In this document: positions 1-64,000 of the stretch, piece after piece
Position numbering within the stretch: position 1 is the first letter of the stretch
Layout: the number at the start of each line of letters is the position of its first letter
Virus record (IMG/VR): IMGVR_UViG_3300035670_000049
Location: 1 to 64,000 of that record
Source: a virus
Strand: one strand, 5' to 3'
Length of the DNA: 64,000 nt
Notes under the pieces: generated by a model
What the model saw: the letters and a program-made list of their open reading frames with translations, nothing else
Database searches by the model: none
Told to the model about the DNA's origin: nothing
Program-made: the position numbers and the translations under genes

Positions 1-131
1 CTTCTTTCCTAAGAATATGTTCTAGTATCTCTACGTCAGATTTACCTTTAAACATTGCAAGATTTCGCATACGATTAATCTTGCCTTGATATTTGGGATC
101 AATTTCATACATATAAAAATCCTCTAGGCAC

Positions 132-167
132 AAAAAAATAAGGAGCGAAGTCAACGACTTGCTCCTT
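132..167 (-). terminator. Rho-independent terminator closing the tRNA operon
   Basis: AAGGAGC AAGTC GTT GACTT C GCTCCTT hairpin followed by ATTTTTTT on minus strand. Confidence 0.8.
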
Positions 168-186
168 TCCATTCCGTTCATTAAGT

Positions 187-261
187 TGGTTGCGGGCCTG
201 AGAATCGAACTCAGAGTTTCTGCTTATGAGACAGGTGGGTTAGCCATTACCCTAGCCCGCA
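187..261 (-). tRNA. tRNA-Met(CAT), elongator or Ile2 type
   Basis: Cloverleaf, loop CT-CAT-AA, TTCGA T-loop, CCA end; no GGG/CCC initiator stem. Confidence 0.9.
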
Positions 262-267
262 TGAGAT

Positions 268-356
268 TGGTGGGTTGGGTAGGATTCGAACCTACAAGTT
301 TACCACATGGGACTTGTTCTACAGACAAGCGAGTACACCAATTACTCAACCAACCC
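268..356 (-). tRNA. tRNA-Tyr(GTA)
   Basis: CTTGT-CTGTAGA-ACAAG anticodon arm, long variable arm, CCA. Confidence 0.93.
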
Positions 357-497
357 TTACTTACTTTTCTTTACTCTGTTAGGTAACTTTTTGTAATTAA
401 CACCCTTATTAAAATCTTGAAGTGTAGTCCTGGAAATTTTACCTTGTTGATAAAGAACTCCCATCATTTTAAACTGCTTCTTAGATTTTGCTGGCAT
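357..497 (-). CDS. Small basic protein, 46 aa (MPAKSKKQFKMMG...), not in ORF track
   Basis: Translated by eye; SD-like GAAGGTGA upstream of ATG. Confidence 0.7.
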   Translation of the reverse strand: MPAKSKKQFKMMGVLYQQGKISRTTLQDFNKGVNYKKLPNRVKKSK

Positions 498-540
498 TTA
501 ATCACCTTCTTTATGTGACCTTATTTCGACCTCTTTATTC

Positions 541-618
541 GGTCCCGTCACCAGTTAGGAATGCTCCCTGTCCAGCGGACGAGGTTCTGGTGGGCCATCG
601 GTTTCATCCACACCGACA
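541..618 (-). ncRNA. Structured RNA, candidate HDV-like ribozyme
   Basis: Pairings CACCA/TGGTG and TGTCGGTG/CGCT-G-GACA, ACCTCG loop, GG, short stem, CTAAC; see findings. Confidence 0.35.
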
Positions 619-660
619 AAGGTTAGGCTGTACATAATATGTAACAACCTAATAAAAATC

Positions 661-736
661 TGGCCCGCCCCAAGCGAGTCGAACGCTTATCTACGGGATC
701 GAACTCCGTTACACTAATCCATTGTGCTAGGGGCGG
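661..736 (-). tRNA. tRNA-Arg(TCG)
   Basis: Cloverleaf, loop GT-TCG-AT, CCA. Confidence 0.88.
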
Positions 737-738
737 AT

Positions 739-815
739 TGGCAGTCGTACTAGGATTCGAACCTAGACTTTCTTGGGCCAGAACCAAGCGTGTTGCCAAT
801 TACACTATACGACTG
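739..815 (-). tRNA. tRNA-Gln(CTG)
   Basis: CTTGG-TTCTGGC-CCAAG, CCA. Confidence 0.92.
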
Positions 816-890
816 TGGTAGCCCCACACGGAATTGAACCGTGTTCTTCGCGTTATCAGCACGACGATCTAACCGTTAATCGATGGGGCT
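816..890 (-). tRNA. tRNA-Ile(GAT)
   Basis: TCGTG-CTGATAA-CGCGA, CCA. Confidence 0.92.
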
Positions 891-891
891 T

Positions 892-967
892 TGGGGTGAT
901 CATTGGGTTTCGAACCCAAACTACCAGTGCCACAAACTAGTGTGCTAACCGTTACACCATGACCACC
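892..967 (-). tRNA. tRNA-His(GTG)
   Basis: CTAGT-TTGTGGC-ACTGG, encoded G-1, CCA. Confidence 0.92.
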
Positions 968-970
968 GCG

Positions 971-1159
971 TTAAATAAAATCACCTGATGTATAAGATTC
1001 TGCAAATCGCCAAACGGATTCCCAATCGTCGGACTGGATATACTCCATTAGAGACTTAGAATTAAATATTTTACGATGAAGAAGATGATTAACTTCCCCC
1101 TCATCTACACCGTTATCAACTAAGTAATCAACAAGTGTGAGTAAAGTATTTTTCCTCAT
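971..1159 (-). CDS. Hypothetical protein
   Basis: ORF filling gap between tRNAs, coupled to upstream ORF. Confidence 0.65.
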   Translation of the reverse strand: MRKNTLLTLVDYLVDNGVDEGEVNHLLHRKIFNSKSLMEYIQSDDWESVWRFAESYTSGDFI

Positions 1160-1494
1160 TAGTGTAATCTATACTTCCTTTTAGGCTTACTAATCAGACC
1201 CTTTTTAATCAACTCTTTACATGCTAAATAATAAGCAAACTCAAATCCATTTCTAATTTGAAGTGCAGAAGAGGAAGCATTTGCATTTGAATCTCTTAGC
1301 CGCATTATAGCAGTTTCATACCTATCCCATTCTGCGCCAAATGCTTTTGATTTAGGTGGAACAGACGAATCAACTGGCTTCTTATACGAAGATCGAATTG
1401 ATCCCGATTCAATTCTAACATCCTTGGCTAGAATCAATCCGGGGAATGCTGAATGCTTCTTATGCTCGGGGATTGCACGCCCCTTATTTCTCAT
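1159..1494 (-). CDS. Hypothetical basic protein (start moved to 1494)
   Basis: GGAG SD before ATG 1494; longer track ORF overlaps tRNA-Lys. Confidence 0.7.
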   Translation of the reverse strand: MRNKGRAIPEHKKHSAFPGLILAKDVRIESGSIRSSYKKPVDSSVPPKSKAFGAEWDRYETAIMRLRDSNANASSSALQIRNGFEFAYYLACKELIKKGLISKPKRKYRLH

Positions 1495-1510
1495 ATAATC
1501 TCCTGTTAAT

Positions 1511-1589
1511 TGGTGAGCGGGGAGGGAATCGAACCCTCGTTTCACGGGTTAAGAGTCCGTTACAACAGTCCAGCAGTTGTCGCCCGCCC
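1511..1589 (-). tRNA. tRNA-Lys(CTT)
   Basis: Loop CT-CTT-AA, T-loop TTCGATT, CCA. Confidence 0.9.
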
Positions 1590-1596
1590 TTAAAAT

Positions 1597-1673
1597 TGGT
1601 GCCGAGAATGAGATTCGAACTCATAACACGCGGCTCTTCAAACCGCTGCTCTACCAATTGGAGCTATCTCGGC
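1597..1673 (-). tRNA. tRNA-Phe(GAA)
   Basis: GCGGT-TTGAAGA-GCCGC, CCA. Confidence 0.93.
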
Positions 1674-1683
1674 ATATTTAATA

Positions 1684-1758
1684 TGGCCCCACCGACGAGA
1701 ATTGAACTCGCTTCTCCTGTTCGACAGACAGACATAATAGCCATTATACCACGGCGGG
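1684..1758 (-). tRNA. tRNA-Asp(GTC)
   Basis: Loop CT-GTC-GA, GCCA end. Confidence 0.92.
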
Positions 1759-1774
1759 ATTTAATTTCTTGTAT

Positions 1775-1848
1775 TGGCATGGCGGCAGGGATTCGAACCC
1801 TGATCAACTGTTTTGGAGACAGTAATCCTACCATTGAACGACCTCCAT
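1775..1848 (-). tRNA. tRNA-Trp(CCA)
   Basis: ACTGT-CTCCAAA-ACAGT, CCA. Confidence 0.92.
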
Positions 1849-1879
1849 GCGGTCAGTTATTTAACACTCATTTATTAAA

Positions 1880-2161
1880 CTACTTGGGCTTAACGACAGG
1901 AATCTCGTAATCCACTGTTTCTAATACAGCCTTTATCCTTGCCCCACAAACCTTTCTTCCTGCTTTACCCTGACAAGTTGTGATTCTATCTGGCTCGGCC
2001 CATAGCATATTTTTACACTTAGGACAAGTTACCTGATAAAAATATATCGGGGTAGTATATGAATAGGAATATGAATTAGTACTATAGGGGTAGTACCAAT
2101 TAGTAGGTTCTAATGTTGATGTTATTGATACTGTAAATGCATCGGATTCTCCGCTACTCAT
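1880..2161 (-). CDS. Hypothetical protein with CxxC...C zinc-ribbon-like motif
   Basis: CPKC...CQG...CGA; GGAG SD. Confidence 0.7.
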   Translation of the reverse strand: MSSGESDAFTVSITSTLEPTNWYYPYSTNSYSYSYTTPIYFYQVTCPKCKNMLWAEPDRITTCQGKAGRKVCGARIKAVLETVDYEIPVVKPK

Positions 2162-2178
2162 TTTATTCTCCTAATAGT

Positions 2179-2550
2179 TTAAATGACTGATGCTCCTACA
2201 CTGTAGATAATAGCGTCTGTATCTCCATGCGTAGCAGTAACTCGCCAAACTGCTGGAAGCATGTCCTTAGCCACAAGGTTTGCCGCCGCTGTTAAATCAG
2301 GATGTACTCGTAATACTACTGTACTAACTGATGCAACCGCAGCCGACGTTAAAATTGTATAGTATTTCCCTGATGACGGGTCCTTGCCCTCGATTGTAAA
2401 TGTTACTGATGGTGTATCTGTAATACTTGTGCAATCAATGACTGCTACTAACCCTACGCCATTTCCGTAATTTCTAATATCGGGGCTACTATGTGTCGCT
2501 GTTCTTTCTTTTGATGGAAAAACTCCAACGTGCTGTGCCAAGGTAATCAC
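2179..2550 (-). CDS. Beta-rich hypothetical, probable virion/decoration protein
   Basis: V/T/A-rich composition, GGGGGTGA SD. Confidence 0.6.
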   Translation of the reverse strand: MITLAQHVGVFPSKERTATHSSPDIRNYGNGVGLVAVIDCTSITDTPSVTFTIEGKDPSSGKYYTILTSAAVASVSTVVLRVHPDLTAAANLVAKDMLPAVWRVTATHGDTDAIIYSVGASVI

Positions 2551-2568
2551 CCCCTTTTATAGTTATTT

Positions 2569-2643
2569 TGGTACTGGATAGGAGATTCGAACTCCTGACT
2601 TCTGCTTGGAAGGCAGACATGATAGCCTCTTCACCAATCCAGT
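2569..2643 (-). tRNA. tRNA-Gly(TCC)
   Basis: TCTGC-CTTCCAA-GCAGA, CCA. Confidence 0.92.
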
Positions 2644-2644
2644 A

Positions 2645-3194
2645 TTAGGCTACGTATTCTTGCTCCATTTCATCAATAAGATTATCAACAAGTTGAGCAA
2701 TTTCCACGTATAGGGATTCTCTCTTTTCTTCTACCTCTGTTTGCATGTACTCTGCACCAATAGGAATGGTTGCAAAATCTAAACCCTTACTAGCAGAGTA
2801 AACTGCCCACTCTATAGGCAACCTATTTTCTTTAGCAATATTACAACCTTCACATGCGGGAGCCTTTAACAAGCCCCCCAAAGATTTTGGATATATATGA
2901 TCCCTAGTAATTTTACGATAGTATACAAAAATTCCACAGTAGGAACACTGTATATACTTTCCATCTCTCATTAACACAAAGTTAAATGTCAAAGGAAAAT
3001 AGCCGCTTCCTCTCGCCGCTCTATACACATCTTTATTTTTAACCACAGGTTTACCTTTTTTAGAGATTGAGAAAGAATACTCAATCTCACATTCATAACA
3101 AACATTTCCTCTAGCGGGAAAATCATATCTGTTTATTTCTATTCCGCATAGTTGGCAATAATGCTTCGAACCAATATCACATACCTCAAAAATA
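2645..3194 (-). CDS. HNH endonuclease (true start lies downstream of tRNA-Pro; exact codon unclear)
   Basis: CSYC...TRDHIYPKSLGG...CEGCNIAK HNH/McrA-type motif. Confidence 0.8.
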
Positions 3195-3272
3195 TGGTCG
3201 GGGCGAGAGGATTCGAACCTCCGGCCTACTGCTCCCAAAGCAGTCGCGCTGACCAAACTGCGCCACGCCCCG
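3195..3272 (-). tRNA. tRNA-Pro(TGG)
   Basis: CGGGGCG acceptor, loop TT-TGG-GA, CCA. Confidence 0.95.
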
Positions 3273-3273
3273 A

Positions 3274-3834
3274 TTAAATTGATACCTTAGATGCATTTAC
3301 AATAATCAATCTCTGAAAAGCATCGATATATGTTACGCTTTCCTCTTCCTTATTTTCTCTCTTTTCGTATTCTCCATGTTCCAACTTCATTTCGTTGACG
3401 TGCCAGCCACCGGGATTTGCCTCAACAAAGTAATTCCATAAAATTTTCGGAGTAAATCCTGTCCGATGAAACTCTCCCGCATGGTTCTGATTCCCGTAAA
3501 TAATATCCATCGGCCAACCAGTTGTTGGAACCTCTAGCCAGAACCTCAATGTCCATTCAAGATCAGGAACAATTAACTGAAGTAATCCTCCCGGCCTAAG
3601 CAACCTCCACCATTCTCTCAGTGTAGGCACAACATCAAATTTAGATACATGCTCTAATGCATTATTGCAATAAATCCAATCTACACTTTCATTAGGAAGT
3701 GGGATATCCCACATATCTGCAACGATATCTGCTTCCGTATACTTATCTACGGATGTAAAGCTTGGATCACTGGAGAATCCACCCGCTCCAACATCCAAAC
3801 GTATGGGCTGTTTAAACTGTAGCGGATCAAGCAC
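3274..3834 (-). CDS. Class I SAM-dependent methyltransferase
   Basis: LDVGAG motif I, ALEH, LLRPGG motifs. Confidence 0.85.
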   Translation of the reverse strand: MLDPLQFKQPIRLDVGAGGFSSDPSFTSVDKYTEADIVADMWDIPLPNESVDWIYCNNALEHVSKFDVVPTLREWWRLLRPGGLLQLIVPDLEWTLRFWLEVPTTGWPMDIIYGNQNHAGEFHRTGFTPKILWNYFVEANPGGWHVNEMKLEHGEYEKRENKEEESVTYIDAFQRLIIVNASKVSI

Positions 3835-4045
3835 CTACAAATCCCTTAACCTTTCGAAAAGGCACTATTTGAACCTGATACCGTAAAGAACAGACACACC
3901 CTCTTGCATCCCTATCCGGGGATAATCCAAAATGATTTAGAATAAATTCACTTGCATATGCATTAAATGTTGAAATCTTAAGTCTGCAACCACATTCTGG
4001 GCAATAAGGCCATACGTGCTGTCCGTCCCGCATAAATTCTGCCAT
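3827..4045 (-). CDS. Hypothetical Cys-containing protein
   Basis: ORF with GGAGG SD, CPEC motif. Confidence 0.7.
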   Translation of the reverse strand: MAEFMRDGQHVWPYCPECGCRLKISTFNAYASEFILNHFGLSPDRDARGCVCSLRYQVQIVPFRKVKGFVGA

Positions 4046-4071
4046 TTTAATTTCCTCCTTTATTTTAAGAT

Positions 4072-4146
4072 TGGTGCCCCCGGTAGGAATCGAACCTACA
4101 TTTTCGGGTTAGAACTCCGAGACTTTATCCATTAAGTTACGGGGGC
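4072..4146 (-). tRNA. tRNA-Arg(TCT)
   Basis: Loop GT-TCT-AA, CCA. Confidence 0.9.
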
Positions 4147-4224
4147 TGGTAGCATCGAAGAGATTCGAACTCTTACTGTTGTGATCCTAAGTCACACGCC
4201 TCCTGCCAATTGGGCTACGATGCC
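4147..4224 (-). tRNA. tRNA-Leu(TAG), short variable loop
   Basis: TGTGA-CTTAGGA-TCACA, CCA. Confidence 0.9.
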
Positions 4225-4227
4225 ATA

Positions 4228-4596
4228 TTAACTATTTCCACCTAACTTTATTTTGCTAAAATCAGCACTGTCATCTATCGTTACTAAGATAGCCTCAAGA
4301 GCCTGTTGAACAGTCATTCCAGCAACAACAGGATCAGACGTGATACCATACTTACTATCAAGCCTGTTGTTGACCACGTTTGCTGTTGTGGCATTTATGG
4401 TATCTGTAAGTGGCTTATTAAGTGTTGTCAAGCGATCATCTAACAGAACACCAGAAACAATGCAGTTTTCAAACTTTACGAAAAAGATTCCATCCTTTTC
4501 GACAGCGACATAATCACAGCCATAATCTGCAACTACAGGTCTATATGGTTGATCTATTGTACCTGAGCCTATTATCTCACTTATCGCATACTCCAT
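4228..4596 (-). CDS. Hypothetical protein (start moved to MEYAISE)
   Basis: Track ORF 5' end overlaps tRNA-Leu. Confidence 0.65.
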   Translation of the reverse strand: MEYAISEIIGSGTIDQPYRPVVADYGCDYVAVEKDGIFFVKFENCIVSGVLLDDRLTTLNKPLTDTINATTANVVNNRLDSKYGITSDPVVAGMTVQQALEAILVTIDDSADFSKIKLGGNS

Positions 4597-4647
4597 GCAA
4601 CTTTTCACCACCTTAAAAAGAATAAAACCGTACAACGATGTACGGTT

Positions 4648-4725
4648 TGGTGCCCTTGAGTGGATTCGAACCACCACTGTACTGATCTTGAGTCAGTTGC
4701 CTCCTGCCAATTGGGCTACAAGGGC
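4648..4725 (-). tRNA. tRNA-Leu(CAA), short variable loop
   Basis: ACTGA-CTCAAGA-TCAGT, CCA. Confidence 0.9.
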
Positions 4726-4726
4726 T

Positions 4727-4803
4727 TGGTAGTCCCGGTGGGATTCGAACCCACACTTGGCGGATTTTAAGTCCGCGTCCTCTGCCGATTGGGATACGGG
4801 ACC
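4727..4803 (-). tRNA. tRNA-Leu(TAA), short variable loop
   Basis: GCGGA-CTTAAAA-TCCGC, CCA. Confidence 0.9.
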
Positions 4804-4806
4804 AAA

Positions 4807-4911
4807 GTAGCCAGAACCACTCGCTACCCACCCGGAATTCATTGCCAAGTAATCAAACCCCTACAGATTACCCAGCAAATTACCGGCCTAAGCCTTGTCC
4901 GTTCTGGCTAC
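4807..4911 (-). ncRNA. 105-nt long-hairpin RNA at head of tRNA operon
   Basis: 11-bp closing stem GTAGCCAGAAC/GTTCTGGCTAC, central bubble, upper stem. Confidence 0.5.
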
Positions 4912-4915
4912 CGCC

Positions 4916-4945
4916 ATTATAGCAGATGAGGTAGAGGAGATGCAA
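4916..4945 (-). promoter_or_regulatory. Promoter for tRNA operon
   Basis: TTGCAT-N18-TATAAT with extended -10 TG. Confidence 0.7.
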
Positions 4946-4951
4946 CCTAGT

Positions 4952-5245
4952 TTAATAAACCCTGTCGAATACCTCAAATGCGGCTGTAGAAGCAATTTCT
5001 CTTCCAGCCCCATCTTTGCCCCAACCTTCATACTCGTAATAACCTATTAGGGGTGGTCGATAAAGCGTGTACACATACCCTGAAGCCTGTGTTAAATCTC
5101 CACCTGAATAAGTAATTATTGTTCCCGTTGGCTCTTTAATACTTAATCTAATTTCTGAGGGTGTAAATCTTTGTCCATTTTCGTTATAAAATGTAAGATC
5201 AATTTCAGGTTTTGATCCCAGTACATAGCGATTGGGTTTAGCCAT
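4952..5245 (-). CDS. Hypothetical Ig-like structural/accessory protein
   Basis: Follows fibre genes; beta-strand pattern. Confidence 0.65.
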   Translation of the reverse strand: MAKPNRYVLGSKPEIDLTFYNENGQRFTPSEIRLSIKEPTGTIITYSGGDLTQASGYVYTLYRPPLIGYYEYEGWGKDGAGREIASTAAFEVFDRVY

Positions 5246-5256
5246 ATTCTCACCGC

Positions 5257-8091
5257 CTAATAATTTATATCCTTCATCATAACATTAATTGTTTCCATAT
5301 CATTTAGTGATAATCCTATTCCAGAATCCTGTAGGGCTAGTGTGATACCTGAATCCTGTAGAGTTATATTGATCGTTTCCTGATCTGAAAGTAGTAGAGA
5401 TATTCTTGATAGATCATTTATCTCTAGTCTCTTTAGGAAGTTAACAATCGTGATTTCTGCTTGTGCCTGAGCAACCTGTGAGGACTTGATAATTAAGGCT
5501 TGTGATTGAGCATATACAGTAATTCCTATACTGGTAATGTATGCCTGAGCATTTGCATATACTGTATAGGCAGTCTGCAATAGAGCAGAAGCCTGTGCAT
5601 ATCCCTGATATGTAGTTTCAATCCAAGCAGTTGATTGCGCTACACTAATAACCTGTACTTTAATGGATACTTGGGCGTTTGCGTATACCTGATACGCTGT
5701 ACGAATAACTGCACTTGCTTGTCCTGTTGCCCAGTAAATTGCCTTTATCGTAGCCTGTGCTTGTGCAAAGGCTTCTGTTTCTGCAATCTTTATATATGCT
5801 TGACCCTGCGCATATGCGTAGTATGTGTTCTTAACCCATACGCTGCTTTGTCCAAATGCCTGATATGCTTGCTTAATGATTCCTTGTGCCTGAGCATAAC
5901 TCTGAACACCGTAAGCATTGATCTTCGCTTGAGCCTGTGCTGGTTGTACAAACGCTCCTGCAATCCAAGTCGCAGCCTGTGCCCATACTTGGTATGTTAC
6001 CTTAATGTCTGCTTGCGCTTGTGCATAAACCTTCGTACCACTTCTAATATATGCTTCGGCTTGTGCAAACACACTGTTTGTTGTGTAAATGTACGCATTT
6101 GCCTGAGCAAATTGTGAGTATGTTGCTTCTATCTGCGCTTGGGCTTGTGCAACATTTTGTACACTAATCTTTATGTACGCTTGTGCTTGGGCAACATTTT
6201 GTACAGTAGACTTTACAGTAGCCGCGCTATTGGCAAATGCATGATACGTTTGACGTAACGTAGCACTAGCCTGTGCGTAAGACTGGTACTGTTGCTTTAC
6301 GCTCGCTTGAGACTGTGCAACTTGCAAATACGTTTGCTTAATTAGACCTTGAGCATTAGCATATGCAAACGAGATTGCTTTGATAGAACCTTGCGCTTGA
6401 GCAAATGCCGCATACGTTGTCTTGATAGAACCTTGTGCTTGAGCAACATTTGTTGTTGTTGTTTCGATCCAAGCCTCTGCCTGAGCATAGACTAGATAGG
6501 TATTCTTGATCAGGGCTTCTGCTTGAGCAGAGACAGGATACGTATGTTTAATATCTGCCTGTGCCTGAGCGAATGACCAACGATGTGCGCCAAAGATAAT
6601 TTCGGCTTCTGCTTGTGCAAAGCCTCTTCTGATCTTTGCATTACCAGCAGGAGCCTGTAGTTCTGCAAATGTTACATAGACTCTTGTTTCTTGGCCCGCA
6701 CTTCCATTGAACAGAATTTGCATATCAGCATAATCTGGAATGGAATTAATCTCTGCCGGTGTAAGAGCATACTCGTAAGTCGTTGGAATATCTGTTAGTA
6801 CCTGTGTTCTAGTTGCAATTAGATTTCCAGCCCGCAGTAATTCAACAGTTAGAGAACCTGTATTTGGCCCCAACTTATAGGCACGATATCGTACAATATG
6901 ATCCTGTCTATATTCAGGCTCATTCATCTGCTCCAAAGCAGTGATATATGTTGTCAGGTTAGGTGCATAATCTGTCAGTATGTAGTCGGTATCTAACGGG
7001 CTAGTTTCATCGATATACTGATAGATATCTATTCCAACGCTTATTGCTGCTTGAGATTGAGCATACGCCTCACGTGTCGCAAGGGTAGATAGAATCTGTG
7101 CTTCTGCCTGTGCGAATACTTGCGCCATTCCTGCGATATATGCTTGACCTTGCGCCCAACTATTTACCGTTGCTTTGATCTGGGACTGTGCCTGAGCGTA
7201 ACGCTTTACTTCTTCTTTGACAGTTGCTTGCGCTTGCGCGAACGTTACGTTATCAGTAACTTTGAGCCAAGTGCTTACCTGAGCGTAAGCATGGTAAGTA
7301 TTTTTGACATTTGCCATTGCTTGTGCGAATGTCAAATATTGTTGACGTATCTGCGCTTGTGCTTGAGCAACTGCTTCAATATCCGTTACTTTGATATAGG
7401 AGTCTGCCTGTGACCAGACATTATATGTAACCGCTCCTACTATCATCTGTGCTTGTGCTTGCGCAAAACTATTAACTAGATAAATAGTAAATGCTTGGGC
7501 TTGTGCAGGATTATAAACTACTTGCTTGACATATGCTAAGGACTGAGCATAAGATTGCTGCGTTATTTTAATATAAGTTTGTGACTGTGCTGATGCATTT
7601 ACTGTAGTAGAACCAGCAGTATAATCTACTGTAATTGATACATAATCAATACGAATTGTTTCTGAGGTAGGGCTGTTTGCGCGGTCATATAAGAAGTGTG
7701 CAAATACTGTTTGATCCCGAAGGTTCTGTAGCGTTGGAATCGTTGTAGCCGTAGATTCGATAACTAGATCGGCTGTGCTGCCAGAGTATTCCCCAATTGC
7801 TCCAACATCGGTTCCAGAGGGATTTTCAATAGTGATATCAATGATGCTTCCGATGCTTGCGCTCAATCCAACCTCTGCGCTTACCTTTACAGAGTTGATC
7901 GTAGCACCGTCAGGAATATCAGAAGTAGTATATGATGGGAACCCAAATCGTATTTCAGCAGTACCGTTTCTGGCGGCTTGGGTATGTGTAGCGTACTGAT
8001 CATCACTAGTCGTACCATAAGCGTTCGTTTGTCCAGTCCATGTACCAACAACATCTGTATAAGAACTAGCGGCTTTAGTTAAAATAGGCAT
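5257..8091 (-). CDS. AQAQA-repeat fibre/adhesin-like protein 1 (944 aa)
   Basis: 14-aa AQAQAxIKxTYxxY repeats plus globular beta domains. Confidence 0.85.
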   Translation of the reverse strand: MPILTKAASSYTDVVGTWTGQTNAYGTTSDDQYATHTQAARNGTAEIRFGFPSYTTSDIPDGATINSVKVSAEVGLSASIGSIIDITIENPSGTDVGAIGEYSGSTADLVIESTATTIPTLQNLRDQTVFAHFLYDRANSPTSETIRIDYVSITVDYTAGSTTVNASAQSQTYIKITQQSYAQSLAYVKQVVYNPAQAQAFTIYLVNSFAQAQAQMIVGAVTYNVWSQADSYIKVTDIEAVAQAQAQIRQQYLTFAQAMANVKNTYHAYAQVSTWLKVTDNVTFAQAQATVKEEVKRYAQAQSQIKATVNSWAQGQAYIAGMAQVFAQAEAQILSTLATREAYAQSQAAISVGIDIYQYIDETSPLDTDYILTDYAPNLTTYITALEQMNEPEYRQDHIVRYRAYKLGPNTGSLTVELLRAGNLIATRTQVLTDIPTTYEYALTPAEINSIPDYADMQILFNGSAGQETRVYVTFAELQAPAGNAKIRRGFAQAEAEIIFGAHRWSFAQAQADIKHTYPVSAQAEALIKNTYLVYAQAEAWIETTTTNVAQAQGSIKTTYAAFAQAQGSIKAISFAYANAQGLIKQTYLQVAQSQASVKQQYQSYAQASATLRQTYHAFANSAATVKSTVQNVAQAQAYIKISVQNVAQAQAQIEATYSQFAQANAYIYTTNSVFAQAEAYIRSGTKVYAQAQADIKVTYQVWAQAATWIAGAFVQPAQAQAKINAYGVQSYAQAQGIIKQAYQAFGQSSVWVKNTYYAYAQGQAYIKIAETEAFAQAQATIKAIYWATGQASAVIRTAYQVYANAQVSIKVQVISVAQSTAWIETTYQGYAQASALLQTAYTVYANAQAYITSIGITVYAQSQALIIKSSQVAQAQAEITIVNFLKRLEINDLSRISLLLSDQETINITLQDSGITLALQDSGIGLSLNDMETINVMMKDINY

Positions 8092-11000
8092 TTAGATCAC
8101 CACCCCTCTCCATCCATCATTGCTTATATCGGCAACAGGATGAACGTGTTGTGGTGTATAAATCTGTGCCTGTGCCTGTGACTGTACGGTATTTGTCGTA
8201 AAGATGTATGCTTCTGCTTGTGCATAAACAACATAGGTTGTCTTTATTAAAGCCCCCGCCTGTGCGTAGGCTTCGATATCCGTTGTCTTTATGTATGCTT
8301 CTGCCTGAGCAAATTGTGAGTAGGTCTGCTTGATAAGGGCTTGCGCCTGAGCGTATGCCTCATTATCAGTTACCTTGATATATGCCTGTGCTTGTGCCCA
8401 GTTATAATAGGTTGCCTTTATTGCAGCCATGCTCTGAGCATAGGCTTCAATATCCCTTACGATAACGTAAGCATTTGCTTGCGCATATCCCTGATAAGTT
8501 TGAAGGGTTAGGGCCTGTGCTTGGGCATAACCATTCAATCCAGAAAGAAGAATGAATGCTTGTGCATTCGCATATCCCTGATAGGTGTTCTCGATCCAAA
8601 CAGATGTTTGTGCAAATCCGTTGTAAGTTGCTTCAATATTCGCAGCAGCCTGAGCATAAGCCTGATAGGTATTCTCAATCCATGCCTGAGCCTGAGCGAA
8701 TTGATTTATAGTAGTTTCAATCCATGCTTGGCTCTGGGCAAATTGTGCTGATGTAGCGGCTATCGTTGCCTGAGCCTGAGCAGACCAAACAACCTGACCA
8801 CTAATATAGGCACCAGATTGTGCGAATGTGTAGGTTGTTGCTTTAACAGTTGATTGCGCTTGTGCATGAACACGAGTCGTGGCAATCTTCGCTTGAGCCT
8901 GAGCATAGGCTTGATATGTCTGGATAATCTTTGCTTCTGCTTGCGAATATGCCTGATATGTTTGCTCGATCCATGCACCAGACTGAGCCCAAACATTATA
9001 GGTCTGTTCAATAGCAGCCTGTGCTTGTGCGTATGCTTGGTACGTTGCTTTAACGTGAGCCTGTGCTTGGGACACAACATAATATGTTTGCTTGATCTGT
9101 GCTTGCGCCTGAGCAAATACAGAGTATGCATTCTCTATCCAAGTCTGCGCTTGCGCATAGCCTTGATAAGTCGTTTTAATCAAAGCACCTGACTGTGCAA
9201 ACTGATTAACAGTTGCCTCAATCCAAGCACCAGTCTGTGCGAAACTGTTGTAAGTCTGCTTGATATCAGACTGTGCTTGTGCGAATAGATTGTACGTCTG
9301 CTCAATCCATGCTTCAGCCTGAGCATATTGCAGATACATTCCTTGAACTAATGCTGCGCCTTGTGCATATGCATCATACGTTGTTTTGATCTGCGCTTGC
9401 GCTTGTGCGAACACATATCGAGTTACAAGACTGATAACGATTTCAGCCTGAGCCTGTGCATATACTTGGTATGTCTGCTTAATCGTAGACTGCGCATTCG
9501 CATAGGCTTGATAGGTATTTTCGATCCATGTTTGTGCTTGCGCATAAACACTATTCAGTGTCTTGATATTTGCTTGCGCTTGGCTATATGCTTGATAGGT
9601 TTGTTTGATATCTGCTTGTGATTGCGCCCACACCTGATACGTTGTTTTTATTTGTGCCTGTGCCTGTGCAAATACTTCAATTTCTGTTGACTTGATGTAT
9701 GCATTTGCTTGTGACCATACCAGATAGGTCTGCTCGACCCACGCCGCTCCCTGAGCGTGTACACGGGTCGTAGCGATCTTCGCCTGAGCCTGAGCCCATA
9801 CCTGATAGGCTTGCTTGATCTGAGCATTAGCCTGTGCCCAATTATTTGTCGTTACCTCAATCCAAGCATTTCCTTGCGCCCATGCTTGATATGTCTGCTT
9901 AATTCGTGCCTGAGCCTGAGCGAAACCTTCGACCTCTGGCATCTTGATATACGCATTTGCCTGAGCCCAACTATTGTATGTTTGCTCAATCCAAGTTGCT
10001 GCCTGAGCATGAACACGGGTTGTAGAAATCTTTGCCCCTGCTTGTGCAAATACCTGATACGTTTTCTTGATACGTGCTTGGCTCTGTGCATATTGAGTAT
10101 AGGTAGCCCGAATAGTTGCCTGTGCTTGCGCGTAGGCTTCGATATCAGTGACTTTGATATAAGCATTTGCTTGTGCAAATACATAGTACGTTTGCTTGAT
10201 ATCGGCTTGTGCTTGTGCCCATTGTCGTGGGATACCGATGATCTGTGCATTAGCCTGTGCAGATACCTTATAAGCAGCGGCTCCTGCCGGTGGACGCTGT
10301 AGATAGGCTTGAGATACAATAAATTTAGCACCACTATCTGGATAGAAGCGTATTCTAAGATCACTATAGTCTGTAATAGCGTTCATTTCAGACTGAGAGA
10401 GTGCTAATTTTACAGTTTCCCAGCTTGAATTTGATATAGATGTATTAGTTATAAAATTAATACCTTGATATAACCTCGGACTAATGGAACCGCTTGCTCC
10501 AAAACGACAAGCAGTTACAACTAGGAAGTGATCTTTTTTCCAAGCAGGAGTTCCAAGGTCTTCAAGTTTTACTTCGACATAGTTAGTCGTACCATCGCTG
10601 ACAATGTAATCTGTGTTATCGAGAATGGCTTCATCGATAGCGCTATATAGATCAGTTGTTACTCCTATGAGAGCAAGAGATTGAGCAAAGGAATTTCTTT
10701 CTGTTGCCCCGGAAATTAGTTCAGCCTGTGCCTGAGCATAACTTTGATAGGTTGCCTTAATCTGTGCCTGTGCTTGCGCGTATGATCTATATGTAGTCTT
10801 GATTGAAGTTTGTGATTGACCATAGCCTTGATAAATCGCTTCAATCCAAGTCTGTGCCTGTGCATAAACTTGATACGCTTGTTTAATAGTAGTTTGTGCT
10901 TGCGCAAATACCACATATGTTGCTTTAATTGTTGACTGTGCTTGAGCGTATGCTTGATATGTCTTTATAATAGATGCTTGAGTTTGTGAGTAGACAAGGG

Positions 11001-14000
11001 AAGTTTTTGCAATAGAGGCTTGTGCTTGTGCAAACGTCGGTCCAATGACTGTTCCGCCAGATGCTGGACGTAATGCTCCAACAACACCAGACCACGCAAG
11101 AGACTGGGCTATTGTACCAGTAATTGTATCAGTAGTACCAGCAGTTGCTTTAATCCCATCTGCTGCCAGTGTATCCTTAATTGCAGAAGATTCAAATACC
11201 TCTGCAAACTCTGTAACAGGCTCATCAGCATCTATAGCAAGACGGGCTGCTGTTGAAGAGTTACAAGCAACACCAACAATTACCATTGCATTATCGGTAA
11301 CTGTGGAAATACCTGTTAAGGTAAATGTTAGAGCCGCAGCACCATCAGTACCAACAGCCGTAACATCAAGCGGATTTGTTGTATCAACTCCACTATATCT
11401 AGCTAAAACGTAGCCAGTATATAATGAGTTACTTGTAGTATAAGTGAAATTTCCCGACCAAGTACTAGTGGCTTTTCTACCGTAAAGATATGTATCTGGG
11501 TTGGTTTGTCCTACAGCCGATCCAATAAGTGTCCAACCATCTGAGGCAAGAGAGACAGTACCCGGACCACCGTTAAATCCAATAGTTAGTACTAGATAAT
11601 CATCTATAGATATTCCTGTAGGATATGTAACCGTATGTGTATATGGTCCTGCCCCTGTTGGAACCCCGCCTCCTGTAGAAAAGGTTTCTCGTACAATTGC
11701 TAAACCTCTTGGGTAGGTTTGTTTAATCTGTGATTGTACCTGTGAAAAGACACTATACACTTGTTTGATTTGTGTCTGAGCCTGAGCGAAGACTCTAGTT
11801 GTAGTAGCACCCCCACCACCGTATAATAGAGGTACAGCGACGAGGGAACGCTCTCGCACCGAATATGTACCCGGCGGAGATACAACAGAAGCATCAAGAT
11901 TAATTGTTCTTGCTGCCCCCGAAGTTAGGGAAACTTTGTTAAAAAATAGTACAGGTTGTAGATCATTAACATCCCAGTTAGACATACCGGGAGCATCATC
12001 GCCATAAGCAGGATCAGATGCCAGCCCACCACCAGATGGGTTGATCTGTAGTCTTGTTTTGAGTAATCTTGTGGAAGTTACTGTAACAAATGCTGTGGTT
12101 AGATATCCAAGAACAAGCCAATCCCCAGTTGTGGATGGGGTTGGGGAAACCGTTGCAACGGTCGTCCATGATGGATCGGTTGCAGGAGTAACATCTCCTG
12201 CTGTTCTCTCATACGCTACTGTACTAAACTTAGATAAATTTAGTGCAAATATGCTTGAGTTGAAAACAGTACCAGCAGTTGTTCCTGTATGTGCAGCATC
12301 TATGGTTACTGTGTGAGATGCATTAGACGGTACATATACTGCCGCCATTACTAGCGGACGGATATCATTAACAATATCCCCACCATCTTCGGTGGTTTCT
12401 ACCAGAGCATTTGCTACAGAATCATTAATTCGTAACTTGACGCTGGAGGTTCCGTCTGTAACTGGGGATAACCGTGTTGCATGGCCTAATATCAGCCAAG
12501 GATCAGTACCATCTGGAGTAAACGTCACAGAGGCTTGGCTAGCATAAGATGCTGTTGTAGTGTAATCTGCTGTAACACTATTGGTATAGTAGTCTGTATT
12601 CTCAGTTAACTCATCAGTAAGCCTGATGGCTACGATCCACGCATCTCCCGCTGTAGTTTGGGAAGCACTTGAATTTCGTACCTGTACTACATAGCGTTCT
12701 GCTGTTCCACCCTGTGTGTGGGTAAACATGAAACCGAATGGGGTTTTAGATGTTGTAAGAATAGATTCGTCAATAGACCCTGTACCATCTGTAAAGATTG
12801 TTGGTGTAGTACCATATCCTACCCGTACTTCAGCCTGAGAAGAAGCAGAGTCATTTTCTATGAAGCCCCCAACAAGAATTAGATATGTCTTATTGGCGAC
12901 CATATTTGTCGATGCAATCTCTGCGGCATCTGTCCATGTCGTACCTAGAACACTGAATCCAAGACCCTCAGAATAGTAGATACTTGCTGGAGTTGTGGAA
13001 CTACTAGAAATCTGCGCTTGGCTTTGGGCAAAAGATTTTCCAACACCAATAATCTGTGCTTGGGCTTGACCTGTTTGTTCAAAATATGCCTGAGATAATT
13101 GAAAATCATCTACTGTAGTAGTTTGTCCAGCATAGGCATTAAAAGCAGTTGCCACATGGCCGATTGGATATGAAACAAAGGAAGACTCATTAGTTATAGT
13201 TACATACGTAGCGGGCTCTGGATCGCCGTCTTTCCAAATCCTAACATAACCTGTTTGATATGTTCCATTATCCGCATGTTTCATCCAGCCTCTAAGCCAT
13301 ATCCAAGTTCCTGCTTGGTAATTTAATATTTCTGCAACACCGCCATTTGCCCCGCCCCATGTAGTATTGACCATTACAACACCGAGGATATTTCCATCGG
13401 CTACTTGGAATGTTCCTCCAAAACCATTACCAGCAGATAGAGAAGTTACAGAGGCATCCGTTCCATCTCGTACTATTACATAACTGTCAGCAGATGTACT
13501 CTCAAACTTAAACTTGAATTTAACCATCCAAAAATCGGGTGCCACAAGTTTTCCAAGGGATGCTCTAGGAGCAGTACCTGAGTTAGTGACGACTAACTGG
13601 GAGCCATCTACATCAAAGTAAGTAGGCTGATCTATAACAGTCCAAGCACCAGCGTTGTCACTTGTACCTAGCCCGTCTGTAACACTTCTTGTAAATGTAT
13701 CGTAAACAGATGAATAAACAGGAGTAGGAAGAATTTTTGCAGTTGCTTGCGCAAATACTCTATTTGTAGTAGAAATAGTTGCTTGGGCTTGTGCAAGACT
13801 ATTTACAACAGGAGCAGTATAATCTACTGTAATTGAAACGTAATCTATACGTGCTGTTTCTGAGGTAGCACTATTTGCTCTATCATATAAAAAGTGAGCA
13901 AATACTGTTTGATCCCGCAGATTCTGGAGCGTCGGCGTCGTCGTCGCGGTGCATTCGATCAGCACGTCGGTCGTACTGCTCGTATCAACCGGCGTGCCAA

Positions 14001-14286
14001 CGTCGGTTCCAGACGGATTTTCTATGGTAATCTGGATAATTGATCCAATACTCTGATTAAGACCAACTTCTGCACTAACTTTGACAGAATTAATAGTAGA
14101 ACCGTCAGGAATATCAGAAGTAGCGTAAGATGGGAATCCATATCTTATTTCAGCAGTACCATTTCGACTCGACAGCGTGATTGAAGCGTACTGATCATCA
14201 CTCGTAGTGCTATAGGCATTTGTTTGGCTAGACCATGTATCAACAACATCTGTGTAGGAGTTAGCAGCCTTAGTTAAAATAGCCAT
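8092..14286 (-). CDS. AQAQA-repeat fibre/adhesin-like protein 2 (2064 aa)
   Basis: Same repeat; N-terminal ~160 aa paralogous to protein 1; DTFTRSV..GLG lectin-like domain. Confidence 0.85.
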   Translation of the reverse strand: MAILTKAANSYTDVVDTWSSQTNAYSTTSDDQYASITLSSRNGTAEIRYGFPSYATSDIPDGSTINSVKVSAEVGLNQSIGSIIQITIENPSGTDVGTPVDTSSTTDVLIECTATTTPTLQNLRDQTVFAHFLYDRANSATSETARIDYVSITVDYTAPVVNSLAQAQATISTTNRVFAQATAKILPTPVYSSVYDTFTRSVTDGLGTSDNAGAWTVIDQPTYFDVDGSQLVVTNSGTAPRASLGKLVAPDFWMVKFKFKFESTSADSYVIVRDGTDASVTSLSAGNGFGGTFQVADGNILGVVMVNTTWGGANGGVAEILNYQAGTWIWLRGWMKHADNGTYQTGYVRIWKDGDPEPATYVTITNESSFVSYPIGHVATAFNAYAGQTTTVDDFQLSQAYFEQTGQAQAQIIGVGKSFAQSQAQISSSSTTPASIYYSEGLGFSVLGTTWTDAAEIASTNMVANKTYLILVGGFIENDSASSQAEVRVGYGTTPTIFTDGTGSIDESILTTSKTPFGFMFTHTQGGTAERYVVQVRNSSASQTTAGDAWIVAIRLTDELTENTDYYTNSVTADYTTTASYASQASVTFTPDGTDPWLILGHATRLSPVTDGTSSVKLRINDSVANALVETTEDGGDIVNDIRPLVMAAVYVPSNASHTVTIDAAHTGTTAGTVFNSSIFALNLSKFSTVAYERTAGDVTPATDPSWTTVATVSPTPSTTGDWLVLGYLTTAFVTVTSTRLLKTRLQINPSGGGLASDPAYGDDAPGMSNWDVNDLQPVLFFNKVSLTSGAARTINLDASVVSPPGTYSVRERSLVAVPLLYGGGGATTTRVFAQAQTQIKQVYSVFSQVQSQIKQTYPRGLAIVRETFSTGGGVPTGAGPYTHTVTYPTGISIDDYLVLTIGFNGGPGTVSLASDGWTLIGSAVGQTNPDTYLYGRKATSTWSGNFTYTTSNSLYTGYVLARYSGVDTTNPLDVTAVGTDGAAALTFTLTGISTVTDNAMVIVGVACNSSTAARLAIDADEPVTEFAEVFESSAIKDTLAADGIKATAGTTDTITGTIAQSLAWSGVVGALRPASGGTVIGPTFAQAQASIAKTSLVYSQTQASIIKTYQAYAQAQSTIKATYVVFAQAQTTIKQAYQVYAQAQTWIEAIYQGYGQSQTSIKTTYRSYAQAQAQIKATYQSYAQAQAELISGATERNSFAQSLALIGVTTDLYSAIDEAILDNTDYIVSDGTTNYVEVKLEDLGTPAWKKDHFLVVTACRFGASGSISPRLYQGINFITNTSISNSSWETVKLALSQSEMNAITDYSDLRIRFYPDSGAKFIVSQAYLQRPPAGAAAYKVSAQANAQIIGIPRQWAQAQADIKQTYYVFAQANAYIKVTDIEAYAQAQATIRATYTQYAQSQARIKKTYQVFAQAGAKISTTRVHAQAATWIEQTYNSWAQANAYIKMPEVEGFAQAQARIKQTYQAWAQGNAWIEVTTNNWAQANAQIKQAYQVWAQAQAKIATTRVHAQGAAWVEQTYLVWSQANAYIKSTEIEVFAQAQAQIKTTYQVWAQSQADIKQTYQAYSQAQANIKTLNSVYAQAQTWIENTYQAYANAQSTIKQTYQVYAQAQAEIVISLVTRYVFAQAQAQIKTTYDAYAQGAALVQGMYLQYAQAEAWIEQTYNLFAQAQSDIKQTYNSFAQTGAWIEATVNQFAQSGALIKTTYQGYAQAQTWIENAYSVFAQAQAQIKQTYYVVSQAQAHVKATYQAYAQAQAAIEQTYNVWAQSGAWIEQTYQAYSQAEAKIIQTYQAYAQAQAKIATTRVHAQAQSTVKATTYTFAQSGAYISGQVVWSAQAQATIAATSAQFAQSQAWIETTINQFAQAQAWIENTYQAYAQAAANIEATYNGFAQTSVWIENTYQGYANAQAFILLSGLNGYAQAQALTLQTYQGYAQANAYVIVRDIEAYAQSMAAIKATYYNWAQAQAYIKVTDNEAYAQAQALIKQTYSQFAQAEAYIKTTDIEAYAQAGALIKTTYVVYAQAEAYIFTTNTVQSQAQAQIYTPQHVHPVADISNDGWRGVVI

Positions 14287-14287
14287 C

Positions 14288-17200
14288 TTATATCACCACC
14301 CTTACCCAGTTATTTGTGGTGATATCAAGGACTGGTCGCTGATATACCGGAATATATACCAAGGCTAATGCTTGGGCACTGGCATACGTTGTTACAACCG
14401 CTGCTAAGATGGTTGCTTGTGATTGCGCCAATAAATTAGATGTTATTCGTATGTGTGCTTGTGCTTGGCTATAATTTAGCGTTATAGCCTTTATCGCTGC
14501 TTGGGCTTGTGCAAATGTTGGACCTACTACACTACCAGTTGTGGCTAGAAAGTCATCAAAAATGGCTGCGCTAGAACTAATGGAACTACGGATAGAGTAC
14601 GTAGCCGTACCGACCCCGCCAGATTGAATCTGGTTGGCAGACGTATTATCGGTAGTTTCGATATCCCATGTACTAGGTTCTGGCTGATCAAGCGTCCATG
14701 CACGGATTTTAAAAGTAGTGGGCGAATAGCCTGAAACATTAACCCTATATCTAGCATTATATGATGCCGTGTACGCTGTATATGTAACACTGGCTACTAT
14801 AGAAGCGACACCGGCAGTTATCCTATACAATATAACCGCATTGTCAGAAACTGTTACTCTGTATGCATCAGCCCCGGAACCCTTGCGAAGAAGAATGCCA
14901 GAATATACTGAGCCATAAACAACTGAGCCATCTTCTTCATCATACGAGTCTTTATCAGAAGTCAGATAAACATCGCCATCACCAAATGAAACCCCTGATG
15001 CTTGAGCGGAAAGAAGTCTAGAACCACTTGGCAGTTGAACACCGTGTCTGCCAGTCCCATCGCCCACATATGTAAAAGTGTAGCCTCCAGTTCCGATTAA
15101 AGTAGTAACATCCCAAGTCCCCCCAATATCGAGGCTAGAGCCATCAATATTGGTAGCAGGAGAACCGGCATAGGACTCTTGGGCAACGACTGTACTGCCA
15201 CCAAATGGGTAAGTCTGTTTAATCCAGACAGATGCTTGTGCATACGCTCTACTTGTTGCTTTAATAGTAGCAGCAGATTGAGCAAATGCCGGATAGGTTG
15301 CCTTAACTCTTGTCTGCGCTTGTGCATAGGCTTGACTGGTCTTAGTGATTGCAGCATTAGCCTGTGAGTAGACTTGATACGTTTGCTTTATCCGTGCATT
15401 AGATTGCGCCCAAACTTGATAGGTTGTCTTGATCTGTGTTTGTGCTTGTGCGTGATTATAGACAGTGCCTTTAATCTGTGCCTGTGCTTGTGCAGATACT
15501 TTATAGTTAGCAACAGAAGAAACTATCTCTGCTTGTGCTTGCGCGAATGGAGAACCTACAACCTCTCCTGCATATTGTACTGCAAGAAGATCATCATGGT
15601 ACGCAGGACTAGTTATGGCTGTAAGTCCCCAATAACCAGAGACTCTTTGGTGGGTGGCGGTATTATCTGTTGTTTCAATAATAGGAACTTTACCGGAAAA
15701 ATCTGAAGTATCTGATCTAAAAACTCTTAGGCGTGTTGGAGATTGTCCTATAACTTCAAAGCATATGTAACTTCCTGATCCAGCAACAGTAGATGCTAGT
15801 ACAGAACCGTGTCTATATAATGATACAGTACTTCCACTTAATCTAACAGAGTAATCATAATTAGGACTAGGAACTATATTTAAACGTAGACCAATATACG
15901 GAGTTGTTCCTGATAAATGTGCTTGTATATAACCATTACCAATAGTATTTACATCAGCCAATGTAGCATAATATGTCCCAAAAGTTTCTATGCTATCTAT
16001 CCGATCTAAATCCCTATCTAATCTCCAGTCGCTGGTAGCAGTCCATGTACCACCTATCTCTGCGGTATGGGTGCTAAGATCAACTAGTCCTGTTCCTTCT
16101 TCTGTAAAGGAATCTTGTGCGATTGTAGAAGGATTTCCCCAAGGATTAAATGACGGATAGGTTTGCTTGATACTTGTCTGTGCTTGAGCCGAAGATGCTC
16201 CCTTATAAACAATTTTAGCCCGTGCTTGAGCATGTCTTAACCAATCGATAGCAATTCCATTTTTAAATTCCAGATCATCTAAAGTTACTAAGATAGGGAG
16301 ATTAGATACGCTACTACTAGCATACGCTCTTATCAGAACTGGCCCCGGAGTAACTGTATATGGAGTAGAAACAGTAGTTTCAGTTGTTGCTGCCGTAGAC
16401 CAAAGAGGTTCTTCTGTGCCAACTTTCCACAGTTTTCTTCTGTTTAAAGTATACATACTTGTAGGAGATGTTGGAGGACGAGTAATTGCCTGTATTCTAA
16501 AGTTCCAAGACTCTCCTGCTGCATATGGAATGGAATTTGTTCCGCTACTATTACCACTTCCTATTCTTGAGGCCACCATAGTAAAAGTACTGCTAGTACT
16601 AAAGGTAATCTGGGCTCCAAACGACTTGGTAGTAATAGAAGGATCTTTTGTAGAGTAACCGCCCATAACGTGTACGATTATGCTATCAGTAGCAGGTATT
16701 TTATCTAAGGAGATTATTCCTCTTACCTCGTACCCATGTTCATGAACAGATGTTTTAGGTACTATTATAAGTTGTTCTCCACTTGTTATTAAATTAATCG
16801 TTCCGCTTGTTCCATTTACATCAAAATTTGATAGCGTACCGGCTTCTAATGTATATACATCGCCACTGTCATTTGCGCCCCAACCATCGGTAACGGTTCT
16901 ATTGAAGTAATCTGTTAAGTGGAATCGCTCTCCAGCAATACATGCCGCAACCAGTGCTGACCTTTCCATCGGAGCCTTAAGATATGCTTCTGCTTGAGCA
17001 TAAGTGAGTTTAATCTTAGATTCGATTAAAGCAGTTGTTTGAGCAACCTGATTACCTACTGGATAGAAAGTAAAATCATCGATAGAGGCAGTAATACTTG
17101 TTGTTGTGCTACTATTAATATAGCAACCTACCCAGTTAAATATGCTCGCTTGACTTTCTGAAAGTGTTGCACCAGATGCTGCCCAATCAGGCTCTGCATC

Positions 17201-19345
17201 TCCATCTTTCCAAGCCTTTATTCTTATGCTTAATCCTGTTTTTCTTGCCTTTAAAATCCATGTATCTCCAGCAACATATGTGCCATAGTTAGTATTTGGT
17301 GTAGTAGAACCATATTTCCATACTCTAAGTGTTATAGTACCTGTAGAACTTACATCTATAGCTGGATGTATATAATTACTACTTCCTGTTTCTTGAGCAG
17401 TATTTTTATTTAAGAAAACTCCTACTGATATAGTAGATGAAGGAAGTACATCTAAACTAAATTTTAAAGATACTTCCCAATCTGGGTAGTATACAGAAGG
17501 ACCAGTTTGTTTTGTCATAAAAACTTTAGAGTTACTAGTACTGGGACCTACGTAACTTTGGTTCCCATTGACTCCAACTCCAGTATTACCATTTAAACTA
17601 AGCCAAGTATCTCCGTTTTCTGCTGTTCCCCATCCACTACCGGAAGAAACAGTTCTGGTAAACGTATCAAGTAGTGTTCCATAGACAGGAAGTATCTGGG
17701 CCATCGCAAGTGCATGAGCCCTTGTCGGAACAATCCATGCTGCTGCTTGCGCAAATTGTTGCTTTATATTGGAATCGATTAAAGCATTTGCTTGAGCGTA
17801 ATTATTAGTATTACTGATTATGATGTATGTTTGTGCTTGTGCTGGACTCTGTATCCCATTTAAGATAAGAGCATTAGCCTGAGCATACGCTTGCATTGCT
17901 GCCTTAATCGTACCTTGAGACTGAGCATAAGATTGAATAATTATTTTTATTCTTGCTTGTGCTTGTGCTACTTGGAAATAGGTTTGTTTAACTAAACCTT
18001 GTACCATAGAATGTACAAAGGAACTTGCTTTAACTGAGGATGAAGCCTGAGCGTAGGACTGCATGGGTGCAAAAATAGTTGCTTGGGCTTGCGCAACGGG
18101 CTCTGCTGTCCATCTAGTAACTTTGAAGTTATCAATTTTTACAACAGTGTTAGTAGAAATTCCGGCACCAAGAACACGAAGGATTGTATGTCCGGGTGGT
18201 GAATCTGTTGTAGGAATAGGAGTATGAATAGCACTATAAGAATATACCGTTTCTGGTGCTGCTTTGTTCCATGTGCGAGAATCGGCTTGTACTTTTCCTG
18301 TACTTGTATTCCAAAAAACATAAGCGTCATAAACCCAAACATCGCCTAAATTACCGTAAGTTGCTCCAGAACTCCAAGTATTAGCGGCACTTCCATATCC
18401 AGCAGCAAATTGAATTGTTTTATTTGATTGTATAATAATTCCAGCAGTTTTTGCACCATATACTGTTGTATCAAGAGTAGACCTACCGCCGTCATAAACA
18501 AATATATTAATTCCAACATCAGAAAGTTCGGTAAGCAATCCATATTCAAACGATACTCTCCACTTAGCCGGTGCAACCATATTTGTTAAATGTATAAACA
18601 TTTCATCTTGGTTAATTAAATCTACTCTTGCTTCTCCAGACGTTACTGACCAGCCAGCAGCAGAAGATGAAACCTTCCAATCCCCAGCATTATCAGATGT
18701 TCCTAAGCCGGGAGATACAGTACGAGTGAATGTATCAAATACTTCAGAATATTGTGGAGTAGTAAAAATTAATGCCATTGCCAGTGCATAAGCCCTAGCA
18801 GTAACTTTAATTTGTGTTTGTGCTTGAGCGTAGGAAGGAACAATACCTTTTATCTGTGCTTGAGATTGAGAATAACTTCGATAGGTTGTAACAGGAGCAT
18901 CAGGCACGGATAGATAAACTTCATAAACGCGGATAGTTTCTATTCCACCAATCGTAGTCTGAGCCATTCTAACACGAAGATCACTATAGTTTGTGATGGA
19001 ATCTGCTTCAGTTGATGTAAGCGTATATGTATAATCAGTAGCGGTTGTACGGCTAATCGTTTCTGCGGCAGAAGTTGCTCTTAATGTTGCACCTTCATAT
19101 AAATAGAACGTTAATTTTTCTCCTGCTGCCGAACCATCTTGTACTATTGCACGTACAGTTAATACGTGATTCGTATTAGATGCTGGATCAGTAACACTTC
19201 CTAATTGTAACTCACACGCAAGCGTTGATCCAAGCGGACCATTTATATAGGTTGAATCAGACGAATCATTTACTTTTGAATATAAAGGGCTTGTCCACCA
19301 TGTATTAATTGTAACGTCGCTGATAGGTCTAGCAAACTGTGCCAT
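14288..19345 (-). CDS. AQAQA-repeat fibre/adhesin-like protein 3 (1685 aa)
   Basis: Three D(T/Y)F(T/N)RTV..G(W/L)G domains strung on AQAQA linkers. Confidence 0.85.
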   Translation of the reverse strand: MAQFARPISDVTINTWWTSPLYSKVNDSSDSTYINGPLGSTLACELQLGSVTDPASNTNHVLTVRAIVQDGSAAGEKLTFYLYEGATLRATSAAETISRTTATDYTYTLTSTEADSITNYSDLRVRMAQTTIGGIETIRVYEVYLSVPDAPVTTYRSYSQSQAQIKGIVPSYAQAQTQIKVTARAYALAMALIFTTPQYSEVFDTFTRTVSPGLGTSDNAGDWKVSSSAAGWSVTSGEARVDLINQDEMFIHLTNMVAPAKWRVSFEYGLLTELSDVGINIFVYDGGRSTLDTTVYGAKTAGIIIQSNKTIQFAAGYGSAANTWSSGATYGNLGDVWVYDAYVFWNTSTGKVQADSRTWNKAAPETVYSYSAIHTPIPTTDSPPGHTILRVLGAGISTNTVVKIDNFKVTRWTAEPVAQAQATIFAPMQSYAQASSSVKASSFVHSMVQGLVKQTYFQVAQAQARIKIIIQSYAQSQGTIKAAMQAYAQANALILNGIQSPAQAQTYIIISNTNNYAQANALIDSNIKQQFAQAAAWIVPTRAHALAMAQILPVYGTLLDTFTRTVSSGSGWGTAENGDTWLSLNGNTGVGVNGNQSYVGPSTSNSKVFMTKQTGPSVYYPDWEVSLKFSLDVLPSSTISVGVFLNKNTAQETGSSNYIHPAIDVSSTGTITLRVWKYGSTTPNTNYGTYVAGDTWILKARKTGLSIRIKAWKDGDAEPDWAASGATLSESQASIFNWVGCYINSSTTTSITASIDDFTFYPVGNQVAQTTALIESKIKLTYAQAEAYLKAPMERSALVAACIAGERFHLTDYFNRTVTDGWGANDSGDVYTLEAGTLSNFDVNGTSGTINLITSGEQLIIVPKTSVHEHGYEVRGIISLDKIPATDSIIVHVMGGYSTKDPSITTKSFGAQITFSTSSTFTMVASRIGSGNSSGTNSIPYAAGESWNFRIQAITRPPTSPTSMYTLNRRKLWKVGTEEPLWSTAATTETTVSTPYTVTPGPVLIRAYASSSVSNLPILVTLDDLEFKNGIAIDWLRHAQARAKIVYKGASSAQAQTSIKQTYPSFNPWGNPSTIAQDSFTEEGTGLVDLSTHTAEIGGTWTATSDWRLDRDLDRIDSIETFGTYYATLADVNTIGNGYIQAHLSGTTPYIGLRLNIVPSPNYDYSVRLSGSTVSLYRHGSVLASTVAGSGSYICFEVIGQSPTRLRVFRSDTSDFSGKVPIIETTDNTATHQRVSGYWGLTAITSPAYHDDLLAVQYAGEVVGSPFAQAQAEIVSSVANYKVSAQAQAQIKGTVYNHAQAQTQIKTTYQVWAQSNARIKQTYQVYSQANAAITKTSQAYAQAQTRVKATYPAFAQSAATIKATSRAYAQASVWIKQTYPFGGSTVVAQESYAGSPATNIDGSSLDIGGTWDVTTLIGTGGYTFTYVGDGTGRHGVQLPSGSRLLSAQASGVSFGDGDVYLTSDKDSYDEEDGSVVYGSVYSGILLRKGSGADAYRVTVSDNAVILYRITAGVASIVASVTYTAYTASYNARYRVNVSGYSPTTFKIRAWTLDQPEPSTWDIETTDNTSANQIQSGGVGTATYSIRSSISSSAAIFDDFLATTGSVVGPTFAQAQAAIKAITLNYSQAQAHIRITSNLLAQSQATILAAVVTTYASAQALALVYIPVYQRPVLDITTNNWVRVVI

Positions 19346-19375
19346 CTATCTCACCACCTTTTGGCGGTGAAAAGC

Positions 19376-19421
19376 AAAAAAGAACCGGAACGCCACTATT
19401 TCTAGCAGTGTTCCGGTTCTT
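19376..19421 (-). terminator. Rho-independent terminator just upstream of fibre genes
   Basis: AAGAACCGGAAC/GTTCCGGTTCTT stem with T6 tail. Confidence 0.75.
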
Positions 19422-19492
19422 CTTAGTATCACGCTGACCACTTCCCTATTGTATTAGAGTTAGAATATTGTATTATCCTAAGAGTTGTTTAA

Positions 19493-20008
19493 TTAATCAA
19501 TTCCTATCTGTCCGTCTATGAATAGACTGATCATTTTCTTAACATTCTTGCTCCCGAATTCTGTGGGAGTTGTTGTCTGTGCCCCGATAATCTTTGTCGG
19601 TGTCCCGTTGGTCATTCTTGTAAACCAGATCGGACGCCAAGTTAGCGGAGTAAGAGTATCGTTTCTTACCTTTGCATATCTTCCGTCAGCAGTAAGTAAC
19701 AAACGACCATCTTCATCGCGCCAATCTACTAATTCAAAACTGTAGTGTTTCAATAGCCCGACAATGTTTGTTTCGTCACAAATAAGGAGAGAAACTTTAG
19801 GATTAACAACGTATGGTAATTCGTTATCGACTCCAAAATCTTCTGGATCGATATGAATGATTCCCTCTATTAGATCAACGACAACGCTGTGTCCAAAGTC
19901 TTCTTGGGCAATGAGTGCGAGTAATCCGTCTTCACCATCCTGTACAGGACGGCCATGCGTATTCTCACTTACTATCGACCCAGTACGATAAATCGCCTTC
20001 CAACCCAT
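19493..20008 (-). CDS. Hypothetical protein
   Basis: Long ORF overlapping upstream gene end, AGGAG SD. Confidence 0.75.
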   Translation of the reverse strand: MGWKAIYRTGSIVSENTHGRPVQDGEDGLLALIAQEDFGHSVVVDLIEGIIHIDPEDFGVDNELPYVVNPKVSLLICDETNIVGLLKHYSFELVDWRDEDGRLLLTADGRYAKVRNDTLTPLTWRPIWFTRMTNGTPTKIIGAQTTTPTEFGSKNVKKMISLFIDGQIGID

Positions 20009-21422
20009 CAGCCTTCTCCTTCTCTACTTTTCTAATAACTTCAAGGGCTTCTTCTCTCTTCTTCTTGCCCGCCTTTGTTGGTGTACCCTTTGAGGCTTCA
20101 TCAACAGTTTCCTCTACAGGCTTCTCTGTTGACTCTTCATATACTCGCATCGGCCACCATAGATTACTATCCGGGGGTGGAGCCTCCAGATCATCAGGAG
20201 CAATGTTATCGAGCATCGGGTGCTTTATCTTAACTGCTCTTGCAATTAGATTCCACGATTCTGGTGCTGGAGGACCATTGATATCTCCCTCGCGTATCTC
20301 GATACTATTTTCATCAAAGACTCCAATAGATCGGATCAACGCACCTAATGTGTTTGGAGTAAATCCTACTGAGTGATGATTCTTTGGATAATCCTGTTCT
20401 CCATAGAGTACCCAATAATCTTCTGGCACCATCGTATCGTCTAGGATATGTCTAGCACTCCAACGTAAGTTTGGAACAACCAGACGTAATTCCCCACCGA
20501 CCTTGATGATTCGGCTCCATTCCTTTAGAACCCGATCAACAGAGGGCCACGGGAAATGCTCAAGTGTATGTGAAGAGAATACGATATCGAATGTCTGATC
20601 AGGGACTGGAAGATAGCGAACGTCGCAAATAACGTCAGGCTTTACTTCTTCCCTGATATCAAAGGTAACAACTTCTCCGTCAGGCCACGGTGAGGCTTGT
20701 GTTCCTACACCAATGTCTGCAATTAACTTATCACCCTTTGATGGAATTTCCCAAGCGGGTCTTGATTGTGGGGCGTTAGGAGGCATTGCATATAGCACAC
20801 TATTTCCCTTATCGAAATGGAATGCCTGAACGTCCGTGTCTGCCCAAATCTTAAATCCGGCTTTCTTTGCCTTCCAGTAGAAATACAAATCTTCTGTATT
20901 GTTTGGCGGTGAAAATGCTGCTCCCAAAGACTGGCCGGGGAAACTCAAGTAGTCAGTTGAATACCAAGGCCCACCAATCTTTTCAGAGATAGTCTTATAA
21001 ACGTCCATCTTAACGAGAGTCAAACCACTTCCTGCGGCATCAATCTCAATTAAATCCCCTACATGCCAATTCATATAGGGACCTTCAAGATGGTTCCTAA
21101 ATAGGAGAGGCATGGGCGGATTGGACTTACTCCAGTACACTCCATTGATAATATCTTTGTTATGCCGAAGTAACTTCAAAAATGAATTTGGAGGGGCAAT
21201 AACGTCGTCGTCTAACCAAAATATATAATTAGCATTCATAGCGAATGCATATTCCACAATCTCGTTTCGAGCTTCTGCGATTGGCTTCTTTAAGACAACC
21301 TTATCAATAGCCGAGGAAACAAGGGGAAACTGCATTGCTGCCCGTGCTTGTAAGAAATATGTGGACACCATCCCAAAGGAAGGAATTCCGACAACTACGT
21401 TAACTCCATAAACTTTACCCAT
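19965..21422 (-). CDS. Glycosyltransferase (GT-A/GT2-like) fused to SAM methyltransferase
   Basis: FWLDDDV DxD motif, ARNEIV; C-terminal IADIGVG...SHTLEHF...IIKVGG. Confidence 0.85.
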   Translation of the reverse strand: MGKVYGVNVVVGIPSFGMVSTYFLQARAAMQFPLVSSAIDKVVLKKPIAEARNEIVEYAFAMNANYIFWLDDDVIAPPNSFLKLLRHNKDIINGVYWSKSNPPMPLLFRNHLEGPYMNWHVGDLIEIDAAGSGLTLVKMDVYKTISEKIGGPWYSTDYLSFPGQSLGAAFSPPNNTEDLYFYWKAKKAGFKIWADTDVQAFHFDKGNSVLYAMPPNAPQSRPAWEIPSKGDKLIADIGVGTQASPWPDGEVVTFDIREEVKPDVICDVRYLPVPDQTFDIVFSSHTLEHFPWPSVDRVLKEWSRIIKVGGELRLVVPNLRWSARHILDDTMVPEDYWVLYGEQDYPKNHHSVGFTPNTLGALIRSIGVFDENSIEIREGDINGPPAPESWNLIARAVKIKHPMLDNIAPDDLEAPPPDSNLWWPMRVYEESTEKPVEETVDEASKGTPTKAGKKKREEALEVIRKVEKEKADGLEGDLSYWVDSK

Positions 21423-21447
21423 ACCTACTCCTTTTTAGTTATCTAAA

Positions 21448-22047
21448 TTACTGCTCGTCGTACTGGAGTGTAAATCCAAAGTACCCTGTTGTTCCTGCCG
21501 GTGCTGCGGCTGCTGCACTTAACTGTAGTGCAAGCCATCCACCCGGTGTGTTAGAACCTGATGCACCTGTACCATTGACACCTGATCCTGCTGCGCCTGA
21601 TGCGAATGATCCTAGACCAACGATAGCGCCCGCAGGAGATGCGGTACTGTTTGCGGCATTTGTTGCTACAGAAAGGTTAGAAGCGAAGTTAGTGTGGGTG
21701 TTTGTTCCCGCAAGACTTGCTACGCTGTAACTATTCTGTGTCTGCCCGTAGATTGTAAATGATGCAGTATTCGCAGAAGATGCGGCTGGTGTGAACTGCC
21801 AAAACTTTAGGTTAGAGACTGTGAATGCAACACCGTTTGTCCAATAACCCTTGATCCATACCGGCCAAGAGCCACTTCCTGCGCTAACAGGGTTGGCTGT
21901 ATATGTTACTGTACCTGTGTTATCTGCTGTTTCGAAATCCCAACTCATTGAGTTTGAAGACGATGTTCCCATTGTTGTAGAAGCGTTCCAAGCGGTTACT
22001 GCCGCGTTACTTCCGACATACTGTACCCATGAGAATGTTGCTGGCAT
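21448..22047 (-). CDS. Ala/Ser/Thr/Gly-rich probable virion structural protein
   Basis: Composition; AGGAGG SD. Confidence 0.65.
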   Translation of the reverse strand: MPATFSWVQYVGSNAAVTAWNASTTMGTSSSNSMSWDFETADNTGTVTYTANPVSAGSGSWPVWIKGYWTNGVAFTVSNLKFWQFTPAASSANTASFTIYGQTQNSYSVASLAGTNTHTNFASNLSVATNAANSTASPAGAIVGLGSFASGAAGSGVNGTGASGSNTPGGWLALQLSAAAAAPAGTTGYFGFTLQYDEQ

Positions 22048-22123
22048 AATTATACCTCCTTTTATATGGTCATGTCAAATCCTTTTCCTTGTCCCTGTAG
22101 GCATTGTATTACCTTTCGAACCC

Positions 22124-22148
22124 AAAAAAATAAGCCCTAATGGGCTTA
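22124..22148 (-). terminator. Rho-independent terminator after tRNA-Thr
   Basis: TAAGCCC-ATTA-GGGCTTA then T7. Confidence 0.8.
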
Positions 22149-22165
22149 GTTTCCCCTAAAATTAT

Positions 22166-22239
22166 TGGAGCCCCCGACCGGACTTGAACCGATATGGGCG
22201 GTTTACAAAACCGCTATTCTGCCGTTGAATTACAGGGGC
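22166..22239 (-). tRNA. tRNA-Thr(TGT)
   Basis: GCGGT-TTTGTAA-ACCGC, CCA. Confidence 0.92.
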
Positions 22240-22250
22240 GGTATAGAGAG

Positions 22251-22326
22251 TGGTAGCCCCGCATGGAGTCGAACCATGCTATTCTGTTTATAAGACAGAC
22301 GCCTCCAACCGGATGGCTCCGGGGCC
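22251..22326 (-). tRNA. tRNA-Ile(TAT)
   Basis: TCTGT-CTTATAA-ACAGA, A73, CCA. Confidence 0.85.
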
Positions 22327-22335
22327 GCAAATTAA

Positions 22336-22518
22336 CTAATACTTCAATGTGCGAGGATCGTAATAGATATCTGGGTATTCTGCGTTTGCTTTCTTATAAC
22401 CTATCAAGGGCTCGGGGCTCTCTATTGAAACTATCTTTGCTTCGATCTTCCTTCTTTTTAACCCTTTAATGCGAAGTCTTTTGGGCGCTTTAAAAAATTT
22501 CCTTATCCTCGATCCCAT
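22336..22518 (-). CDS. Small basic hypothetical protein
   Basis: ORF between tRNAs, GGAG SD. Confidence 0.65.
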   Translation of the reverse strand: MGSRIRKFFKAPKRLRIKGLKRRKIEAKIVSIESPEPLIGYKKANAEYPDIYYDPRTLKY

Positions 22519-22542
22519 CTATATATCAAATCTCCTAAGTGT

Positions 22543-22620
22543 TGGTAGCCCCGAAGTGATTCGAACACTCAACCTCTTCGGTGTAAACGAAGCCGTCTAA
22601 CCAGTTGACTATACGGGGCT
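22543..22620 (-). tRNA. tRNA-Val(TAC)
   Basis: CTTCG-TTTACAC-CGAAG, CCA. Confidence 0.92.
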
Positions 22621-22624
22621 AATT

Positions 22625-23302
22625 CTAGGGGGCAAGGTATCCATTATTAATCCAAGCCTCATGTGTAATTGGCATCTTCTCCTTGAAGAATTCTTTCAAC
22701 TCTACGGCATATTGCCTGATTTCCCATTGAGCATCGGCTCCAAGACGAAGATTCATAAAATTCATCAGTGACCTTGCATTGACAGTCCAGTAAAATTGGG
22801 TATATAAACTAAGCGGGAGAACCATACGAGCCATCTCTTTGGCTACACCGGCTTCCAGTAGAAGTTGATACTGTCCCCAAGCCATTATCATTGCTTCTTC
22901 ATAATCAGTATCGTTTGTATTATCCCAAATAATCCGGTCATGATCTACGTCAGGAAAGACGCTTCCCTGTTTATTACTATCAGCAGGAACACGCCAGCGA
23001 GCAGGGTAATAAAACTCTGGCTCAAACTCTACGTATCGTCCGCTCATCTCGTTATAGGAGCCAATTCGATGGCGCTGCCATTCCCGTACTACGAATAGGG
23101 GAGCCTTGACGTGAAACGTAAAATACGTATGTTCAAATGGACTACCATGACGATGCTTCATCATGTAGTTGATTAACTTCTCTTCTCTTGCGCCCATCTC
23201 TAAAGTAGCAAGATCAAAAGAGACTCTCGCTGCTTCAACGACTCTCTGATCCCCTCCCATAAAATCCTTAAGATCAACGAACCCTTTGTCAAGTACCTTC
23301 AT
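22625..23302 (-). CDS. thyX: FAD-dependent thymidylate synthase
   Basis: HGSPFEH, RHRIGSYNEMSGRY, ARMVLP motifs. Confidence 0.97.
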   Translation of the reverse strand: MKVLDKGFVDLKDFMGGDQRVVEAARVSFDLATLEMGAREEKLINYMMKHRHGSPFEHTYFTFHVKAPLFVVREWQRHRIGSYNEMSGRYVEFEPEFYYPARWRVPADSNKQGSVFPDVDHDRIIWDNTNDTDYEEAMIMAWGQYQLLLEAGVAKEMARMVLPLSLYTQFYWTVNARSLMNFMNLRLGADAQWEIRQYAVELKEFFKEKMPITHEAWINNGYLAP

Positions 23303-23308
23303 GCGACC

Positions 23309-23338
23309 ATTTTACCTCATTGCTCTCTCTAGGTTCAA
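23309..23338 (-). promoter_or_regulatory. TTGAACCTA-class promoter; thyX probably leaderless
   Basis: TTGAAC-N18-TAAAAT, 6 nt before ATG, no SD. Confidence 0.65.
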
Positions 23339-23976
23339 CCATGCGGCCTTACGTAGTGATGTAGCCCAACTAACCAGTTATAACGTCCCTCATCGATGCT
23401 CCCATCTTCTAGGAGTTTCTTGTAGGTTTGCAGATACTCCGTTTCCCTCGTAACTTGCTTATATGTGGTCTTTCGATGATAGATGACCCAATGATCCTTA
23501 TAGGTTCCTCGCCCTTCGAACTGATCGTCTGCATGAATATTATTCAGAGGAAATTTAACGGATTCTTTACGGAAGAGTTTACACTTCTGAAAGGTTCTTA
23601 CATGCTGTCCGTCGATTATTTCCTGCTGATTGAAATATACATAATCCCAATCCTTTTCTTCCCCATATGGCCCAAAGAATTCCATTATCCCGAGCATCGC
23701 TGCATCGCTGAGTCTTTCATCTGCGTCAAGCATGAGACACCAAGCACCGTCAGGAACCATCTCCTTCGCCTCATGTTTTACTGTCTCTGGAAGTCCTGTA
23801 TGCTTTATGGATTTATACTGAAACTCTGCATTCTGGAAAGAACCAAGAATCTCCTTTGTCTTATCGGTACTCTCATCATCTACGATACGAAATCCAGAAA
23901 CTAGGGGCTTAACGTGGCTTATTAAATCAACTATCTCTGACTCTTCATTATAAACTGCTGCTATAAAATAGAGCAT
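23335..23976 (-). CDS. Glycosyltransferase family 2
   Basis: YNEE, VDDESTDKT, LDADE motifs. Confidence 0.88.
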   Translation of the reverse strand: MLYFIAAVYNEESEIVDLISHVKPLVSGFRIVDDESTDKTKEILGSFQNAEFQYKSIKHTGLPETVKHEAKEMVPDGAWCLMLDADERLSDAAMLGIMEFFGPYGEEKDWDYVYFNQQEIIDGQHVRTFQKCKLFRKESVKFPLNNIHADDQFEGRGTYKDHWVIYHRKTTYKQVTRETEYLQTYKKLLEDGSIDEGRYNWLVGLHHYVRPHG

Positions 23977-23977
23977 A

Positions 23978-24622
23978 TTACTCTCTCCATTTATATAAAT
24001 AGGTTTTATGATGATCCCATGCTTGAATTAACTCATATTCTGGAAGAAGGGCTCCATACTCATTATTTGCATCTTCAATAAGGATTAGGGGCTTATCTTT
24101 CTTTATCAGGTTCTCTGCACTTCTTAGAACTTCTGGTTCGTGCCATTCAACATCAATTTTCATCAGTGTAACTGGTAAGGGAAACGCAAAAAAATCTAGG
24201 GGAAGAGCTTCTACGGTAATTCCCTGTTGCTGTATTTCATGGGCACCCCAATTACTTCTATTAAGTGCTAGGTGCATAAGCGTAAACGGTTTTACATCAC
24301 TAATAGCGTTATTATGAAGTCTTACCTTTCGTTCAAAATCCATTGACAGGAGACTTTCTATGTTTTCCCCTAAAACATGGAAGTTTAACGGATCGGGTTC
24401 GAAGCAGTAGATACGAAAGTAATCGAGGAATCTTGCAAAATACACTGCGTGATTACCGATATTTGCTCCTACGTCGAGGATAACTTCATGCTTAGGAAAA
24501 TAATATGCCAAGTAATCTAGGATATCTGCTTCCCAGTAATCGCCATTCCTCGCTATAGCGTTAGATAAATCTTCATCGTCATGGATATAAAAAGGCTTAT
24601 TCCTGAGATTTATTTGCCGCAT
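23978..24622 (-). CDS. FkbM family methyltransferase
   Basis: LDVGANIGNH, FEP, MKIDVE motifs. Confidence 0.9.
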   Translation of the reverse strand: MRQINLRNKPFYIHDDEDLSNAIARNGDYWEADILDYLAYYFPKHEVILDVGANIGNHAVYFARFLDYFRIYCFEPDPLNFHVLGENIESLLSMDFERKVRLHNNAISDVKPFTLMHLALNRSNWGAHEIQQQGITVEALPLDFFAFPLPVTLMKIDVEWHEPEVLRSAENLIKKDKPLILIEDANNEYGALLPEYELIQAWDHHKTYLYKWRE

Positions 24623-24767
24623 ATTTTAATGCCTCTATAATAAAATCTTCTACAGTTTGTCCTGAGTATTCAGCAGCCCGCTCTATCTTGGCCCATTCCT
24701 CTTTAGTCCACTTTACATGGAAAAGGTATCTTCCTGTTTCTTTTGATCTAAAGGCTACATGAACCAT
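24597..24767 (-). CDS. Ribbon-helix-helix-like small protein
   Basis: IERAAEYSGQTVEDFI resembles RHH/DUF1778 pattern. Confidence 0.55.
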   Translation of the reverse strand: MVHVAFRSKETGRYLFHVKWTKEEWAKIERAAEYSGQTVEDFIIEALKYAANKSQE

Positions 24768-24774
24768 TTCCGGC

Positions 24775-25713
24775 TTAGTCAAGGAAGACCTCCTTAAATT
24801 TTGCCATAACGTTATGGGGAGTAAACTCTGTATAATTACTTCCACTCTTCCACGGAAATCCCGGCCTGTCTCTCACAGCATCCATGCCCCGTAAAAGGTC
24901 TTGTTTATTAAAATAAAGCCAAGTTTGTGATCCTGCTAGTTGCTCTATATGCGCACGTTCGGGGCTTGCTCCGTATGTTAATACGAGTTTTCCATTAATA
25001 GCAAATTCTCCTACTGCTATTCCAAATGTTTCTCCTCTACTTCTTGCATGGAGCATTGCATCGCACGCATGAATGAAGGATGATTTCCACCAATCATCTA
25101 CTGTAGGAGAGATAAAAATTACTCGCTCATTGAATTCTATATTTGGTGGATTCGTATTTAAAAACAAAAAATACACATTATCATGCTGTTCCGAAAATTC
25201 CTTAACGGCTTCCCATGCCCAAGAAATGTCAAACGTATCTGCGCCACCATGCCTACCAAATACTACTGCATTACTGGGTATCTCATTTTCTTTACGAATG
25301 TTGTAAATAGGTTCGGGCAGTTGGACTATATGTGGTACATATGGAACACCGAATTTATCGCCCATCCATTCAGAAATTGTTGCGTACCTATCTCCATGAG
25401 GCTGGCTAGCGTTAAACACCGCATGGACCGTGTAGCGGGCTCCGGGGACCTCCAAAGAGCCATCATTCTCTCCTGATTTGATATGGTAGATCACGTCAAT
25501 TCCCATCCAGCGTGTCACCAAATCCCAACCAGAATGAACGGCTCCAAATCTTCTAATGAGTTTATCATACATCCCCATATCGGGGGCGCTCATGCCAAGA
25601 CTAACAATGACGCTCTTATTCCCGAGGATTTCCTCATTATAATGAGCATAATCATATAGGGCGTTTCCTGTGCCCCGATTATCGATCTGATTGTTTACAA
25701 ATGCAACCTTCAT
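24775..25713 (-). CDS. Glycosyltransferase (GT-B/GT4-like)
   Basis: RGETFGIAVGE (ExFGxxxxE) motif. Confidence 0.85.
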   Translation of the reverse strand: MKVAFVNNQIDNRGTGNALYDYAHYNEEILGNKSVIVSLGMSAPDMGMYDKLIRRFGAVHSGWDLVTRWMGIDVIYHIKSGENDGSLEVPGARYTVHAVFNASQPHGDRYATISEWMGDKFGVPYVPHIVQLPEPIYNIRKENEIPSNAVVFGRHGGADTFDISWAWEAVKEFSEQHDNVYFLFLNTNPPNIEFNERVIFISPTVDDWWKSSFIHACDAMLHARSRGETFGIAVGEFAINGKLVLTYGASPERAHIEQLAGSQTWLYFNKQDLLRGMDAVRDRPGFPWKSGSNYTEFTPHNVMAKFKEVFLD

Positions 25714-26405
25714 TAGCCAATCCTATGATGTGTAAATAGCCCATCGCCCTGTGTGACATTAAAATTCTGAGTTTCCCACCAAGACTGAAGATTTATCTCT
25801 ATATCTCCAGCAACTTTAGGGAGGATATAAACCTGAAGAAATCCCCTACGTGCCATGTGGGGGTTATTTGTCCAGTTGGCATTACGTGAGGTTGTTCTGT
25901 ACCAGCCATTACCTCTAGAATAAATCTCTGGAAACAGTTCAATCTCAAAGTCTTCCCTATAATGGAGGGCATCTAACAGGTGAGTTGGACGATCATATTC
26001 TCGCCCCATAAATTGTCTTGTCCATAGAGGATTACCCGGATTTAGTCTACTACGATATCTTACGATATCTGTTTCCCCTCGTTTGAGCATCGCCATTCCC
26101 TGTATAATCTGTACATCGGGAAAGGGCTCAATAAGTAACCAGTCATTCTCAAGAAATAAAAAAAGATCGCTTGCCGACTGCTCGACAAGCGCACGATAGG
26201 CTTCAGCAATACCGATATTACGGTCTGATCCTATAAAGTCATAATCAAACTCTCTGGCAATCTCTTTATCTTTTTCTGAGATTTCTTGAAAGAAGATTAT
26301 CCGCTCATCTCCCAGCCGGTCCAAACCTTTATCACGGTAACTAGTTAGGGTATTTATTAGCGTCTTGTGCTGTCCCCAAGATAATATACCTATTGTTAAA
26401 TCCAT
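25713..26405 (-). CDS. Putative GT-A fold glycosyltransferase
   Basis: NIGI..A, LFLENDW (ExD) motif; position in glycan cluster. Confidence 0.65.
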   Translation of the reverse strand: MDLTIGILSWGQHKTLINTLTSYRDKGLDRLGDERIIFFQEISEKDKEIAREFDYDFIGSDRNIGIAEAYRALVEQSASDLFLFLENDWLLIEPFPDVQIIQGMAMLKRGETDIVRYRSRLNPGNPLWTRQFMGREYDRPTHLLDALHYREDFEIELFPEIYSRGNGWYRTTSRNANWTNNPHMARRGFLQVYILPKVAGDIEINLQSWWETQNFNVTQGDGLFTHHRIG

Positions 26406-26992
26406 TATAATACCTGTCCTAAAATCAAACCTCTGGGCGTATGAAAATCAATAAGGCTAATATATGCAGAGATTTCTTCGTCGGTTTGTCCTAGTGGTAA
26501 TACATGCTTCCTTACTTGATGATGTGGAGCCGTATCATGGAAGGCGACTATTGCCCCACTTTTTAATCTGCCCATATCGTAAAATCGTCTAAATTCTAGG
26601 TGGCGTCCTTCCTGCCAAGAGTCAAAGAAGGCAAAATCAATATCTTCTAGGGGCGCATACTCCATAGAATTGACATTGATGATCTGCATCCTGTTGTACT
26701 CGCCCATGATATTCTGAATATATCTCTCAGCCCGTTCCGCTAACAAAGCATCTGATTCTACAGAAACCCCTCTTCCATGATTATTCATATGAAGAGCCCG
26801 AGACATTTCAAGGGTCGTATGTCCGTTATAGGAGCCTGTTTCTAGCACAAACTCCGGTTGGATTAATCTAACCAAAGAACCAATAAACTCAGAAACTTCA
26901 ATCTCTGTCGCTTCCGAGTCAGGTGAATGCCAGTATTCAGGATGAGGGCACCAACTTCGCGGTGGCGTAAATCTGCTTTCCAAATTGTCCAT
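26405..26992 (-). CDS. Class I SAM methyltransferase (Methyltransf_24-like)
   Basis: VLETGSYNG, FAFFDS, VAFHDT motifs. Confidence 0.85.
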   Translation of the reverse strand: MDNLESRFTPPRSWCPHPEYWHSPDSEATEIEVSEFIGSLVRLIQPEFVLETGSYNGHTTLEMSRALHMNNHGRGVSVESDALLAERAERYIQNIMGEYNRMQIINVNSMEYAPLEDIDFAFFDSWQEGRHLEFRRFYDMGRLKSGAIVAFHDTAPHHQVRKHVLPLGQTDEEISAYISLIDFHTPRGLILGQVL

Positions 26993-27006
26993 ATATTCTC
27001 CAAAAT

Positions 27007-27080
27007 TGGCAGAGGCTAAGGGATTCGAACCCTTACTAAGAGGGCCAAAGTCTCTGGTGCTGCCGTTACACTAAGCCTCA
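27007..27080 (-). tRNA. tRNA-Gln(TTG)
   Basis: Loop CT-TTG-GC, 1:72 mismatch typical of Gln, GCCA. Confidence 0.92.
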
Positions 27081-27084
27081 ATGC

Positions 27085-27315
27085 TTATTTCTTAGATACC
27101 GTGGTCTTAAATGCAGAACCAACAAGTCCCAATAAAACCCATCCAGCAAGTGCTGTTACATAATCAATAGTTGGGCCTCCAAAGACTACTGGAATAAATA
27201 AATTCCAAACAGTCATAAAGATAAATGCCCCTAATCCTATAAATAGGAGGACTAGTAGGATAAATACCATACAAGTAATAACGGCTACAAGTCCATCTTC
27301 TTGAGTTTTACTCAT
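27085..27315 (-). CDS. Small membrane protein
   Basis: Two hydrophobic stretches. Confidence 0.7.
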   Translation of the reverse strand: MSKTQEDGLVAVITCMVFILLVLLFIGLGAFIFMTVWNLFIPVVFGGPTIDYVTALAGWVLLGLVGSAFKTTVSKK

Positions 27316-27503
27316 TCATTCTCCAATACATTTTTATGTACATATCTCCAAGGATGAACACCACCAAACTTTTTCCAATACATTGGAAGATACCTGTTGC
27401 GCCCGTTCTCTGTGGCAGTGTGGACCGTATCGTATTTACAGTGCTTATGTCCACAGGTGCTTTCCGCAATTTGCTTAGTGCGCTTTCTCTTGAAGTTTGC
27501 CAT
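27312..27503 (-). CDS. Small basic hypothetical protein
   Basis: GAGGGTG SD; ATGA overlap with next gene. Confidence 0.65.
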   Translation of the reverse strand: MANFKRKRTKQIAESTCGHKHCKYDTVHTATENGRNRYLPMYWKKFGGVHPWRYVHKNVLENE

Positions 27504-27521
27504 AAATACACCCTCTTAATT

Positions 27522-27596
27522 TGGCTGGCACGCTGGGATTCGAACCCAGATCAACGGATTAACAGTCCGGCATCCTACCCATTGGACGACACGCCA
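27522..27596 (-). tRNA. tRNA-Asn(GTT)
   Basis: Loop CT-GTT-AA, GCCA. Confidence 0.92.
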
Positions 27597-27605
27597 GTAA
27601 AGAGA

Positions 27606-27734
27606 CTAGGGAGACTAAGGCAACATCGGAGATTTTAGGTAGACTCTCCCGCCGCAAGACAGTAATAACGAGTAACCAACGAGTAGACAAATCGTAAAAT
27701 GGTGTCGAAGTATCCGATATCTACACTGCCCTAG
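27606..27734 (-). ncRNA. Y-RNA-like unit 1 (U-rich cargo)
   Basis: CTAGGG/CCCTAG stem, CAGTGT, ATATCGGA/TCCGATGT stem, TACTTC, TTAGTCT. Confidence 0.75.
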
Positions 27735-27748
27735 AAGTTATACGTAAT

Positions 27749-27880
27749 TTAGTGAGATTAAATTCAATCAGATTTTTAACGCTTGCGCGCTCGGCTGGAT
27801 TCGAACCAGCAATAGTTTCTTTAAGAGAGAAAAATCTTTACCGTTAGATTACGAAGTATCTGATTAAGACACTACACTAA
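27749..27880 (-). ncRNA. Y-RNA-like unit 2 (tRNA-Lys(CTT)-like cargo)
   Basis: TTAGTG/CACTAA stem, TAGTGT, TACTTC, TTAATCT; D, anticodon and T arms inside. Confidence 0.8.
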
Positions 27881-27926
27881 GAGTTGTCCTTTCCCCGCCC
27901 CTTGAAAAAGGGACAGAGACTGAACA

Positions 27927-28016
27927 CTAGTTGATGTGCCGTCGCACATCCGGTAGTACAGTTGGGCAGCGCGCATTTAATGATGCCCGATGTACTACCC
28001 GATGAGCGATGACTAG
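27927..28016 (-). ncRNA. Structured RNA without complete Y scaffold
   Basis: GGTAGTACA/TGTACTACC, GGGCA/TGCCC, GATGTGC/GCACATC stems. Confidence 0.45.
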
Positions 28017-28148
28017 GAAGATTAATTCAGAACAGTAACGTTTTCCTGTGCTGCCGTAACACTTAACCCTGCCCGTTGTGCAGGATTGGGGAGTCGAACC
28101 CCTCTTGGGCATCCTAATTGCGAAGTAACTGTTTCCTACACTATCCTA
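28014..28148 (-). ncRNA. Y-RNA-like unit 3 (circularly permuted tRNA, YrlA-type)
   Basis: TAGGA/TCCTA stem, motifs; T arm, closed acceptor stem, D arm in that order. Confidence 0.8.
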
Positions 28149-28164
28149 TAGATGTAAAATTTAT

Positions 28165-28339
28165 ATAGTGAGATTAATCGGATCGGGGGCTTTATCGTCT
28201 TGCTTCCGATTCGTCACTTAGTCCTTTCCTAAGAGTCACTAGGGCCATCCTCCCATGCTGGCATAATATACCTTATACTGGTTCTTGTGTTTTCGAGACA
28301 AAAGTTGTGTAGAAGTACCCGATTCCCACACTACACTAT
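28165..28339 (-). ncRNA. Y-RNA-like unit 4 (multi-hairpin cargo)
   Basis: ATAGTG/CACTAT stem, TAGTGT, GGAATCGGG/CCCGATCC, TACTTC, TTAATCT. Confidence 0.75.
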
Positions 28340-28385
28340 GTGAATGACAGCCTTGCCTCCAAGGCTCTACTTTATTATAACATAG

Positions 28386-28529
28386 ACTAGAAGGATAAGT
28401 CAACTAGGCTTGCCCAAGAGGATTCGAACCTTCTTCTCTGGACCTTCAAATCCAGCGTGTTGCCATTACACCATATTGACGGGCGGTTTTTGGAGTCAAT
28501 AGAAGAATTCCTAATCTACACTATCTAGT
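28386..28529 (-). ncRNA. Y-RNA-like unit 5 (tRNA-like cargo, 8-nt anticodon loop)
   Basis: ACTAGA/TCTAGT stem, TAGTGT, TTCTTC, TTATCCT. Confidence 0.72.
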
Positions 28530-28542
28530 TTAATGTCTTAGT

Positions 28543-28617
28543 TGGTAGCCCTACGGGGAATCGAACCCCGATTGTCGGATTGAAAGTCCGGTATCCTAGC
28601 CATTAGACGATAGGGCC
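28543..28617 (-). tRNA. tRNA-Glu(TTC), inside the Y-RNA array
   Basis: Loop CT-TTC-AA, intact acceptor, CCA. Confidence 0.93.
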
Positions 28618-28621
28618 GCTA

Positions 28622-28715
28622 TTTAGGGAGGTTAAGACTGAACGGAAAACAGGTTATATCCGTAGATAATAACTCTCTTGTGCAAAGAAGTAACCGTTTC
28701 AAACACTGCCCTAAA
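28622..28715 (-). ncRNA. Y-RNA-like unit 6 (minimal, cUACGg hairpin)
   Basis: TTTAGGG/CCCTAAA stem, CAGTGT, TACTTC, TTAACCT; begins 4 nt after TROVE stop. Confidence 0.75.
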
Positions 28716-28719
28716 AATA

Positions 28720-30312
28720 TTACCAGTTCTTGATTTCTTCAACCATTGCATTACCCTTCTCGTAAATAGCAATCAGATCAAAAATCTTGTCTGACCAACC
28801 ATTTAGAAGAACAACGTTCTTCGCATTAGAAGGAGTCTGCTTTGTTCCGTATGCGTTGATATCCAGCGAGAACAACTTCGCATTTGGATACTTCTTAGCG
28901 TAGGTTGCCCACATCTTGTGAACATCCCTTACCTGAGAGCCATTATAGCCCCAACCATATCCAGCGTAGTAGTTATCTCGGTGCTGCGAGTCATAGCACT
29001 GCATGTCAGAGATAAGAATTACCCTATCAACTTCCTTTGTGCCCAATTCCTCAAAGGCAAGCCAAGCGTTTGTGCTAAAACCTACCCCAAGGCCCTTGAT
29101 TTGCTCAATATTAGTCATCATCGTATCGTCTGGATTAATACGAGCAGTCTTTGCCCTATCCCCAAATCCGATAACGATTGAGTCTGCTGACTTCTTAGCC
29201 GCAATGGCAGCAAGAGTACAAGCAGTATCCTTATATGAAACCTTTGACTTAGCCGAAAGTTTTGAATCCATTGATCCCGACAAGTCTACCAAGATCGCAG
29301 TCTTGCCATCAAGACGAACATTTGAAATAGACTTCTCAAATGCCTGAGCAATTGCTCTTGAAATCTTCTGATCTGAAATTTCACGGTAGGCAGAAAGGAA
29401 TCTAAATGGAAGTTGCTTTGAACGCTTAATCTCGTTCTCGTCCGTGATGCGGGCAAGAATGGGATCAAGATCAACACCCTTTTCTTGGAAGTTGCGAAGG
29501 TTCCGCAATAGAGCCATATAGCCCATATTTGGAGCCACTAATTCCCAATTTTCCTTAGTAGAGCCAAACTTGGAAATAAGAGTTTCCCAAGTCACCCCTG
29601 ACTTCTTAATTAACTCTATGGCTTCTGCGTCAAGCGAATCCTTGGCAAGCAGAGCCTTTAGTGCTGCTGTCTTAGGTAGCGCCTCTACATCTACCTCATC
29701 CTTGGTTAAGTAGTTATATAGTGCCTTGCCGATAGCCGGATGCACTAACTGTGCAACTTGCCCAAGAGAAACATCAGCCTTTGACGAATCATACTTATTT
29801 AGTTGATACTCGTCAAAATTTAGGAACGCCTTAGCAAGTCCCTTCTTCAATGAGTTAGGGAAGTTTGCATGAGTTACGTTTGGACGCTTTGGGTCCTTCC
29901 CGTAATTATTAGAATAGTAGGCTACAATCTCGCTTAACTCGTCTGCACGCTTTACAATCTTAGGTGTATACTCCACCACGAAAGGCTTGCATTCAGGAAT
30001 CCTTGCGGCTTCTACCAGAATGACCTGTGGAGTTGTGCGCAGATAGAGAACATTTCTAGCATATGCTGCTAACTGCAATGGGAACCGTGGATCAATCTTT
30101 GCAACGGTCTTGATGTTCTCAACAATTTCCTTGCTGATCTTCTTGCCCTTTGCATAGAATAAATCTTCATTCCAAAATGCGCCCACAACCTGTTCAACGA
30201 GTTTATCGCGTGCATCCAGTTTAAATGCTACCGCACCCTCGTAATTGGTTGTAGTCTCTTCCGTTAACCTTTGTGTAACCTTTTCACGCTTAGTCGCGTT
30301 TAATCGTGCCAT
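28720..30312 (-). CDS. rsr: Ro60/TROVE domain RNA-binding protein with vWA domain
   Basis: TTNYEGAVAF, TWETLIS, MGYMALLRNLRN, SKQLPFRFLSAY, DLSGSM MIDAS. Confidence 0.95.
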   Translation of the reverse strand: MARLNATKREKVTQRLTEETTTNYEGAVAFKLDARDKLVEQVVGAFWNEDLFYAKGKKISKEIVENIKTVAKIDPRFPLQLAAYARNVLYLRTTPQVILVEAARIPECKPFVVEYTPKIVKRADELSEIVAYYSNNYGKDPKRPNVTHANFPNSLKKGLAKAFLNFDEYQLNKYDSSKADVSLGQVAQLVHPAIGKALYNYLTKDEVDVEALPKTAALKALLAKDSLDAEAIELIKKSGVTWETLISKFGSTKENWELVAPNMGYMALLRNLRNFQEKGVDLDPILARITDENEIKRSKQLPFRFLSAYREISDQKISRAIAQAFEKSISNVRLDGKTAILVDLSGSMDSKLSAKSKVSYKDTACTLAAIAAKKSADSIVIGFGDRAKTARINPDDTMMTNIEQIKGLGVGFSTNAWLAFEELGTKEVDRVILISDMQCYDSQHRDNYYAGYGWGYNGSQVRDVHKMWATYAKKYPNAKLFSLDINAYGTKQTPSNAKNVVLLNGWSDKIFDLIAIYEKGNAMVEEIKNW

Positions 30313-30351
30313 TTTCCTTCTCCTTATAGTATCTATCTTGCGTATAGAACA

Positions 30352-30525
30352 TTATTCTTCAGACTCTTCTTTTTTACCCCTCCCCTTCTTAGTCTGACTT
30401 GGTTTAGGAGCGGGTCTGGAGTACCCAAATCTTGGGTCCCTAATTATAACCTCCTTAACATAAGGATTGTTAAATAGTGTCTCTATGGGCTCTTCATTAG
30501 GTTTGATCTTTCTAGGTCTACCCAT
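30352..30525 (-). CDS. 57-aa basic protein with GRPRK AT-hook-like start, not in track
   Basis: Translated by eye: MGRPRKIKPNEEP...KKEESEE; its ATG overlaps a -10 box. Confidence 0.5.
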   Translation of the reverse strand: MGRPRKIKPNEEPIETLFNNPYVKEVIIRDPRFGYSRPAPKPSQTKKGRGKKEESEE

Positions 30526-30553
30526 TATAGCATTTACTCCATACTAGGTTCAA
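30524..30553 (-). promoter_or_regulatory. TTGAACCTA-class promoter upstream of rsr/Y-RNA operon
   Basis: TTGAAC-N18-TATAAT with TG extended -10. Confidence 0.7.
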
Positions 30554-30554
30554 G

Positions 30555-30630
30555 TGGAGGCCCCGGTCAGAGTCGAACTGACTTTTAACTCGTTTTGCAG
30601 ACGAGCCCTTGGCCGTTTAGGTTCGGAGCC
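30555..30630 (-). tRNA. tRNA-Cys(GCA)
   Basis: CTCGT-CTGCAAA-ACGAG, U73, CCA. Confidence 0.92.
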
Positions 30631-30673
30631 TAATATTTACACTAACTGTAAAGATGCCTAAAATTGTAAATAT

Positions 30674-30749
30674 TGGTGGAGGTATGGGGATTCGAACCCC
30701 AACGAGCAGAGTGCAAATCTGCTATGCTCCCAATTAACATCATACCCCC
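30674..30749 (-). tRNA. tRNA-Ala(TGC)
   Basis: G3:U70 pair, loop TT-TGC-AC, CCA. Confidence 0.93.
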
Positions 30750-30751
30750 AT

Positions 30752-30837
30752 TGGCGGATGGTGTAGGATTTGAACCCACGCAGCATTACGCCTCACCAGT
30801 TTTCAAGACTAGCGCCTTACCACTCGGCCAACCATCC
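30752..30837 (-). tRNA. tRNA-Ser(TGA)
   Basis: Loop CT-TGA-AA, long variable arm, GCCA. Confidence 0.93.
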
Positions 30838-31203
30838 TTATTCTTCCTCGTACTCGATTAATTCAACACCTAACTTCCGCGCCCATTCAGCACTATTTGC
30901 TGTGCCCCCTGTTTGAAACTGACCTTTTGCATAGAAAGCCAGCACAAGCGTAGACGCCTGAACAATCCGCTTATTGCGCTCAAACGTAGCACCCTTACCA
31001 TATCTTTGGTATTTTGGATACTTGATACTAATATCAAATCCATGCTCTTTTGCGTAACGTTGAGCAAAAGTATCTACACCTATTGCGCCACCGGAGATAA
31101 TTTCATCATCGTAACTTAAATAACCGTCAAGCACTCTTTCTAATTGGGCGTAGTTTTGAAAAGTTCTACTTCCAACTACAGCAATTCTTTTAAAAGTTTC
31201 CAA
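30838..31203 (-). CDS. SLOG family protein (YspA/DUF2493-like)
   Basis: AVVGSRTF, ISGGAIGVDT, RNKRIV, GGTANS; TTG start after GGAG. Confidence 0.85.
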   Translation of the reverse strand: METFKRIAVVGSRTFQNYAQLERVLDGYLSYDDEIISGGAIGVDTFAQRYAKEHGFDISIKYPKYQRYGKGATFERNKRIVQASTLVLAFYAKGQFQTGGTANSAEWARKLGVELIEYEEE

Positions 31204-31217
31204 TGTGACTCCTTTCT

Positions 31218-31310
31218 TGGCGGGCAGAGAGGGATTCGAACCCTCGGGACACATTCACATGGCCCAACGTCTTAGCAGGACGCCGCTTTAAACCACTCAG
31301 CCACCTACCC
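31218..31310 (-). tRNA. tRNA-Ser(GCT)
   Basis: Loop CT-GCT-AA, long variable arm, GCCA. Confidence 0.93.
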
Positions 31311-31314
31311 GTAG

Positions 31315-31344
31315 AGTATAGCGCATTTGCCAATCTAGGTTCAA
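31315..31344 (-). promoter_or_regulatory. TTGAACCTA-class promoter
   Basis: TTGAAC-N18-TATACT, 4 nt before tRNA-Ser. Confidence 0.7.
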
Positions 31345-31665
31345 CTATTCAGAATTCCTTGGCTTCCTTGCTTTAGCCTTTCCCATCAATTTAAGTGCTT
31401 CCTCGTAGTCTATTTCACCTACGACAATAATATCCTGACTGCCCTTATGCCCAAAGGATTTCCCATTGATATCAGTATATATCCATATCTCCGAGACTAA
31501 CTTTTGAACGAATACCTTCTTACCTTTAAGAGTTGCTGCCTCTTTAGAGGTAGGACGATCAAACTCCATCTCTGTTGGTCCTATTTTCTCGCTAGCGAGT
31601 CCGTCAAAATTTAAGCCACTTAAAAGACGTTCCCACTCCTGTAAATTCTGTGGTTCATTTGCCAT
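31345..31665 (-). CDS. Hypothetical protein
   Basis: ORF directly after polA with SD. Confidence 0.7.
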   Translation of the reverse strand: MANEPQNLQEWERLLSGLNFDGLASEKIGPTEMEFDRPTSKEAATLKGKKVFVQKLVSEIWIYTDINGKSFGHKGSQDIIVVGEIDYEEALKLMGKAKARKPRNSE

Positions 31666-31666
31666 A

Positions 31667-33460
31667 CTATCCCTTCTTCCAACTATCTGCTATATAGGCT
31701 TCTACTTTAACAGGGATAGTTTTGAGTAACCCCTGAGCGGCTTCAATCATCGCAGCCACTGTTACTTCTTTAACCGCACTCGCTTCCTCTTTTCGGGACA
31801 ATATTACAATCTCATCGTGTACCTGAATAATGATATCTGCGGAAAATCCATTATTACGAAGCTCTTTATGAATATCAATCATCGCCAGTTTTGTGATATC
31901 TGCATTTGTGCCCTGAATTGGAGAGTTAGCACCTTGCCGTTTAATGCTTGCAATTTGCTGAAGATAAGACTCTTCATCACTTCCTTGCTGTGGGGGCGTA
32001 AAGAATCTCTTGCGGCCATACATTGTCTCACTATAGCCACGACGATATGCTAGTGCCCCAGCATCGTCCAGCCACTCCACGACTTTTCTGTAGGCATTTC
32101 GGTACTTGGAAATAAGGACTTTGGTTTGTCCAGTTGTGTATTTCTTTGTACCAGCCTTTTCAGCCTCCGCATTAAGGATATCCATCAACTTGACAGAACC
32201 CATTCCATAGGCTAATCCAAAGTTAATAGTCTTGGCGATGAACCTTTGCTCCTTTGTCACTGTCTCAATCGGGATGGAGAACATTGTAGCAGCCGTAGAT
32301 TTGTGTAAATCCTGACCGCTTGTAAACGCAGACATGAAATTTGGGTCCTGACTCAACTCCGCGAGAATTCTCAATTCGATCTGGGAGTAATCAGCAGCAA
32401 TCAGAGAGTATCCAGCCTCTCCAACGCATTGTCGAAACTCATCAGGCATTTGCTGCAAATTCGGCTCTTTACAGGAAAATCTACCTGTTTCCGTACCTAA
32501 TTGGCGGAAATCCGCATGAATTCTATTCGTGAACGGATGGACGTGTCCAAGGAAGGTTTCCCCGTATGAGGAAAGAATCTTCTGGAGCCCTCGATAATTT
32601 AATAACTCCTTTGCCGCAGGATGATCAATGAGTCCTATCTCTCGCTCATTTGTGGTTGTAAGATTGATACCTATGTTTGCAAGCGCTTCTTTAACTTGTT
32701 TGGGACTATTTAGGTTAATCCCGTCCCTGACAAACATTCCGATCTGTTCGACATTCTGACCTTCATCAAAGAGAAGGCTATTTAACCTAAGACGGGAATC
32801 CTCATGCTTCATACGGGTTTTATCAATAATGTCATTCCAGCGCCCCCGGTTAAGAGGAACGCCAACTAGTTCCATGTTTACAACAACGTTCACCAATTCA
32901 AACTCTAGGTCTGCAACCTTCTCCAGATTCTTGGCTACCAGTTGTTCTTTCTGAGCATTATATATAGGAAACAGCACAATAACATCGTTAGCAGCATAAT
33001 CCAATTGCTCAGTAGTAAAGGCTGATATTCCACGGGCTTCTCCAAACGAGGTTCTAATTGACTTGTCTAGGGTAACTCCAGCATACTTCTGCGCCAAGGC
33101 TGCAAGAGAAGCACTGGAAAAGGCGTGCGTAGATAGGAGGCTTTCTGCCAAGAGCGTATCAAATACGCCGTTGATATCTGTATTATAATAATGCTTGATA
33201 AACTTGCCCTCAAATTTAGCCTGTTGAATAATCTTCGTCCATTTACGACTGGCTAAATAAGGCATCAGTGGGGTAATACCTACCTTCGATACATCAATAA
33301 CAAAGGTCTTACCCGGAAAGCCTATCTGGCAAAGAACAATCCTTGAATCTACGGGGTTAAGTCCAGTTGTTTCTAAATCGAGAGCAAAGGTGTCGGAGTT
33401 TCCAAAGCAGGAAACCACTTCATCCAGTGATCCTTCGACAAACGTATATTCTTGAACCAT
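31667..33460 (-). CDS. polA: DNA polymerase I-like (3'-5' exonuclease + family A polymerase)
   Basis: ALDLETTG, PNLQQ, ADYSQIELR, KTINFGLAYG, QVHDEI. Confidence 0.96.
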   Translation of the reverse strand: MVQEYTFVEGSLDEVVSCFGNSDTFALDLETTGLNPVDSRIVLCQIGFPGKTFVIDVSKVGITPLMPYLASRKWTKIIQQAKFEGKFIKHYYNTDINGVFDTLLAESLLSTHAFSSASLAALAQKYAGVTLDKSIRTSFGEARGISAFTTEQLDYAANDVIVLFPIYNAQKEQLVAKNLEKVADLEFELVNVVVNMELVGVPLNRGRWNDIIDKTRMKHEDSRLRLNSLLFDEGQNVEQIGMFVRDGINLNSPKQVKEALANIGINLTTTNEREIGLIDHPAAKELLNYRGLQKILSSYGETFLGHVHPFTNRIHADFRQLGTETGRFSCKEPNLQQMPDEFRQCVGEAGYSLIAADYSQIELRILAELSQDPNFMSAFTSGQDLHKSTAATMFSIPIETVTKEQRFIAKTINFGLAYGMGSVKLMDILNAEAEKAGTKKYTTGQTKVLISKYRNAYRKVVEWLDDAGALAYRRGYSETMYGRKRFFTPPQQGSDEESYLQQIASIKRQGANSPIQGTNADITKLAMIDIHKELRNNGFSADIIIQVHDEIVILSRKEEASAVKEVTVAAMIEAAQGLLKTIPVKVEAYIADSWKKG

Positions 33461-34458
33461 TCCTGCTCCTTAATAAGATTCCTAAATTGTGTTTCCCCAT
33501 CATAACGTGCGTCTGCTCCCAACTCGCTGATATCTTTCACTCCCAGCGATGTATAGTCTAGGATGTAACTATTTGGTAGCGTAGCGTGGAGTTTTTTGGC
33601 GCTTTCCTGCCCTACGGCATCATTATCAGGAACAATGATCACCATCTTCTCACGCAGAAGCATGATGTTATATCGAGGCAGATGAGAGCCTGAAAGCACT
33701 ACAGCAGGAAATCCCCACTGTCGTAGCATCAGCCAATCAAACTGTCCTTCGGCTACAAACAGGATCGGAGACTTTGAAACCTCTGTAAAGCCATAGATAG
33801 GTTTGGGCATCCTTGTACCGAGATACTTTAAGCGGTCGTTGATTACGGTCCTTCCCATGATGAAATCAACTCGTTCTGGCCCACAGAAGTTTGGTATGGT
33901 GATTCTATGAGACATGACTTCATAGCCTTGCGCATTAATGAGGCCACATTCCTGTGCGATCCTGAAATCTTCACTGTACTCAATATGAAGGACTCGTCCA
34001 TCTGTGTATCCAATTCGATATAGTCGTATTGTATCGTCACTGAGCCCCCTACTTCGAAGGTAATTGACTGCCCCAGTTGTTGTAAGAAGATTAGCATGGT
34101 AGATTGAGGATACTCGCCCCAAAAATTCCCAAGTACGTACAGTGTTACGGGTCTTAATGATTCGTGACTTCTCTGCTCTTTTATATTCATAGTCTACCCC
34201 AACACACTCTTGCGCCTCCTTGGAGGACCATCCCTTAAAGTCACATAGAAACTTGACAGGATCGCCCCATACCTGACAGCCAAAGCAGTAGTACGAATCA
34301 TTATGCGTATAAACAGTAAAGGATGGGTCACGGTCCCCTTCGTGAAAAGGACAAACCGCAACCCATCGGCCATTACTGCTTGGCTGTATTTCAATTCCCT
34401 GTTCAGTTAATACTTCAATAAGGGTCTTCGACAACGTATGGACTCCCTGACAAAGCAA
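33373..34458 (-). CDS. dnaG: DNA primase (CHC2 zinc finger + TOPRIM); start probably TTG 34434
   Basis: CPFH.GDRDPSF, CFGC, EGQFD, PDNDAVG. Confidence 0.92.
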   Translation of the reverse strand: MLCQGVHTLSKTLIEVLTEQGIEIQPSSNGRWVAVCPFHEGDRDPSFTVYTHNDSYYCFGCQVWGDPVKFLCDFKGWSSKEAQECVGVDYEYKRAEKSRIIKTRNTVRTWEFLGRVSSIYHANLLTTTGAVNYLRSRGLSDDTIRLYRIGYTDGRVLHIEYSEDFRIAQECGLINAQGYEVMSHRITIPNFCGPERVDFIMGRTVINDRLKYLGTRMPKPIYGFTEVSKSPILFVAEGQFDWLMLRQWGFPAVVLSGSHLPRYNIMLLREKMVIIVPDNDAVGQESAKKLHATLPNSYILDYTSLGVKDISELGADARYDGETQFRNLIKEQEWFKNIRLSKDHWMKWFPALETPTPLLSI

Positions 34459-34693
34459 TGAAAACTCTGGGACTTAACTCTCGCCAAAAAGAATCCTCAT
34501 CCTGCGTATATGCGGGATATTCCTTTGAGGGCATTACATGCTTAACTTTTCCCCCACGAATGCACTCCCAATAGCGTTCAGCATAAAACCCGTACCAACC
34601 TTTCTCATTCTGAGCCATTTCTGGATCAAAATGCTTAATTGCTAACTTCCAATTATGAACGTGATACATGGGCCTTCCGGGTCTTACCACCAT
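34415..34693 (-). CDS. Hypothetical protein
   Basis: GGAG SD; between nrdJ and primase. Confidence 0.65.
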   Translation of the reverse strand: MVVRPGRPMYHVHNWKLAIKHFDPEMAQNEKGWYGFYAERYWECIRGGKVKHVMPSKEYPAYTQDEDSFWRELSPRVFIALSGSPYVVEDPY

Positions 34694-34699
34694 GTCTCC

Positions 34700-36574
34700 T
34701 TATATAACTTGTATTGATGGAATTGGGCCTTCGTCCCTCATCCACTTCACTCCTGCTTCATAGTCTATCTTGGGCTTGTATTCCTCTGGAATTTCACAAA
34801 CTCCATCAACACAGTCCATCATATTCTGCTCAGTAATTGAGGCCAATGCCTGATGAATGTCACGATTATGTACCAGTTGCTTGGCTTCTGCTAGAGGGAT
34901 TGCCTCTAGGGGCTCTTCTCCCCGTGAGCCAGCCCGGTAGAACGTCGTTCCCTTGACGTATGGTAGATATTCTAGCCATAGGTCTGATAGAGATTCAACC
35001 GAGTAGGATTGCGCGAGATTTATGGTTTTACTTGTCGCATTATCAATATGTAGTTGACATACCCTTTGCATCTCAAAGTGAGCCTCGGGACTTACATCGT
35101 ATGCTCCTTCAAGCACATCAACGTTCCCATCTTTTTCGACTAGTTCGTTCCAATGCGGATTGATAACTAATTCCTTGTCAAGTTGTCTTGAGCCATCAAG
35201 TGTAGGACGATAGAATCTTCGCCAATACGCGGGAGCAAAGATGGGCTCAATACCTGTAGAGACATTAGCAACCATGCCTGTTGTTCCTGTTGGGGCAATT
35301 GTCAGAATTGCACAGTTTCGAATACCCTTCTCTTGAATCTGGCGCTGTAGTTCTTCCGGTATCGCTCTTTGAACAAACCCGGACATTAGAAACTCTTCTT
35401 GAAAAGCAGGGAATGGTCCCTTCTCTTCAGCCAGATCAATAGATGCCTGATATGCCTCAAGTTTTATAAAATGCATCAACTGATCAACGAAGTTTCTCGC
35501 AGACTCTGAAGAATACTTATATCCCAACTTAATGAGCATGTCATGTAGACCCATGACTCCCAGACCAATACGCCGCACAGTATTGCAGTTATCTCGTATC
35601 TCTGGAAGAGGGTACTCATTTACGGATAGAACATTATCCAAGAACCTAACCGCCGTCCTGATCGTGCTAGCAAGTTGAGCCCATTCAACATGCCCCAAGT
35701 CATTGACAAACCTAGGAAGAACCAGAGCCCCAAGATCGCAGCACCCATATTCTTCCAGCCATATCTCTCCGCATGGGTTAGTCGATACCAGCGGCTTGTG
35801 ATACCATATGTTAGATTCTCGATTAGCCAGATCACCATTTAAAACTCCCGGTTCTCCGCTAGACCAAGCATTACTAACAATTGTTTCCCATAATTCCTTC
35901 GCATTCTGCTTACCGTGTTGCGTTCCTGAGTAAGTCAGATCAAACTCTTCTCCATTTCTCACCTTGTTTATGAAGGAATCTGTATTTAGCCTTTTATCAA
36001 TAATAACAGAAACATTTGCGTTATTAAGTTTGGACTTGTTAAGCTTTGCATTGATAAATTCCGGCATGTCCGGGTGTGTGATATTTAGATCAAGCATCAG
36101 TGCCAATCTTCTGCCACCACCCGACACAAGAACGTCACCAACAGCATTGATCATATCCATTAATGAAACAGCGCCTGTAGCCACACCCCCAGTGCCATTA
36201 ATACGACTTCCGCGAGGGCGAATAGGACTACAATTGACACCAACACCCCCGCCCATTCCAGAAATAACAATAACGTCGTGAATGGTCTTCCCCCACCCCT
36301 CTCGACTATCATGCGTAGGGACAACAAAACAATTAAGTAACTGAGCCCTAGGGCGACCACTTCCATACCAAATCCTTCCACCGGGCATGAACCTGTTTGT
36401 TACAATTTCTTCATAAAACTCGGCTGCTGTCGGTTCTCTCTTTCCATTCATTTCTGCTGATGCCACATGCTGCGCCAATCTCATGCTGGCATCACCCCAA
36501 TCCTCACTTGGATGAATTGTGTACCTTTCCTTAAATATTGTCTCCGCTAATCCTAACGGTTGATAAATGCTCAA
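34700..36574 (-). CDS. nrdJ: Class II (B12-dependent) ribonucleotide reductase
   Basis: NCF, TNPCGE, CDLG, TIAPTGT, C-terminal CVDGVC; no adjacent R2 subunit. Confidence 0.92.
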   Translation of the reverse strand: MSIYQPLGLAETIFKERYTIHPSEDWGDASMRLAQHVASAEMNGKREPTAAEFYEEIVTNRFMPGGRIWYGSGRPRAQLLNCFVVPTHDSREGWGKTIHDVIVISGMGGGVGVNCSPIRPRGSRINGTGGVATGAVSLMDMINAVGDVLVSGGGRRLALMLDLNITHPDMPEFINAKLNKSKLNNANVSVIIDKRLNTDSFINKVRNGEEFDLTYSGTQHGKQNAKELWETIVSNAWSSGEPGVLNGDLANRESNIWYHKPLVSTNPCGEIWLEEYGCCDLGALVLPRFVNDLGHVEWAQLASTIRTAVRFLDNVLSVNEYPLPEIRDNCNTVRRIGLGVMGLHDMLIKLGYKYSSESARNFVDQLMHFIKLEAYQASIDLAEEKGPFPAFQEEFLMSGFVQRAIPEELQRQIQEKGIRNCAILTIAPTGTTGMVANVSTGIEPIFAPAYWRRFYRPTLDGSRQLDKELVINPHWNELVEKDGNVDVLEGAYDVSPEAHFEMQRVCQLHIDNATSKTINLAQSYSVESLSDLWLEYLPYVKGTTFYRAGSRGEEPLEAIPLAEAKQLVHNRDIHQALASITEQNMMDCVDGVCEIPEEYKPKIDYEAGVKWMRDEGPIPSIQVI

Positions 36575-37029
36575 TTTGTATCGCTCCTTTTATCTCCTTC
36601 TCCAACTTTTCCAATATATCCCCAAAATCTTGAACATTTGTACACATCACCGGATTCTTGGTAACTGCAAATGTATGGAAGATATACTTTGTGCTTTCTA
36701 GCAATAGGGGCTCTCACTTCCTTCCAACAGGGCTTCTGAAACTTACAAGGCATGAACGTCTTTGATGCGCCCTTCCTTGGCTCTACATGCTCATCCCCCA
36801 AATTAACAATTCGGTATCCGTGACTCGCAGAAATAACTTCAAGGTTTGAGGGACGATTATCATTAGTATCGCCGTTCTTATGCCGTACAGACTCGTCAGG
36901 ATAGAGAAATCTGCCTAATTCTTCTTCTGCTATAAGTATCTGTTCAGGTACATATCCTTCGCCCACAACTGCGGGATGACCGGGTTTATATACAAGAACA
37001 TAGTAATCATAAATTCTGGGTTTCTTCAC
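36571..37029 (-). CDS. HNH endonuclease (HNH_3-like), freestanding next to nrdJ
   Basis: VRHKNGDTNDNRPSNLEV. Confidence 0.85.
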   Translation of the reverse strand: MKKPRIYDYYVLVYKPGHPAVVGEGYVPEQILIAEEELGRFLYPDESVRHKNGDTNDNRPSNLEVISASHGYRIVNLGDEHVEPRKGASKTFMPCKFQKPCWKEVRAPIARKHKVYLPYICSYQESGDVYKCSRFWGYIGKVGEGDKRSDTN

Positions 37030-37106
37030 AGGGGATACCTTCTAAACGCTGAATTACTTTAAATATGGGCTTCATAAATTTCTCCTTTAGGACAAGAATT
37101 TTCGAC

Positions 37107-37136
37107 TTGACTCTGGTATAGGTAAGTTGTTACACT
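37107..37136 (+). promoter_or_regulatory. Promoter of plus-strand block
   Basis: TTGACT-N18-TACACT with TG. Confidence 0.55.
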
Positions 37137-37228
37137 AGGGGTTGCCGGGACAGCGGTGGGAGGATATATACTAAGAGTAGTAATAGAGCATAGTACTGAT
37201 CTAAACTATGCTCTGAGGAGTTACGAGT

Positions 37229-37420
37229 ATGCTAGACTATGGATATAGAAGTAGATGCTGCTTTGCACCTATTAGACTAGGTAGAAAGAAAATAAAGAAA
37301 CTAAATAAAACTGTCATGATTTGGGTTTGCACAAAGTGCCTCTCTAGGGATGTGGACATTATACCAAAGGACGGCTCGGAGGTTCAAGTTGACAAGTTGC
37401 CGTTTTCAGAGAGAAGTTGA
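37229..37420 (+). CDS. Small zinc-ribbon-like protein
   Basis: SRCC...CTKC; GAGGAG SD. Confidence 0.7.
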   Translation: MLDYGYRSRCCFAPIRLGRKKIKKLNKTVMIWVCTKCLSRDVDIIPKDGSEVQVDKLPFSERS

Positions 37421-37446
37421 CCCTGACTGACAAAATATGCTATACT
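37417..37446 (+). promoter_or_regulatory. Promoter upstream of transglycosylase
   Basis: TTGACC-N18-TATACT with TG. Confidence 0.6.
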
Positions 37447-37477
37447 GAAGAAGCGCCCAAGGGGTGCAAATGGGGGA

Positions 37478-37981
37478 ATGAATTTGAGATTATTTATTAT
37501 TGGCTGCTTAATAGCAGGAGTATTTTTCTTAGCAACACCAACCGAGGCTAAAGCTCCTTCCAAGAACTGGGAGCCATTACCAGAAAGATTATTTACTTCG
37601 TTCACAGAGGATTCTTTTAAGGAAGTCATCAGAGATGTACCTGAGCCCTCCGTAGAGCCACGTAGCGCCCCGAAACCTACGAAAGCGCCTCCAACTACCA
37701 GTCCCAAAAAATATGCTTTTAATCGGATCGGCTATCGGCAGTTTGCTTGCTTAGACAAACTATGGACAAGAGAGAGTAACTGGAACCATAGAGCGAGAAA
37801 TAGACATTCCGGCGCGTATGGAATCCCACAGGCATTACCCGGAAGCAAGATGGCTTCTGCCGGGGCAGATTGGAGAACTAACCCGATTACTCAAGTTAGA
37901 TGGGGTCTAAGATATATTGATGGAAGATATGGAACAGCGTGCAACGCTTGGAGATTCTGGCAATCTCACCACTGGTACTAA
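37478..37981 (+). CDS. Secreted lytic transglycosylase (SLT-like)
   Basis: Signal peptide, Pro-rich linker, RESNW...GAYGIPQALPG...QVRWGLRYIDGRYG. Confidence 0.9.
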   Translation: MNLRLFIIGCLIAGVFFLATPTEAKAPSKNWEPLPERLFTSFTEDSFKEVIRDVPEPSVEPRSAPKPTKAPPTTSPKKYAFNRIGYRQFACLDKLWTRESNWNHRARNRHSGAYGIPQALPGSKMASAGADWRTNPITQVRWGLRYIDGRYGTACNAWRFWQSHHWY

Positions 37982-37991
37982 TTACATAAGT

Positions 37992-38135
37992 ATGCATTGT
38001 GCAAACGATTGTCCCTATCCAGACGCTAAGTTTGATCTGGAGACAGGGTTGTATCCTTGTGGATATCGACATTGGTGCCCTTGGTGCGGGGATTGTGAAT
38101 ACTGTTATGATGAGGGTCCGCATGACTGGGACTAA
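37992..38135 (+). CDS. Small Cys-rich hypothetical protein
   Basis: Non-overlapping start chosen within track ORF. Confidence 0.45.
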   Translation: MHCANDCPYPDAKFDLETGLYPCGYRHWCPWCGDCEYCYDEGPHDWD

Positions 38136-38254
38136 AAAGTGGGGCCTTCATATCGATCACCCTTGGTCAGAGTGTGTTAGAGAATATGGAGCCCCAACAA
38201 GAATCTATATAAGAACACCGAAGGTGTTTATTACCATCGCATTAGGGAGAGGGA

Positions 38255-38644
38255 ATGGAACACAGGCTTACGACTGGAAGGCTAAGATATATACCGATAG
38301 ATATTCGTGGATCACTTTTATTCCTACTTAATGCTGTAATTCTGGTTTTATTCGTTGTATTTATATCATGGGCAGTTTATCAAACTCTAACGGCCCCGAG
38401 AGAGGGAACCGTAGAAGCAACATGGATAGAGCCCGCACATTTTGAACAATACCAGTCAGGCTCCATCTGTATAAGTTATAATGCTAGTGGAGGCTGTGAT
38501 TATTCCATGCCCATCTACTCTCAGAGATGGGTAGACACTCGATGCTGGATGAGAATCAACGATACCGAAAAGACAAAGAGAAAGTGGACATGGCAGATTA
38601 ACTGCAACAATATTCCTGAAGTTGGAAAGTGGGTAGGTGTGTGA
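38255..38644 (+). CDS. Membrane-anchored hypothetical protein
   Basis: One TM segment; GGAG/GAGG SD. Confidence 0.65.
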   Translation: MEHRLTTGRLRYIPIDIRGSLLFLLNAVILVLFVVFISWAVYQTLTAPREGTVEATWIEPAHFEQYQSGSICISYNASGGCDYSMPIYSQRWVDTRCWMRINDTEKTKRKWTWQINCNNIPEVGKWVGV

Positions 38645-39669
38645 GAGAGTATTTTACATTTGATGATGTGCTGATACGGCCAGCATATAGCGAAGTTGAC
38701 TCAAGAGAGGAAATATCGACGGAACAAGAGTTTCTCGGTATCCCCATGAGCATTCCTGTTATTTCTGCCAATATGGATTACATAACAGGGGATGCAATGG
38801 CCTCTGCTATGCACCATGAGGGTGGATTAGGCATATTACACCGCTTCGCTCCTTGGGCCGACCAAAAGGCTAATATCGAAAAAATTTATACGAATACAGG
38901 CATTGTTGCATTCTCTGTTGGCACCCGGTTCCCAACCCAGTCCATTGATCGGATCAAAGAAGTCAGCGATATGCTGAACGGACGATACCCACAAGCACGG
39001 ATCGTCTGTGTTGATGTTGCGCATGGGCACCATAAGAAAGTGATGGACCTCATTGGACAAATCAAATCCCAATTTCCAGAATTTAGAGTTATTGCAGGAA
39101 ATGTTGCTACAGCGGAAGGAACTTCTGATCTTGTTGCAGCAGGAGCAGACGCAATTAAAATTGGCATTGGCCCCGGAAGTGTATGCACAACAAGGATTGT
39201 TACGGGCGTCGGCGTTCCTCAACTTTCTGCAATTATCGAATGCTCTAATTTCGCTAGACCAAGAAATATTCCAATTATTGCTGATGGTGGTATTCGAAGT
39301 GCAGGAGACATTGTAAAGGCATTAGCCGCTGGTGCAGATGTAGTCATGTTAGGGAGTCTTCTTGCGGGCACTGAAGAAGCCCCCGGAGAAGTTATTGATA
39401 CAGGGAGAGGTAGACGTGTTAAACGATATCAGGGTCAGTCTATCTTCGGGACAAATGACGCTTTATTTACCCGCGAAGGTATATCAGGCTTTGTCGATGC
39501 GAAAGGCCCTGTTACGAGTGTCCTTAAGCAACTCATGGGAGGGTTACGAAGTGGTATGTCATATGTCGGGGCCTTCACACTCGCAGAGTTACGTCAGAAC
39601 ACTGAATTTATTAGAGTCAGTCATTCTACCACAGTAGAGAATCATCCGAGGGTAAGTGAGTATATATGA
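38629..39669 (+). CDS. guaB: IMP dehydrogenase / GMP reductase family, no CBS domains
   Basis: [37 protein letters not shown]; guaB vs guaC unresolved. Confidence 0.85.
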
Positions 39670-39902
39670 CAGAATTAGATTTACGGGAATTACTAGCCGC
39701 CCTAGAACATGAACAGTGGATGGCATGGGCAAACCATATCATGGATACTGAACCAATCAGCGAAGAACGGAAAAACCGTTGGCAGCATTTCATGGTCCCA
39801 TATGCCGATCTTGATGAGATAACAAAAGAATTTGACCGCGTATGGGCAGATCGAGTGCTACATATTCTTTCAAAATGGACAGACGAGGTAATTAATAAAT
39901 GA
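39666..39902 (+). CDS. Hypothetical phage protein
   Basis: Coupled ORF, LAALEHEQW motif. Confidence 0.75.
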   Translation: MTELDLRELLAALEHEQWMAWANHIMDTEPISEERKNRWQHFMVPYADLDEITKEFDRVWADRVLHILSKWTDEVINK

Positions 39903-40135
39903 CAGAGTTGCCCCCGGAGATGCTAGAAGCGCTCCAGACAAAAGAACAGGCACAAATGAAGCACAGTTGGATGTACTCATTCATGCCTGTTAGAAATGAA
40001 ATTTTTTTAGTTGGTTATTGCAAAGTTTGCGATACGGTAGTCTCTTCGATTGTACCGTATGATATAAAAAGAAAAGGTCTTACGATGCGGGCGTATATTC
40101 CTAAGTGGGGCTGTGTTCCTCTCGGGGAGTTATGA
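39899..40135 (+). CDS. Hypothetical protein
   Basis: GAGG SD, ATGA overlap. Confidence 0.7.
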   Translation: MTELPPEMLEALQTKEQAQMKHSWMYSFMPVRNEIFLVGYCKVCDTVVSSIVPYDIKRKGLTMRAYIPKWGCVPLGEL

Positions 40136-40348
40136 TTCTTCTAGGTTGATCATCAACGTATCGAGATACGATGGGTGGACATACTGGGCATTCCACCCAT
40201 CAACGCGAGGATCATCAGAAAGTGGAATACTATCAGATAATTCTCGTGGTCGATACGAATGAAATACCTCTTTGGAGTCTCGACATTCAGAAGAGCAAGA
40301 CCGTGTATGTCCGTTGTGACAAGCACCGTTGCAAGGACATTTCATCAT
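40130..40348 (-). CDS. Cys-rich hypothetical protein
   Basis: Coupled ORF chain. Confidence 0.55.
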   Translation of the reverse strand: MMKCPCNGACHNGHTRSCSSECRDSKEVFHSYRPRELSDSIPLSDDPRVDGWNAQYVHPSYLDTLMINLEES

Positions 40349-40617
40349 GAGTCTCCATAAAGGATATTTCGAATGGCGCTCACCAACGATTCCCCCTCTT
40401 CAGTCAAGTCAGCAATGTAGTCGAGATACTTATCTAATTCCAATGCCGCCTTTGCTAGTGCAGCATGGTTGTAATCGTGTTCAAAACGATGCCCTACACT
40501 GACACAAGTGGGACAAGCCGGATAGAAGCGTAGGCTGCATGACGCGCAAGCCCACATCGATGGTAGGTTGTCTCCGACAAATCGGAGGATAGAGGGATGC
40601 CGACAATCATCTCTCAT
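40345..40617 (-). CDS. Hypothetical protein with CxxC pairs
   Basis: ATGA overlap coupling. Confidence 0.65.
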   Translation of the reverse strand: MRDDCRHPSILRFVGDNLPSMWACASCSLRFYPACPTCVSVGHRFEHDYNHAALAKAALELDKYLDYIADLTEEGESLVSAIRNILYGDS

Positions 40618-41225
40618 CTTGGCTCCTGTGAATAATCGGTACGACGATTACCCTCTTCGTCAATATATGTTGGTCGGCGTTTTCTGCGCGGAGGTTTACC
40701 AGCCTCATAAGCGGCTAGTAATACCTTGCGGGCTTCTTCAACGTGATAACCAGATGGACTGATCTTGTCGAGAAAGAAAAGTGCAGCGCGAGCAATCTCT
40801 CTCGCATTAATACGAGCCATGTCTTCGGCTTCTTGCTGAGTGAGCATTGAATCTACGCGGGCACGTTCAGCATCTACCCCACGCTGATAGGCATCCGCTT
40901 CGATAGCCGCCCGCAACTCTTCACCGGGAACCTTGATCGTGACTCGATCATTACCATCGGGTAGAGCGCTAACCATCATCCCCACGCCCGCCAGCCTGAA
41001 TGCCTCCATGTATTTGTCATGTCGGCGTGAGGCCATTTTGTACATGCGCCTCCACTTTTTGGCGGATTGTTTCCACGCCGCACTTAGTGGATTACGGCTA
41101 ATCGGTTCAAGGGTAGAGAATTCCCATTCTCTGTCTTTTCCACAAATCGGGCATCTCCCGATACGAACGATAGCCAATTCCTCACGGAAATCTACGGCAT
41201 CCTCGCAGAAATGGGTATTACTCAT
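40614..41225 (-). CDS. Hypothetical protein
   Basis: Long ORF, coupled. Confidence 0.7.
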   Translation of the reverse strand: MSNTHFCEDAVDFREELAIVRIGRCPICGKDREWEFSTLEPISRNPLSAAWKQSAKKWRRMYKMASRRHDKYMEAFRLAGVGMMVSALPDGNDRVTIKVPGEELRAAIEADAYQRGVDAERARVDSMLTQQEAEDMARINAREIARAALFFLDKISPSGYHVEEARKVLLAAYEAGKPPRRKRRPTYIDEEGNRRTDYSQEPR

Positions 41226-41385
41226 TTACATACCACTCTGGCTCAGGATGCCGATCTGCCCAATGAGAGTTCATGGAACAATAAATAATTTTTCTTTTTC
41301 CACAAACACATTCACAGGGAATGTCTAAAAAATACTTAGGAGGGGGAGGATGAGGGGGAATATAAAACTTATGAAATTCCGTCAT
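41218..41385 (-). CDS. Small Pro/Cys-rich hypothetical protein
   Basis: Shortened from track ORF. Confidence 0.45.
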   Translation of the reverse strand: MTEFHKFYIPPHPPPPKYFLDIPCECVCGKRKIIYCSMNSHWADRHPEPEWYVNE

Positions 41386-41419
41386 ACACTTGAGTTTTTG
41401 TATAAGAGAAGATATCGGA

Positions 41420-41560
41420 TTAGCCATGAGAGTGGATATTCCGATGGCGAGTGCAGAATACCTTTCGGCACAGCACACACGATGCTAGGTGTTTATTGAA
41501 GTTGCAAAAATGTGCAACCGTTCGACTGACGGTTTGCACCGAACATTTAACGGTAGGCAT
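41420..41560 (-). CDS. 46-aa Cys/His zinc-finger-like protein, not in track
   Basis: MPTVKC...CVLCRKVFCTRHRNIH. Confidence 0.5.
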   Translation of the reverse strand: MPTVKCSVQTVSRTVAHFCNFNKHLASCVLCRKVFCTRHRNIHSHG

Positions 41561-41765
41561 GACGAGGCTCCGGTGGTGTCAGCCAGCCCAATTCAAGGAA
41601 GGCTTGCATTCGATTGGTGACACTCATCTTCTTATATGCACTATGAATATGATTCTTCACGGTCTGCGGGCTGATCCGAAGATGCTCAGCAATATCATTG
41701 CCCGTATTCCCATTTGCCAGCAGAACGAGAATCTGATACTCTCGTTGCGAGAGATGAAAATTCAC
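41547..41765 (-). CDS. LuxR-type HTH protein (stand-alone DNA-binding domain)
   Basis: LSQREYQILVLLANG.TG.DIA.HL.IS.QTVKNH; GTG start overlaps upstream stop. Confidence 0.85.
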   Translation of the reverse strand: MNFHLSQREYQILVLLANGNTGNDIAEHLRISPQTVKNHIHSAYKKMSVTNRMQAFLELGWLTPPEPRHAYR

Positions 41766-41947
41766 TACCGACAAGCGAGTTTCCTCCGAAGTTTGTTCGC
41801 AGCATTGATTTCTTTCCAGCACTCTCGACAATAGGATTGCCACCCAGAAGTCTTGTGCGGCCCTCTGGGTCGAGCGACATAGAAATACTCCTCTGTCTGC
41901 GGCTTTTCTAGCGCACAGCGAGAACAAAGCCTGAGAATTTCAGACAT
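41765..41947 (-). CDS. Small CxxC...CxxC protein
   Basis: CSRC, CREC; GAGGGG SD. Confidence 0.7.
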   Translation of the reverse strand: MSEILRLCSRCALEKPQTEEYFYVARPRGPHKTSGWQSYCRECWKEINAANKLRRKLACR

Positions 41948-42084
41948 AAAATCCCCTCTAAACCACGCTTCTCTAATTGGGCCTATTAGATCAAGCGATA
42001 CGTAAATCCTTCCAAATAGAGTGAAACTGAGAAAAACGCCTTTAAATTAGAATACGCCCAAGACTGCTTGGGACGCTTCGGCCA

Positions 42085-42113
42085 AGTGTACCCGATAGGG
42101 GGCTGCTTGTCAA
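42085..42113 (-). promoter_or_regulatory. Sigma70-type promoter (leftward)
   Basis: TTGACA-N17-TACACT. Confidence 0.75.
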
Positions 42114-42164
42114 GCCCAATTTTGACCTATTTTTGTGGATAACTTCGTTTTTATGAGAGCTAAA

Positions 42165-42208
42165 TTAAGAAACCTTAACTTGACAGAACGCACCACCTCT
42201 GTTAAGGT
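42165..42208 (+). promoter_or_regulatory. Sigma70-type promoter with abutting palindrome
   Basis: TTAAGAAACCTTAA-C-TTGACA-N17-TAAGGT. Confidence 0.65.
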
Positions 42209-42214
42209 ACATAT

Positions 42215-42607
42215 TGTCAGAGGGGCCAACACCCCAAAGATGCCGGTCTGATGGGATGGGTTGAGAAGCCTTCTTCCCCCAAGGAATTTTTCCTCATTCG
42301 AATGTGGAGAGCATTCTACCGGCAGGGAATTACTGAAACATTGGATAAGGTATTCTCAATTCTTTCGGCCTCACACTCTTAGCGAGAGAAAAACTATTGC
42401 AAGAGTTTTATCTTACTAAGAGAAAGGTTCTGGCCTTCGGGTAGTATTCTCGCATCTGACTCCCGCCCGGTAGGGATGACAGTGGAACGCTGAATATTAC
42501 AAGGAGAAGAAGAAAACCGTTCTTCTCTGCGGCCAGAGGCAGTCACTAACACGAAGATCGTGCCTGTCGAAACTCCCCTTAGTAGAAATGCTAGGGGGAG
42601 TTTTTTT
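42215..42607 (+). ncRNA. Candidate ~390-nt structured RNA
   Basis: Bounded by promoter and terminator; no ORF with SD; several long-range stems. Confidence 0.45.
42571..42607 (+). terminator. Rho-independent terminator
   Basis: AACTCCCC..TAG/CTA..GGGGAGTT then T-run. Confidence 0.85.
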
Positions 42608-42898
42608 ATTGCCCAAAAACCCTGTGGCGATTTTCTCCCAATTTTTCTGGTCTAGAGGGTATCTAAAAAACTGGAAAAATTAGTCCCGGTATTTATGTAC
42701 AGTAACAGGCTGCAAACCGGGTGTTAGCGTTTCACTTTTGTGTGAATATAGGGGGGGGCTAATTGAATCTGAGCTAATTGATTGTTTAGGGCCAGGGGAT
42801 GAAACAGAACAATTGAAAGTACAGAATTGAATCTGAAGAATACATGAAAGAGCCGATGACTTTCATCATCGGCTCTTGTTTGTTGTTGTTGATCTAAG

Positions 42899-43255
42899 TC
42901 ACCATTCGCCGCTCCGCTGAATCTCTGCAAAGAACATTCTAACCGCAGTGAGCATCTTATCAGCACGCGGGTCCGCGTAGTCAATCATTCGGTCGGCCAA
43001 TTCCATCAGGTCCATCATAAGGTCAATCTGGCGATTCGTGGGCCGGTAGCGCTGATGCAGCACAACATATCCCGGACCATACAGTGACAAGTGAATCCAC
43101 CCGCGCGCCTCTAGATCATTCGGGTCCTCGTGGATGACGAGATAGGCTACATCATGATGACCCATGCTGGGGACGTAGTGCTGGCGGCCAGCAGGATCGA
43201 TCCACGAATCGCACAGGGTCGGCTCTGAAAGAATCTCGCCCGGTTCGTGCTGCAT
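42899..43255 (-). CDS. Hypothetical protein, own promoter
   Basis: GGAG SD, GC-rich ORF. Confidence 0.75.
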   Translation of the reverse strand: MQHEPGEILSEPTLCDSWIDPAGRQHYVPSMGHHDVAYLVIHEDPNDLEARGWIHLSLYGPGYVVLHQRYRPTNRQIDLMMDLMELADRMIDYADPRADKMLTAVRMFFAEIQRSGEW

Positions 43256-43299
43256 CTCACTGCTCCTTGCTCTTGCTATCGCCTGTTGGCGATGCCAAG

Positions 43300-43348
43300 A
43301 GCATAATCGATTCGACTACCCTATGTCAACAAAGCTAAGGAATCTTAG
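43300..43348 (-). promoter_or_regulatory. Sigma70-type promoter with upstream palindrome
   Basis: CTAAGATTCCTTAG-N5-TTGACA-N18-TATGCT. Confidence 0.65.
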
Positions 43349-43636
43349 CTTTGCAAGGTTAGAGCGTTATTGCGTGAAAGCGCAATCGTTGCACATGCAA
43401 CTACCAGGATTGGGCCTTGCCTGTACATACCCTAAACAGAACGGAACATGGAGTATGGTATAACAGAACTGAACGGCAATCGAATTCCTGTACATACACT
43501 ATACACTATAGTACAGTACATCAGTACACATTCATGCGCCCATGAATCAATCTGCGTTCCATTGGCTCAAATCGCAATTATTAAGATTTCTTAATAAAGC
43601 TAAGATATCTTAATCCAGGTTCTCAATGCACATGGT

Positions 43637-43668
43637 GATAGGGCAGGGTTTCTGTGCCCTGCCCTATC
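43637..43668 (-). terminator. 12-bp perfect hairpin after ORF 43681-43956
   Basis: GATAGGGCAGGG/CCCTGCCCTATC, no U-tract. Confidence 0.5.
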
Positions 43669-43680
43669 CTCTAGACTTGA

Positions 43681-43956
43681 TTACCGATTGCTATCGATCA
43701 CCAGATCGACGTACTCGGTGTACGTCATGCCCTGCGGCAGCACGGGCCGGATTGCGCTGATCTGGGAGAAGAGATCGAGAGCCGCAGTGTACTCGCCACG
43801 CACGATCAATTGATCGTGGAGAAGGTTCGACATGTAGGAATCGACCTTCTCTTCCTTGGTTCCGTTCGACTCCCGAAACAGATCGACTGCCGTGGGGATC
43901 GAATCCACCAGAACCTCGGTGGGGGCGAGCATGAGCCAGAACTCATACCCGTTCAC
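43681..43956 (-). CDS. Hypothetical protein, own promoter
   Basis: GAAGGCAG SD-like, GTG start. Confidence 0.7.
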   Translation of the reverse strand: MNGYEFWLMLAPTEVLVDSIPTAVDLFRESNGTKEEKVDSYMSNLLHDQLIVRGEYTAALDLFSQISAIRPVLPQGMTYTEYVDLVIDSNR

Positions 43957-44026
43957 TTTTCTGCCTTCCTTCTCTTCCTTCGGGATCGGTCCCGATTGCC
44001 TATCAGATCATCGATCTGATGTGATC

Positions 44027-44055
44027 ACTATAGCGAGTAGCACGCTATCTGTCAA
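44027..44055 (-). promoter_or_regulatory. Strong sigma70-type promoter
   Basis: TTGACA-N17-TATAGT. Confidence 0.85.
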
Positions 44056-44458
44056 TAGTACCTTTGTCACAATCGAAAGTGACCTTTGGGGAAGCTCGGT
44101 GCAGAGCATAAACTCATACCAGCGCACTCATATATCCTAGCCAAAGTCTACTAATCTGGTAGACTTACCAAGGGATTGCGGGCATGGGCTAATCATATAC
44201 TATATCACTAGTATATAAACAGGAACAGGAATGAAATACTAATCTAAACAGTATTCGATTGTATATCCTATGCGCCCCATTCATAGTCGAGTATCCATTG
44301 GCTTGCGTGTCAATTCTGATCGCCGCTCCATTGGCTCAAAGCTAAGATTTCTTTATTTAGCTAAGATTTCTTTATCCAGGATTAGAACTGAACGGATATT
44401 CTAATTCAATTCGGTATCTTTATTCGCCAGCGAATTAGCAGGGACTAAGGGAATTAGA

Positions 44459-44839
44459 TTACTTGGACTTGGCGGGCTTCTCGGGCTCGGGCTCGATAAC
44501 CTCGGGCTCGGGCTCGGGATTCCGCAGGGCTTCCAACTCTGCCGCGATGCTATCCGCATCGAGTCCCTGCGCAGCGGTCCGTCCGCGCTTCCCCTCGGGA
44601 AGTGTGAGCGTCCCTGCATTCAGGTCGAGTGCGAATCCATCCGCCAGCGCATCGGACTTGTCAATGTTCTTGGACGGGATCGAGAGTTTATCCTTGCGGA
44701 TCACCTTGCCATCCGCATCGGTTTCGGTGGAGTAGAAAACTCCGCTGACCGTGTAGAGGCGCTCGGGATTCCGCTCGGCGGTCTTGCCCGTGGGGCGGGT
44801 GACTCGCATCCGCTCCACCAGATAGGTGACTAGTGCCAT
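44459..44839 (-). CDS. Early protein with GKRGR motif, paralog A
   Basis: GGGAG SD; clear similarity to 45354-45647. Confidence 0.8.
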   Translation of the reverse strand: MALVTYLVERMRVTRPTGKTAERNPERLYTVSGVFYSTETDADGKVIRKDKLSIPSKNIDKSDALADGFALDLNAGTLTLPEGKRGRTAAQGLDADSIAAELEALRNPEPEPEVIEPEPEKPAKSK

Positions 44840-45353
44840 TGTAGGCTCCCTTCGGCTAGTCCCCTAGTCCCTGCTATTCACTTGGTAAGGTGCTGGCCGG
44901 TGGTTCCATGTCCATCCGACATACAGAACTATATCCTCCGCGTAAAAAACTCGATAGAGCCATAGGTCCCAAAACTTTGTGACCTTTGGCCCTTGACAAG
45001 CGACGAGCTTTGTGCTAGGGGGGCCAGGTTGCGTGGTTGCGCAAGTACGCAATTGTTGCATGCGCAGCTAACTACCCCCACCCTCCATTGGCTTCCCTCC
45101 CCCATGTGGATATATAAGTGAATCAGTATACTTATATAGAACTGGATGTAATATGAAATCCAATAGTATAACAGTAACTGGATTGAAATTCAAATTCGAT
45201 TATAGAACACATCAAATTATGTAATGCGTAACATAAATGATACGTACTCCATTGGCTCAACATTAAGAACAGGTTAAGAATTCTTAATCAAATATTAATA
45301 TATAAGTGAATTAGTAATGTTAAGAGGAGAAGCGAGAGTTTAAGTTAGAGAAT

Positions 45354-45647
45354 TTACTCCTTGCGCAAAGAATTCAATTCCTTTGCGATATCGTCTGCGG
45401 TTAGGCTAGCCATTGCGGTTCGGCCCCGCTTACCTTCAGTAAGAGTAAGAATACCCTTATTGATATCGATAACCGTAGCCTTATCGCGTGCTTCATCGAA
45501 AGTAATTACCTTCGATGTGATGCTAAGCGGCTGCCCCTTATCGTTAGCAAAGACCCCGAAGATTGTGCAAAACCTATCGGGATGCTTTTCGGCCATCTTG
45601 TCGGATGGCTTAACGACGCGCATCTTGGCGATATGGTAGGTCGGCAT
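45354..45647 (-). CDS. Early protein with GKRGR motif, paralog B
   Basis: GGAGGTGA SD before ATG 45647. Confidence 0.8.
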   Translation of the reverse strand: MPTYHIAKMRVVKPSDKMAEKHPDRFCTIFGVFANDKGQPLSITSKVITFDEARDKATVIDINKGILTLTEGKRGRTAMASLTADDIAKELNSLRKE

Positions 45648-45765
45648 ATTTATCACCTCCTTTCATCACAGGTCATGTCCTGTGTTAGTCAGACGGTGTA
45701 AATTCTCGCCTCTCGCTCTCGCTTCTCTTCTCTTATCTCACCGCCTCCTTGCCGGTGGCAAAGCC

Positions 45766-45813
45766 ACTATACAACCTGAAGAGTCAATTGTCAAGCATGT
45801 TAAGGTTTCTTAA
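45766..45813 (-). promoter_or_regulatory. Strong sigma70-type promoter with upstream palindrome
   Basis: TTAAGAAACCTTAA-N5-TTGACA-N17-TATAGT. Confidence 0.85.
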
Positions 45814-46205
45814 CCTAGGCTAGTTTAGCTCAGGTTAAATTGTGCGAGCAATTACCCTCATCAATGCCACAGCTATATAGGTACTGATAATCAAATACAT
45901 ACTATTCCCTGGCCCGCTATGTAACTGGAACCCAAATGAAATTCAATACCTATATATTGTCCGTTGTATATCTAGGTATCGTACCAGATAATGTCGCCAC
46001 TCCATTGGCTGCACGCCCAGATCAGGATATTGCCTCTATTGGCTCAAATATAATTGAAAACATTTTTTAATTGTAAATACGCCCCTGATTTGAGCGTCAC
46101 TCCATTGGCTTGGGCAATAAAAGTGTCAATTCCCTATATATGGCGATATAAATATTAATAAAAAACTCGCTATGTAACAAGCTTCCTGATGAAATTCGAT
46201 GCCAT

Positions 46206-46255
46206 AAAATAAAGGGGCTAAACTCCTAATATATCTAGGAATTTAACCCCATTTT
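46206..46255 (-). terminator. Terminator closing early operon
   Basis: GGGGTTAAATTCCTA/TAGGAGTTTAGCCCC then TTTATTTT. Confidence 0.7.
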
Positions 46256-46382
46256 GTGCTCAATACCTATGTATTTATGAGTGTATACCTAGGTAACTTG
46301 GCCTTTTTTATGCTTGGCAGTTGTTCTTAAAGATCAATTACTTCTATCTATCCCTATATATAGATTATATGTATTTATTATA

Positions 46383-46463
46383 TTATCTACTTGCGCCCGA
46401 ACTTTCGTCAGATACAAACATTACAATGATTACTAGAATTGCCAAGAATATCAACCACTCCAT
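46383..46463 (-). CDS. 26-aa single-TM peptide, not in track
   Basis: MEWLIFLAILVIIVMFVSDESSGASR; GGGGGTG SD. Confidence 0.6.
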   Translation of the reverse strand: MEWLIFLAILVIIVMFVSDESSGASR

Positions 46464-46517
46464 CTGATGCACCCCCTTCTAGAAACTGCTATCTATCATC
46501 CCGACTGTGCGGTATCA

Positions 46518-46547
46518 AGTATAGCATATCAGATGGAGTAGGTTCAA
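46518..46547 (-). promoter_or_regulatory. TTGAACCTA-class promoter
   Basis: TTGAAC-N18-TATACT with TG. Confidence 0.7.
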
Positions 46548-46551
46548 CTCG

Positions 46552-46830
46552 CTACTGTTCTGCCTTAATAGTAAAGAGGAGACTTCCCATCATTGTTTTG
46601 ATTTGACTTTTAATCTCTTCATGCGGCCAACCGTAGTATTCATAAAGAGCCACGATTTGCTCAGGATAGATCAGATATAAATACGGAAGCTCTGGACTTC
46701 CCTTATTGATCATCTTATCAAGGAAGCGTAGCACCCAACAATTAGTCCACTCATATTGGGTGCCGCCTCTGTCTGCAAGAATAGCCCCAATGTTAACTGT
46801 ATCATACTTATTCATCATTATAGATTCCAT
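46552..46830 (-). CDS. Hypothetical protein
   Basis: Coupled early-gene chain. Confidence 0.7.
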   Translation of the reverse strand: MESIMMNKYDTVNIGAILADRGGTQYEWTNCWVLRFLDKMINKGSPELPYLYLIYPEQIVALYEYYGWPHEEIKSQIKTMMGSLLFTIKAEQ

Positions 46831-47222
46831 CCATTTTCTTTTGCGGCCAGGAATTGTTCCTTGGTAATAGGTGTCATATCATATACATGAGTATCACCTA
46901 GTTCACCCTCTGGAACAACTACTGAATAAGCCCTACCAAAGCGATATCCATTATCATAATTGGCTTTGGCATCCTCCTTCTCCCACTCAAGTTCACCACT
47001 ATCAATATCCTCGTATACTGGATCAGAATAGATTTCTTCTTGGGTCATAATGTAGCCAAAGATTTGAATAATCTCACCGTATCCAGTATCCCATTCTCGC
47101 ATCCAATAATCACCATATGTCAATGCCTTCTGCTCTGGAGATGCGAGTTGATTAGCCCTTTCTGTGCCCCTACGAATAGCAGCAAACATTTCATCCACGT
47201 CATCAAAAGGAATAAATGTCAT
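46818..47222 (-). CDS. Hypothetical protein
   Basis: GAGG SD, coupled. Confidence 0.75.
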   Translation of the reverse strand: MTFIPFDDVDEMFAAIRRGTERANQLASPEQKALTYGDYWMREWDTGYGEIIQIFGYIMTQEEIYSDPVYEDIDSGELEWEKEDAKANYDNGYRFGRAYSVVVPEGELGDTHVYDMTPITKEQFLAAKENGWNL

Positions 47223-47536
47223 GATAGTTCCTCCTTATTCCAATCCATCCATTCTGATTCTAATTTGGCCCAATTATCTCTTGCTTCTCTAAGAGAATTA
47301 TATGGTGTTACAACAAAGAATCCATACTCAGTCTCTACACAGATATAAACAGGATACTGACATACTGTTTTCTCTAGTGGTGTAAAAGTATCTGATTCAA
47401 TATAACACCAATATCCAAATCCTGTGCCTGAGTCTCCTAGTTCTGGATGTGAGGCATCAAGGAAATGATCATAAAGAATCTCACTCTCTTCAAGAGAATC
47501 ATTCATTTCAAATTTGCCGGGACCGGGTTTAGTCAT
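47219..47536 (-). CDS. Acidic hypothetical protein
   Basis: GTGGTGA SD, ATGA overlap. Confidence 0.75.
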   Translation of the reverse strand: MTKPGPGKFEMNDSLEESEILYDHFLDASHPELGDSGTGFGYWCYIESDTFTPLEKTVCQYPVYICVETEYGFFVVTPYNSLREARDNWAKLESEWMDWNKEELS

Positions 47537-47540
47537 TTGA

Positions 47541-47675
47541 TCACCACGAAATCATTTCTGTCTCATTAGTGATAATGTCATAGTCACTATCATCATAGTC
47601 ACTATCATCATCATTAAATAGTGGCTCTAACTCTAATTCATGATAAGTCATATCCATAACATTATCATCTTCCAT
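47541..47675 (-). CDS. 44-aa very acidic microprotein, not in track
   Basis: TAATG overlap with upstream stop; 17 D/E, no K/R. Confidence 0.6.
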   Translation of the reverse strand: MEDDNVMDMTYHELELEPLFNDDDSDYDDSDYDIITNETEMISW

Positions 47676-48190
47676 TACTTTGCGTCCCTCTCAAAATCAA
47701 GTTGTACCTGATAATATGCTTGCTCGCATACTTCTACATAGTCAGAATCAAAACATGTGACATTAGCCTTTTGGCCAGCATTATCGAGATAAATAGCAAA
47801 GATCAATGCATCTTTACTTGTGGAATTAGGCTTCTCTAGCCAATATTCCTCACAATATGGATACACATGCCCTTCTACTGAGAAATCATGATAATGATTG
47901 AGAACCAACCGCTTCTTAGGATTATCGTAAGAATCAACAAATGGATTAGTAGGCTCATCCTTCCAAATCTTATTGAATGCGTGGATAAATCGTAGCCACT
48001 CGATATCAGCAATTACCTTTGGATCATTCGTGTGATCCTCATGACAAAGACCATCACTATTATCATCAAGGTAATTGACTTCCCACAGTCTACGTGGATT
48101 GCCCTTGCTATTGGACATGCAATGGGGCTTACGGTTGTCCATGTCCTTGGACCAAGCAACGTACTTTACCCTACTCATTTTACGGCTCAT
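47675..48190 (-). CDS. Hypothetical protein
   Basis: Coupled ORF. Confidence 0.7.
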   Translation of the reverse strand: MSRKMSRVKYVAWSKDMDNRKPHCMSNSKGNPRRLWEVNYLDDNSDGLCHEDHTNDPKVIADIEWLRFIHAFNKIWKDEPTNPFVDSYDNPKKRLVLNHYHDFSVEGHVYPYCEEYWLEKPNSTSKDALIFAIYLDNAGQKANVTCFDSDYVEVCEQAYYQVQLDFERDAK

Positions 48191-48470
48191 CCATATAATC
48201 AGGTAGATTTCGTGTTAGACAGTTATCACAAGGACGATCAGCATCACTACAATCATGTGTTACATGAATTGGTGCATTCTCATCCTCCCCACATAGGCCA
48301 CAAGTATCTCGATGCAAAGCAGGAGAATAATAAGGATCATACTCATGCTGCAACATAATATCCCAACAAGGATTACAGAATGTATGATCCTTATCTACTG
48401 ATGTTAGAATATTACCACATCTATGGCAACGTCCTCCCCTTGCGGCCTTCATTTCATCTAGTGTTCTCAT
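48180..48470 (-). CDS. Cys/His-rich hypothetical protein
   Basis: Multiple CxxC, ATGA overlap. Confidence 0.7.
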   Translation of the reverse strand: MRTLDEMKAARGGRCHRCGNILTSVDKDHTFCNPCWDIMLQHEYDPYYSPALHRDTCGLCGEDENAPIHVTHDCSDADRPCDNCLTRNLPDYMDEP

Positions 48471-48946
48471 TCATCATACCCCATGATATAACCGTAGAGA
48501 ATATCTGCTACATTTCCACGATTGGTTGCAATAAAATCCATTGAGTCATAATCAATATTATATTGTACTGATCCAGTAAATCCCATTCCAGGTTCTGCAT
48601 AAATCAATGAGAATCCAAGATATGGGTATTGTTCAGCAATTCTTTTAATTGCTTCCTCGGGTGGAGCCCAAGCACTCTCAAACTTGATAATAATATTAGA
48701 GTTTTCTACTTCCCAATTAGGATTACAAAGTTCAGCATTGATATCCCACTTTGTGCCCCAGTTTTTTACACACCAATCATAATCCCATTCTCCACCCTCG
48801 TAAGGAATAAGAGACTTCAAACTAAGGACACTAGGCTTCTCGTCATACTCTACATCATCCTCTTTAGAATGTGCATCCTCAAGAAACCCCTTCTTCTGTT
48901 TTACTGAGCCAGCAATTTCAAGTAGATTTGCACACCAATTAGGCAT
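48467..48946 (-). CDS. DUF1281/YubB ferredoxin-like domain protein
   Basis: MPNWC start, NWGTKW, FESAWAPP, YAEPG. Confidence 0.8.
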   Translation of the reverse strand: MPNWCANLLEIAGSVKQKKGFLEDAHSKEDDVEYDEKPSVLSLKSLIPYEGGEWDYDWCVKNWGTKWDINAELCNPNWEVENSNIIIKFESAWAPPEEAIKRIAEQYPYLGFSLIYAEPGMGFTGSVQYNIDYDSMDFIATNRGNVADILYGYIMGYDE

Positions 48947-48961
48947 TGTAACTTCCTCAAT

Positions 48962-49156
48962 TCAACTTAAAAACGGATTAAAAGCTGGAATGGTTTCATC
49001 ATCATCGACACATGGAGCATAAAGAGTAGCAATCCAACTATCCCCATCATGGAATAGTCTCATATCTTCATCAGCAGCATCAAAATCATCAAACGGACCC
49101 TCAAAGATGAATCCATCTGATAGATTACCTCTAACTAAAACATATTTCTCATTCAT
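48962..49156 (-). CDS. Hypothetical protein
   Basis: Coupled ORF. Confidence 0.7.
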   Translation of the reverse strand: MNEKYVLVRGNLSDGFIFEGPFDDFDAADEDMRLFHDGDSWIATLYAPCVDDDETIPAFNPFLS

Positions 49157-49386
49157 TTGGTTTTAACCTTCACAATACGTTCATGCTTGAATACCCAAGG
49201 CATAATCATATTATCATATGCCCGACAGAATGGATACATGTACTTATAATGCCAATCCTTATTGACCCAATACATCCACTCATGAACCCAAAAGAACCAC
49301 TGTTCAATCAACCATACAAGGATAGGTGAACTTCGTACCTCGATATCACCTAAACTATGTTCAATTACTGTATACTTATGAAACAT
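49153..49386 (-). CDS. Hypothetical protein
   Basis: Coupled ORF. Confidence 0.65.
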   Translation of the reverse strand: MFHKYTVIEHSLGDIEVRSSPILVWLIEQWFFWVHEWMYWVNKDWHYKYMYPFCRAYDNMIMPWVFKHERIVKVKTK

Positions 49387-49598
49387 TATAGCGCCCGATC
49401 CTCAAATCCCTCATTATAGTGATTAACAACAAACTCCATTTGCTCACTTTCAGTAGCGAATGTTACATCAGTTACAGTATCTACCCACTCTTCTTTCTGA
49501 TTGATAAACTTTACATACACATCTTCAAGTGTTTCAATATCATGCATAACATCAACTTTACCGTTGTGGTCAAGAGTAATAGTAATTGTAGCATTCAT
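49386..49598 (-). CDS. Hypothetical protein (start MNATIT)
   Basis: Track ORF trimmed to remove overlap. Confidence 0.6.
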   Translation of the reverse strand: MNATITITLDHNGKVDVMHDIETLEDVYVKFINQKEEWVDTVTDVTFATESEQMEFVVNHYNEGFEDRAL

Positions 49599-49599
49599 T

Positions 49600-50031
49600 T
49601 TACTCTTCTCCAATATTTGTTGCTGTCGGTATATAACCTTGCCAGTCTGGAAAGAATCCAAACTCGGGTAGACCGGGAAGATTGCCCCAATCCTGAATGG
49701 TATCAAACATATCAGATGGACTATCTCCCCAACTATCTCCACCTGTAATTAGTACATCATACTTACCGATATTAATCATATAACAATGACGATCATAGTT
49801 ACCATCAGCGACTGATCGAATATCATCGTGACAACAAAGCAAACGATGCTTCAATTCTTCAAGAGCCGAACAATCATCGTCATCACTATGAATCATTTGC
49901 ATATACTCAAACTCAGGATGATCTTTAAGTTGTTCCTCTGTTAGATTCTCAATGTATGCTCTTGCAGCATCCCAATCAGGACGCTTATCTTTAGCCCACC
50001 AAACAAAGTTTAGAAGTAGATCATTACCCAT
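49600..50031 (-). CDS. Acidic hypothetical protein
   Basis: Coupled ORF. Confidence 0.75.
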   Translation of the reverse strand: MGNDLLLNFVWWAKDKRPDWDAARAYIENLTEEQLKDHPEFEYMQMIHSDDDDCSALEELKHRLLCCHDDIRSVADGNYDRHCYMINIGKYDVLITGGDSWGDSPSDMFDTIQDWGNLPGLPEFGFFPDWQGYIPTATNIGEE

Positions 50032-50204
50032 TATGTTAGGACCCTCGCAACTACCTTATCATTACATAGAAGTCGCTTCTTATACCCATTACCTACATTT
50101 AGAGCATTGAAGTATAAAATAGCTTGGACTTTATTAGTAAATGACCATCGAGTTTTATATGCTGATTTATAACGTCCAATCTGAACTTTATATAAATCAT
50201 CCAT
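50031..50204 (-). CDS. Hypothetical protein (start MDDLYKV)
   Basis: ATG overlaps the orphan gene-end copy at 50197-50247. Confidence 0.7.
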   Translation of the reverse strand: MDDLYKVQIGRYKSAYKTRWSFTNKVQAILYFNALNVGNGYKKRLLCNDKVVARVLT

Positions 50205-50250
50205 AAACAACTTCACCTAGCACAATCTTCTGAATGATTACATCTGCCAT
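50197..50250 (-). other. Orphan copy of gene 51555-51974 C-terminus (possible 17-aa minigene)
   Basis: Encodes (M)ADVIIQKIVLGEVVYG-stop. Confidence 0.85.
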
Positions 50251-50321
50251 AGCCCATATCCTTTCTATATTGTAGATTATGATACCGGGGGATGGTCATA
50301 ATCTATTTAGGAGGTATTAAA

Positions 50322-51041
50322 ATGTTTAAATATTCAGGAAACAAACAAAGGTTATTGCATCTACTACGCCAACCACCTAAAGGTCCGATCATAGAGCCTT
50401 TTGCTGGAAGCGCAAGGTACAGTTTGAATTACGATTTAGATGCTATTTTATTTGAAAAAAACAAAGACGTATACGATTTATGGGACTGGTTAATAAACGA
50501 TGCTACTAAGAAAGATTTACTTGAATTAGAAAAAATGAAGCAACCGGAAAAGGTGGATATTCGATTGCTTAACCTTCCAAAACCGCAGGAAACTCTATTT
50601 AGGTTGACGTGCGCAAGCGTTTACGTAGGTCAGTTATCCTCATGGATTTCGTACCCTCAACATAAAGTAGATTTTTCTAGATTGATTAGTTATTTACCCC
50701 AAATAAAATATCGATTTACTTTAGGAGGCACAGATTACTTACAATCAGCAGGATTGCAAGGAACGTACTTTATTGATCCGCCTTATATGGGCACAAGTGG
50801 AAATTATATAGATGGAAGCAATAAAAAAGAATTAAATAGCGTAAACTTAAATACTTTTACAGAGTATATAAATAGTGTTGACTCTCCTATTATATTTACG
50901 TATGGCACGGATGCTCAGGAAGTTTTTCCGCAATATCAATGGGAATTAGTTTTGATGAGGCGCGTCCCTAAAATTAGAACCGGAGGTACTGCGAATAGGA
51001 TCGATTATGTCTTTTATAAGAATTTTTCTATACATGGTTAA
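50322..51041 (+). CDS. DNA adenine methyltransferase (Dam/D12-like)
   Basis: YSGNK, EPFAGS, DPPY; GGAGG SD before ATG 50322. Confidence 0.88.
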   Translation: MFKYSGNKQRLLHLLRQPPKGPIIEPFAGSARYSLNYDLDAILFEKNKDVYDLWDWLINDATKKDLLELEKMKQPEKVDIRLLNLPKPQETLFRLTCASVYVGQLSSWISYPQHKVDFSRLISYLPQIKYRFTLGGTDYLQSAGLQGTYFIDPPYMGTSGNYIDGSNKKELNSVNLNTFTEYINSVDSPIIFTYGTDAQEVFPQYQWELVLMRRVPKIRTGGTANRIDYVFYKNFSIHG

Positions 51042-51140
51042 ATCAGAAATTTCCTCAAAATCTTCGTCTGTTTCAATAATAAAGCAGCCGTCGATAGATG
51101 AAAATGTTTCTCCATCATTAAGAACAACGTATTGTTTCAT
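50946..51140 (-). CDS. Small hypothetical protein
   Basis: GGAG SD before MKQYVV; overlaps methylase end. Confidence 0.5.
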   Translation of the reverse strand: MKQYVVLNDGETFSSIDGCFIIETDEDFEEISDLTMYRKILIKDIIDPIRSTSGSNFRDAPHQN

Positions 51141-51161
51141 TTTACTCCTCGGAGGTAAATA

Positions 51162-51578
51162 ATGTCTAAAGAACGTCAACGCGAATGGTATTATGAGAAC
51201 CATGAAAGAGAGTTAGCCAAACGTAGAGCATATCAAGAGGCTAATCGAGAACGAGTACGCGAAATGAATAGAGATAATCATCGAAGGCACCAGCAAGAGG
51301 ACCCCGAAGGTTATAAACTTGTTAGGAGATTTCGTCAACTAAAGCATAAATATGGTATTACACAGCAACAATACGACGATATGTATAACTCTCAGCAAGG
51401 ATTGTGTGCAATATGTATACAGCCCTTTGATATTTTTGCCGTAGATCATAATCATATTACAGGTCGAATACGTGGATTACTGTGTAAATCATGTAATACC
51501 TTACTTGCTAATGCTAAAGAAGATTCATCGCTACTGCAAAGAGCAATTGACTATCTAGCCGTACACGACCTCACCTAG
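51162..51578 (+). CDS. Endonuclease VII-family (homing-type) nuclease
   Basis: CAIC...AVDHNH.TG.IRGLLC..CN; GGAGG SD. Confidence 0.9.
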   Translation: MSKERQREWYYENHERELAKRRAYQEANRERVREMNRDNHRRHQQEDPEGYKLVRRFRQLKHKYGITQQQYDDMYNSQQGLCAICIQPFDIFAVDHNHITGRIRGLLCKSCNTLLANAKEDSSLLQRAIDYLAVHDLT

Positions 51579-51974
51579 AACTATTTTTTGGATTATAACG
51601 TCCGCTCCGATGGCATCGTAATCAATATCTTCTCTGATACCCTTGTTGTTGACAGTATATGAGAATAGATGGCCGTAGTTTTCTAGCGCCCAATCTGTAG
51701 CATCAACCAACTTCTGTAGCGTAATTGAAGTAAATGGCCGCTTCTCTTCTTCTGCTTGACCATCCTCATCATCACGCATCCAAATTAGAGGAGTATCAAG
51801 AGTTAGATCAGGATTGATTTTATCGGTATCGGGCTCTCCATCCTCATCACATACATACCACCAATACCACTTGTATCTTTCAATTTGCGCCCAAAATCCT
51901 CTAGCACTCCAATCCATACCATCACTGAGAATATTCAGCAATAGAGGTACGGGATAACGTCCAGCAATTTGCAT
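51555..51974 (-). CDS. Conserved phage hypothetical protein; target of recoded duplication
   Basis: Ends DIDYDAIGADVIIQKIVLGEVVYG. Confidence 0.8.
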   Translation of the reverse strand: MQIAGRYPVPLLLNILSDGMDWSARGFWAQIERYKWYWWYVCDEDGEPDTDKINPDLTLDTPLIWMRDDEDGQAEEEKRPFTSITLQKLVDATDWALENYGHLFSYTVNNKGIREDIDYDAIGADVIIQKIVLGEVVYG

Positions 51975-52204
51975 TAGGTTAGTTCCTTTACAGTAAATGC
52001 TGTATCTACAGCAAACTCGTTGGCAAATCCATCAGTAATTTCCTGCCATGCTTCTGCGGGCATATGCCCAATAGCATTAGCAATAGCATCTACTTCTGTA
52101 ATGCGCCCCTTTCGATACATTGGAGCAAAGCCAATTCTAGTATGCAGATTAATTGTAATTGTTACGTCGTAGTCTTTCTCTTCAAAATAAGACTTCTTTG
52201 CCAT
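51974..52204 (-). CDS. Hypothetical protein
   Basis: TAATG coupling. Confidence 0.7.
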   Translation of the reverse strand: MAKKSYFEEKDYDVTITINLHTRIGFAPMYRKGRITEVDAIANAIGHMPAEAWQEITDGFANEFAVDTAFTVKELT

Positions 52205-52431
52205 TACTCTTTACCCACTACTTCAATTACTGATACATCGGCATCTTCCCAGCAGTCAGGATGCCACTTATCAGCCATCAATTTCCCGTTATATTTAAAA
52301 CGTTCAAGGACAACCATATCGCCCTCTTCAATATCTTCATTACATCCAGCACAATGTTGAGTCTGCTCCCCACTATATTCAAACTTAATTATCTCAGGAG
52401 GAAGATACTCAATGACGGGAGGCTCATGCAT
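52204..52431 (-). CDS. Hypothetical protein, Cys/His zinc motif
   Basis: CAGC...WHPDC. Confidence 0.7.
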   Translation of the reverse strand: MHEPPVIEYLPPEIIKFEYSGEQTQHCAGCNEDIEEGDMVVLERFKYNGKLMADKWHPDCWEDADVSVIEVVGKE

Positions 52432-52785
52432 TCAAATCACCCAATCCCTAGTATCCAGATATGTATCTTCCATATGTCCACAATGGGTAGAAGCCCCACA
52501 GATATCACACAGGTCCATCATATTACAATGGTTGCAATACATCAGTGATTCCCATGCCACCACTTTGGTAGAATGGATATACCTCAGATCAGCATCAGGA
52601 TTTACTTTGGGTAGAATTAGATGGACAGAGCCATCATAAAGAATCTTACCCTCATAAAAGGTTCCATTCTCAGGAGTTCTAATCTTAGTTGCATCGGGAC
52701 CTTGCTTACGGTCCCATAGTTTATTGGTCCAATCAATAGTATAGACTGATTCAGACTCTGTAGTATACCGACGAATAATTCTCAT
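52432..52785 (-). CDS. Hypothetical protein
   Basis: ATGA coupling. Confidence 0.7.
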   Translation of the reverse strand: MRIIRRYTTESESVYTIDWTNKLWDRKQGPDATKIRTPENGTFYEGKILYDGSVHLILPKVNPDADLRYIHSTKVVAWESLMYCNHCNMMDLCDICGASTHCGHMEDTYLDTRDWVI

Positions 52786-52973
52786 CTCTCATACCACTCC
52801 ACATCGCCCTCTAAATCCTCAAGGTATTCGGGATCATTCCACTCAGAATCTAAAGTAGTCTCATTACCATCCAAATAATCCTGATACTTTTGCTTGGCTT
52901 CCTCTAAAGAAGCAGCCTCAATTGTATAAATTCTATGCCAACGTTCTGCCTGACTAACTTGATAGATAGGCAT
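52782..52973 (-). CDS. Small acidic hypothetical protein
   Basis: IEAASLEEA motif, coupled. Confidence 0.7.
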   Translation of the reverse strand: MPIYQVSQAERWHRIYTIEAASLEEAKQKYQDYLDGNETTLDSEWNDPEYLEDLEGDVEWYER

Positions 52974-52974
52974 C

Positions 52975-53190
52975 TTATTTCACCACATTCTCTAGTGCAA
53001 TAGAGGCTGAGAAATATCTCTTAGATTTACCCTCAGTCTCATCTTCCCACTCTTCAATATGTCCAATAAGAGAATTGATCAACTGATTCTTCAGCTTTTC
53101 TGTATAGTCAAACTGTGCCTCTTCGATCCATTGCCTCTCATCATCCCACAGAGTTTCATAAAAGGTAAGTCTAAGATCAAGTTGCAGCAT
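52975..53190 (-). CDS. Hypothetical protein
   Basis: Coupled ORF. Confidence 0.7.
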   Translation of the reverse strand: MLQLDLRLTFYETLWDDERQWIEEAQFDYTEKLKNQLINSLIGHIEEWEDETEGKSKRYFSASIALENVVK

Positions 53191-53845
53191 TTCTTGCTTC
53201 CTCTACTTCTCTGATTTTACCCAAGATAAGTTGTAGTTCTTCTGGTTCAAGGTCTTCAATTTCATCTAGCCTGATATATGACTTAGGTTTCATGGCACTA
53301 ATGACTGACTCTGGCGGAATCGCCTTGTAAAGAGCCTCTAGATTGGGTGTGACGAGTTGTTCACGTTCGTTTAGGCCATCGTTTTTAGGCTTATGATAAG
53401 CATCGGGAGGACGAGTGCTTTTACGCCCACGCTTACCCTTTACTTCTACCACGCCTCTATTGGTACACAGTTCACCAAAATAACTACACTGATAAGGTTT
53501 ATCGGAAGTGTGCCAACTCTTGTTGGATTTTAGTAGAGCAAGAGTTTGGCTAATGAATTTACCTTCTCTTGTTAGCCCTAATGCTTCAAGAATTGCTAGT
53601 CTCGCAGCAGAATGAATAGGGCTAGGAACATTATCAATAAAATTGGCCAGAGCATAGATCGCAATACCATCATTATATGTGCGTGTATCCAGGAATTTAT
53701 CTACCTCATCTAGTGCATCTTGTATAAGTTTAGACTTACCTTTAGGTGATTCAAGGATAGTAGCCTCTAGTGTTGTAGTATCAAAATTAATCTCTGCGCC
53801 CACCGCTGAAAAGATAGGCGCAAATTGAATCAGGTTCTTACTCAT
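53177..53845 (-). CDS. Hypothetical protein
   Basis: Long ORF, GGGTAG SD-like. Confidence 0.75.
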   Translation of the reverse strand: MSKNLIQFAPIFSAVGAEINFDTTTLEATILESPKGKSKLIQDALDEVDKFLDTRTYNDGIAIYALANFIDNVPSPIHSAARLAILEALGLTREGKFISQTLALLKSNKSWHTSDKPYQCSYFGELCTNRGVVEVKGKRGRKSTRPPDAYHKPKNDGLNEREQLVTPNLEALYKAIPPESVISAMKPKSYIRLDEIEDLEPEELQLILGKIREVEEARNAAT

Positions 53846-53848
53846 AGG

Positions 53849-54907
53849 TCAATCTACCCTACCACCTAGGGACCAACTTCCCTTTGCAGTATTGAATACA
53901 ATCCTATGCCAAATCTTTCCCAATTGGATACGCTTATGCTCTGGCCTTCTGAATAGTGGACGATGATATAGATTACCTCGGGCATACATACGCTTTCGGC
54001 TATCATATCCAATCTCATTAGCCGCATGAGAATCATTCACCTTTGGCATATCAAGTTCCATGCGAATAATCTCTGACTCATAAGACTGTGTTTCTTGATT
54101 CCAACGACTTCTAACAACAGGCTCCATATGTGCCCTAGTTTTATTCTTTAGAATCTTGCGAGAATTCAGATCAAGCACAGGGATAGCAAATACATCCCCC
54201 TGACGCTTTACATTTAGACCCGCAGCATATGCTTCCTTTACGATCTTGGGCTTTAGTGACTCATATGCCTCTTCAACTGTCTTTACAGCGTGAGGCAACT
54301 CACAGATGAAATAGCCATCATTACGGGAATTATGAGTCTCATCAAAACCTGAGAGGAAGTAATGGTACTTATAAGGATGCCTATTACGGTAGTCACCCTT
54401 GGCCCTAAATACACTACCACCTAGGCGATGCACATAAGTAGTTACACAACGCTCTTCTTTCACTACTGGATCATAATGCTGATCACGATGCTCATTCATC
54501 ACAGCCCATGCTGTCTTTCCAGTCATAAAATCTGCAAGAAAGTACTGATTATGGGTCTTGCAGTAAGCCTCTTCGAAATCCTGATCTACATCCACTTGCT
54601 CAATTGTGTGCAGATCAATATGTGCAGCACTGGCAACACTAAAGGGAATTGTAATCTGGCGATAATTAGATGGGAGATACGATGCAAGGGCACCGCGCAA
54701 ATTGCTCTGATGCTGGGTAGTAGAAACTGAATACCTATCACCGTTGACAATGACGAGGTTTCGCTCATCATCAGCAATTGCCATTACAAAGTGAGGGCCA
54801 TAGGAATAAATCTCAGTATTCCCATAGCCTGAATATACATTATGACCCTTTAGGCCACGCTCTCCACGCTGTGCAAATCGCACACAAACATCATAATGAG
54901 TAGTCAT
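53849..54907 (-). CDS. Hypothetical protein (352 aa)
   Basis: Long ORF, GAGG SD. Confidence 0.85.
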   Translation of the reverse strand: MTTHYDVCVRFAQRGERGLKGHNVYSGYGNTEIYSYGPHFVMAIADDERNLVIVNGDRYSVSTTQHQSNLRGALASYLPSNYRQITIPFSVASAAHIDLHTIEQVDVDQDFEEAYCKTHNQYFLADFMTGKTAWAVMNEHRDQHYDPVVKEERCVTTYVHRLGGSVFRAKGDYRNRHPYKYHYFLSGFDETHNSRNDGYFICELPHAVKTVEEAYESLKPKIVKEAYAAGLNVKRQGDVFAIPVLDLNSRKILKNKTRAHMEPVVRSRWNQETQSYESEIIRMELDMPKVNDSHAANEIGYDSRKRMYARGNLYHRPLFRRPEHKRIQLGKIWHRIVFNTAKGSWSLGGRVD

Positions 54908-54916
54908 GTTATATCC

Positions 54917-55360
54917 TCAATCAAAAGTAATAAAAGATTCCCAAGGTTGGGGATGACGATAACGCTTCATTGTGTATTCGATATGCTTCTCCGCTTCCTC
55001 TTTAGTAGAAAACCAACGGGTTCTAAAATCGTGGGTATCATCCTGCCACAATTCAGGAACGTCTTTGAAATTCTCAACTGGTACCCAAAAGATCACCTGT
55101 CCCAATTCGCCTAGATTATTGACTGCCAAATCATCCCCATAAATAGGAACGGCAGCCACTCCGCTAATATCCTTGACAGTTTCAGGATTAATCTCGACTA
55201 AATAGGGTACAACATCCGCTAGTTTTTCGCCCCAATCTTCCTCTTGCCAAACTCCTTCGAAAACCGTCCCAAAACCGGGTCTATAAATGGTCGTTTTGAT
55301 TGTCTCAAAAATAACCTCACCCTTCCCGAGAGTTGTTTGCATGGGTTTAGAAGTCTCCAT
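54917..55360 (-). CDS. Hypothetical protein
   Basis: ORF with SD. Confidence 0.7.
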   Translation of the reverse strand: METSKPMQTTLGKGEVIFETIKTTIYRPGFGTVFEGVWQEEDWGEKLADVVPYLVEINPETVKDISGVAAVPIYGDDLAVNNLGELGQVIFWVPVENFKDVPELWQDDTHDFRTRWFSTKEEAEKHIEYTMKRYRHPQPWESFITFD

Positions 55361-55419
55361 AATGATATAGATATATTCTCCGTACTCGCTAGGTAACTGG
55401 TCGTGGGTTGAAATTCAAT

Positions 55420-55839
55420 TTAGTCACTAGAATCCCAACTCCAACTCAAACCACACGTAGGACAAGTTCGATCATGCCATCCTCTAATTGTATCTGATCC
55501 TGTTGCCTCTTTATGATCGCATCCAATACGGAAGAATTTGAAAGGCTTAGGGATTGCATGTTCTACTTTTTGCATTACTGCAAATGCTTCATTATGATAA
55601 TAAATAATCTGCATCGACCGATAATACTGCTCATTTCTAGGAAGATCACCAAATAGCTCAGGCTCTGAAACGGGATTAATCTGCCTATACCCATGAGCAT
55701 TCCCAAATCCCCAGATTAGTACATGATGCCAAAACCTTTCCTCTGTGATTTCTTGATATGGCTTTGGCATATCATTGTATCCACCCGGTTCTAGGATATA
55801 ATGCTTTGCTCGATCTAGTGTAGTTTCCTCTAGTGTCAT
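55420..55839 (-). CDS. Hypothetical protein with C-terminal zinc ribbon
   Basis: CDH...CPTC. Confidence 0.75.
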   Translation of the reverse strand: MTLEETTLDRAKHYILEPGGYNDMPKPYQEITEERFWHHVLIWGFGNAHGYRQINPVSEPELFGDLPRNEQYYRSMQIIYYHNEAFAVMQKVEHAIPKPFKFFRIGCDHKEATGSDTIRGWHDRTCPTCGLSWSWDSSD

Positions 55840-55964
55840 TTTTTCTCTGCTTTCTTTCCAAGTAGCGGAAGAATTACACTCTTGATACTTCTACCTGATA
55901 CTTTCATACCATAGATTTTCTTGCGGCGTTTCTTCTCCCTATCTTCTGCATGTTTATCAGTCAT
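55836..55964 (-). CDS. 42-aa basic microprotein, not in track
   Basis: GGAG SD; ATGA overlap with next gene. Confidence 0.6.
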   Translation of the reverse strand: MTDKHAEDREKKRRKKIYGMKVSGRSIKSVILPLLGKKAEKK

Positions 55965-56066
55965 TTAGGCTCCTAAATAGTCTGACAATATCCACTAGGA
56001 TATAGGCTACAAGGGAGAATATCAATATAAAGAAGATGCTTGTGATAATAAAGATCAGCAGATCAA

Positions 56067-56300
56067 TCATTCTACACCTAAATCCCTTCCAGATAGAGCC
56101 TTTACAATAGCAACGGCCACCAGTTCATAGTATCCATTGCTGTAATTTTCTTCATCATAGAAGTTATCCATCAGGATATCGTTAACAATGGCTACAGCCT
56201 TAGCCTGTCGCTCATAGCGCTTCTTTACGTCTTTACAAAGATGAGGTTCATTAGTAGTGTTACACTCTACGCCACATCTAGTACAAGTGTATCTAGCCAC
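56067..56300 (-). CDS. Hypothetical protein
   Basis: CTRC...HLC motif, coupled. Confidence 0.7.
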   Translation of the reverse strand: MARYTCTRCGVECNTTNEPHLCKDVKKRYERQAKAVAIVNDILMDNFYDEENYSNGYYELVAVAIVKALSGRDLGVE

Positions 56301-56691
56301 TTCCTTTCCTCAATACAATGATATCACTATCTTCAACAATTGCTTGAGATTCTTCATAATGATTATCAAGATAAACTTTATCCAGGTTCATCTCTTCTGC
56401 GATAATACTCGCTTCTACCTGAGTAGGATAAACATCCGATACAATCTCACCCTTTGGATCAACAATGACATAGCCGTTGCTATGCTGTTCTGCACGAAAT
56501 ACTTTATGGCCCTTACGTTTATTGCACCATTTATGCGCTAGTGCAATGTTTGTAGAACCTCTACCAACTTTGCCTCCTAATGCCTTGGGTACAATATGAT
56601 CGCGTGTAGCGTCTGTCAATCTTTGGACTCTATCTCCGCAGATATGACAGATTGCTTTATCACGCTTATAAAGTTGTGCTAATGTGATCAC
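56293..56691 (-). CDS. HNH endonuclease
   Basis: CHIC...TRDHIVPKALGG...NIALAHKWCNKRKG. Confidence 0.88.
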   Translation of the reverse strand: MITLAQLYKRDKAICHICGDRVQRLTDATRDHIVPKALGGKVGRGSTNIALAHKWCNKRKGHKVFRAEQHSNGYVIVDPKGEIVSDVYPTQVEASIIAEEMNLDKVYLDNHYEESQAIVEDSDIIVLRKGSG

Positions 56692-57296
56692 GGATTACTA
56701 CACCCCCAAAAATTGGGAGGCATAATCGGATTATTGAGTGTACCACAAAGGTAGTTATAGATAATCTTTCCTGTTCTACCATTCCCATCCCTGAATGGAT
56801 GAATATTCTCATACTCGTAGTAGAACTGATCCTCTGCTGTCTTAGACAGTTTATGGCCTCTTGATCGATGTTCCCAATCTCCAACTACTTGATCAACAAC
56901 AATAAGCCCTCCACTATAGTAGGCTTCAAGTAGACTGGTAAGTAGATCAGGCACTCGCTCCCAAGATGCCTTTTCAATCCAACCAAGATTTGGATCATCC
57001 ACTCCAATTGGAATTCTACGAAATCCATTCTTATTTTTGGTGGGCTCAACTAATTGTCCAAGATACTCGATGAACTCAAGATTAATTGGTTGCTGAATTC
57101 TATTGTGTGGAAATTCTGCGTTCTCGTCCTTATAAGCATAGGCACAAGTAGGACAATATTCCCACTTCTCTTGCGCCCATTGCCAAGCATTACACATATA
57201 GTATACGCTAACTTCACCTGATCCTTGGCGCTCACATTCCCTAGCGCAATACTCAATGATATCAAGTTCCATTATTAGAACCTTTCTTCCTGCCAC
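56688..57296 (-). CDS. Fic/Doc domain protein
   Basis: HPFRDGNGRTG Fic motif. Confidence 0.9.
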   Translation of the reverse strand: MAGRKVLIMELDIIEYCARECERQGSGEVSVYYMCNAWQWAQEKWEYCPTCAYAYKDENAEFPHNRIQQPINLEFIEYLGQLVEPTKNKNGFRRIPIGVDDPNLGWIEKASWERVPDLLTSLLEAYYSGGLIVVDQVVGDWEHRSRGHKLSKTAEDQFYYEYENIHPFRDGNGRTGKIIYNYLCGTLNNPIMPPNFWGCSNP

Positions 57297-57676
57297 ATAG
57301 GAATAACTAGATCGCTTCGTACAGAGTAAAACATCTTTCGAAATCCCAACTTCTTCAAGATAGCGTAGCAGTTAGGACATGGATATGAAAGATTTGTTGC
57401 TACATTTGTACGAGAGTAATTGATAATTGTTGCTCCGGTTAGTTTCCTGATACCTACCTTTCTTAGAGCATGAACCTCTGAATGCATTGTCTTATCTAGG
57501 GGAAGATCAGTATCATCAGCAATGATAGAACCTCCCGCAAAATGATTTACACCAGTCCCAATGATTCTTCCTTCCCTATCGAGGATTACCGAAGAATGCA
57601 TATAGCGTGTGACTTGTGGATCAGTCTTTCCTGCCAACTTCTTAGCCACATCAAACGGATCACGATAACGACTCAT
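57275..57676 (-). CDS. Cytidine/dCMP deaminase-family zinc protein
   Basis: HSE...PCPNC (HxE/PCxxC). Confidence 0.85.
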   Translation of the reverse strand: MSRYRDPFDVAKKLAGKTDPQVTRYMHSSVILDREGRIIGTGVNHFAGGSIIADDTDLPLDKTMHSEVHALRKVGIRKLTGATIINYSRTNVATNLSYPCPNCYAILKKLGFRKMFYSVRSDLVIPMWQEERF

Positions 57677-58008
57677 ATAGAACCTACAATAGCCGCAAAA
57701 TTAAATCCTGCTCCAACAATACCGGATGCTGTTGCGGTAGAGATAGCAACAATCCTTACATTATTGAATTTGGCTGGAACCGGAATTTGAGAACGATATG
57801 CAACAAGGAGGGATAGTCCAAGTTTAGCAACAGGGATAGCCCAAATTCCTCCAATGGATACTAGAAGTAGAATTAGAAAGTTTTGCTCACTGAATTTTCC
57901 TGGTCCAATAAATATATAGAAGATCAAGAATGTCAATGCATCCAAAGATTGAGCAAAGACTAGCCTAAATACAAGATTCTTAGGTAGAGTCATTTCGGTA
58001 GATTCCAA
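57673..58008 (-). CDS. Multi-pass membrane protein (DUF5658-like)
   Basis: Three hydrophobic segments; LDALTF...EQN. Confidence 0.65.
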   Translation of the reverse strand: MESTEMTLPKNLVFRLVFAQSLDALTFLIFYIFIGPGKFSEQNFLILLLVSIGGIWAIPVAKLGLSLLVAYRSQIPVPAKFNNVRIVAISTATASGIVGAGFNFAAIVGSI

Positions 58009-58247
58009 CTAGCACGGGGATCATTTACAGGATACCAAGTTACCCAATCGGGAGGGCTAGAGATATCTGCATCAGAGATATCTTCTACAACAGTATCAGG
58101 AGGATTAGAACCATAGGGCCAAATCGGCTTCCAAAATGCATCGTCATAGTGACAGCAATGTGTATCCCTGCCACATTCACAACAAGGAGGCTCTACTCCC
58201 TCACAATCAGGACATACCTTATAAGGAAAATCTGCTACTGCAATCAC
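57990..58247 (-). CDS. Cys-rich hypothetical protein
   Basis: CPDC, CCEC. Confidence 0.65.
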   Translation of the reverse strand: MIAVADFPYKVCPDCEGVEPPCCECGRDTHCCHYDDAFWKPIWPYGSNPPDTVVEDISDADISSPPDWVTWYPVNDPRASWNLPK

Positions 58248-58261
58248 TTCTATTCACCTTT

Positions 58262-58531
58262 CTAAAATCTAGGCCAACTAAATGAAATTGAGATTGCGCG
58301 ACCTTCTCCTAGAAAATATCCTATCGATGCAGTATGTGCTTGGACATATTCAGGCTCATATCGATAGGATACACTAAGAATACCAATCAAGAGCATACCA
58401 TCAGCAGTTATACCATCGTGCCCCCAATTTCTTCGGGATATGAATCCTCGGATACCAAACCGATCAAATGCTCGATGTTTGTACGGATATTCTGCATTGA
58501 GTTCTTCCAGTTGTTCAGTAAAATGATCCAC
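58262..58531 (-). CDS. Hypothetical protein
   Basis: GGAG SD. Confidence 0.7.
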   Translation of the reverse strand: MDHFTEQLEELNAEYPYKHRAFDRFGIRGFISRRNWGHDGITADGMLLIGILSVSYRYEPEYVQAHTASIGYFLGEGRAISISFSWPRF

Positions 58532-58891
58532 CCTACTCCTTTCTAAAAAGAATTAGTGACGGATAACCGGAGCCGTCACGGAAGCATTCTCTTAGGGTTA
58601 TTGCTTATCCCGACAAGCATTTATATAGCGACAACTTTCTTCCGCTTCTCTTGCCCCTATCCCAGCCATTTCTCATGGCAGTAGTCGATAGACTTCTTAT
58701 ATGATGGAGTTACCCTAATCCTACCAATTGGAGGATGTATAGGCATCATATAAGTTGGGACACTCACCCAACCTTCGGCAAGAGTATTGCGCTATTTATT
58801 TAGGCCATTCCTAGCCTCATTGTAGCACATATCACAGGATAAAGCAATAAATGTTTTGTGATTTGTGCTACCATGAAACTATGAGCGGTAA

Positions 58892-59137
58892 TTACTCTAC
58901 TTTGAACTTATCACCGACGCGAGTAATATTTAGATAGAAGCGTCGATCCCTAGCAGGATCAGGACCAACCACAAACACCATCTTATTCTCAGGCATTTCT
59001 GTAATTGGTCCATCATACTCATTACCAAAGAAGGAAGTTGCCTCCAAAGAAACACCTTCTGGATTAGAGGCAATTGCCTCCTTTACAGCCTTCTTTGATT
59101 TAGGACGATTCCAGTTTACCCAAATTCCTTGAGTCAC
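58892..59137 (-). CDS. Conserved phage hypothetical protein (start GTG 59137)
   Basis: GAGGAG SD; KSKKAVKEA...VVGPDP. Confidence 0.75.
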   Translation of the reverse strand: MTQGIWVNWNRPKSKKAVKEAIASNPEGVSLEATSFFGNEYDGPITEMPENKMVFVVGPDPARDRRFYLNITRVGDKFKVE

Positions 59138-59274
59138 ATCCACTCCTCTGTAAAATCTACGGGACCACCATCCCAATCGATATCTTCGTCGGGTTCCTCT
59201 TCATCAATATCTGTATCTGCAATAAATCTATCCTCATACGACATTTCTAGCCAAGAGTCATCCCATTCCATCAT
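59134..59274 (-). CDS. 46-aa very acidic microprotein, not in track
   Basis: Overlapping start/stop coupling on both sides; 20 D/E. Confidence 0.65.
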   Translation of the reverse strand: MMEWDDSWLEMSYEDRFIADTDIDEEEPDEDIDWDGGPVDFTEEWM

Positions 59275-59531
59275 AGAAGTTTACTCTCCCGCTCTCTTGT
59301 AATTTCAAGATCACGAATCGCATTCCAAACAAACGCTAGAGAAGTTCTATAAGCGTCACTAAATGATGCGCGACTCCTATTCTTATCAGAAATCTTGGTA
59401 AAACCATCCTTGCTTACAAGAGTGACTGTGCAAATACCCTTATCACCATCATAAACCTTATTGATTTTATAGCCCCGACTAATGATAAGTGATTCCATTT
59501 TACCAATAGTAGGATCAGCAGCCATTTTCAA
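59271..59531 (-). CDS. Hypothetical protein
   Basis: ATGA overlap. Confidence 0.7.
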   Translation of the reverse strand: MKMAADPTIGKMESLIISRGYKINKVYDGDKGICTVTLVSKDGFTKISDKNRSRASFSDAYRTSLAFVWNAIRDLEITRERESKLL

Positions 59532-59959
59532 TGCTCCACGTTATAATTATGTGCGCCATTCTTCATGCCGCAATCATCACATTCATCAGTGATGCCCCAA
59601 TATTTCTCTGCGGCCTCCTTATCCTTTAGATGATAGTATTCAACATTCCAACGACCTTTGGGCCACTCAAACATTGTACCATCTTCAACGATTGCAAAGA
59701 ATTCCTCGGCATCTTCCTTTCTTTCAAACTCTCTTACGAGAGGATCAGGCTCATACTCATATCGATCATCCTCGTCCTCAATGATTTCATCTGCATATTC
59801 CATATCATATCTATTTTCCTGGTACCACATCAATTCTGCATCTTCGTTCCAATGGGCATATGCACTAATCGGAGGAATATTATCACCGCGACGATGGACT
59901 GACATATCGATCAAGCCTTTCTTGAATCTTCCAAGCCTCTGTGGCTGAGATATCCTCAT
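59528..59959 (-). CDS. Acidic hypothetical protein
   Basis: Coupled; true start may be internal. Confidence 0.65.
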   Translation of the reverse strand: MRISQPQRLGRFKKGLIDMSVHRRGDNIPPISAYAHWNEDAELMWYQENRYDMEYADEIIEDEDDRYEYEPDPLVREFERKEDAEEFFAIVEDGTMFEWPKGRWNVEYYHLKDKEAAEKYWGITDECDDCGMKNGAHNYNVEH

Positions 59960-60407
59960 AGGCAGAATTTACTTCTTCATCTTCTCCTTCCTCATCATAA
60001 TCATAATCAGCATCAAATTCACACCGTCCGCAGGGAATATCGTATGATGTATGGAGATAGACTCCATGCTTACAATAGCAACACCCATCAATTGGGGTAT
60101 GGTTGCTATCATGGCTACTTCCATTGCAAACTCTTTCCGATCCATCGGATCGATAAAGAATTGCCTTACATGTATAGCCACCATAATGAGTACGACCATT
60201 TTCATCAACCCAAGAGTCTCTTTCATCCTTGGGTTCAAAGTCATGGAGGTTATCATAGAACCTCACATAACCAACAGGGTCCTCGTTGGGATCAGGAATA
60301 ATATCTTCCCAATACTCTTGGCTAATGTTACTCATCTCAAAATCCGTCCGCAATAATATCACCCCAAGAGGTAATATACCATGCATACTTATAAGTCTTA
60401 CCGTCAT
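59883..60407 (-). CDS. Acidic Cys-rich hypothetical protein (start probably MSNISQ)
   Basis: Track ORF overlaps both neighbours. Confidence 0.6.
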   Translation of the reverse strand: MTVRLISMHGILPLGVILLRTDFEMSNISQEYWEDIIPDPNEDPVGYVRFYDNLHDFEPKDERDSWVDENGRTHYGGYTCKAILYRSDGSERVCNGSSHDSNHTPIDGCCYCKHGVYLHTSYDIPCGRCEFDADYDYDEEGEDEEVNSAYEDISATEAWKIQERLDRYVSPSSR

Positions 60408-60579
60408 TCATAATTGCCCATACAATCCAACTACCATCACGCTCTGACATAACGGTAATTTGCTTTACATCAGGAAGCTCAGAATTTTCCTTTCGCTCAT
60501 CCAGAATGTAATCAAGCATTTGCTTCGTTGCATCTGCAATCAACTGATTACGCCTAATATCATCAAATTCAGCAGTCAT
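60337..60579 (-). CDS. Hypothetical protein
   Basis: Coupled ORF. Confidence 0.7.
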   Translation of the reverse strand: MTAEFDDIRRNQLIADATKQMLDYILDERKENSELPDVKQITVMSERDGSWIVWAIMNDGKTYKYAWYITSWGDIIADGF

Positions 60580-60580
60580 T

Positions 60581-60793
60581 TTACCAATCCTTCATATCAG
60601 CAAGGTGATTGCTATAAGCGATGACCGACTTCCAACCATCTGGATCGGTCTGCTTTAGATAACTTAAAATCTCCTGATACTGTGTGCTAAATTCGTACTT
60701 AGCCTCATCAGAATCAAAAGAACCAAATCTGAGAACATTTGCCATATATTTGGCAACATTCACATAATTTGGTGTAAGTACAATCGTTTCCAT
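60581..60793 (-). CDS. Hypothetical protein
   Basis: TAATG coupling. Confidence 0.7.
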   Translation of the reverse strand: METIVLTPNYVNVAKYMANVLRFGSFDSDEAKYEFSTQYQEILSYLKQTDPDGWKSVIAYSNHLADMKDW

Positions 60794-61134
60794 TATCTAA
60801 TTACTCCCTTGAAATGATCCCTAGCATCAACAACTTGATAACCATATGGGAGATTTTTGAATGTCATTGCCATTCTAAGTTTGGCGATAGGATTGGATGT
60901 ATGAATAAAGAAGAAATCAACATCAACTGTTGTATTATCTTCAAAATACATCCGCTCTAGTTCTTTTACTAAATCGTATCCTTCCCTTTCTGCGTAATCA
61001 TCAAGATCATTATCTAGCCAAACTTGATCCCAATGCCCATCTACAAGTTTTTCACAAGCAGTATCGAAATCCCTGGCATATACGGCATCAAATTTAGCGA
61101 TGCGAAGATCATCAATCACTAGTTGTCTCATCAT
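60793..61134 (-). CDS. Cyclic-phosphate processing receiver-like domain protein
   Basis: IDDLR...VWLDNDL...GYDL...IHTSNP pattern. Confidence 0.7.
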   Translation of the reverse strand: MMRQLVIDDLRIAKFDAVYARDFDTACEKLVDGHWDQVWLDNDLDDYAEREGYDLVKELERMYFEDNTTVDVDFFFIHTSNPIAKLRMAMTFKNLPYGYQVVDARDHFKGVIR

Positions 61135-61588
61135 ACTCCACTACAATCAGATCATTGATAGAGCAGTTGCATTCAGGCTTACTTTCTGAAAAATAGAAAA
61201 TTGACCGTGCCCCGATCCATCCAATGTTTTTGGTTGACCATCGCAAATCCGTATGGTTCTTGCACGTCAATGCAATATGCTGACCATAAGGCTGATTTGG
61301 ATCAATAGTCTCAGTCCGCTGAATACGCTCTGCATTTTCCTTATTTACTTGCTGACAATCAGCACATTCGTCCTTTTCCCACCGACGAGCATTATGCATT
61401 TCGAAATGCTTGTGGCACAACAGGCCAAGTGCCCTATCCTGCGGACAATTGTAATTGCTGTGAATATCCTCGCCAGTATTTACAAACTTCTTTAGAGGCT
61501 TTTCACAGACACATTCATGATTGGTTAGCGTTGTCATTTTACTTGCTCCCAAGAAACTTGATATCCAGATCGGATTTCTTTCCGCCAT
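61112..61588 (-). CDS. Cys-rich hypothetical protein (start probably MTTLTN)
   Basis: GGAG SD before internal ATG. Confidence 0.65.
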   Translation of the reverse strand: MAERNPIWISSFLGASKMTTLTNHECVCEKPLKKFVNTGEDIHSNYNCPQDRALGLLCHKHFEMHNARRWEKDECADCQQVNKENAERIQRTETIDPNQPYGQHIALTCKNHTDLRWSTKNIGWIGARSIFYFSESKPECNCSINDLIVVEYDETTSD

Positions 61589-62123
61589 ACTGGAGATATT
61601 CGAAGATTTTCTTTGCTACCTCATTCTGGAGGCCGATCCAAACTTCACCATTCACCATATTGTATACGCGATAACCATTCCTCCGAATATTGTCGAGATA
61701 CATTGCATGGAGAGTGGAATTCTTTTCTCTGCCGTATCCCGTATACCGAATGCTAGAACTTCCCTTATTGGTTTTTGCGGCCATAAGGGAATTCTTTGTG
61801 CGACTCTTGGTTCGATCCCTTTCGATCTTGCTTTTCGTAGCCTCGGGAGTATTCAGACCCTTATAGGGCATTCCATTAGTTGGATGATTTTTGCGCCACG
61901 ACATATCTTCGGCATCTTGCACCATATCTTCACCGATGATTTCGATGCCTTTTGTGACGCTGAAAACCTCGATCTTATCTACGGCAAATCCCTCTGCCCG
62001 ATACTCTTTTGCAAAGATATTCGCCATCCGTGGAGAAAGCATTTCCTCCACGATTTTCCCATCAATAACGAGATTGTATCGACGGGTTTTGATCTGGTTC
62101 TCAGAAACGATCATATTTCCCAT
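61539..62123 (-). CDS. Basic hypothetical protein, first gene of leftward early operon
   Basis: Directly downstream of promoter. Confidence 0.75.
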   Translation of the reverse strand: MGNMIVSENQIKTRRYNLVIDGKIVEEMLSPRMANIFAKEYRAEGFAVDKIEVFSVTKGIEIIGEDMVQDAEDMSWRKNHPTNGMPYKGLNTPEATKSKIERDRTKSRTKNSLMAAKTNKGSSSIRYTGYGREKNSTLHAMYLDNIRRNGYRVYNMVNGEVWIGLQNEVAKKIFEYLQYGGKKSDLDIKFLGSK

Positions 62124-62181
62124 TTTTTATCTCGCTTTCTTTCTGCCTCTCTGTTTTCCGTCGCTCAATTCCACTACGATA

Positions 62182-62210
62182 ATAGTAGCACGAATCGGGC
62201 GGCTTGTCAA
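62182..62210 (-). promoter_or_regulatory. Sigma70-type promoter (leftward)
   Basis: TTGACA-N17-TACTAT with TG. Confidence 0.75.
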
Positions 62211-62334
62211 GGGGTAAAATAGGCTATTTTGATGCCTAGCATAAAATCGTAAAAACGCCTGGAAAAATTCCCTAGAAAATACGCGGTAAAAATCCCGGCC
62301 TTCCCGTGGACAGTATATAAAAGGACGGGCGCGC

Positions 62335-62363
62335 GTGGTACCACATTTTTTGTTCCCTGTCAA
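62335..62363 (-). promoter_or_regulatory. Second leftward promoter
   Basis: TTGACA-N17-TACCAC (weak -10). Confidence 0.45.
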
Positions 62364-62620
62364 GGGCCATTTGTCACAAAGTTCGTAAAATTGCTATTTT
62401 ACCCTGAAAAAGCTCGTAGGACTTTACCTAGAATAAAACCCAGAATTTCCTCCCCGAGCTTAGAAATATTTTTTACGGCTAGGAATTTTATTTTTACGCC
62501 CTGAGTAACAGGCTCCCCAATGAAATTCGATTTTAAACTGGGCCTCTAAACTACCTCAAAAATAGCGCGACTAAATTCCTGACTATTTCGATGATATAAA
62601 ACCTATTTTGAAAATAAGTG

Positions 62621-62649
62621 TTGACAAGGGGAGCGCGGGCTGCTAGGAT
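62621..62649 (+). promoter_or_regulatory. Sigma70-type promoter (rightward)
   Basis: TTGACA-N17-TAGGAT with TG. Confidence 0.75.
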
Positions 62650-62727
62650 GCTCCCAGCGGTCGATGATCCGACGCGAGGGGTCAGGGACAGGGCAGACGG
62701 AGAATTCGCTAGAAAACTCCACCGGCC

Positions 62728-62756
62728 TTGACAGGGCTCCAAAAGAGTGGTAAAAC
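62728..62756 (+). promoter_or_regulatory. Second rightward promoter
   Basis: TTGACA-N17-TAAAAC with TG. Confidence 0.6.
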
Positions 62757-62830
62757 ACTCTCGTACCTTAACAACCGAATATAGTCTGCGAGATTAGTTA
62801 GCCTAACCCAAAGGAAAGGAAAACACTCTG

Positions 62831-63433
62831 ATGGCTAAGGCTACAAATGGTCAGGCTGAGAATACTCGGTCTGCCACAATCACTGTTGGCGTTGAGAATG
62901 GTGCAGGAAATGCCGTTCTTGCCGCATGGCAGGGAATTTACCACCTATTCGGTGGGCGCGGAAACTTTGAGATTACACCCGATGGTGTGATTGTCAATGA
63001 TTTCAGCGTTGATGGGAAGTATGATCCTGAGCAGATTGCTAAGGATATCTCTCATCGCAATAGGCGACTTGATCTTGTTCCCACTTATCTGTGGGTACAG
63101 GGCATGGAGCCTGAGCCCTTTGCAGATGCCAAGGAAATGACCCAGTTTATGGTTCAGTATTTCCGGGGCTCTGTTGAGGAAGGTTCTTCTCGCTCTCCTA
63201 AGTACGTTAGGGATGCGGTTGCAACCTTTAAGGCAAGCCACAATCTTGCCAAAAAGCGTGGGCCTCGCAAGAAGATTTTCCGTGTGGATAATCTTAGCGA
63301 GATTGACGAGAATACTCTCGTTGGAGTTAATGCATCCGAACTCTCCAAACTCCGCGATGCAATTGAGAAGGCTCTTGCGACTGCTGCCACGAATACTAGT
63401 GGGGAGTCGCAGGAAGCCCCCGCTACAGTTTAA
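62831..63433 (+). CDS. Hypothetical protein with basic KKRGPRKK patch
   Basis: AAGGAAAGG SD; first gene after promoters. Confidence 0.8.
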   Translation: MAKATNGQAENTRSATITVGVENGAGNAVLAAWQGIYHLFGGRGNFEITPDGVIVNDFSVDGKYDPEQIAKDISHRNRRLDLVPTYLWVQGMEPEPFADAKEMTQFMVQYFRGSVEEGSSRSPKYVRDAVATFKASHNLAKKRGPRKKIFRVDNLSEIDENTLVGVNASELSKLRDAIEKALATAATNTSGESQEAPATV

Positions 63434-63505
63434 GTATCTGCTAACTAATCTCAACGATTATATTCGGTTGTTTCCAATTTCATCATACACTTTTAAGGGA
63501 ATACA

Positions 63506-63781
63506 ATGGCTGCACAGAGAATTCGTCATGCAAAATCTGTTCGTGAGGCAGAACAGATGCGTGACGAATTTATTACGCTTGGATACAAGGTAGAATCCTC
63601 TGGAGAGAATACTACCATCGTAAAGAAAACTTCTTGGGGCTCTGTTTCAGGGCATTTGCTAGTAGCCCTTTTTACCGTTTGGTGGACACTAGGGCTTGGA
63701 AATCTTGCTTATGCGCTAATTGCGCATAAGTCAGACGAGGTTCTAATCAAAACTGATGAGGAAGCGCTAACAACTTCTTAA
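63506..63781 (+). CDS. Small membrane protein
   Basis: TM segment HLLVALFTVWWTLGLGNL. Confidence 0.75.
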   Translation: MAAQRIRHAKSVREAEQMRDEFITLGYKVESSGENTTIVKKTSWGSVSGHLLVALFTVWWTLGLGNLAYALIAHKSDEVLIKTDEEALTTS

Positions 63782-63804
63782 GTGTTGCGCCTTTTATCCT
63801 AAAG

Positions 63805-63846
63805 GGGCTAGTTAATCCAAGGGCAAGGATTGGCTAGCCCTTTTTA
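63805..63846 (+). terminator. Rho-independent terminator
   Basis: GGGCTAGTTAATCC/GGATTGGCTAGCCC then T5. Confidence 0.85.
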
Positions 63847-63868
63847 TTTCTTTTTAAGGACAATAATT

Positions 63869-64000
63869 GTGGAAGATGTAATAGAATTTACTATTCTTTC
63901 GAGAAAGGCACATAAAGCGAAGAAGGAACATATTTGTCACGCTTGTAAACAGCCTATTATGCCCGGAGAGAAGTACCTTAAAGAAGTAGCTATTATTGAT
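63869..64000 (+). CDS. Partial ORF with H.CxxC motif, runs off window
   Basis: AAGGA SD, GTG start, AKKEHICHACKQPI. Confidence 0.7.
   Translation, partial: MEDVIEFTILSRKAHKAKKEHICHACKQPIMPGEKYLKEVAIID

What the first reader, a model, noticed from the sequence alone, without database searches (positions are those of the whole stretch)
27606..30553. Phage Ro60/TROVE gene followed by an array of six Y-RNA-like RNAs: one conserved scaffold, interchangeable cargos
Seen: starting 4 nt after the TROVE stop, six same-strand units (28622-28715, 28386-28529, 28165-28339, 28014-28148, 27749-27880, 27606-27734) share one architecture. It is [stem1]-(C/U)AGUGU-[stem2]-U(A/U)CUUC-cargo-[stem2']-UUANYCU-[stem1']. 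Stem1 differs in sequence between units but always pairs (CUAGGG/CCCUAG, UUAGUG/CACUAA, UAGGA/UCCUA, AUAGUG/CACUAU, ACUAGA/UCUAGU, UUUAGGG/CCCUAAA), which is internal covariation. The fixed motifs model as a 1-nt bulge plus small internal loop next to the terminal helix. Known: Ro60/Rsr binds a bulged helix formed by the paired ends of Y RNAs encoded beside rsr (Yrn1 in Deinococcus, YrlA/YrlB in Salmonella), and YrlA carries a tRNA-like domain. Inference: this is a multiplexed Ro60-RNP system in which one protein is loaded with six different RNA adaptors (tRNA mimics or decoys, enzyme tethers, or guides), possibly to counter anticodon-nuclease or RNA-sensing defence or to redirect RNA decay. 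The AGUGU/UUANYCU/UACUUC motif set does not match the Ro-binding motifs I recall, and I do not know of a described six-unit array.
Basis: partly seen in the sequence, partly recalled or inferred. Interest (0 to 1): 0.95.

Follow-up and report, generated by a model that had tools for sequence, protein, structure and literature searches.

The report
Six Y-RNA genes beside phage Ro60
A 120-kb uncultured phage encodes a Ro60 RNA-binding ring protein followed by six small RNA genes that share one docking stem but carry different bodies (several tRNA look-alikes). This is a large, sequence-diverged example of the known Ro60/Y-RNA partnership, not a new kind of system.

Summary
AGUGU-N10-U(A/U)CUUC occurs six times in the 120-kb genome, all on the minus strand within 1.1 kb after a genuine Ro60/TROVE gene (0.3 expected by chance). 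Each unit closes with a terminal stem, a one-base pyrimidine bulge, an AG/CU two-pair step, a small internal loop and an 8-9 bp second stem.

Across 100 TROVE loci, a covariance model of this handle found 109 matches, 108 on the TROVE strand. All 15 pairs show compensatory changes (97% paired, against 61% when shuffled).

The handle is not unrelated to known Y RNAs. Streptomyces and Arthrobacter phages have the same stem / loop / stem / UUACUUC layout, and there Rfam YrlA matches the inner part. AGUGUA occupies the position of the published GNCGAA motif. UUAC sits where YrlA has its conserved YUAY. Handle type follows the TROVE tree.

Unit 4 is a YrlA-style permuted tRNA mimic. Unit 5 is a tRNA-Lys look-alike in natural order.

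Arrays of four to seven units are the rule in this clade, and this scan has noted similar arrays on other DNA.

Verdict: a new sequence variant and a large array of a known kind. Ro60 binding and any anti-defence role remain untested.

The parts
30524..30553 (-). Promoter-like site (TTGAAC-18-TATAAT with TG) ahead of the small ORF and the Ro60 gene
   Evidence: Consensus scan, 10 of 12 positions. This is a consensus match only.
30352..30525 (-). Small basic ORF (57 aa) directly upstream of Ro60. It is conserved in relatives and its function is unknown.
   Evidence: tblastn finds it just upstream of TROVE at 62% identity in L009, 53% in L011 and 49% in L091. It has no Pfam or PHROG match.
28720..30312 (-). 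Ro60/TROVE protein (530 aa): HEAT-repeat ring plus a vWA domain with a MIDAS motif
   Evidence: Pfam TROVE 8.7e-32 and vWA_Ro60. phrog_850 'RNA-binding protein' 2.8e-55. PDB sequence matches to phiLo Ro60 (4e-27) and to human and Xenopus Ro60. The AlphaFold model (pLDDT 84.6) superposes on Ro60-RNA complexes at TM 0.75-0.76. D343, S345, S347, T414 and D436 are invariant in 67 homologs.
28622..28715 (-). Unit 1 (94 nt): handle plus a short hairpin body, resembling YrlB
   Evidence: Pattern match. Model R1 scores it 29.8 bits, E 5e-05 over the window. Relatives carry a short unit at the same position, directly after the TROVE stop.
28543..28617 (-). Genuine tRNA-Glu(UUC) between units 1 and 2
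   Evidence: ARAGORN and Rfam tRNA at 60.9 bits. The same position is occupied in L009, L011, L091, L017 and L098.
28386..28529 (-). Unit 2 (144 nt): handle plus a tRNA-like body with D-like, anticodon-like (8-nt loop) and T arms. The acceptor 5' strand is closed into a hairpin.
   Evidence: Pattern match. Rfam tRNA scores 34.2 bits at 28411-28480 with a broken acceptor stem. Fold.
28374..28403 (-). Second promoter-like site (TTGACT-18-TATAAT with TG), between units 2 and 3
   Evidence: Consensus scan, 11 of 12 positions. This is a consensus match only.
28165..28339 (-). Unit 3 (175 nt): handle plus a non-tRNA body. The last ~50 nt of the body are almost invariant in relatives.
   Evidence: Pattern match. 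It is 84% identical over 177 nt to L091 and 73% identical to L009. Alignment and consensus fold.
28014..28148 (-). Unit 4 (135 nt): handle plus a permuted tRNA mimic in the YrlA order (T arm, closed stem-loop, D-like arm)
   Evidence: Pattern match. A four-sequence consensus fold shows compensatory changes in the T stem, the following stem and the D-like stem. The arm order is read against Chen 2014 and the Rfam YrlA consensus.
27938..28013 (-). Conserved long irregular hairpin without the handle. It may be a seventh RNA of the array.
   Evidence: The 133-nt stretch 27881-28013 folds at -62.8 kcal/mol, z = -7.2. Both ends of the hairpin are conserved in L009 and L091, with a variable middle.
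27749..27880 (-). Unit 5 (132 nt): handle plus a nearly complete tRNA-Lys(CUU) look-alike in natural order, with only a 4-bp acceptor stem, followed by a GNRA hairpin
   Evidence: Pattern match. ARAGORN calls tRNA-Lys at 27787-27858. Rfam tRNA scores 46 bits over model positions 5-66 only. Orthologs keep a Lys-type loop (CUU in L091, UUU in L011) with a covarying anticodon stem.
27606..27734 (-). Unit 6 (129 nt): handle plus a body with no T-arm hairpin or other recognisable tRNA features
   Evidence: Pattern match. Fold. Only the handle is detectably conserved in relatives.
27522..27596 (-). Genuine tRNA-Asn(GUU) closing the array
   Evidence: ARAGORN and Rfam tRNA at 61.4 bits. Relatives are syntenic.

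Best explanation
These are six Y-RNA genes of the bacterial and phage YrlA/YrlB class. They are transcribed with the phage Ro60 gene and neighbouring tRNAs from one or two promoters. tRNA-processing enzymes probably cut them out.

Each RNA pairs its two ends into the same docking handle: a closing stem, a one-base pyrimidine bulge, the pairs A-U and G-C, an internal loop (UGUA opposite UUA plus a two-base bulge), an 8-9 bp second stem, and then single-stranded UUACUUC. The phage Ro60 ring most likely binds this handle, as Ro60 binds the bulged helix of other Y RNAs.

The variable body then decides what each particle touches. One unit carries a YrlA-type permuted tRNA mimic, two carry natural-order tRNA look-alikes (one Lys-like), and three carry other folds.

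Shown: the anatomy, its conservation and covariation, its linkage to TROVE genes, its homology of layout with YrlA-type RNAs, and the Ro60 identity of the protein. Inferred: transcription and processing, Ro60 binding, and any tethering or gating role.
For: - Clustering far beyond chance: 6 matches against 0.3 expected, and none elsewhere in the genome.
- The protein is a full Ro60.
- Handle model R1 found 109 matches at E <= 0.01 in 631 kb of TROVE loci, 108 on the TROVE strand. All 15 pairs carry compensatory changes, with 97.4% paired against 60.9% shuffled.
- An independent descriptor scan found 206 units on the TROVE strand and 7 on the opposite strand.
- An unbiased IMG/VR scan for the 5' half-motif returned 116 loci. 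Nine had closing stems, and 7 of those lie in records with TROVE. The other 2 are fragments estimated 14% complete. Only 1 of 107 unstructured matches lies near TROVE.
- The same handle layout and the same UUACUUC enclose the YrlA-matching RNA of Streptomyces phage Quantum.
- UUAC lies at nt 21-24, where Salmonella YrlA has YUAY at nt 22-25.
- Loop positions covary: in 7-nt loops A-U 60 and G-C 28 at one step, and G-C 63, U-A 16 and C-G 14 at the next. The C of GNCGAA pairs with G where U pairs with A here (odds ratio 10.8).
- Handle type follows the TROVE tree: 15 changes against 45.7 shuffled, and the window's clade of 10 rows is all AGUG.
- Bodies are conserved unit by unit in relatives.
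- Published precedent: YrlA and YrlB lie next to rsr, are processed from one precursor and are bound by Rsr. phiLo Ro60 binds two adjacent Yrls.
Against: - No expression, processing or binding data exist for this uncultured phage.
- Rfam YrlA and Y_RNA do not match any unit, even at E <= 10.
- The published GNCGAA or GGUCCGA letters are absent.
- The covariation alignment was fitted to the model, which favours the structure. The tree result could reflect shared descent alone.
- Within the window, the stem 1 sequences are too alike to prove pairing by themselves.
- UUACUUC is more conserved than the presumed Ro60 site, so the real docking element, or a second partner, could differ from what I propose.
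Confidence: 0.8

Rival explanations
1. The handles are processing or stability structures of a tRNA operon, for example double-strand nuclease sites that release tRNAs and tRNA-like RNAs. They sit near Ro60 only because both lie in the phage tRNA region. Ro60 does not bind them.
For: The units are interleaved with genuine tRNAs on one strand. Two bodies score as tRNA in Rfam. TROVE genes in many phages sit inside tRNA clusters.
Against: The window has 26 tRNA calls (23 outside the array), but the handle occurs only in the 1.1 kb next to TROVE. Structured motif matches found without reference to TROVE lie in TROVE-encoding records in 7 of 9 cases, against 1 of 107 for unstructured matches. The loop letters change together with the TROVE clade, which a host nuclease site would not predict.
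Confidence: 0.07
2. The RNAs act mainly on their own, as tRNA decoys or sponges for host tRNA-targeting enzymes. The shared handle serves folding or nuclease protection, and Ro60 is an unrelated neighbour or only a chaperone.
For: Unit 5 and its orthologs keep a Lys-type anticodon loop with a covarying stem. Units 2 and 4 carry T and D-like arms. Chen 2014 discusses protection from nucleases as one role of the tRNA-like fold.
Against: Three of the six bodies have no tRNA features. The handle, not the body, is the part shared across all TROVE clades.
Confidence: 0.08
3. The units are cis-acting 3'-UTR elements that control stability or translation of the Ro60 mRNA.
For: Unit 1 begins 4 nt after the stop codon, and no terminator-like site separates the gene from the array.
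Against: In other TROVE clades the same units lie upstream of the gene. There are 4-7 units per genome with conserved, distinct bodies. tRNAs, which are cut out of the transcript, separate the units.
Confidence: 0.03

Closest known systems
YrlA / YrlB Y RNAs bound by Rsr (Ro60) in Salmonella, Mycobacterium smegmatis and mycobacteriophages (Chen et al. 2014, PMC4201824; Rfam RF02553)
   Same: - Encoded next to the Ro60 gene on the same strand.
- The two RNA ends pair into a protein-binding stem with a conserved 5'-strand motif, followed by a second stem and YUAY at about nt 22-25.
- Modular, with a tRNA-like body in at least one RNA per locus. Unit 4 has the same T / closed stem / D order.
- Several RNAs are made from one precursor.
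   Different: - The 5' motif is AGUGUA rather than GNCGAA.
- Rfam YrlA does not match.
- There are six units plus an extra hairpin rather than two RNAs.
- Two bodies are tRNA look-alikes in natural order, joined to the handle through the acceptor end.
- Three bodies are not tRNA-like.
Thermus phage phiLo Ro60 with Yrl1 and Yrl2 (PMC12135203; PDB 9KOP, 9L5Y)
   Same: A phage Ro60 homolog (best PDB sequence match, 4e-27) has adjacent Y-like RNAs with a stem / bulge / stem layout. Binding was shown experimentally, and a complex formed with host PNPase.
   Different: phiLo has two RNAs upstream carrying a CGAA motif. Here there are six RNAs downstream carrying AGUGUA and an invariant UUACUUC. The proteins are about 23% identical in the structural alignment.
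Unannotated Y-type arrays in cultured actinophages (Streptomyces phages Quantum and LuckySocke, Arthrobacter phage Atuin)
   Same: They have the same stem / loop / stem / UUACUUC handle, repeated 3 to at least 6 times around the 'Ro-like RNA binding protein' gene and interleaved with tRNAs.
   Different: Their loop reads (GA)UGCG(A/U/C), the canonical type. Rfam YrlA partly matches them (43 and 33.8 bits, below the 69-bit cut-off). Their proteins are only 25-30% identical to this one.
Metazoan Y RNAs with Ro60 (Xenopus Ro60-Y RNA structure 1YVP)
   Same: Paired RNA ends form a conserved helix with a single bulged pyrimidine on the 5' strand, followed by an upper stem and a variable loop. The protein model superposes on 1YVP at TM 0.75.
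   Different: The motif letters differ (GGUCCGA in metazoa). Metazoan Y RNAs are described as lacking a tRNA-like module. Their genes are dispersed and are not in an operon with Ro60.

Membership tests
Ro60 / TROVE protein family | TROVE (HEAT-repeat ring) domain followed by a vWA domain | tested here: met
   Pfam TROVE 8.7e-32 and vWA_Ro60 at 28.2 bits (cut-off 27.7). The model superposes on full-length Ro60 structures at TM 0.75-0.76.
Ro60 / TROVE protein family | MIDAS motif (DxSxS ... T ... D) in the vWA domain | tested here: met
   DLSGS at residues 343-347 aligns with the phiLo Ro60 motif. D343, S345, S347, T414 and D436 are invariant in 67 homologs.
Y RNA (Ro60-associated noncoding RNA, functional class) | Encoded close to the Ro60 gene on the same strand | tested here: met
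   All six units lie within 1.1 kb downstream on the minus strand. The same holds in relatives, with 108 of 109 model matches on the TROVE strand.
Y RNA (Ro60-associated noncoding RNA, functional class) | 5' and 3' ends pair into a conserved helix with a bulge, separate from a variable module | tested here: met
   The closing stem, pyrimidine bulge, two-pair step and second stem are all supported by compensatory changes. Bodies range from about 40 to 120 nt.
Y RNA (Ro60-associated noncoding RNA, functional class) | Canonical Ro60-binding letters (GNCGAAN0-1G in bacteria, GGUCCGA in animals) | tested here: not met
   The equivalent position reads (C/U)AGUGU(A/U/G/C) in all six units. Related loci form a series through UAGUGAA, UGGCGUA, UGGCGAA and UGCGAA.
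Y RNA (Ro60-associated noncoding RNA, functional class) | Physically bound by Ro60 | not testable with these tools
   This needs immunoprecipitation or gel-shift assays with the phage protein.
Rfam YrlA (RF02553) | Score at or above the family's gathering cut-off (69 bits) | tested here: not met
   No unit matches at E <= 10. The genome-wide search gives only 14.6-bit matches in the tRNA clusters at 1648-1711 and 4699-4755, away from the array.
Rfam YrlA (RF02553) | Permuted tRNA-like domain in the order T arm, closed acceptor-like stem, D arm | tested here: inconclusive
   Unit 4 and its three orthologs fold in this order with compensatory changes, but the sequence does not reach the model. 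The other five units lack this order.
tRNA (Rfam RF00005) | Complete cloverleaf with a 7-bp acceptor stem and a free 3' end | tested here: not met
   Units 5 and 2 pass the Rfam cut-off (46 and 34.2 bits). Unit 5 matches only model positions 5-66 and has a 4-bp acceptor. Unit 2's acceptor pairs are flagged as non-standard. Both are enclosed by the handle.

The most novel reading that the evidence does not exclude
The array is a phage adaptor set that lets one Ro60 ring be sent to several different host machines. The conserved tRNA-Lys look-alike (unit 5) would serve as a decoy or sensor for anticodon nucleases. The invariant UUACUUC, shared from actinophages to this clade yet absent from the papers I could search, would be a second docking site for a universal partner, not part of the Ro60 site.
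Probability: 0.15. Interest if true: 0.8.

Novelty: new variant of a known kind. Interest (0 to 1): 0.55.

Why it matters
Ro60 and Y RNAs are well known, but what the variable Y-RNA modules do in bacteria and phages is still open. This locus, and the roughly 70 related phage proteins with the same handle, offer a compact natural experiment: one protein, one handle, and six conserved but different bodies.

The comparison across TROVE clades gives three things that could be tested.
- A position-by-position map from the published GNCGAA motif to AGUGUA, including a likely C-G to U-A swap. It predicts which protein-RNA pairs should cross-bind and which should not.
- An invariant UUACUUC element, which I did not find described.
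- Evidence that arrays of four to seven Y RNAs are normal in phages and are missing from annotation, and in some places are probably mis-called as tRNAs.

None of this changes the kind of system. It extends a known one.

Tried and rejected
- megablast of the locus against GenBank phages found nothing.
- Rfam at gathering and at E <= 10 gave only tRNA matches and chance-level noise. Rfam YrlA run on the whole genome matched only sites in the tRNA clusters away from the array, weakly.
- MAFFT could not align whole units because the bodies differ. I built the model from five short units trimmed to equal stems.
- Model R1 cannot span long bodies. In the window it finds only unit 1, even with filters off. 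The long units therefore rest on my own descriptor scan, for which the opposite strand served as the control.
- I first considered that GNCGAA might correspond to the end of stem 2 (..CGG-U before UACUUC), because cmscan laid UUACUU over AUGCuu in phage Quantum. I rejected this because the full Quantum RNA has a separate outer stem and a UGCGAC loop upstream.
- manA RNA matches next to TROVE in two other phages are not enclosed by a handle.
- The genome has no RtcB. The flanking genes encode replication proteins and methyltransferases.
- Two review papers on bacterial Y RNAs were not held in the library. A full-text search for UACUUC together with Ro60 found no paper.
Full report
**What is there.** The window is the first 64 kb of a complete 120,336-bp IMG/VR virus with direct terminal repeats. 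It carries 26 tRNA calls. On the minus strand the region reads in this order:
- a promoter-like site at 30553-30524;
- a conserved 57-aa basic ORF;
- a 530-aa ORF at 30312-28720;
- about 1.2 kb with no convincing ORF.

The 530-aa protein is a genuine Ro60.
- It matches Pfam TROVE and vWA_Ro60 and phrog_850.
- By sequence it matches Thermus phage phiLo Ro60 (4e-27) and human and Xenopus Ro60.
- An AlphaFold model (pLDDT 84.6, pTM 0.82) superposes on Ro60-RNA complexes at TM 0.75-0.76.
- The MIDAS residues are invariant in 67 homologs.

**The observation.** AGTGT-N8-12-TWCTTC matches six times in the window, all on the minus strand between 27707 and 28707. Shuffles give 0.30 on average. The whole genome has no other copy.

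- a closing stem of 5-7 bp;
- a C or U bulge;
- AG;
- UGUN;
- a second-stem strand;
- (U/A)U(A/U)CUUC at nt 22-24;
- the body;
- the second-stem partner strand;
- UUANYCU, whose last two letters (CU) pair with the AG;
- the closing-stem partner strand.

Unit 1 starts 4 nt after the stop codon. Genuine tRNA-Glu and tRNA-Asn sit after unit 1 and after unit 6.

The one weak point is the claimed internal covariation. The six closing stems are variants of UAG-R-R and cross-pair with each other at 3-5 of 5 positions for five of the six units; only unit 2's 5' strand cross-pairs poorly. The window alone therefore does not prove the pairing.

**Comparative evidence.** The protein has about 70 relatives at 50-85% identity, many on contigs of about 105-124 kb. 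More distant relatives, near 40%, come from Patescibacteria assemblies. I fetched 160 TROVE loci from metagenomes and IMG/VR.

In the close clade the gene order is kept: DNA polymerase, tRNA-Ser, tRNA-Ser, tRNA-Ala, small ORF, Ro60, then a gene-free stretch with tRNA-Glu, tRNA-Asn and tRNA-Gln. That stretch holds three to seven 5' half-motifs per locus, four to seven where it is fully sampled.

Whole units could not be aligned by MAFFT because the bodies differ. I therefore built a covariance model from five short units trimmed to equal stems (15 pairs).
- Over 631 kb from 100 sources (the window plus 99 TROVE loci) it found 109 matches at E <= 0.01, 108 of them on the TROVE strand.
- On that alignment 97.4% of cells pair, against 60.9% after shuffling and 43-50% with slid partners. 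All 15 pairs show double-sided changes. The alignment is fitted to the model, which favours the structure, but the margin is large.
- The model cannot span long bodies.
- My own descriptor (U[AU]CUUC anchor, both stems, YG core) gave 206 units on the TROVE strand and 7 on the opposite strand.

**Is the motif linked to TROVE when TROVE is not used to find it?** I scanned IMG/VR for TAGTGTA-N8-9-TTACTTC. The scan returned 116 loci, most of them expected chance matches for 14 fixed bases.
- Nine have the closing stems. Six of these carry TROVE in the fetched locus, on the same strand. A seventh has TROVE elsewhere in the record. The other two lie in fragments estimated 14% complete.
- Only 1 of the 107 matches without stems lies near TROVE.

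**Relation to known Y RNAs.** Rfam finds no YrlA or Y_RNA match in the units. The layout, however, is the known one.
- In Streptomyces phage Quantum, Rfam YrlA matches an RNA upstream of the 'Ro-like RNA binding protein' gene at 43 bits, below the 69-bit cut-off.
- Read in full, that RNA is: outer stem, UGCGACGU, stem CGUCGG, U, UACUUC, then T arm, closed stem and D arm, then CCGACG, an 11-nt loop, and the outer stem.
- LuckySocke has five such 5' halves upstream of its Ro gene. Atuin has at least six around its gene.
- UUACUUC and the two-stem handle are therefore general. Only the loop letters differ.

Across the 160 loci the 5' loop forms a series: UAGUGUA, UAGUGAA, UAGUGCA, UGGCGUA, UGGCGAA, UGCCGUA, UGCGAA, CAUUGCA, UACUGUA and AGGUCCA. 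UGGCGAA and UGCGAA correspond to the published GNCGAAN0-1G.
- In 7-nt loops the second and third letters pair with the last two letters of the 3' loop: A-U 60 and G-C 28 at one step, and G-C 63, U-A 16 and C-G 14 at the next.
- The first letter is therefore a bulge: U 70, C 25, A 3.
- The pyrimidine that is C in GNCGAA tends to face G, and the U found here tends to face A (odds ratio 10.8). The variable bulge length blurs this, so I call it likely, not shown.
- UUAC lies at nt 21-24, matching the conserved YUAY at nt 22-25 of Salmonella YrlA.

On a FastTree of 78 TROVE proteins, handle type needs 15 changes against 45.7 when shuffled. The window's well-supported clade of ten is uniformly AGUG. 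Shared descent alone could give this result, so it is consistent with protein-RNA co-evolution but does not prove it.

**The bodies.**
- **Unit 4** and its orthologs fold as T arm, closed stem-loop and D-like arm, with compensatory changes. This is the YrlA order.
- **Unit 5** contains a nearly complete tRNA in natural order (Rfam 46 bits over model positions 5-66) with a 4-bp acceptor stem that starts inside UACUUC. Its orthologs keep a Lys-type loop (CUU, CUU, UUU) over a covarying stem. A more distant ortholog has UCA and lacks the D arm.
- **Unit 2** has D-like, anticodon-like (8-nt loop) and T arms, with its acceptor strand closed into a hairpin.
- **Unit 3** is 84% and 73% identical to its orthologs. 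About 50 nt at its 3' end are almost invariant and form two small hairpins.
- **Units 1 and 6** have short or unrecognised bodies.
- Between units 4 and 5 lies a conserved long hairpin without the handle.

**Mechanism.** The best reading is a set of Y RNAs that dock on the phage Ro60 through the shared bulged helix and present different modules. This follows what is published for Rsr with YrlA/YrlB, for Yrn1 with PNPase, and for phiLo Ro60 with Yrl1/2. Co-transcription with tRNAs, and release when RNase P and 3' processing enzymes cut at the tRNAs, is inferred from the spacing (4 and 9 nt to the next tRNA) and from the M. smegmatis precedent. Binding, gating, tethering and any counter-defence role are untested. 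The genome has no RtcB, and the neighbouring genes encode replication proteins and methyltransferases.

**Novelty.** Y RNAs next to Ro60 in bacteria and 22 phages were published in 2014, and two phage Yrls were characterised in 2025. I found no paper describing arrays of five or more, the UUACUUC element or the AGUGUA variant, though two reviews were not available. Earlier notes of this scan describe similar four-to-nine-unit arrays with UACUUC beside phage TROVE genes on other DNA. I rate this a new variant of a known kind, of moderate interest.

Noticed in passing
window 27938-28013 (-), with a second hairpin at 27882-27928: A long irregular hairpin without the Y handle. Its ends (GUCAUCGCU.. 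and ..GGAUGUGCGACGGCAC) are conserved in two relatives, with a variable middle. The 3' strand carries UGCGAC, the canonical Y-RNA loop letters. The 133-nt stretch folds with z = -7.2.
   Followed up: partly
window 30352-30525 (-): A 57-aa basic ORF directly upstream of Ro60 is conserved at 49-62% identity in three relatives at the same position. It has no Pfam or PHROG match. It could be a small partner protein of the module.
   Followed up: partly
L140:2629-2805 and L173:4467-4699: The orphan manA RNA motif (RF01745) lies next to the TROVE gene in an IMG/VR phage (57.4 bits, above the cut-off) and in Streptomyces phage LuckySocke (47.8 bits, below it). It is not enclosed by a Y handle.
   Followed up: partly
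L173:2274-2347 (Streptomyces phage LuckySocke, OR725497.1): The GenBank 'tRNA-Ser(gct)' of 74 nt overlaps a Y-type 5' half (CCGAUGCGUAG..AUACUUC), and Rfam does not call it a tRNA. It is probably a Y RNA with a tRNA-like body that was annotated as a tRNA.
   Followed up: no
protein hits P0077, P0094, P0098: The nearest cellular homologs of this Ro60, at about 40% identity, come from Patescibacteria (Uhrbacteria) assemblies. This may hint at the host range of the phage clade.
   Followed up: no
window 28186-28236 (-), inside unit 3: About 50 nt of the unit 3 body (two small hairpins, one with a GGAAAGGA loop) are almost unchanged in relatives whose Ro60 is only 66-74% identical. Conservation at this level suggests a sequence-specific partner.
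   Followed up: partly
L111:1035-1383: A phage-encoded tmRNA (119.5 bits) lies about 0.7 kb upstream of a seven-unit Y-type array and the TROVE gene in another IMG/VR phage.
   Followed up: no
L064, L070, L082: Some TROVE loci carry handles whose 5' loop reads AGGUCC(A), close to the animal GGUCCGA motif and again followed by a stem and UACUUC.
   Followed up: no

What the first reader, a model, noticed from the sequence alone, without database searches (positions are those of the whole stretch)
27749..27880. Unit 2: a tRNA-Lys(CUU) body grafted into the Y scaffold, with the conserved UACUUCG as tRNA positions 1-7
Seen: UACUUCG-UA-AUCU(AACGGUAA)AGAU-U-UUUCU(CU-CUU-AA)AGAAA-CUAUU-GCUGG(UUCGAAU)CCAGC-CGAGCGC-GCAA. 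D, anticodon and T arms are perfect and in normal order. Only 4 acceptor pairs remain and GCAA replaces NCCA, so it is probably not chargeable, while an intact tRNA-Lys(CUU) exists at 1511-1589. Known: Lys tRNAs are targets of anticodon nucleases (PrrC cleaves tRNA-Lys(UUU)). Inference: an uncharged anticodon decoy or sensor presented by Ro60. This differs from YrlA, where the anticodon arm is replaced by the Ro stem.
Basis: partly seen in the sequence, partly recalled or inferred. Interest (0 to 1): 0.75.

Follow-up and report, generated by a model that had tools for sequence, protein, structure and literature searches.

The report
Sealed tRNA-Lys mimic on Ro60 handle
This phage small RNA copies a whole lysine tRNA, but its amino-acid-accepting end is sealed and it sits on a conserved two-helix handle found only beside genes for the RNA-binding ring protein Ro60; many phages carry such handle-mounted tRNA mimics, I found no paper describing them, and their job is unknown.

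Summary
Observation confirmed. On the minus strand, 27880-27749 is a 132-nt unit. A 6-bp closing stem and a 10-bp second stem flank conserved motifs (UAGUGU, UACUUC, UUAAUCU). Inside is a complete tRNA cloverleaf in normal order with anticodon loop CUCUUAA (ARAGORN Lys-CUU; Rfam tRNA 46 bits).

It is not an ordinary tRNA. Only 4 acceptor pairs form and there is no CCA, whereas the other 25 ARAGORN-called tRNAs of this 120-kb phage all end in NCCA. That hairpin can stack on the 4-bp stub to give a closed arm of acceptor length.

The nearest relative (Ro60 74% identical) keeps every element, with 8 compensatory pair changes in the D, anticodon and T stems and an identical anticodon loop. The next relative has anticodon UCA.

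The handle occurs only beside the Ro60 gene in this genome. It is strongly enriched on the Ro60 strand in 141 Ro60 loci (113 versus 6; shuffles 2.35). At least 20 other handle-mounted whole-tRNA mimics carry many different anticodons.

Best reading: a non-chargeable, Y-RNA-type partner of phage Ro60. The Lys-nuclease decoy idea is untested and weakened. Earlier reports of this scan found the same class on other phage DNA. I found no paper or Rfam family for it.

The parts
28720..30312 (-). Ro60/TROVE protein gene (530 aa), presumed protein partner; stop lies 840 nt upstream of unit 2 on the same strand
   Evidence: Pfam TROVE 8.7e-32 and vWA_Ro60 2.1e-6; best solved relative is Thermus phage phiLo Ro60, 9KOP/9L5Y, E 3.7e-27, then Xenopus Ro60 1YVP
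27875..27880 (-). Handle stem 1, 5' strand (UUAGUG)
   Evidence: Pairs with 27749-27754 in the MFE fold; L004 keeps the stem with one compensatory U-A to A-U change
27869..27874 (-). Conserved 5' handle motif UAGUGU (internal loop or bulge side)
   Evidence: Present in all six units of the array and in handle units of other Ro60 phages
27858..27867 (-). Handle stem 2, 5' strand (10 nt)
   Evidence: Pairs with 27764-27773 in the MFE fold; a 7-bp stem of entirely different sequence sits here in L004
27852..27858 (-). Conserved handle motif UACUUCG, doubling as tRNA positions 1-7
   Evidence: Fixed spacing from the UAGUG motif in all units; ARAGORN starts the tRNA at 27858
27787..27858 (-). tRNA-like body (72 nt): D arm 27849-27834, anticodon arm 27832-27816 with CUU at 27825-27823, T arm 27810-27794, 3' acceptor strand 27793-27787 (only 4 inner pairs form)
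   Evidence: ARAGORN; Rfam tRNA 46 bits, local match; segmentation and pair counts
27780..27789 (-). GNRA hairpin: 3-bp CGC/GCG stem with GCAA loop, extendable to 5 bp at the cost of stub pairs. It starts with no spacer after the 4-bp stub, so stub plus hairpin can stack into a closed 7-bp acceptor-like arm (inference)
   Evidence: MFE fold; same GCAA hairpin with two compensatory pair changes in L004; an analogous extra hairpin in the class-A unit of L215
27774..27779 (-). U/A-rich single-stranded linker (UUAAAA) between hairpin and handle
   Evidence: Unpaired in the MFE fold; A-rich linkers at the same place in L004, L165 and L167
27764..27773 (-). Handle stem 2, 3' strand
   Evidence: MFE fold
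27755..27763 (-). Conserved 3' handle motif (AAUUUAAUCU; core UUAAUCU)
   Evidence: Related UUANYCU / AAUUYUCU motifs precede the 3' closing strand in the other units and in other phages
27749..27754 (-). Handle stem 1, 3' strand (CACUAA)
   Evidence: MFE fold

Best explanation
Unit 2 is a non-coding RNA of the Y-RNA kind, not a translation tRNA.

Its 5' and 3' ends pair into a conserved two-helix handle: stem 1, an internal loop made of UAGUGU and UUAAUCU, stem 2, then UACUUC. This handle is the presumed docking site for the phage's own Ro60 ring protein, encoded 840 nt upstream on the same strand.

The handle carries a complete L-shaped tRNA mimic with an authentic tRNA-Lys(CUU) anticodon stem-loop. 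The acceptor end cannot be charged. Only a 4-bp stub forms, followed directly by a GCAA-capped hairpin that probably stacks on it to give a closed arm of acceptor length. There is no free CCA end.

By analogy with Ro60-Y RNA-PNPase particles, the handle would hold the RNA on Ro60 while the tRNA mimic is displayed as a ligand for host proteins that read tRNA shape (elbow plus anticodon arm).

Shown: the structure, its conservation, its non-tRNA acceptor end, and the handle's association with Ro60 genes.
Inferred: Ro60 binding, coaxial stacking, and display to a tRNA-binding partner. The partner is unknown.
For: Structure:
- Cloverleaf found by two programs and by the MFE fold with handle stems.
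- Against L004 (Ro60 74% identical), 8 of the 14 D/anticodon/T stem pairs changed on both sides and none broke. Stems 1 and 2 and the GCAA hairpin also covary. The anticodon and T loops are identical 7/7.
- Across 20 handle-mounted normal-order mimics, 93.3% of cells pair against 57.7% in shuffles. The covariation score is 0.904 against 0.225, and 0.171 or less when partners are slid.

Not a normal tRNA:
- 4-bp acceptor and no CCA, against NCCA in the 25 other ARAGORN-called tRNAs of the genome.
- A canonical Lys(CUU) with CCA coexists with it in this phage and in both relatives.
- It is not a recent copy of that canonical tRNA (42/72 identical).

Ro60 link:
- The handle motif occurs in the 120-kb genome only as the six units just 3' of Ro60.
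- In 141 distinct Ro60 loci it occurs 113 times on the Ro60 strand, 6 times on the opposite strand, and 2.35 times in shuffles.
- A DNA-pattern search made without reference to Ro60 found 11 viral loci. At least 8 of them lie in records that encode a TROVE protein.
- The protein is a true Ro60.

Precedent: Y RNAs with tRNA-like domains (PMC4201824), and phage Ro60 binding phage-encoded Y-like RNAs and host PNPase (PMC12135203).
Against: - No experiment shows that this RNA is made, what its ends are, or that Ro60 binds it.
- The handle lacks the GNCGAA/CGAA motif used to recognise known bacterial and phage Y RNAs. It matches neither Rfam YrlA nor any other Rfam family except tRNA.
- In jumbo phages the handle units lie 10-20 kb from the TROVE gene. 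One record with a pattern hit had no TROVE match.
- Only two or three true orthologs of unit 2 itself could be fetched.
- The MFE z-score is modest (-2.76). The 4-bp stub is not in the MFE structure.
- The phage encodes no RtcB, Rnl2-type ligase or CCA-adding enzyme that would suggest a partner.
Confidence: 0.6

Rival explanations
1. Anticodon decoy or sensor. The Ro60-held mimic offers an uncharged tRNA-Lys anticodon arm to a host anticodon nuclease, or another tRNA-targeting defence, and so soaks it up or reports its activity.
For: - The anticodon stem-loop is the best-kept part. The loop is 7/7 identical between the window and L004 while 3 of its 5 stem pairs were swapped. Across the 15 mimics segmented by script, anticodon stems pair in 75/75 cells.
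- The acceptor end is dispensable or sealed.
- The phage carries about 25 tRNAs of its own.
- Lys-type loops recur in the class: CUU in the window, L004 and L201; UUU in L165.
- The Ro60 gene almost avoids AAA (3 AAA against 50 AAG; genome 58% AAG; Fisher p 1.2e-6 against its own Glu and Gln codons). The same bias appears in relatives. That would fit a protein that must be made when tRNA-Lys(UUU) is scarce.
- Rapid anticodon switching between near-identical phages could reflect an arms race.
Against: - The L005 ortholog has UCA and a degenerate D loop.
- The class shows about a dozen anticodons, some not used in decoding (AUU, AGU), so there is nothing Lys-specific about it.
- From general knowledge, PrrC-type nucleases prefer modified tRNA-Lys(UUU), not CUU.
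- No nuclease, host or cleavage data are available.
- The AAG bias may simply mark a highly expressed gene.
Confidence: 0.18
2. A real tRNA-Lys(CUU) made from a Y-like precursor. RNase P and 3' trimming cut it out of the handle, CCA is added, and it is charged.
For: - M. smegmatis YrlA is cleaved by RNase P and receives CCA in vivo (PMC4201824).
- Related handle units (class B: L164-L167, L171, L201, L209) have full 7-bp acceptor stems.
- All tertiary-contact nucleotides of the elbow are present.
Against: - Positions 1-72, 2-71 and 3-70 are mismatched here and in L004, L165 and L167.
- The would-be discriminator is G, not A.
- There is no CCA in a genome where all 25 other ARAGORN-called tRNAs encode it.
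- A conserved GNRA hairpin occupies the 3' end.
- A canonical Lys(CUU) already exists in this phage.
Confidence: 0.07
3. The handle is not a Ro60 site. It is a processing or stability module, for example leader-trailer stems that guide nucleases within a long tRNA/ncRNA transcript, and its nearness to Ro60 is only synteny.
For: - The units are interleaved with canonical tRNA-Glu and tRNA-Asn on one strand, with no minus-strand terminator-like site between them.
- In jumbo phages the units are 10-20 kb from TROVE.
- The handle lacks the CGAA motif of known Y RNAs.
Against: - The motif is tied to TROVE-encoding genomes across very distant phages (Ro60 30-40% identical) and to the Ro60 strand.
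- The canonical tRNAs in the same array have no handle.
- The stems are short (6 and 10 bp) and interrupted, which is unlike RNase III stalks.
Confidence: 0.1
4. A decaying tRNA pseudogene that happens to lie between repeated sequences.
For: Truncated acceptor and no CCA. ARAGORN and Rfam still recognise it.
Against: Eight compensatory double changes and no broken pair against L004, invariant loops, a co-conserved hairpin and handle, and recurrence of the same design in unrelated phages.
Confidence: 0.03

Closest known systems
YrlA-type Y RNAs with Rsr/Ro60 (Salmonella, Mycobacterium, mycobacteriophages; Rfam RF02553; Chen et al. 2014, PMC4201824)
   Same: Small RNA encoded near and on the same strand as a Ro60 gene. 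Its 5' and 3' ends pair into a protein-binding stem. The rest is a tRNA mimic with T and D arms, elbow contacts and a closed acceptor-type arm, and it is not a decoding tRNA.
   Different: YrlA has the order T arm, closed acceptor stem, D arm, with the Ro60 stem taking the place of the anticodon arm. Unit 2 has all four arms in normal order, a true 7-nt anticodon loop, and the handle leaving from the acceptor side. The 5' GNCGAA motif is absent. The YrlA model finds nothing in the array (best 14.6 bits, elsewhere in the genome; gathering score 69).
Deinococcus radiodurans Yrn1 (Ro60-Y RNA-PNPase particle, RYPER)
   Same: [quoted passage not shown] This is the same overall topology as unit 2. 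The effector module tethers Ro60 to another protein.
   Different: Yrn1 has an incomplete D arm, no variable region and a 6-nt 'anticodon' loop. Unit 2 is a full cloverleaf that tRNA finders call as tRNA-Lys. Sequence relationship was not tested.
Thermus phage phiLo Ro60 with phage-encoded Yrl1/Yrl2 (PMC12135203; PDB 9KOP, 9L5Y)
   Same: Phage-encoded Ro60 (the closest solved relative of this protein, E 3.7e-27) that binds small RNAs encoded next to its gene and forms complexes with host PNPase.
   Different: Yrl1 and Yrl2 were recognised by a CGAA-containing bulge, and that paper (as far as I searched it) does not describe them as tRNA mimics. Here there is a different conserved handle, six units, and a whole tRNA body as cargo.
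[quoted passage not shown]
   Same: A Y RNA whose tRNA-like part is tRNA-like enough to be handled by tRNA enzymes.
   Different: That depends on a 7-bp acceptor stem (PMC4201824). Unit 2 has 4 pairs and a capping hairpin.
Canonical phage tRNA-Lys(CUU) (window 1511-1589; orthologs in the L004 and L005 phages)
   Same: Identical anticodon loop CUCUUAA and the same T-loop type.
   Different: The canonical genes have a 7-bp acceptor, an NCCA end (A discriminator in the window and the L004 phage, G in the L005 phage) and no handle. Only 42/72 positions are identical to unit 2.

Membership tests
Functional tRNA (RF00005), tRNA-Lys | Cloverleaf with D, anticodon and T arms and conserved elbow nucleotides | tested here: met
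   ARAGORN Lys(ctt); Rfam tRNA 46 bits against a gathering score of 29; segmentation
Functional tRNA (RF00005), tRNA-Lys | 7-bp acceptor stem | tested here: not met
   Only pairs 4-7 form. The Rfam match is local (model 5-66). The same holds in L004, L165 and L167.
Functional tRNA (RF00005), tRNA-Lys | Free 3' NCCA end (genome-encoded in this phage's tRNAs) | tested here: not met
   The 25 other ARAGORN-called tRNAs end in NCCA. Unit 2 continues into a GCAA hairpin.
Functional tRNA (RF00005), tRNA-Lys | Aminoacylation by LysRS and use on the ribosome | not testable with these tools
   Needs acid-urea northern blots or in vitro charging
YrlA (Rfam RF02553) | Match to the YrlA covariance model | tested here: not met
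   No hit in 26500-29500 at E up to 10. In the whole genome the best score is 14.6 bits, at tRNA junctions elsewhere; the gathering score is 69.
YrlA (Rfam RF02553) | Permuted order T arm, closed acceptor stem, D arm, with the Ro60 stem at the anticodon position | tested here: not met
   Arms are in normal order and an anticodon arm is present
YrlA (Rfam RF02553) | GNCGAA(N)G motif near the 5' end | tested here: not met
   The 5' strand reads UAGUGU...UACUUCG. Only CGAG occurs, in the 3' acceptor strand. L165 and L167 have GUCGAA there, but on the 3' side.
Y RNA in the broad sense (Ro60 partner RNA) | Encoded beside, and on the same strand as, a Ro60/TROVE gene | tested here: met
   840 nt 3' of the TROVE ORF on the same strand; association statistics
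Y RNA in the broad sense (Ro60 partner RNA) | Terminal stem formed by the 5' and 3' ends, with a conserved bulge or internal loop | tested here: met
   Stem 1, conserved loop and stem 2 in the MFE fold, and covariation with L004
Y RNA in the broad sense (Ro60 partner RNA) | Physical binding to Ro60 | not testable with these tools
   Needs EMSA or RIP
Handle-mounted tRNA-mimic RNAs of Ro60 phages (class seen in this scan; no published name found) | 5' YAGUG, about 10 nt, U(A/U)CUUC, plus a 3' U/A-rich YCU motif, closed by two covarying stems | tested here: met
Handle-mounted tRNA-mimic RNAs of Ro60 phages (class seen in this scan; no published name found) | Several units with different cargos in one genome that also encodes Ro60 | tested here: met
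   Six units here. The relaxed motif gives 4-7 instances each in L004-L011 and the strict motif gives 7 in L014. TROVE is present in the records of L164-L167, L170, L171, L173 and L174.

The most novel reading that the evidence does not exclude
The Ro60 array is a set of exchangeable baits. Each handle presents a different uncharged tRNA body or anticodon arm on the Ro60 ring, to intercept or report host tRNA-targeting defences (anticodon nucleases, tRNA-modifying or tRNA-sensing proteins). Unit 2 covers tRNA-Lys. Anticodon switching between near-identical phages and the AAA-poor Ro60 gene would then be marks of an arms race over tRNA-Lys and other tRNAs.
Probability: 0.18. Interest if true: 0.85.

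Novelty: new variant of a known kind. Interest (0 to 1): 0.62.

Why it matters
What the tRNA-like domain of bacterial Y RNAs is for has been an open question since 2014. Here the mimicry goes much further than in YrlA. A whole tRNA, with an isoacceptor-type anticodon loop, is mounted on a Ro60-associated handle, and only its chargeable end is removed. Many phages carry panels of such mimics with different anticodons.

This gives a direct experimental handle. Ro60 pull-downs with unit 2, and with anticodon or elbow mutants of it, should reveal which tRNA-binding proteins the particle engages. It may also link phage Ro60 to the phage-host contest over tRNAs. In addition, it defines a handle motif that can be used to annotate these RNAs, which tRNA finders currently mislabel as tRNA, suppressor or 'SeC/Pyl' genes.

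Tried and rejected
The contigs of the closest Ro60 relatives (P0002 85%, P0003 81%; Logan-only) could not be fetched, so unit-2 orthology rests on L004, L005 and the positional ortholog in L006.
- Megablast of the locus against the phage collection found nothing.
- Rfam at E up to 10 gave only tRNA and noise. The YrlA model was negative.
- MAFFT on whole units misaligned the handle flanks. I therefore segmented by script and aligned only the tRNA cores. I built no covariance model.
- The same DNA pattern in bacterial and archaeal genomes gave 44 hits, mostly chance matches inside GC-rich coding DNA. Only L201, L209, L211 and L215 look genuine.
- Searches of the phage genome for RtcB, Rnl2-type RNA ligase and CCA-adding enzyme were negative, so no repair partner is encoded.
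- Unit 2 is not a recent duplicate of the phage's own tRNA-Lys(CUU).
- Earlier notes of this scan liken the handle to Dictyostelium Class I RNAs. The paper (PMC7919456) does not print the motif in its text, so I could not test this.
- No ORF of 50 aa or more overlaps unit 2, so a coding reading was dropped.

Full report
WHAT IS THERE

The window is the first 64 kb of a complete 120,336-bp virus record with direct terminal repeats. The genes in and around this locus, including all 26 ARAGORN tRNA calls, lie on the minus strand.

The ORF at 30312-28720 is a true Ro60: Pfam TROVE 8.7e-32 and vWA_Ro60. Its closest solved relatives are Thermus phage phiLo Ro60 (E 3.7e-27) and Xenopus Ro60.

Six units follow its stop codon, and all share one half-motif. 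AGTG-N10-12-TWCTTC occurs 7 times in the window against 0.87 expected. Six of these lie at 27707-28707 on the minus strand. In the whole genome the fuller motif occurs only there, apart from two plus-strand matches elsewhere in the genome with shorter spacing. Canonical tRNA-Glu lies inside the array and tRNA-Asn directly follows it.

UNIT 2

Read on the minus strand, 27880-27749 runs as follows:
- stem 1 (6 bp)
- UAGUGU
- stem 2 (10 bp)
- UACUUCG
- a complete cloverleaf
- a GCAA-capped hairpin
- a U/A-rich linker
- the stem 2 return strand
- UUAAUCU
- the stem 1 return strand

RNAfold recovers both handle stems and the D, anticodon, T and GCAA hairpins (-31.3 kcal/mol, z -2.76). ARAGORN calls tRNA-Lys(ctt) at 27787-27858. 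Rfam's tRNA model gives 46 bits, but only for model positions 5-66. The elbow nucleotides and a canonical anticodon loop, CUCUUAA, are present.

IT IS NOT A WORKING tRNA GENE OF THIS PHAGE

Only acceptor pairs 4-7 form, and positions 1-3 are mismatched. There is no CCA, whereas the other 25 ARAGORN-called tRNAs in the genome all end in NCCA.

In a three-way junction with a zero-nucleotide connection, these two helices would be expected to stack. That would give a closed arm of 7 bp, the length of an acceptor stem. This is my inference and was not tested.

A canonical tRNA-Lys(CUU) with a 7-bp acceptor and ACCA lies at 1511-1589. Unit 2 is no closer to it (42/72 identical) than to other tRNAs.

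CONSERVATION

In L004 (Ro60 74% identical) the same unit sits just 5' of tRNA-Asn. Comparing the two:
- D stem: 3 of 4 pairs changed on both sides.
- Anticodon stem: 3 of 5 pairs changed on both sides.
- T stem: 2 of 5 pairs changed on both sides.
- No pair is broken. The stub keeps 4 pairs (U.G becomes U-A) and the same three mismatched positions.
- The GCAA hairpin has two compensatory swaps.
- Stem 1 has one swap, and stem 2 has a wholly different sequence.
- The anticodon loop and the T loop are identical 7/7.

In L005 (66%) the positional ortholog has anticodon UCA, a poorer D loop and no GCAA hairpin. In L006 the last unit before the start of tRNA-Asn-like sequence keeps nearly the same stem-2 sequence but carries a different cargo.

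Both the L004 and L005 phages also have a normal tRNA-Lys(CUU) with CCA elsewhere.

THE HANDLE BELONGS WITH Ro60

- In 141 distinct Ro60-encoding loci (about 1 Mb), the strict motif occurs 113 times on the Ro60 strand, 6 times on the other strand, and 2.35 times in shuffles.
- A pattern search made without reference to Ro60 (handle plus T loop at tRNA distance) found 11 viral loci.
- TROVE genes lie inside four of those loci and elsewhere in the same record for four more, 10-20 kb away. One record had none, and two were not checked.
- The same pattern in bacterial and archaeal genomes gave mostly chance hits. It also found genuine units in L201, L209 (TROVE adjacent), L211 and L215.

A CLASS OF HANDLE-MOUNTED WHOLE-tRNA MIMICS

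Twenty such cargos were aligned. The cloverleaf pairs in 93.3% of cells (shuffles 57.7%). The covariation score is 0.904 (shuffles 0.225; 0.171 or less when partners are slid). These cargos may descend from different tRNAs, so this shows that each keeps the fold. It does not show one continuous history.

Two sub-types exist:
- Class A (window, L004, L165, L167, L215): UACUUCG serves as tRNA positions 1-7, and only a 4-bp stub forms.
- Class B: starts after UUACUUC and has a 7-bp acceptor.

ARAGORN's calls for these cargos do not end in an encoded CCA, with one unclear case (the L050 CAG unit, whose call ends in CCA).

Anticodons are diverse: CUU, UUU, UCC, UCA, GUU, UGG, UUG, CAG, CUA, AGU and others. 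Orthologous units in near-identical phages differ at the anticodon. L164 (UGG) and L166 (UUG) have only 3 differences in about 140 nt. L165 has UUU where L167 has UCC. L164 and L166 also show a double compensatory swap in an anticodon stem.

INTERPRETATION

The published frame is the Y RNA.
- Chen et al. 2014 (PMC4201824) describe YrlA RNAs near Ro60 genes with a permuted tRNA-like domain. They also describe Deinococcus Yrn1, which has a tRNA-like orientation and an anticodon-like arm, and M. smegmatis YrlA, which is cut by RNase P and receives CCA because it has a 7-bp acceptor.
- Thermus phage phiLo Ro60 binds two phage-encoded Y-like RNAs and host PNPase (PMC12135203).
- A review of jumbo phages notes TROVE proteins with a tRNA-like partner as part of RNA-repair systems (PMC7824862).

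Unit 2 fits the broad definition: same strand and neighbourhood as Ro60, a terminal stem with a conserved loop, and a tRNA mimic. It fails every specific YrlA test: the covariance model, the arm order and the GNCGAA motif.

I therefore read it as a new variant of Y RNA. The handle binds Ro60, and a sealed, non-chargeable tRNA-Lys mimic is displayed to some tRNA-binding partner. The phage encodes no RtcB, Rnl2-type ligase or CCA-adding enzyme, so the partner is probably a host protein.

THE DECOY IDEA

The decoy idea is neither excluded nor supported directly.

For it:
- The anticodon arm is kept perfectly while the acceptor end is sacrificed.
- The Ro60 gene has a striking Lys-specific codon bias (below).

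Against it:
- Anticodon identity is not conserved among orthologs or across the class.
- No nuclease is known here.

SIDE OBSERVATION ON CODONS

The Ro60 ORF uses AAA 3 times and AAG 50 times. The genome average is 58% AAG, and the ORF's own Glu and Gln codons are unbiased. Fisher p is 1.2e-6, the strongest of 52 ORFs. The Ro60 genes of L004, L005, L008, L009 and L090, and some distant phages (L021, L050, L024), show the same pattern. ARAGORN finds tRNA-Lys(CUU) in this phage but no tRNA-Lys(UUU). This may reflect high expression, or independence from host tRNA-Lys(UUU). I did not resolve which.

PRIOR NOTES OF THIS SCAN

Earlier first-reader notes and follow-up reports describe the same handle-plus-tRNA-mimic arrays beside Ro60-like genes in other phages, and the array of this window. 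I re-derived the handle, its Ro60 association and the mimic class independently here. The Class I RNA comparison in those notes was not testable.

I found no paper describing this handle or whole-tRNA cargos on Ro60-associated RNAs. The library does not hold most subscription journals.

Noticed in passing
window 28720-30312 (minus): The Ro60 ORF almost avoids the Lys codon AAA (3 AAA, 50 AAG). The genome is 58% AAG, and the ORF's own Glu and Gln A/G-ending codons are balanced (Fisher p 1.2e-6, the top of 52 ORFs). The same bias appears in the Ro60 genes of L004, L005, L008, L009 and L090, and in some distant phages (L021: 9/36 with GAA/GAG 34/1). ARAGORN finds tRNA-Lys(CUU) in this phage but no tRNA-Lys(UUU).
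   Followed up: partly
window 27881-28013 (minus); L004:5866-6010; L005:5512-5645 and 5786-5892: Between units 3 and 2 lies a conserved RNA-like element without the handle. It starts AGUCAUCGCU, then has a long stem (CCGGUAG...CUACCGG type) around a variable insert, followed by a small GC hairpin with a GACG (in one copy AAAG) loop. It is kept in both close relatives, twice in L005. No Rfam match.
   Followed up: partly
window 1511-1589 (minus): The canonical tRNA-Lys(CUU) of this phage has C8 and an unusual 5-bp D stem with a long loop, and it did not reach Rfam's tRNA threshold. Its counterparts in the L004 and L005 phages are ordinary cloverleaves.
   Followed up: partly
L005 phage record (G007) about 11938, and L005:5911-5980: This relative encodes a CCA-ended tRNA with anticodon CUA (amber-suppressor type; ARAGORN 'Pyl'). 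Its unit-2 ortholog carries UCA (opal type). The handle unit L050:744-816 also has CUA.
   Followed up: no
L006:6215-6360: The last handle unit before the start of tRNA-Asn-like sequence keeps almost the same stem-2 sequence as window unit 2 (AUUAAUCAGAU against CUUAAUCAGAU) but carries a different, non-cloverleaf cargo with a T-arm-like hairpin. This suggests cargo exchange within a retained handle.
   Followed up: no
L004:5239-5526: In this relative a 95-aa ORF sits in the array after tRNA-Glu, where the window has unit 5. It has a weak HNH endonuclease match (E 0.0037, below the Pfam cut-off).
   Followed up: partly
window 28403-28374 (minus): A strong sigma-70-like site (TTGACT, 18 nt, TG-TATAAT; 11/12 matches) lies in the 3' handle part of unit 5, just upstream of unit 4. 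Another lies at 30553-30524, ahead of the Ro60 gene. No terminator-like site was found on the minus strand of the array.
   Followed up: no
L011:5398-5530: The unit homologous to window unit 5 carries a cloverleaf with anticodon loop CCUUUAA (UUU, with C instead of U33) and again only about 4 acceptor pairs.
   Followed up: no
L169:596-672 (minus): A handle-like unit whose cargo is two tandem T-arm hairpins, each preceded by ACUUCGAGUA, closed by an 11-bp terminal stem. TROVE presence in this record was not checked.
   Followed up: no

Follow-up and report, generated by a model that had tools for sequence, protein, structure and literature searches.

Why would a phage carry the end of one of its genes twice, in two different spellings, on either side of a nuclease gene and a methylase gene? 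The question is raised by a 64,000-nucleotide stretch of virus record IMGVR_UViG_3300035670_000049 (the window), in which the peptide ADVIIQKIVLGEVVYG, followed by a stop codon, is encoded at two minus-strand sites, 51605-51555 and 50247-50197. The first copy is the end of a 139-aa open reading frame (51974-51555, minus strand; phrog_2355), here called gene X; the second, here called the orphan, has only an ATG (50250-50248) and the motif AAAGGA (50264-50259) in front of it. The first-pass annotation had described one peptide encoded twice with 14 of 16 codons synonymously changed and different stops, and translation and codon comparison confirmed this: the copies differ at 14 of 48 coding positions, all of them third positions, share only the codons CTA and GGT, and end in TAG (working gene X end) and TGA (orphan). 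In a genome-wide scan, the pair was the sole peptide duplicate of at least 12 residues in the 120-kb genome besides terminal repeats and paralogous tail-fibre-like repeats, and it had the lowest DNA identity (0.71) among these duplicates. The same kind of scan revealed no other duplicate of this type in this phage and two relatives. The duplication of the gene end is no chance event. That the peptide is identical in two diverged copies needs no special recoding process, because the C-terminus of gene X is the best conserved stretch of the protein family, and family conservation alone would lead one to expect it.

Between the two copies lies a cassette of 1.36 kb, composed of a gene for a DNA-cutting enzyme, a small gene, and a DNA methylase gene, and placed within the last 16 codons of gene X, a conserved phage gene that stays full-length. 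Gene X begins with a native part (codons 1-118, 51621..51974, minus strand), in which codons are like those of its relatives, and continues beyond a codon break into a foreign or recoded end (codons 119-139 and TAG, 51555..51620, minus strand); the duplicated peptide corresponds to codons 124-139 (51605-51558, minus strand). On the opposite strand, where an endonuclease VII gene and an adenine methylase gene had been claimed, we found an intact 138-aa nuclease with the Endo VII (DHHRN-type) motif (51162..51578, plus strand; PF02945) and an intact 239-aa D12-class (Dam-like) N6-adenine DNA methyltransferase (50322..51041, plus strand; PF02086). Also as claimed, the nuclease reading frame runs antisense to the end of gene X, over 24 nt that hold its last seven codons and its stop, and this stop, TAG, is the antisense of the unchanged leucine codon CTA. 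The nuclease frame and the replacement end share these nucleotides and thus make up a single unit. A 65-aa ORF (50946..51143, minus strand) lies back to back with the nuclease start and overlaps the 3' end of the methylase gene by 96 nt.

The far side of the cassette is equally compact. A 71-nt spacer (50251..50321) carries, as read from the sequence, divergent ribosome sites, with GGAGG serving the methylase on the plus strand and AAAGGA serving the orphan on the minus strand. The orphan itself (50197..50250, minus strand) consists of an ATG, the native codons 124-139 in the relatives' spelling, and TGA, which together make a 17-codon minigene; its AAAGGA is of the same type and at similar spacing as the ribosome site of gene X. 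Agreeing with a further claim of the first-pass annotation, the last codons of the orphan overlap by 8 nt the native downstream gene (57 aa, 50031..50204, minus strand), and both the ATG of this gene (50204-50202) and its likely ribosome site (AGGTGA) lie within the orphan. The working end of gene X (TAC GGC TAG) has no such ATG. GC content of the cassette is only slightly below that of its flanks and is not diagnostic, and a scan for promoters and terminators gave counts at or under shuffled expectation. A group I or group II intron or an intein was considered and rejected, as the host gene stops before the insert, the cassette genes are on the opposite strand, and a search of Rfam at E <= 1 returned no intron.

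The sequence was assembled from a metagenome, and all supporting runs belong to one study, so that a chimeric contig joining two strains with different gene X alleles has to be considered. Contigs of 100% identity from three further runs of the same study span both cassette junctions: the orphan/methylase junction is bridged (50037-51116) and so is the nuclease/gene X junction (51420-53000 and 51482-51632), in each case with no differences. Both cassette genes are moreover intact, and the genes overlap tidily. Chimeric assembly is so unlikely as to be barely credible.

Which of the two gene ends is native can be read from relatives. All twelve relatives inspected, including a syntenic 119.9-kb phage, have a cassette-free gene X locus, and relatives of gene X in IMG/VR and JGI metagenomes offered cassette-free loci only. 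Downstream genes vary among these relatives, and one of the twelve (L003) has the same downstream gene; in cassette-free L003/G001 the homologue of the 57-aa gene directly follows gene X with the same 8-nt overlap. An 8-nt overlap between gene X and its next gene is present in most of the twelve, and the orphan retains it. The prediction that cassette-free relatives would have a single gene end matching the codons at 50197 was borne out: identical codons between orphan and relatives number 15/16 for L061, 13/15 for L003, and 12/16 for L004, while those between working end and relatives range from 1/15 to 3/16. Homology of the orphan to relatives starts exactly at codon 124, and upstream of it alignment showed no extended homology to them. 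GCTATG in front of the orphan had been likened to native GCTATTGGA, a likeness that was lost on alignment. The spacer, compared as 50248-50321, had no similarity to any of the loci compared.

The same comparison within gene X locates the foreign part. Codons 1-118 are identical to those of six cassette-free relatives at 57% of same-residue sites, which is typical of the family. For codons 119-139 this value is 16%, as against 56% among the relatives themselves (Fisher p 7e-16), and the drop recurs in each of the six single-relative comparisons (p 0.03 to 2e-5). There is thus a sharp break in codon similarity near codons 119-124, and the earlier claim that the working end is a recoded replacement holds in the form that this end is foreign or recoded and the orphan is the native end, as judged from codon comparison. 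Family-wide synonymous hyper-conservation of the gene X 3' end was rejected as a candidate, the average there being 56% vs 50%, although some pairs are near-identical. Only two of 16 codons match between working end and orphan where 6.4-7.0 are expected, and drawing codons independently according to the usage of the phage would give a closer match to the orphan (P 0.006-0.016); these statistics of excess recoding are post hoc and modest. Its codon preference is in the lowest 1.7% of 16-codon windows (rare codons), and its GC3 is 0.52 compared to 0.33 for the genome and 0.25-0.31 for the neighbouring cassette genes. An exact search of IMG/VR gave no match to the recoded tail, no second genome with this recoded end was found, and a 4-kb query of the cassette region (blastn, distant mode) had no match in phage GenBank. 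The structure predicted for the gene X product is confident (pLDDT 94), and the model had no convincing fold match in the PDB (Foldseek E >= 0.5; best VIA-align Z 4.3). Among contigs of four runs from one study, none joined across the cassette as an empty allele of the same phage would; such contigs are assembled, with rare variants dropped, and are weak evidence on this point.

The nuclease matches PF02945 (E 1e-22, 80 bits) and, over its full length, phrog_2914 (E 8e-32). Aligned with T4 endonuclease VII, it retains the four zinc cysteines and the D-H-H-R-N residues of the catalytic domain (CxxC, DH.H, R, CxxCN; C81, C84, D95, H96, H98, R103, C107, C110, N111). The gene is single-copy in this genome. 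Endo VII genes are patchy in related phages, with no match in G001 and members at other loci in G002-G004, and by this distribution the nuclease appears to be accessory rather than a core resolvase. No homologue exceeded 53% identity, and that over part of the protein only; the homologues lie in unrelated contexts and are co-oriented with their neighbours. Four other Endo VII genes, in related phages, had no duplicates in their flanks when one flank was searched against the other in translation. The DHHRN/PF02945 family includes the proven homing endonuclease F-CphI (PMC6083498), which, along with the retained catalytic residues, supports the earlier assignment to a homing-type nuclease.

The methylase gene has its true start at 50322 and ends at 51041. 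Its product scores 26.6 bits against PF02086 (cut-off 22) and carries EPFAGSA and DPPY motifs, in line with a D12-class enzyme as defined by a PF02086 match above cut-off together with an FxGxG motif for SAM binding and a catalytic DPPY motif. Its homologues, of which there are more than 1000, are similar in length and match it in full; a sequence search of the PDB returned nothing, and the gene is missing from four related phage genomes. Start, stop, and sequence of the 65-aa ORF are conserved beside the closest methylase homologue (L026), with mostly conservative residue changes; its third-position pattern is also compatible with the plus-strand frame, because third positions of the two frames coincide. 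Methylase and 65-aa ORF thus recur together elsewhere, and at L026 no nuclease lies beside them. Among nine loci with methylase homologues none includes an Endo VII gene, and the methylase is likewise missing from all 21 loci with Endo VII homologues.

These 30 loci bear on the reading that nuclease and methylase constitute a phage-borne restriction-modification or competition module, in which the methylase would protect the phage genome, the nuclease would attack host or rival DNA at short sites, and the duplicated gene end would be an incidental insertion scar. The two genes do adjoin on one strand, and PADLOC gave weak matches, one to REase_II (E 2e-6) and one to MTase_II (E 6e-17). Among PDB sequences, the restriction enzyme Hpy99I matches the nuclease best, and the F-CphI paper assigns putative restriction and homing enzymes to a single clade (PMC6083498). 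However, the Hpy99I match covers the catalytic motif only, the REase matches span only this motif of about 40 residues, and the pairing of nuclease and methylase is not conserved at any of the 30 loci, unlike the linked pair of a type II system. Such a module would also leave unexplained why a synonymously diverged replacement end is fused to the nuclease ORF, and we regard it as improbable. The methylase is probably cargo and the cassette probably composite, as its genes' distribution suggests; because methylase and 65-aa ORF are a separate module elsewhere, the composite may not move as one unit. The first-pass view of one mobile EndoVII/Dam cassette is supported in part, for a homing-type nuclease with its replacement end, and probably does not extend to the methylase, whose pairing with the nuclease is absent at all 30 homologue loci.

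We consider it probable that a homing-endonuclease cassette entered gene X near codons 119-124 and brought along a foreign, presumably cleavage-resistant gene end, the native end being left as a relic. The Endo VII-motif nuclease would cut cassette-free gene X alleles near codons 119-124, and a cassette-bearing genome would serve as template for repair of the break. The left broken end would pair inside gene X, upstream of the break; synthesis would then run through the foreign gene end (codons ~119-139) and all three cassette genes (nuclease, small ORF, methylase), and the right end would rejoin native sequence from codon 124. The expected product, as observed, has a chimeric gene X of full length, then the cassette, then the native last 16 codons as a relic. 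Because nearly every synonymous site differs from the native end, the replacement end would not rebuild the target site. Nor could it pair with the relic, and such pairing would open the way to short-patch repair or to loss of the cassette by deletion. Being preceded by ATG and AAAGGA, the relic may be read as a minigene of 17 codons and thereby maintain translational coupling to the next gene, whose ribosome site and ATG it still contains. On balance, then, the cassette looks like a homing-type element that occupies the 3' end of gene X without inactivating the gene.

A single event of illegitimate recombination could also have produced this arrangement, the donor being a divergent phage with a nuclease/methylase island just downstream of its own gene X. 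The left crossover would have been homologous within gene X and the right junction non-homologous, falling by chance at codon 124 of the recipient; the element would not be adapted to carry a spare end, and ATG and ribosome site of the orphan would be due to chance or to later selection. Consistent with this are the single cassette instance, the composite cassette, a peptide so conserved that any donor would encode ADVIIQKIVLGEVVYG, and the variable downstream genes of the relatives, so that homology on the right-hand side would often be missing from a donor. Donor codon usage could likewise account for the raised GC3 of the tail, yet this value does not fit the cassette genes that would stem from the same donor, and independent draws would resemble the native end more closely than the tail does. 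It is, in addition, unlikely by chance that an in-frame ATG with a gene X-type ribosome site should abut codon 124 exactly. A nuclease-made break would still be the likeliest trigger of such an event, and to this extent the two accounts overlap; as an alternative to homing, we judge illegitimate recombination rather unlikely, though deserving more weight than a restriction-modification module.

If homing is the correct reading, homing endonucleases of phages are able to settle inside protein genes with neither a self-splicing intron nor an intein, their means of entry being a spare, differently spelled gene end, a strategy with experimental documentation only from yeast nuclei and fungal mitochondria. 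It would account for short orphan gene ends and locally odd codon usage beside phage nuclease genes and, as the relic marks the cut site, provide a sequence signature by which the targets of uncharacterised nucleases could be found. The way in which cargo such as methylases hitch-hikes between phages would become clear as well. Repeated mobility of the cassette is presumed; a single instance was found, in databases that hold few relatives of this phage. More tentatively, phages might carry a class of intron- and intein-free homing elements with a replacement end selected for maximal synonymous difference, minigene start signals, and optional cargo. In such elements the synonymous difference could perhaps block self-cleavage, short-patch repair, and repeat-mediated loss all at once, with the next gene staying translationally coupled. 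The window might then be a clean, recent, and fully intact example, and the methylase possibly an example of cargo. The example is compact, with all parts intact, and suits a direct cleavage test, because gene X codons 1-123 followed directly by the relic give a predicted empty allele.

We found no paper describing this layout in phages; descriptions exist for selfish homing elements in yeasts and in the mitochondria of fungi. Among phages, F-CphI is reportedly located downstream of psbA and cuts an intron-less psbA allele. It has the same catalytic motif family as the nuclease in the window (PF02945, D/H/H/R/N and zinc cysteines) and is likewise a free-standing phage gene adjoining its target gene, presumed in our case (Fang et al. 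2018, PMC6083498). Title and abstract of that account mention no replacement gene end or relic; both are present here. Intron-less homing is also known for free-standing endonucleases of T4-like phages, the seg and mob genes (review PMC2988022). Their selfish nuclease genes are likewise situated between genes of a phage, markers in the flanks undergo co-conversion, and a variant flank presumably guards against self-cleavage. MobA with the gene 60 bypass is one such T4-like case. In seg/mob homing, however, both crossovers fall in homologous flanks, so that no duplicated end or relic arises, and the nuclease gene sits between genes and not, as in the window, inside one.

Closer parallels come from fungi. 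Mobile ORFs (mORFs) with a foreign C-terminus are found in Glomus atp6, atp9, cox2, and nad3 (Beaudet et al. 2013, PMC3630166) and, as cited there, in atp6 of Allomyces macrogynus (Paquin, Laforest & Lang 1994). Their layout, a hybrid gene with inserted C-terminus followed by an endonuclease ORF and the native C-terminus (PMC3630166), is alike here. Native copies share 91-98% DNA identity with relatives and inserted copies 64-81%, with peptides 94-100% identical (PMC3630166), and this pattern of a close native and a diverged inserted copy was also measured at gene X. In several mORFs the endonuclease ORF is in phase with the host gene of a mitochondrial genome, whereas the nuclease studied here is on the opposite strand, in a phage, and accompanied by extra cargo. 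In WHO elements of Torulaspora/Lachancea yeasts (Coughlan et al. 2020, PMC7282813; Osborne, Monnin & Wolfe 2026, bioRxiv 10.64898/2026.08.13.744650), integration similarly yields a chimeric functional host gene, with the original 3' part left as a downstream fragment from the cleavage site, and the alternative part has diverged and withstands the enzyme that the element itself encodes (10.64898/2026.08.13.744650), a resistance that we presume for gene X. Cleavage has been demonstrated for WHO6; the present cassette is known from sequence. WHO elements encode a LAGLIDADG and zinc-finger nuclease, reside in clusters in a eukaryotic nuclear genome, and replace half of FBA1; the cassette has an Endo VII motif and a phage host, replaces 16-21 codons, overlaps its host gene with an antisense nuclease, carries a methylase and a small ORF aboard, and leaves a relic with its own start signals. 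Members of the WHO family proper are HO-related and have LAGLIDADG with a C-terminal zinc finger, and the PF02945 nuclease is accordingly a WHO analogue and not a member. The architecture common to WHO elements and mORFs is nevertheless found in the window and its relatives, with a full-length chimeric gene X beside an endonuclease gene, the native 3' part persisting downstream as a relic from the break point onwards, and unoccupied alleles in twelve relatives. By this analogy the mechanism is not new in kind, since it is already known from WHO elements and from mobile ORFs in the mitochondria of fungi, and the cassette is likely to be their phage counterpart.

The peptide ADVIIQKIVLGEVVYG, followed by a stop codon, was found by translation of the window to be encoded twice on the minus strand, at 51605-51555 as the end of a 139-aa phage gene (gene X, 51974-51555; copy 1, the working end) and at 50247-50197 as an orphan (copy 2), which is preceded by an ATG (50250-50248) and an AAAGGA motif (50264-50259). 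Over 48 coding positions the copies show 14 differences, all of them at third codon positions; they have only CTA (Leu) and GGT (Gly) codons in common, use different stops (TAG and TGA) and share no identical DNA run longer than 8 nt. Terminal repeats and repeat-rich structural genes aside, this is the only such duplicated peptide in the source genome (120,336 bp, an IMG/VR record with terminal repeats), and both junctions of the cassette between the copies are covered with 0 differences by contigs of three further runs from the same study. Three very large ORFs of 944, 2064 and 1685 aa (5257-19345, minus strand) contain many QAQA.../TTY-type peptide repeats, common to all three and to related phages, and probably encode fibre or other structural proteins.

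The cassette encodes an Endo VII-motif nuclease (51162-51578, plus strand; PF02945, E 1e-22; phrog_2914, E 8e-32) that aligns with T4 endonuclease VII at both CxxC pairs and the D-H-H-R-N residues. Its ORF terminates 24 nt inside gene X, antisense and in codon register, with the TAG stop antisense to the sole unchanged Leu codon of the gene X end. The motif family is that of F-CphI (PMC6083498), a free-standing cyanophage enzyme proven to be a homing endonuclease. No close homologue of the nuclease was found in the databases searched (best identity 53%, over part of the protein only). The 120,336-bp genome has no second gene of this kind. The nuclease has no match in the related phage G001, and in related phages of 105-117 kb the Endo VII-family genes lie elsewhere (G002:C1:42688-42984 and 105317-105745; G003:C1:2269-2526; G004:C1:49043-49252), so that it is accessory and not the phage's resolvase. 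No flanking duplicates were detected at the G002-G004 genes at the sensitivity used.

The second enzyme is a D12-class adenine methylase (50322-51041, plus strand; PF02086 above cut-off; EPFAGSA and DPPY motifs) whose true start, 50322, lies behind GGAGG. It has >1000 full-length homologues and is absent from all four related phages examined. The first-pass annotation had described the recoded duplicate with its different stops, the antisense endonuclease VII overlap, the adenine methylase and the ATG with Shine-Dalgarno motif ahead of the orphan, all of which were confirmed. A 65-aa small ORF (51143-50946, minus strand) diverges from the nuclease gene, the two starts being adjacent, and shares ~96 nt with the 3' end of the methylase gene. 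The locus of the closest methylase homologue (L026, 61% identity) contains the same convergent small ORF with the same start and stop (841-1041, minus strand) in an unrelated context, without nuclease or gene X; methylase and small ORF therefore form a module of their own, in which the small ORF product could be a methylase regulator or partner. Where the window has the nuclease gene, L026 has a GC-rich hairpin followed by a T-run (1066-1150; AAGGGCTAGC...GCTAGCCCTT). Weak PADLOC matches (REase_II/MTase_II) and Hpy99I as best PDB sequence match of the nuclease would suit a conserved restriction-modification pair, but this is argued against by the co-occurrence of the two genes at 0 of 9 methylase-homologue and 0 of 21 nuclease-homologue loci. 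A search against Rfam revealed no intron.

Gene X belongs to a small phage protein family (26 matches) that is most conserved at its C-terminus, so peptide identity between diverged copies is in itself unremarkable. Its AlphaFold model is very confident (pLDDT 94, pTM 0.88) and has no convincing PDB fold match (Foldseek E >= 0.5; best VIA-align Z 4.3). Some homologues (L003 4968-5570; P0013, P0011) have a 55-75-residue mid-protein insertion with several cysteines, CxxC-like pairs among them, possibly a zinc-binding module.

Twelve gene X relatives were examined by DNA or gene table. In all twelve, the next gene follows gene X directly, mostly with an 8-nt overlap (ATGGnTRA), and neither nuclease nor methylase is present at gene X; in one complete 119,870-bp phage (L003/G001) the next gene is homologous to the 57-aa gene of the window (50204-50031). 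Judged from the gene X ends of L002, L003, L004, L005 and L061, the overlap is retained in most relatives despite differing following genes, and the codons for LGEVVYG, part of the conserved C-terminal peptide, also provide the following gene with its ribosome site and start. In the window, the overlap is kept by the orphan and not by copy 1 (TAC GGC TAG). As had been predicted for cassette-free relatives, their DNA matches the orphan, which shares 15/16 codons with L061, 13/15 with L003 and 12/16 with L004, as against 1/15 to 3/16 for copy 1. Homology of the orphan to the relatives begins exactly at codon 124.

We further counted identical codons at same-residue sites between the window and six close relatives, and among the latter. 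Over codons 1-118 of gene X, the window shares 57% (246/429) with the relatives, which share 50% among themselves; over codons 119-139 these values are 16% (19/117) and 56% (pooled Fisher p 7e-16; six single comparisons p 0.03 to 2e-5). Codon by codon, the similarity breaks off at about codons 119-121 (window TAC, GCC, ATC; relatives TAT, GCT, ATT), in agreement with blastn, by which native-like similarity returns upstream of about 51613. The foreign tract thus reaches a few codons further upstream than the duplicated part, the pattern expected from a break near codons 119-124, slight resection and donor repair. Copy 1 and orphan share 2 codons, where independent encodings drawn from the codon usage of this phage would be expected to share 6.4-7.0 (P 0.016; P 0.006 when the orphan is kept constant). 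The working end is rich in rare codons: ranked by mean codon preference among all 16-codon windows from long ORFs of the genome, it falls in the bottom 1.7%. Its GC3 is 0.52, whereas the genome has 0.33 and the cassette genes 0.25-0.31. These statistics, post hoc and modest, are better accounted for by selection for an end unlike the native one than by simple import with the cassette genes from the same donor.

From this anatomy we propose a homing element that swaps the end of its host gene instead of splicing out. The nuclease would cut empty alleles (gene X without cassette) near codons 119-124, and an occupied genome would serve as the repair template from which foreign end, nuclease gene and cargo are copied; the right-hand break end, from native codon 124, would stay as a relic, the present orphan, and act as right-hand homology arm in later rounds. 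Synonymous divergence would reflect that the replacement end must neither rebuild the target nor pair with the relic. Truncated gene X would probably fail, because the last helix of the model (residues 121-133, pLDDT 94) falls in the replaced part. The relic holds the likely ribosome site (AGGTGA) and ATG of the next gene, which alone would be enough to preserve it. Since an ATG and AAAGGA stand exactly ahead of it, with the same site type and similar spacing as at gene X's own start, a candidate 17-codon minigene is plausible but unproven. The mobile-cassette interpretation of the first-pass annotation is largely right in outline; the orphan is native and the working end foreign. The layout was found in one instance only, and an empty allele of this strain was absent from the assembled contigs of four runs from one study. 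A serious rival is a single recombination event with a divergent donor, which a nuclease would probably still have triggered.

The proposed homing element has close counterparts in fungi. Torulaspora WHO elements combine an endonuclease gene with an alternative version of the FBA1 3' half, and their insertion leaves 3' fragments starting at the cleavage site (10.64898/2026.08.13.744650). Mobile ORFs of fungal mitochondria, in Allomyces atp6 and Glomus atp6, atp9, cox2 and nad3, have the order inserted diverged C-terminus, endonuclease ORF and native C-terminus close to relatives, the two C-terminal peptides being near-identical (PMC3630166). No description of the same layout in phages was found in the literature searched, the coverage of which was incomplete. 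The phage cassette departs from the known cases in several respects: its nuclease is of another family and overlaps the host gene antisense, the replaced segment is very short, a methylase is carried as cargo, and the relic bears start signals. It would be a clean case, in a phage and open to testing, of a homing strategy documented so far in fungi.
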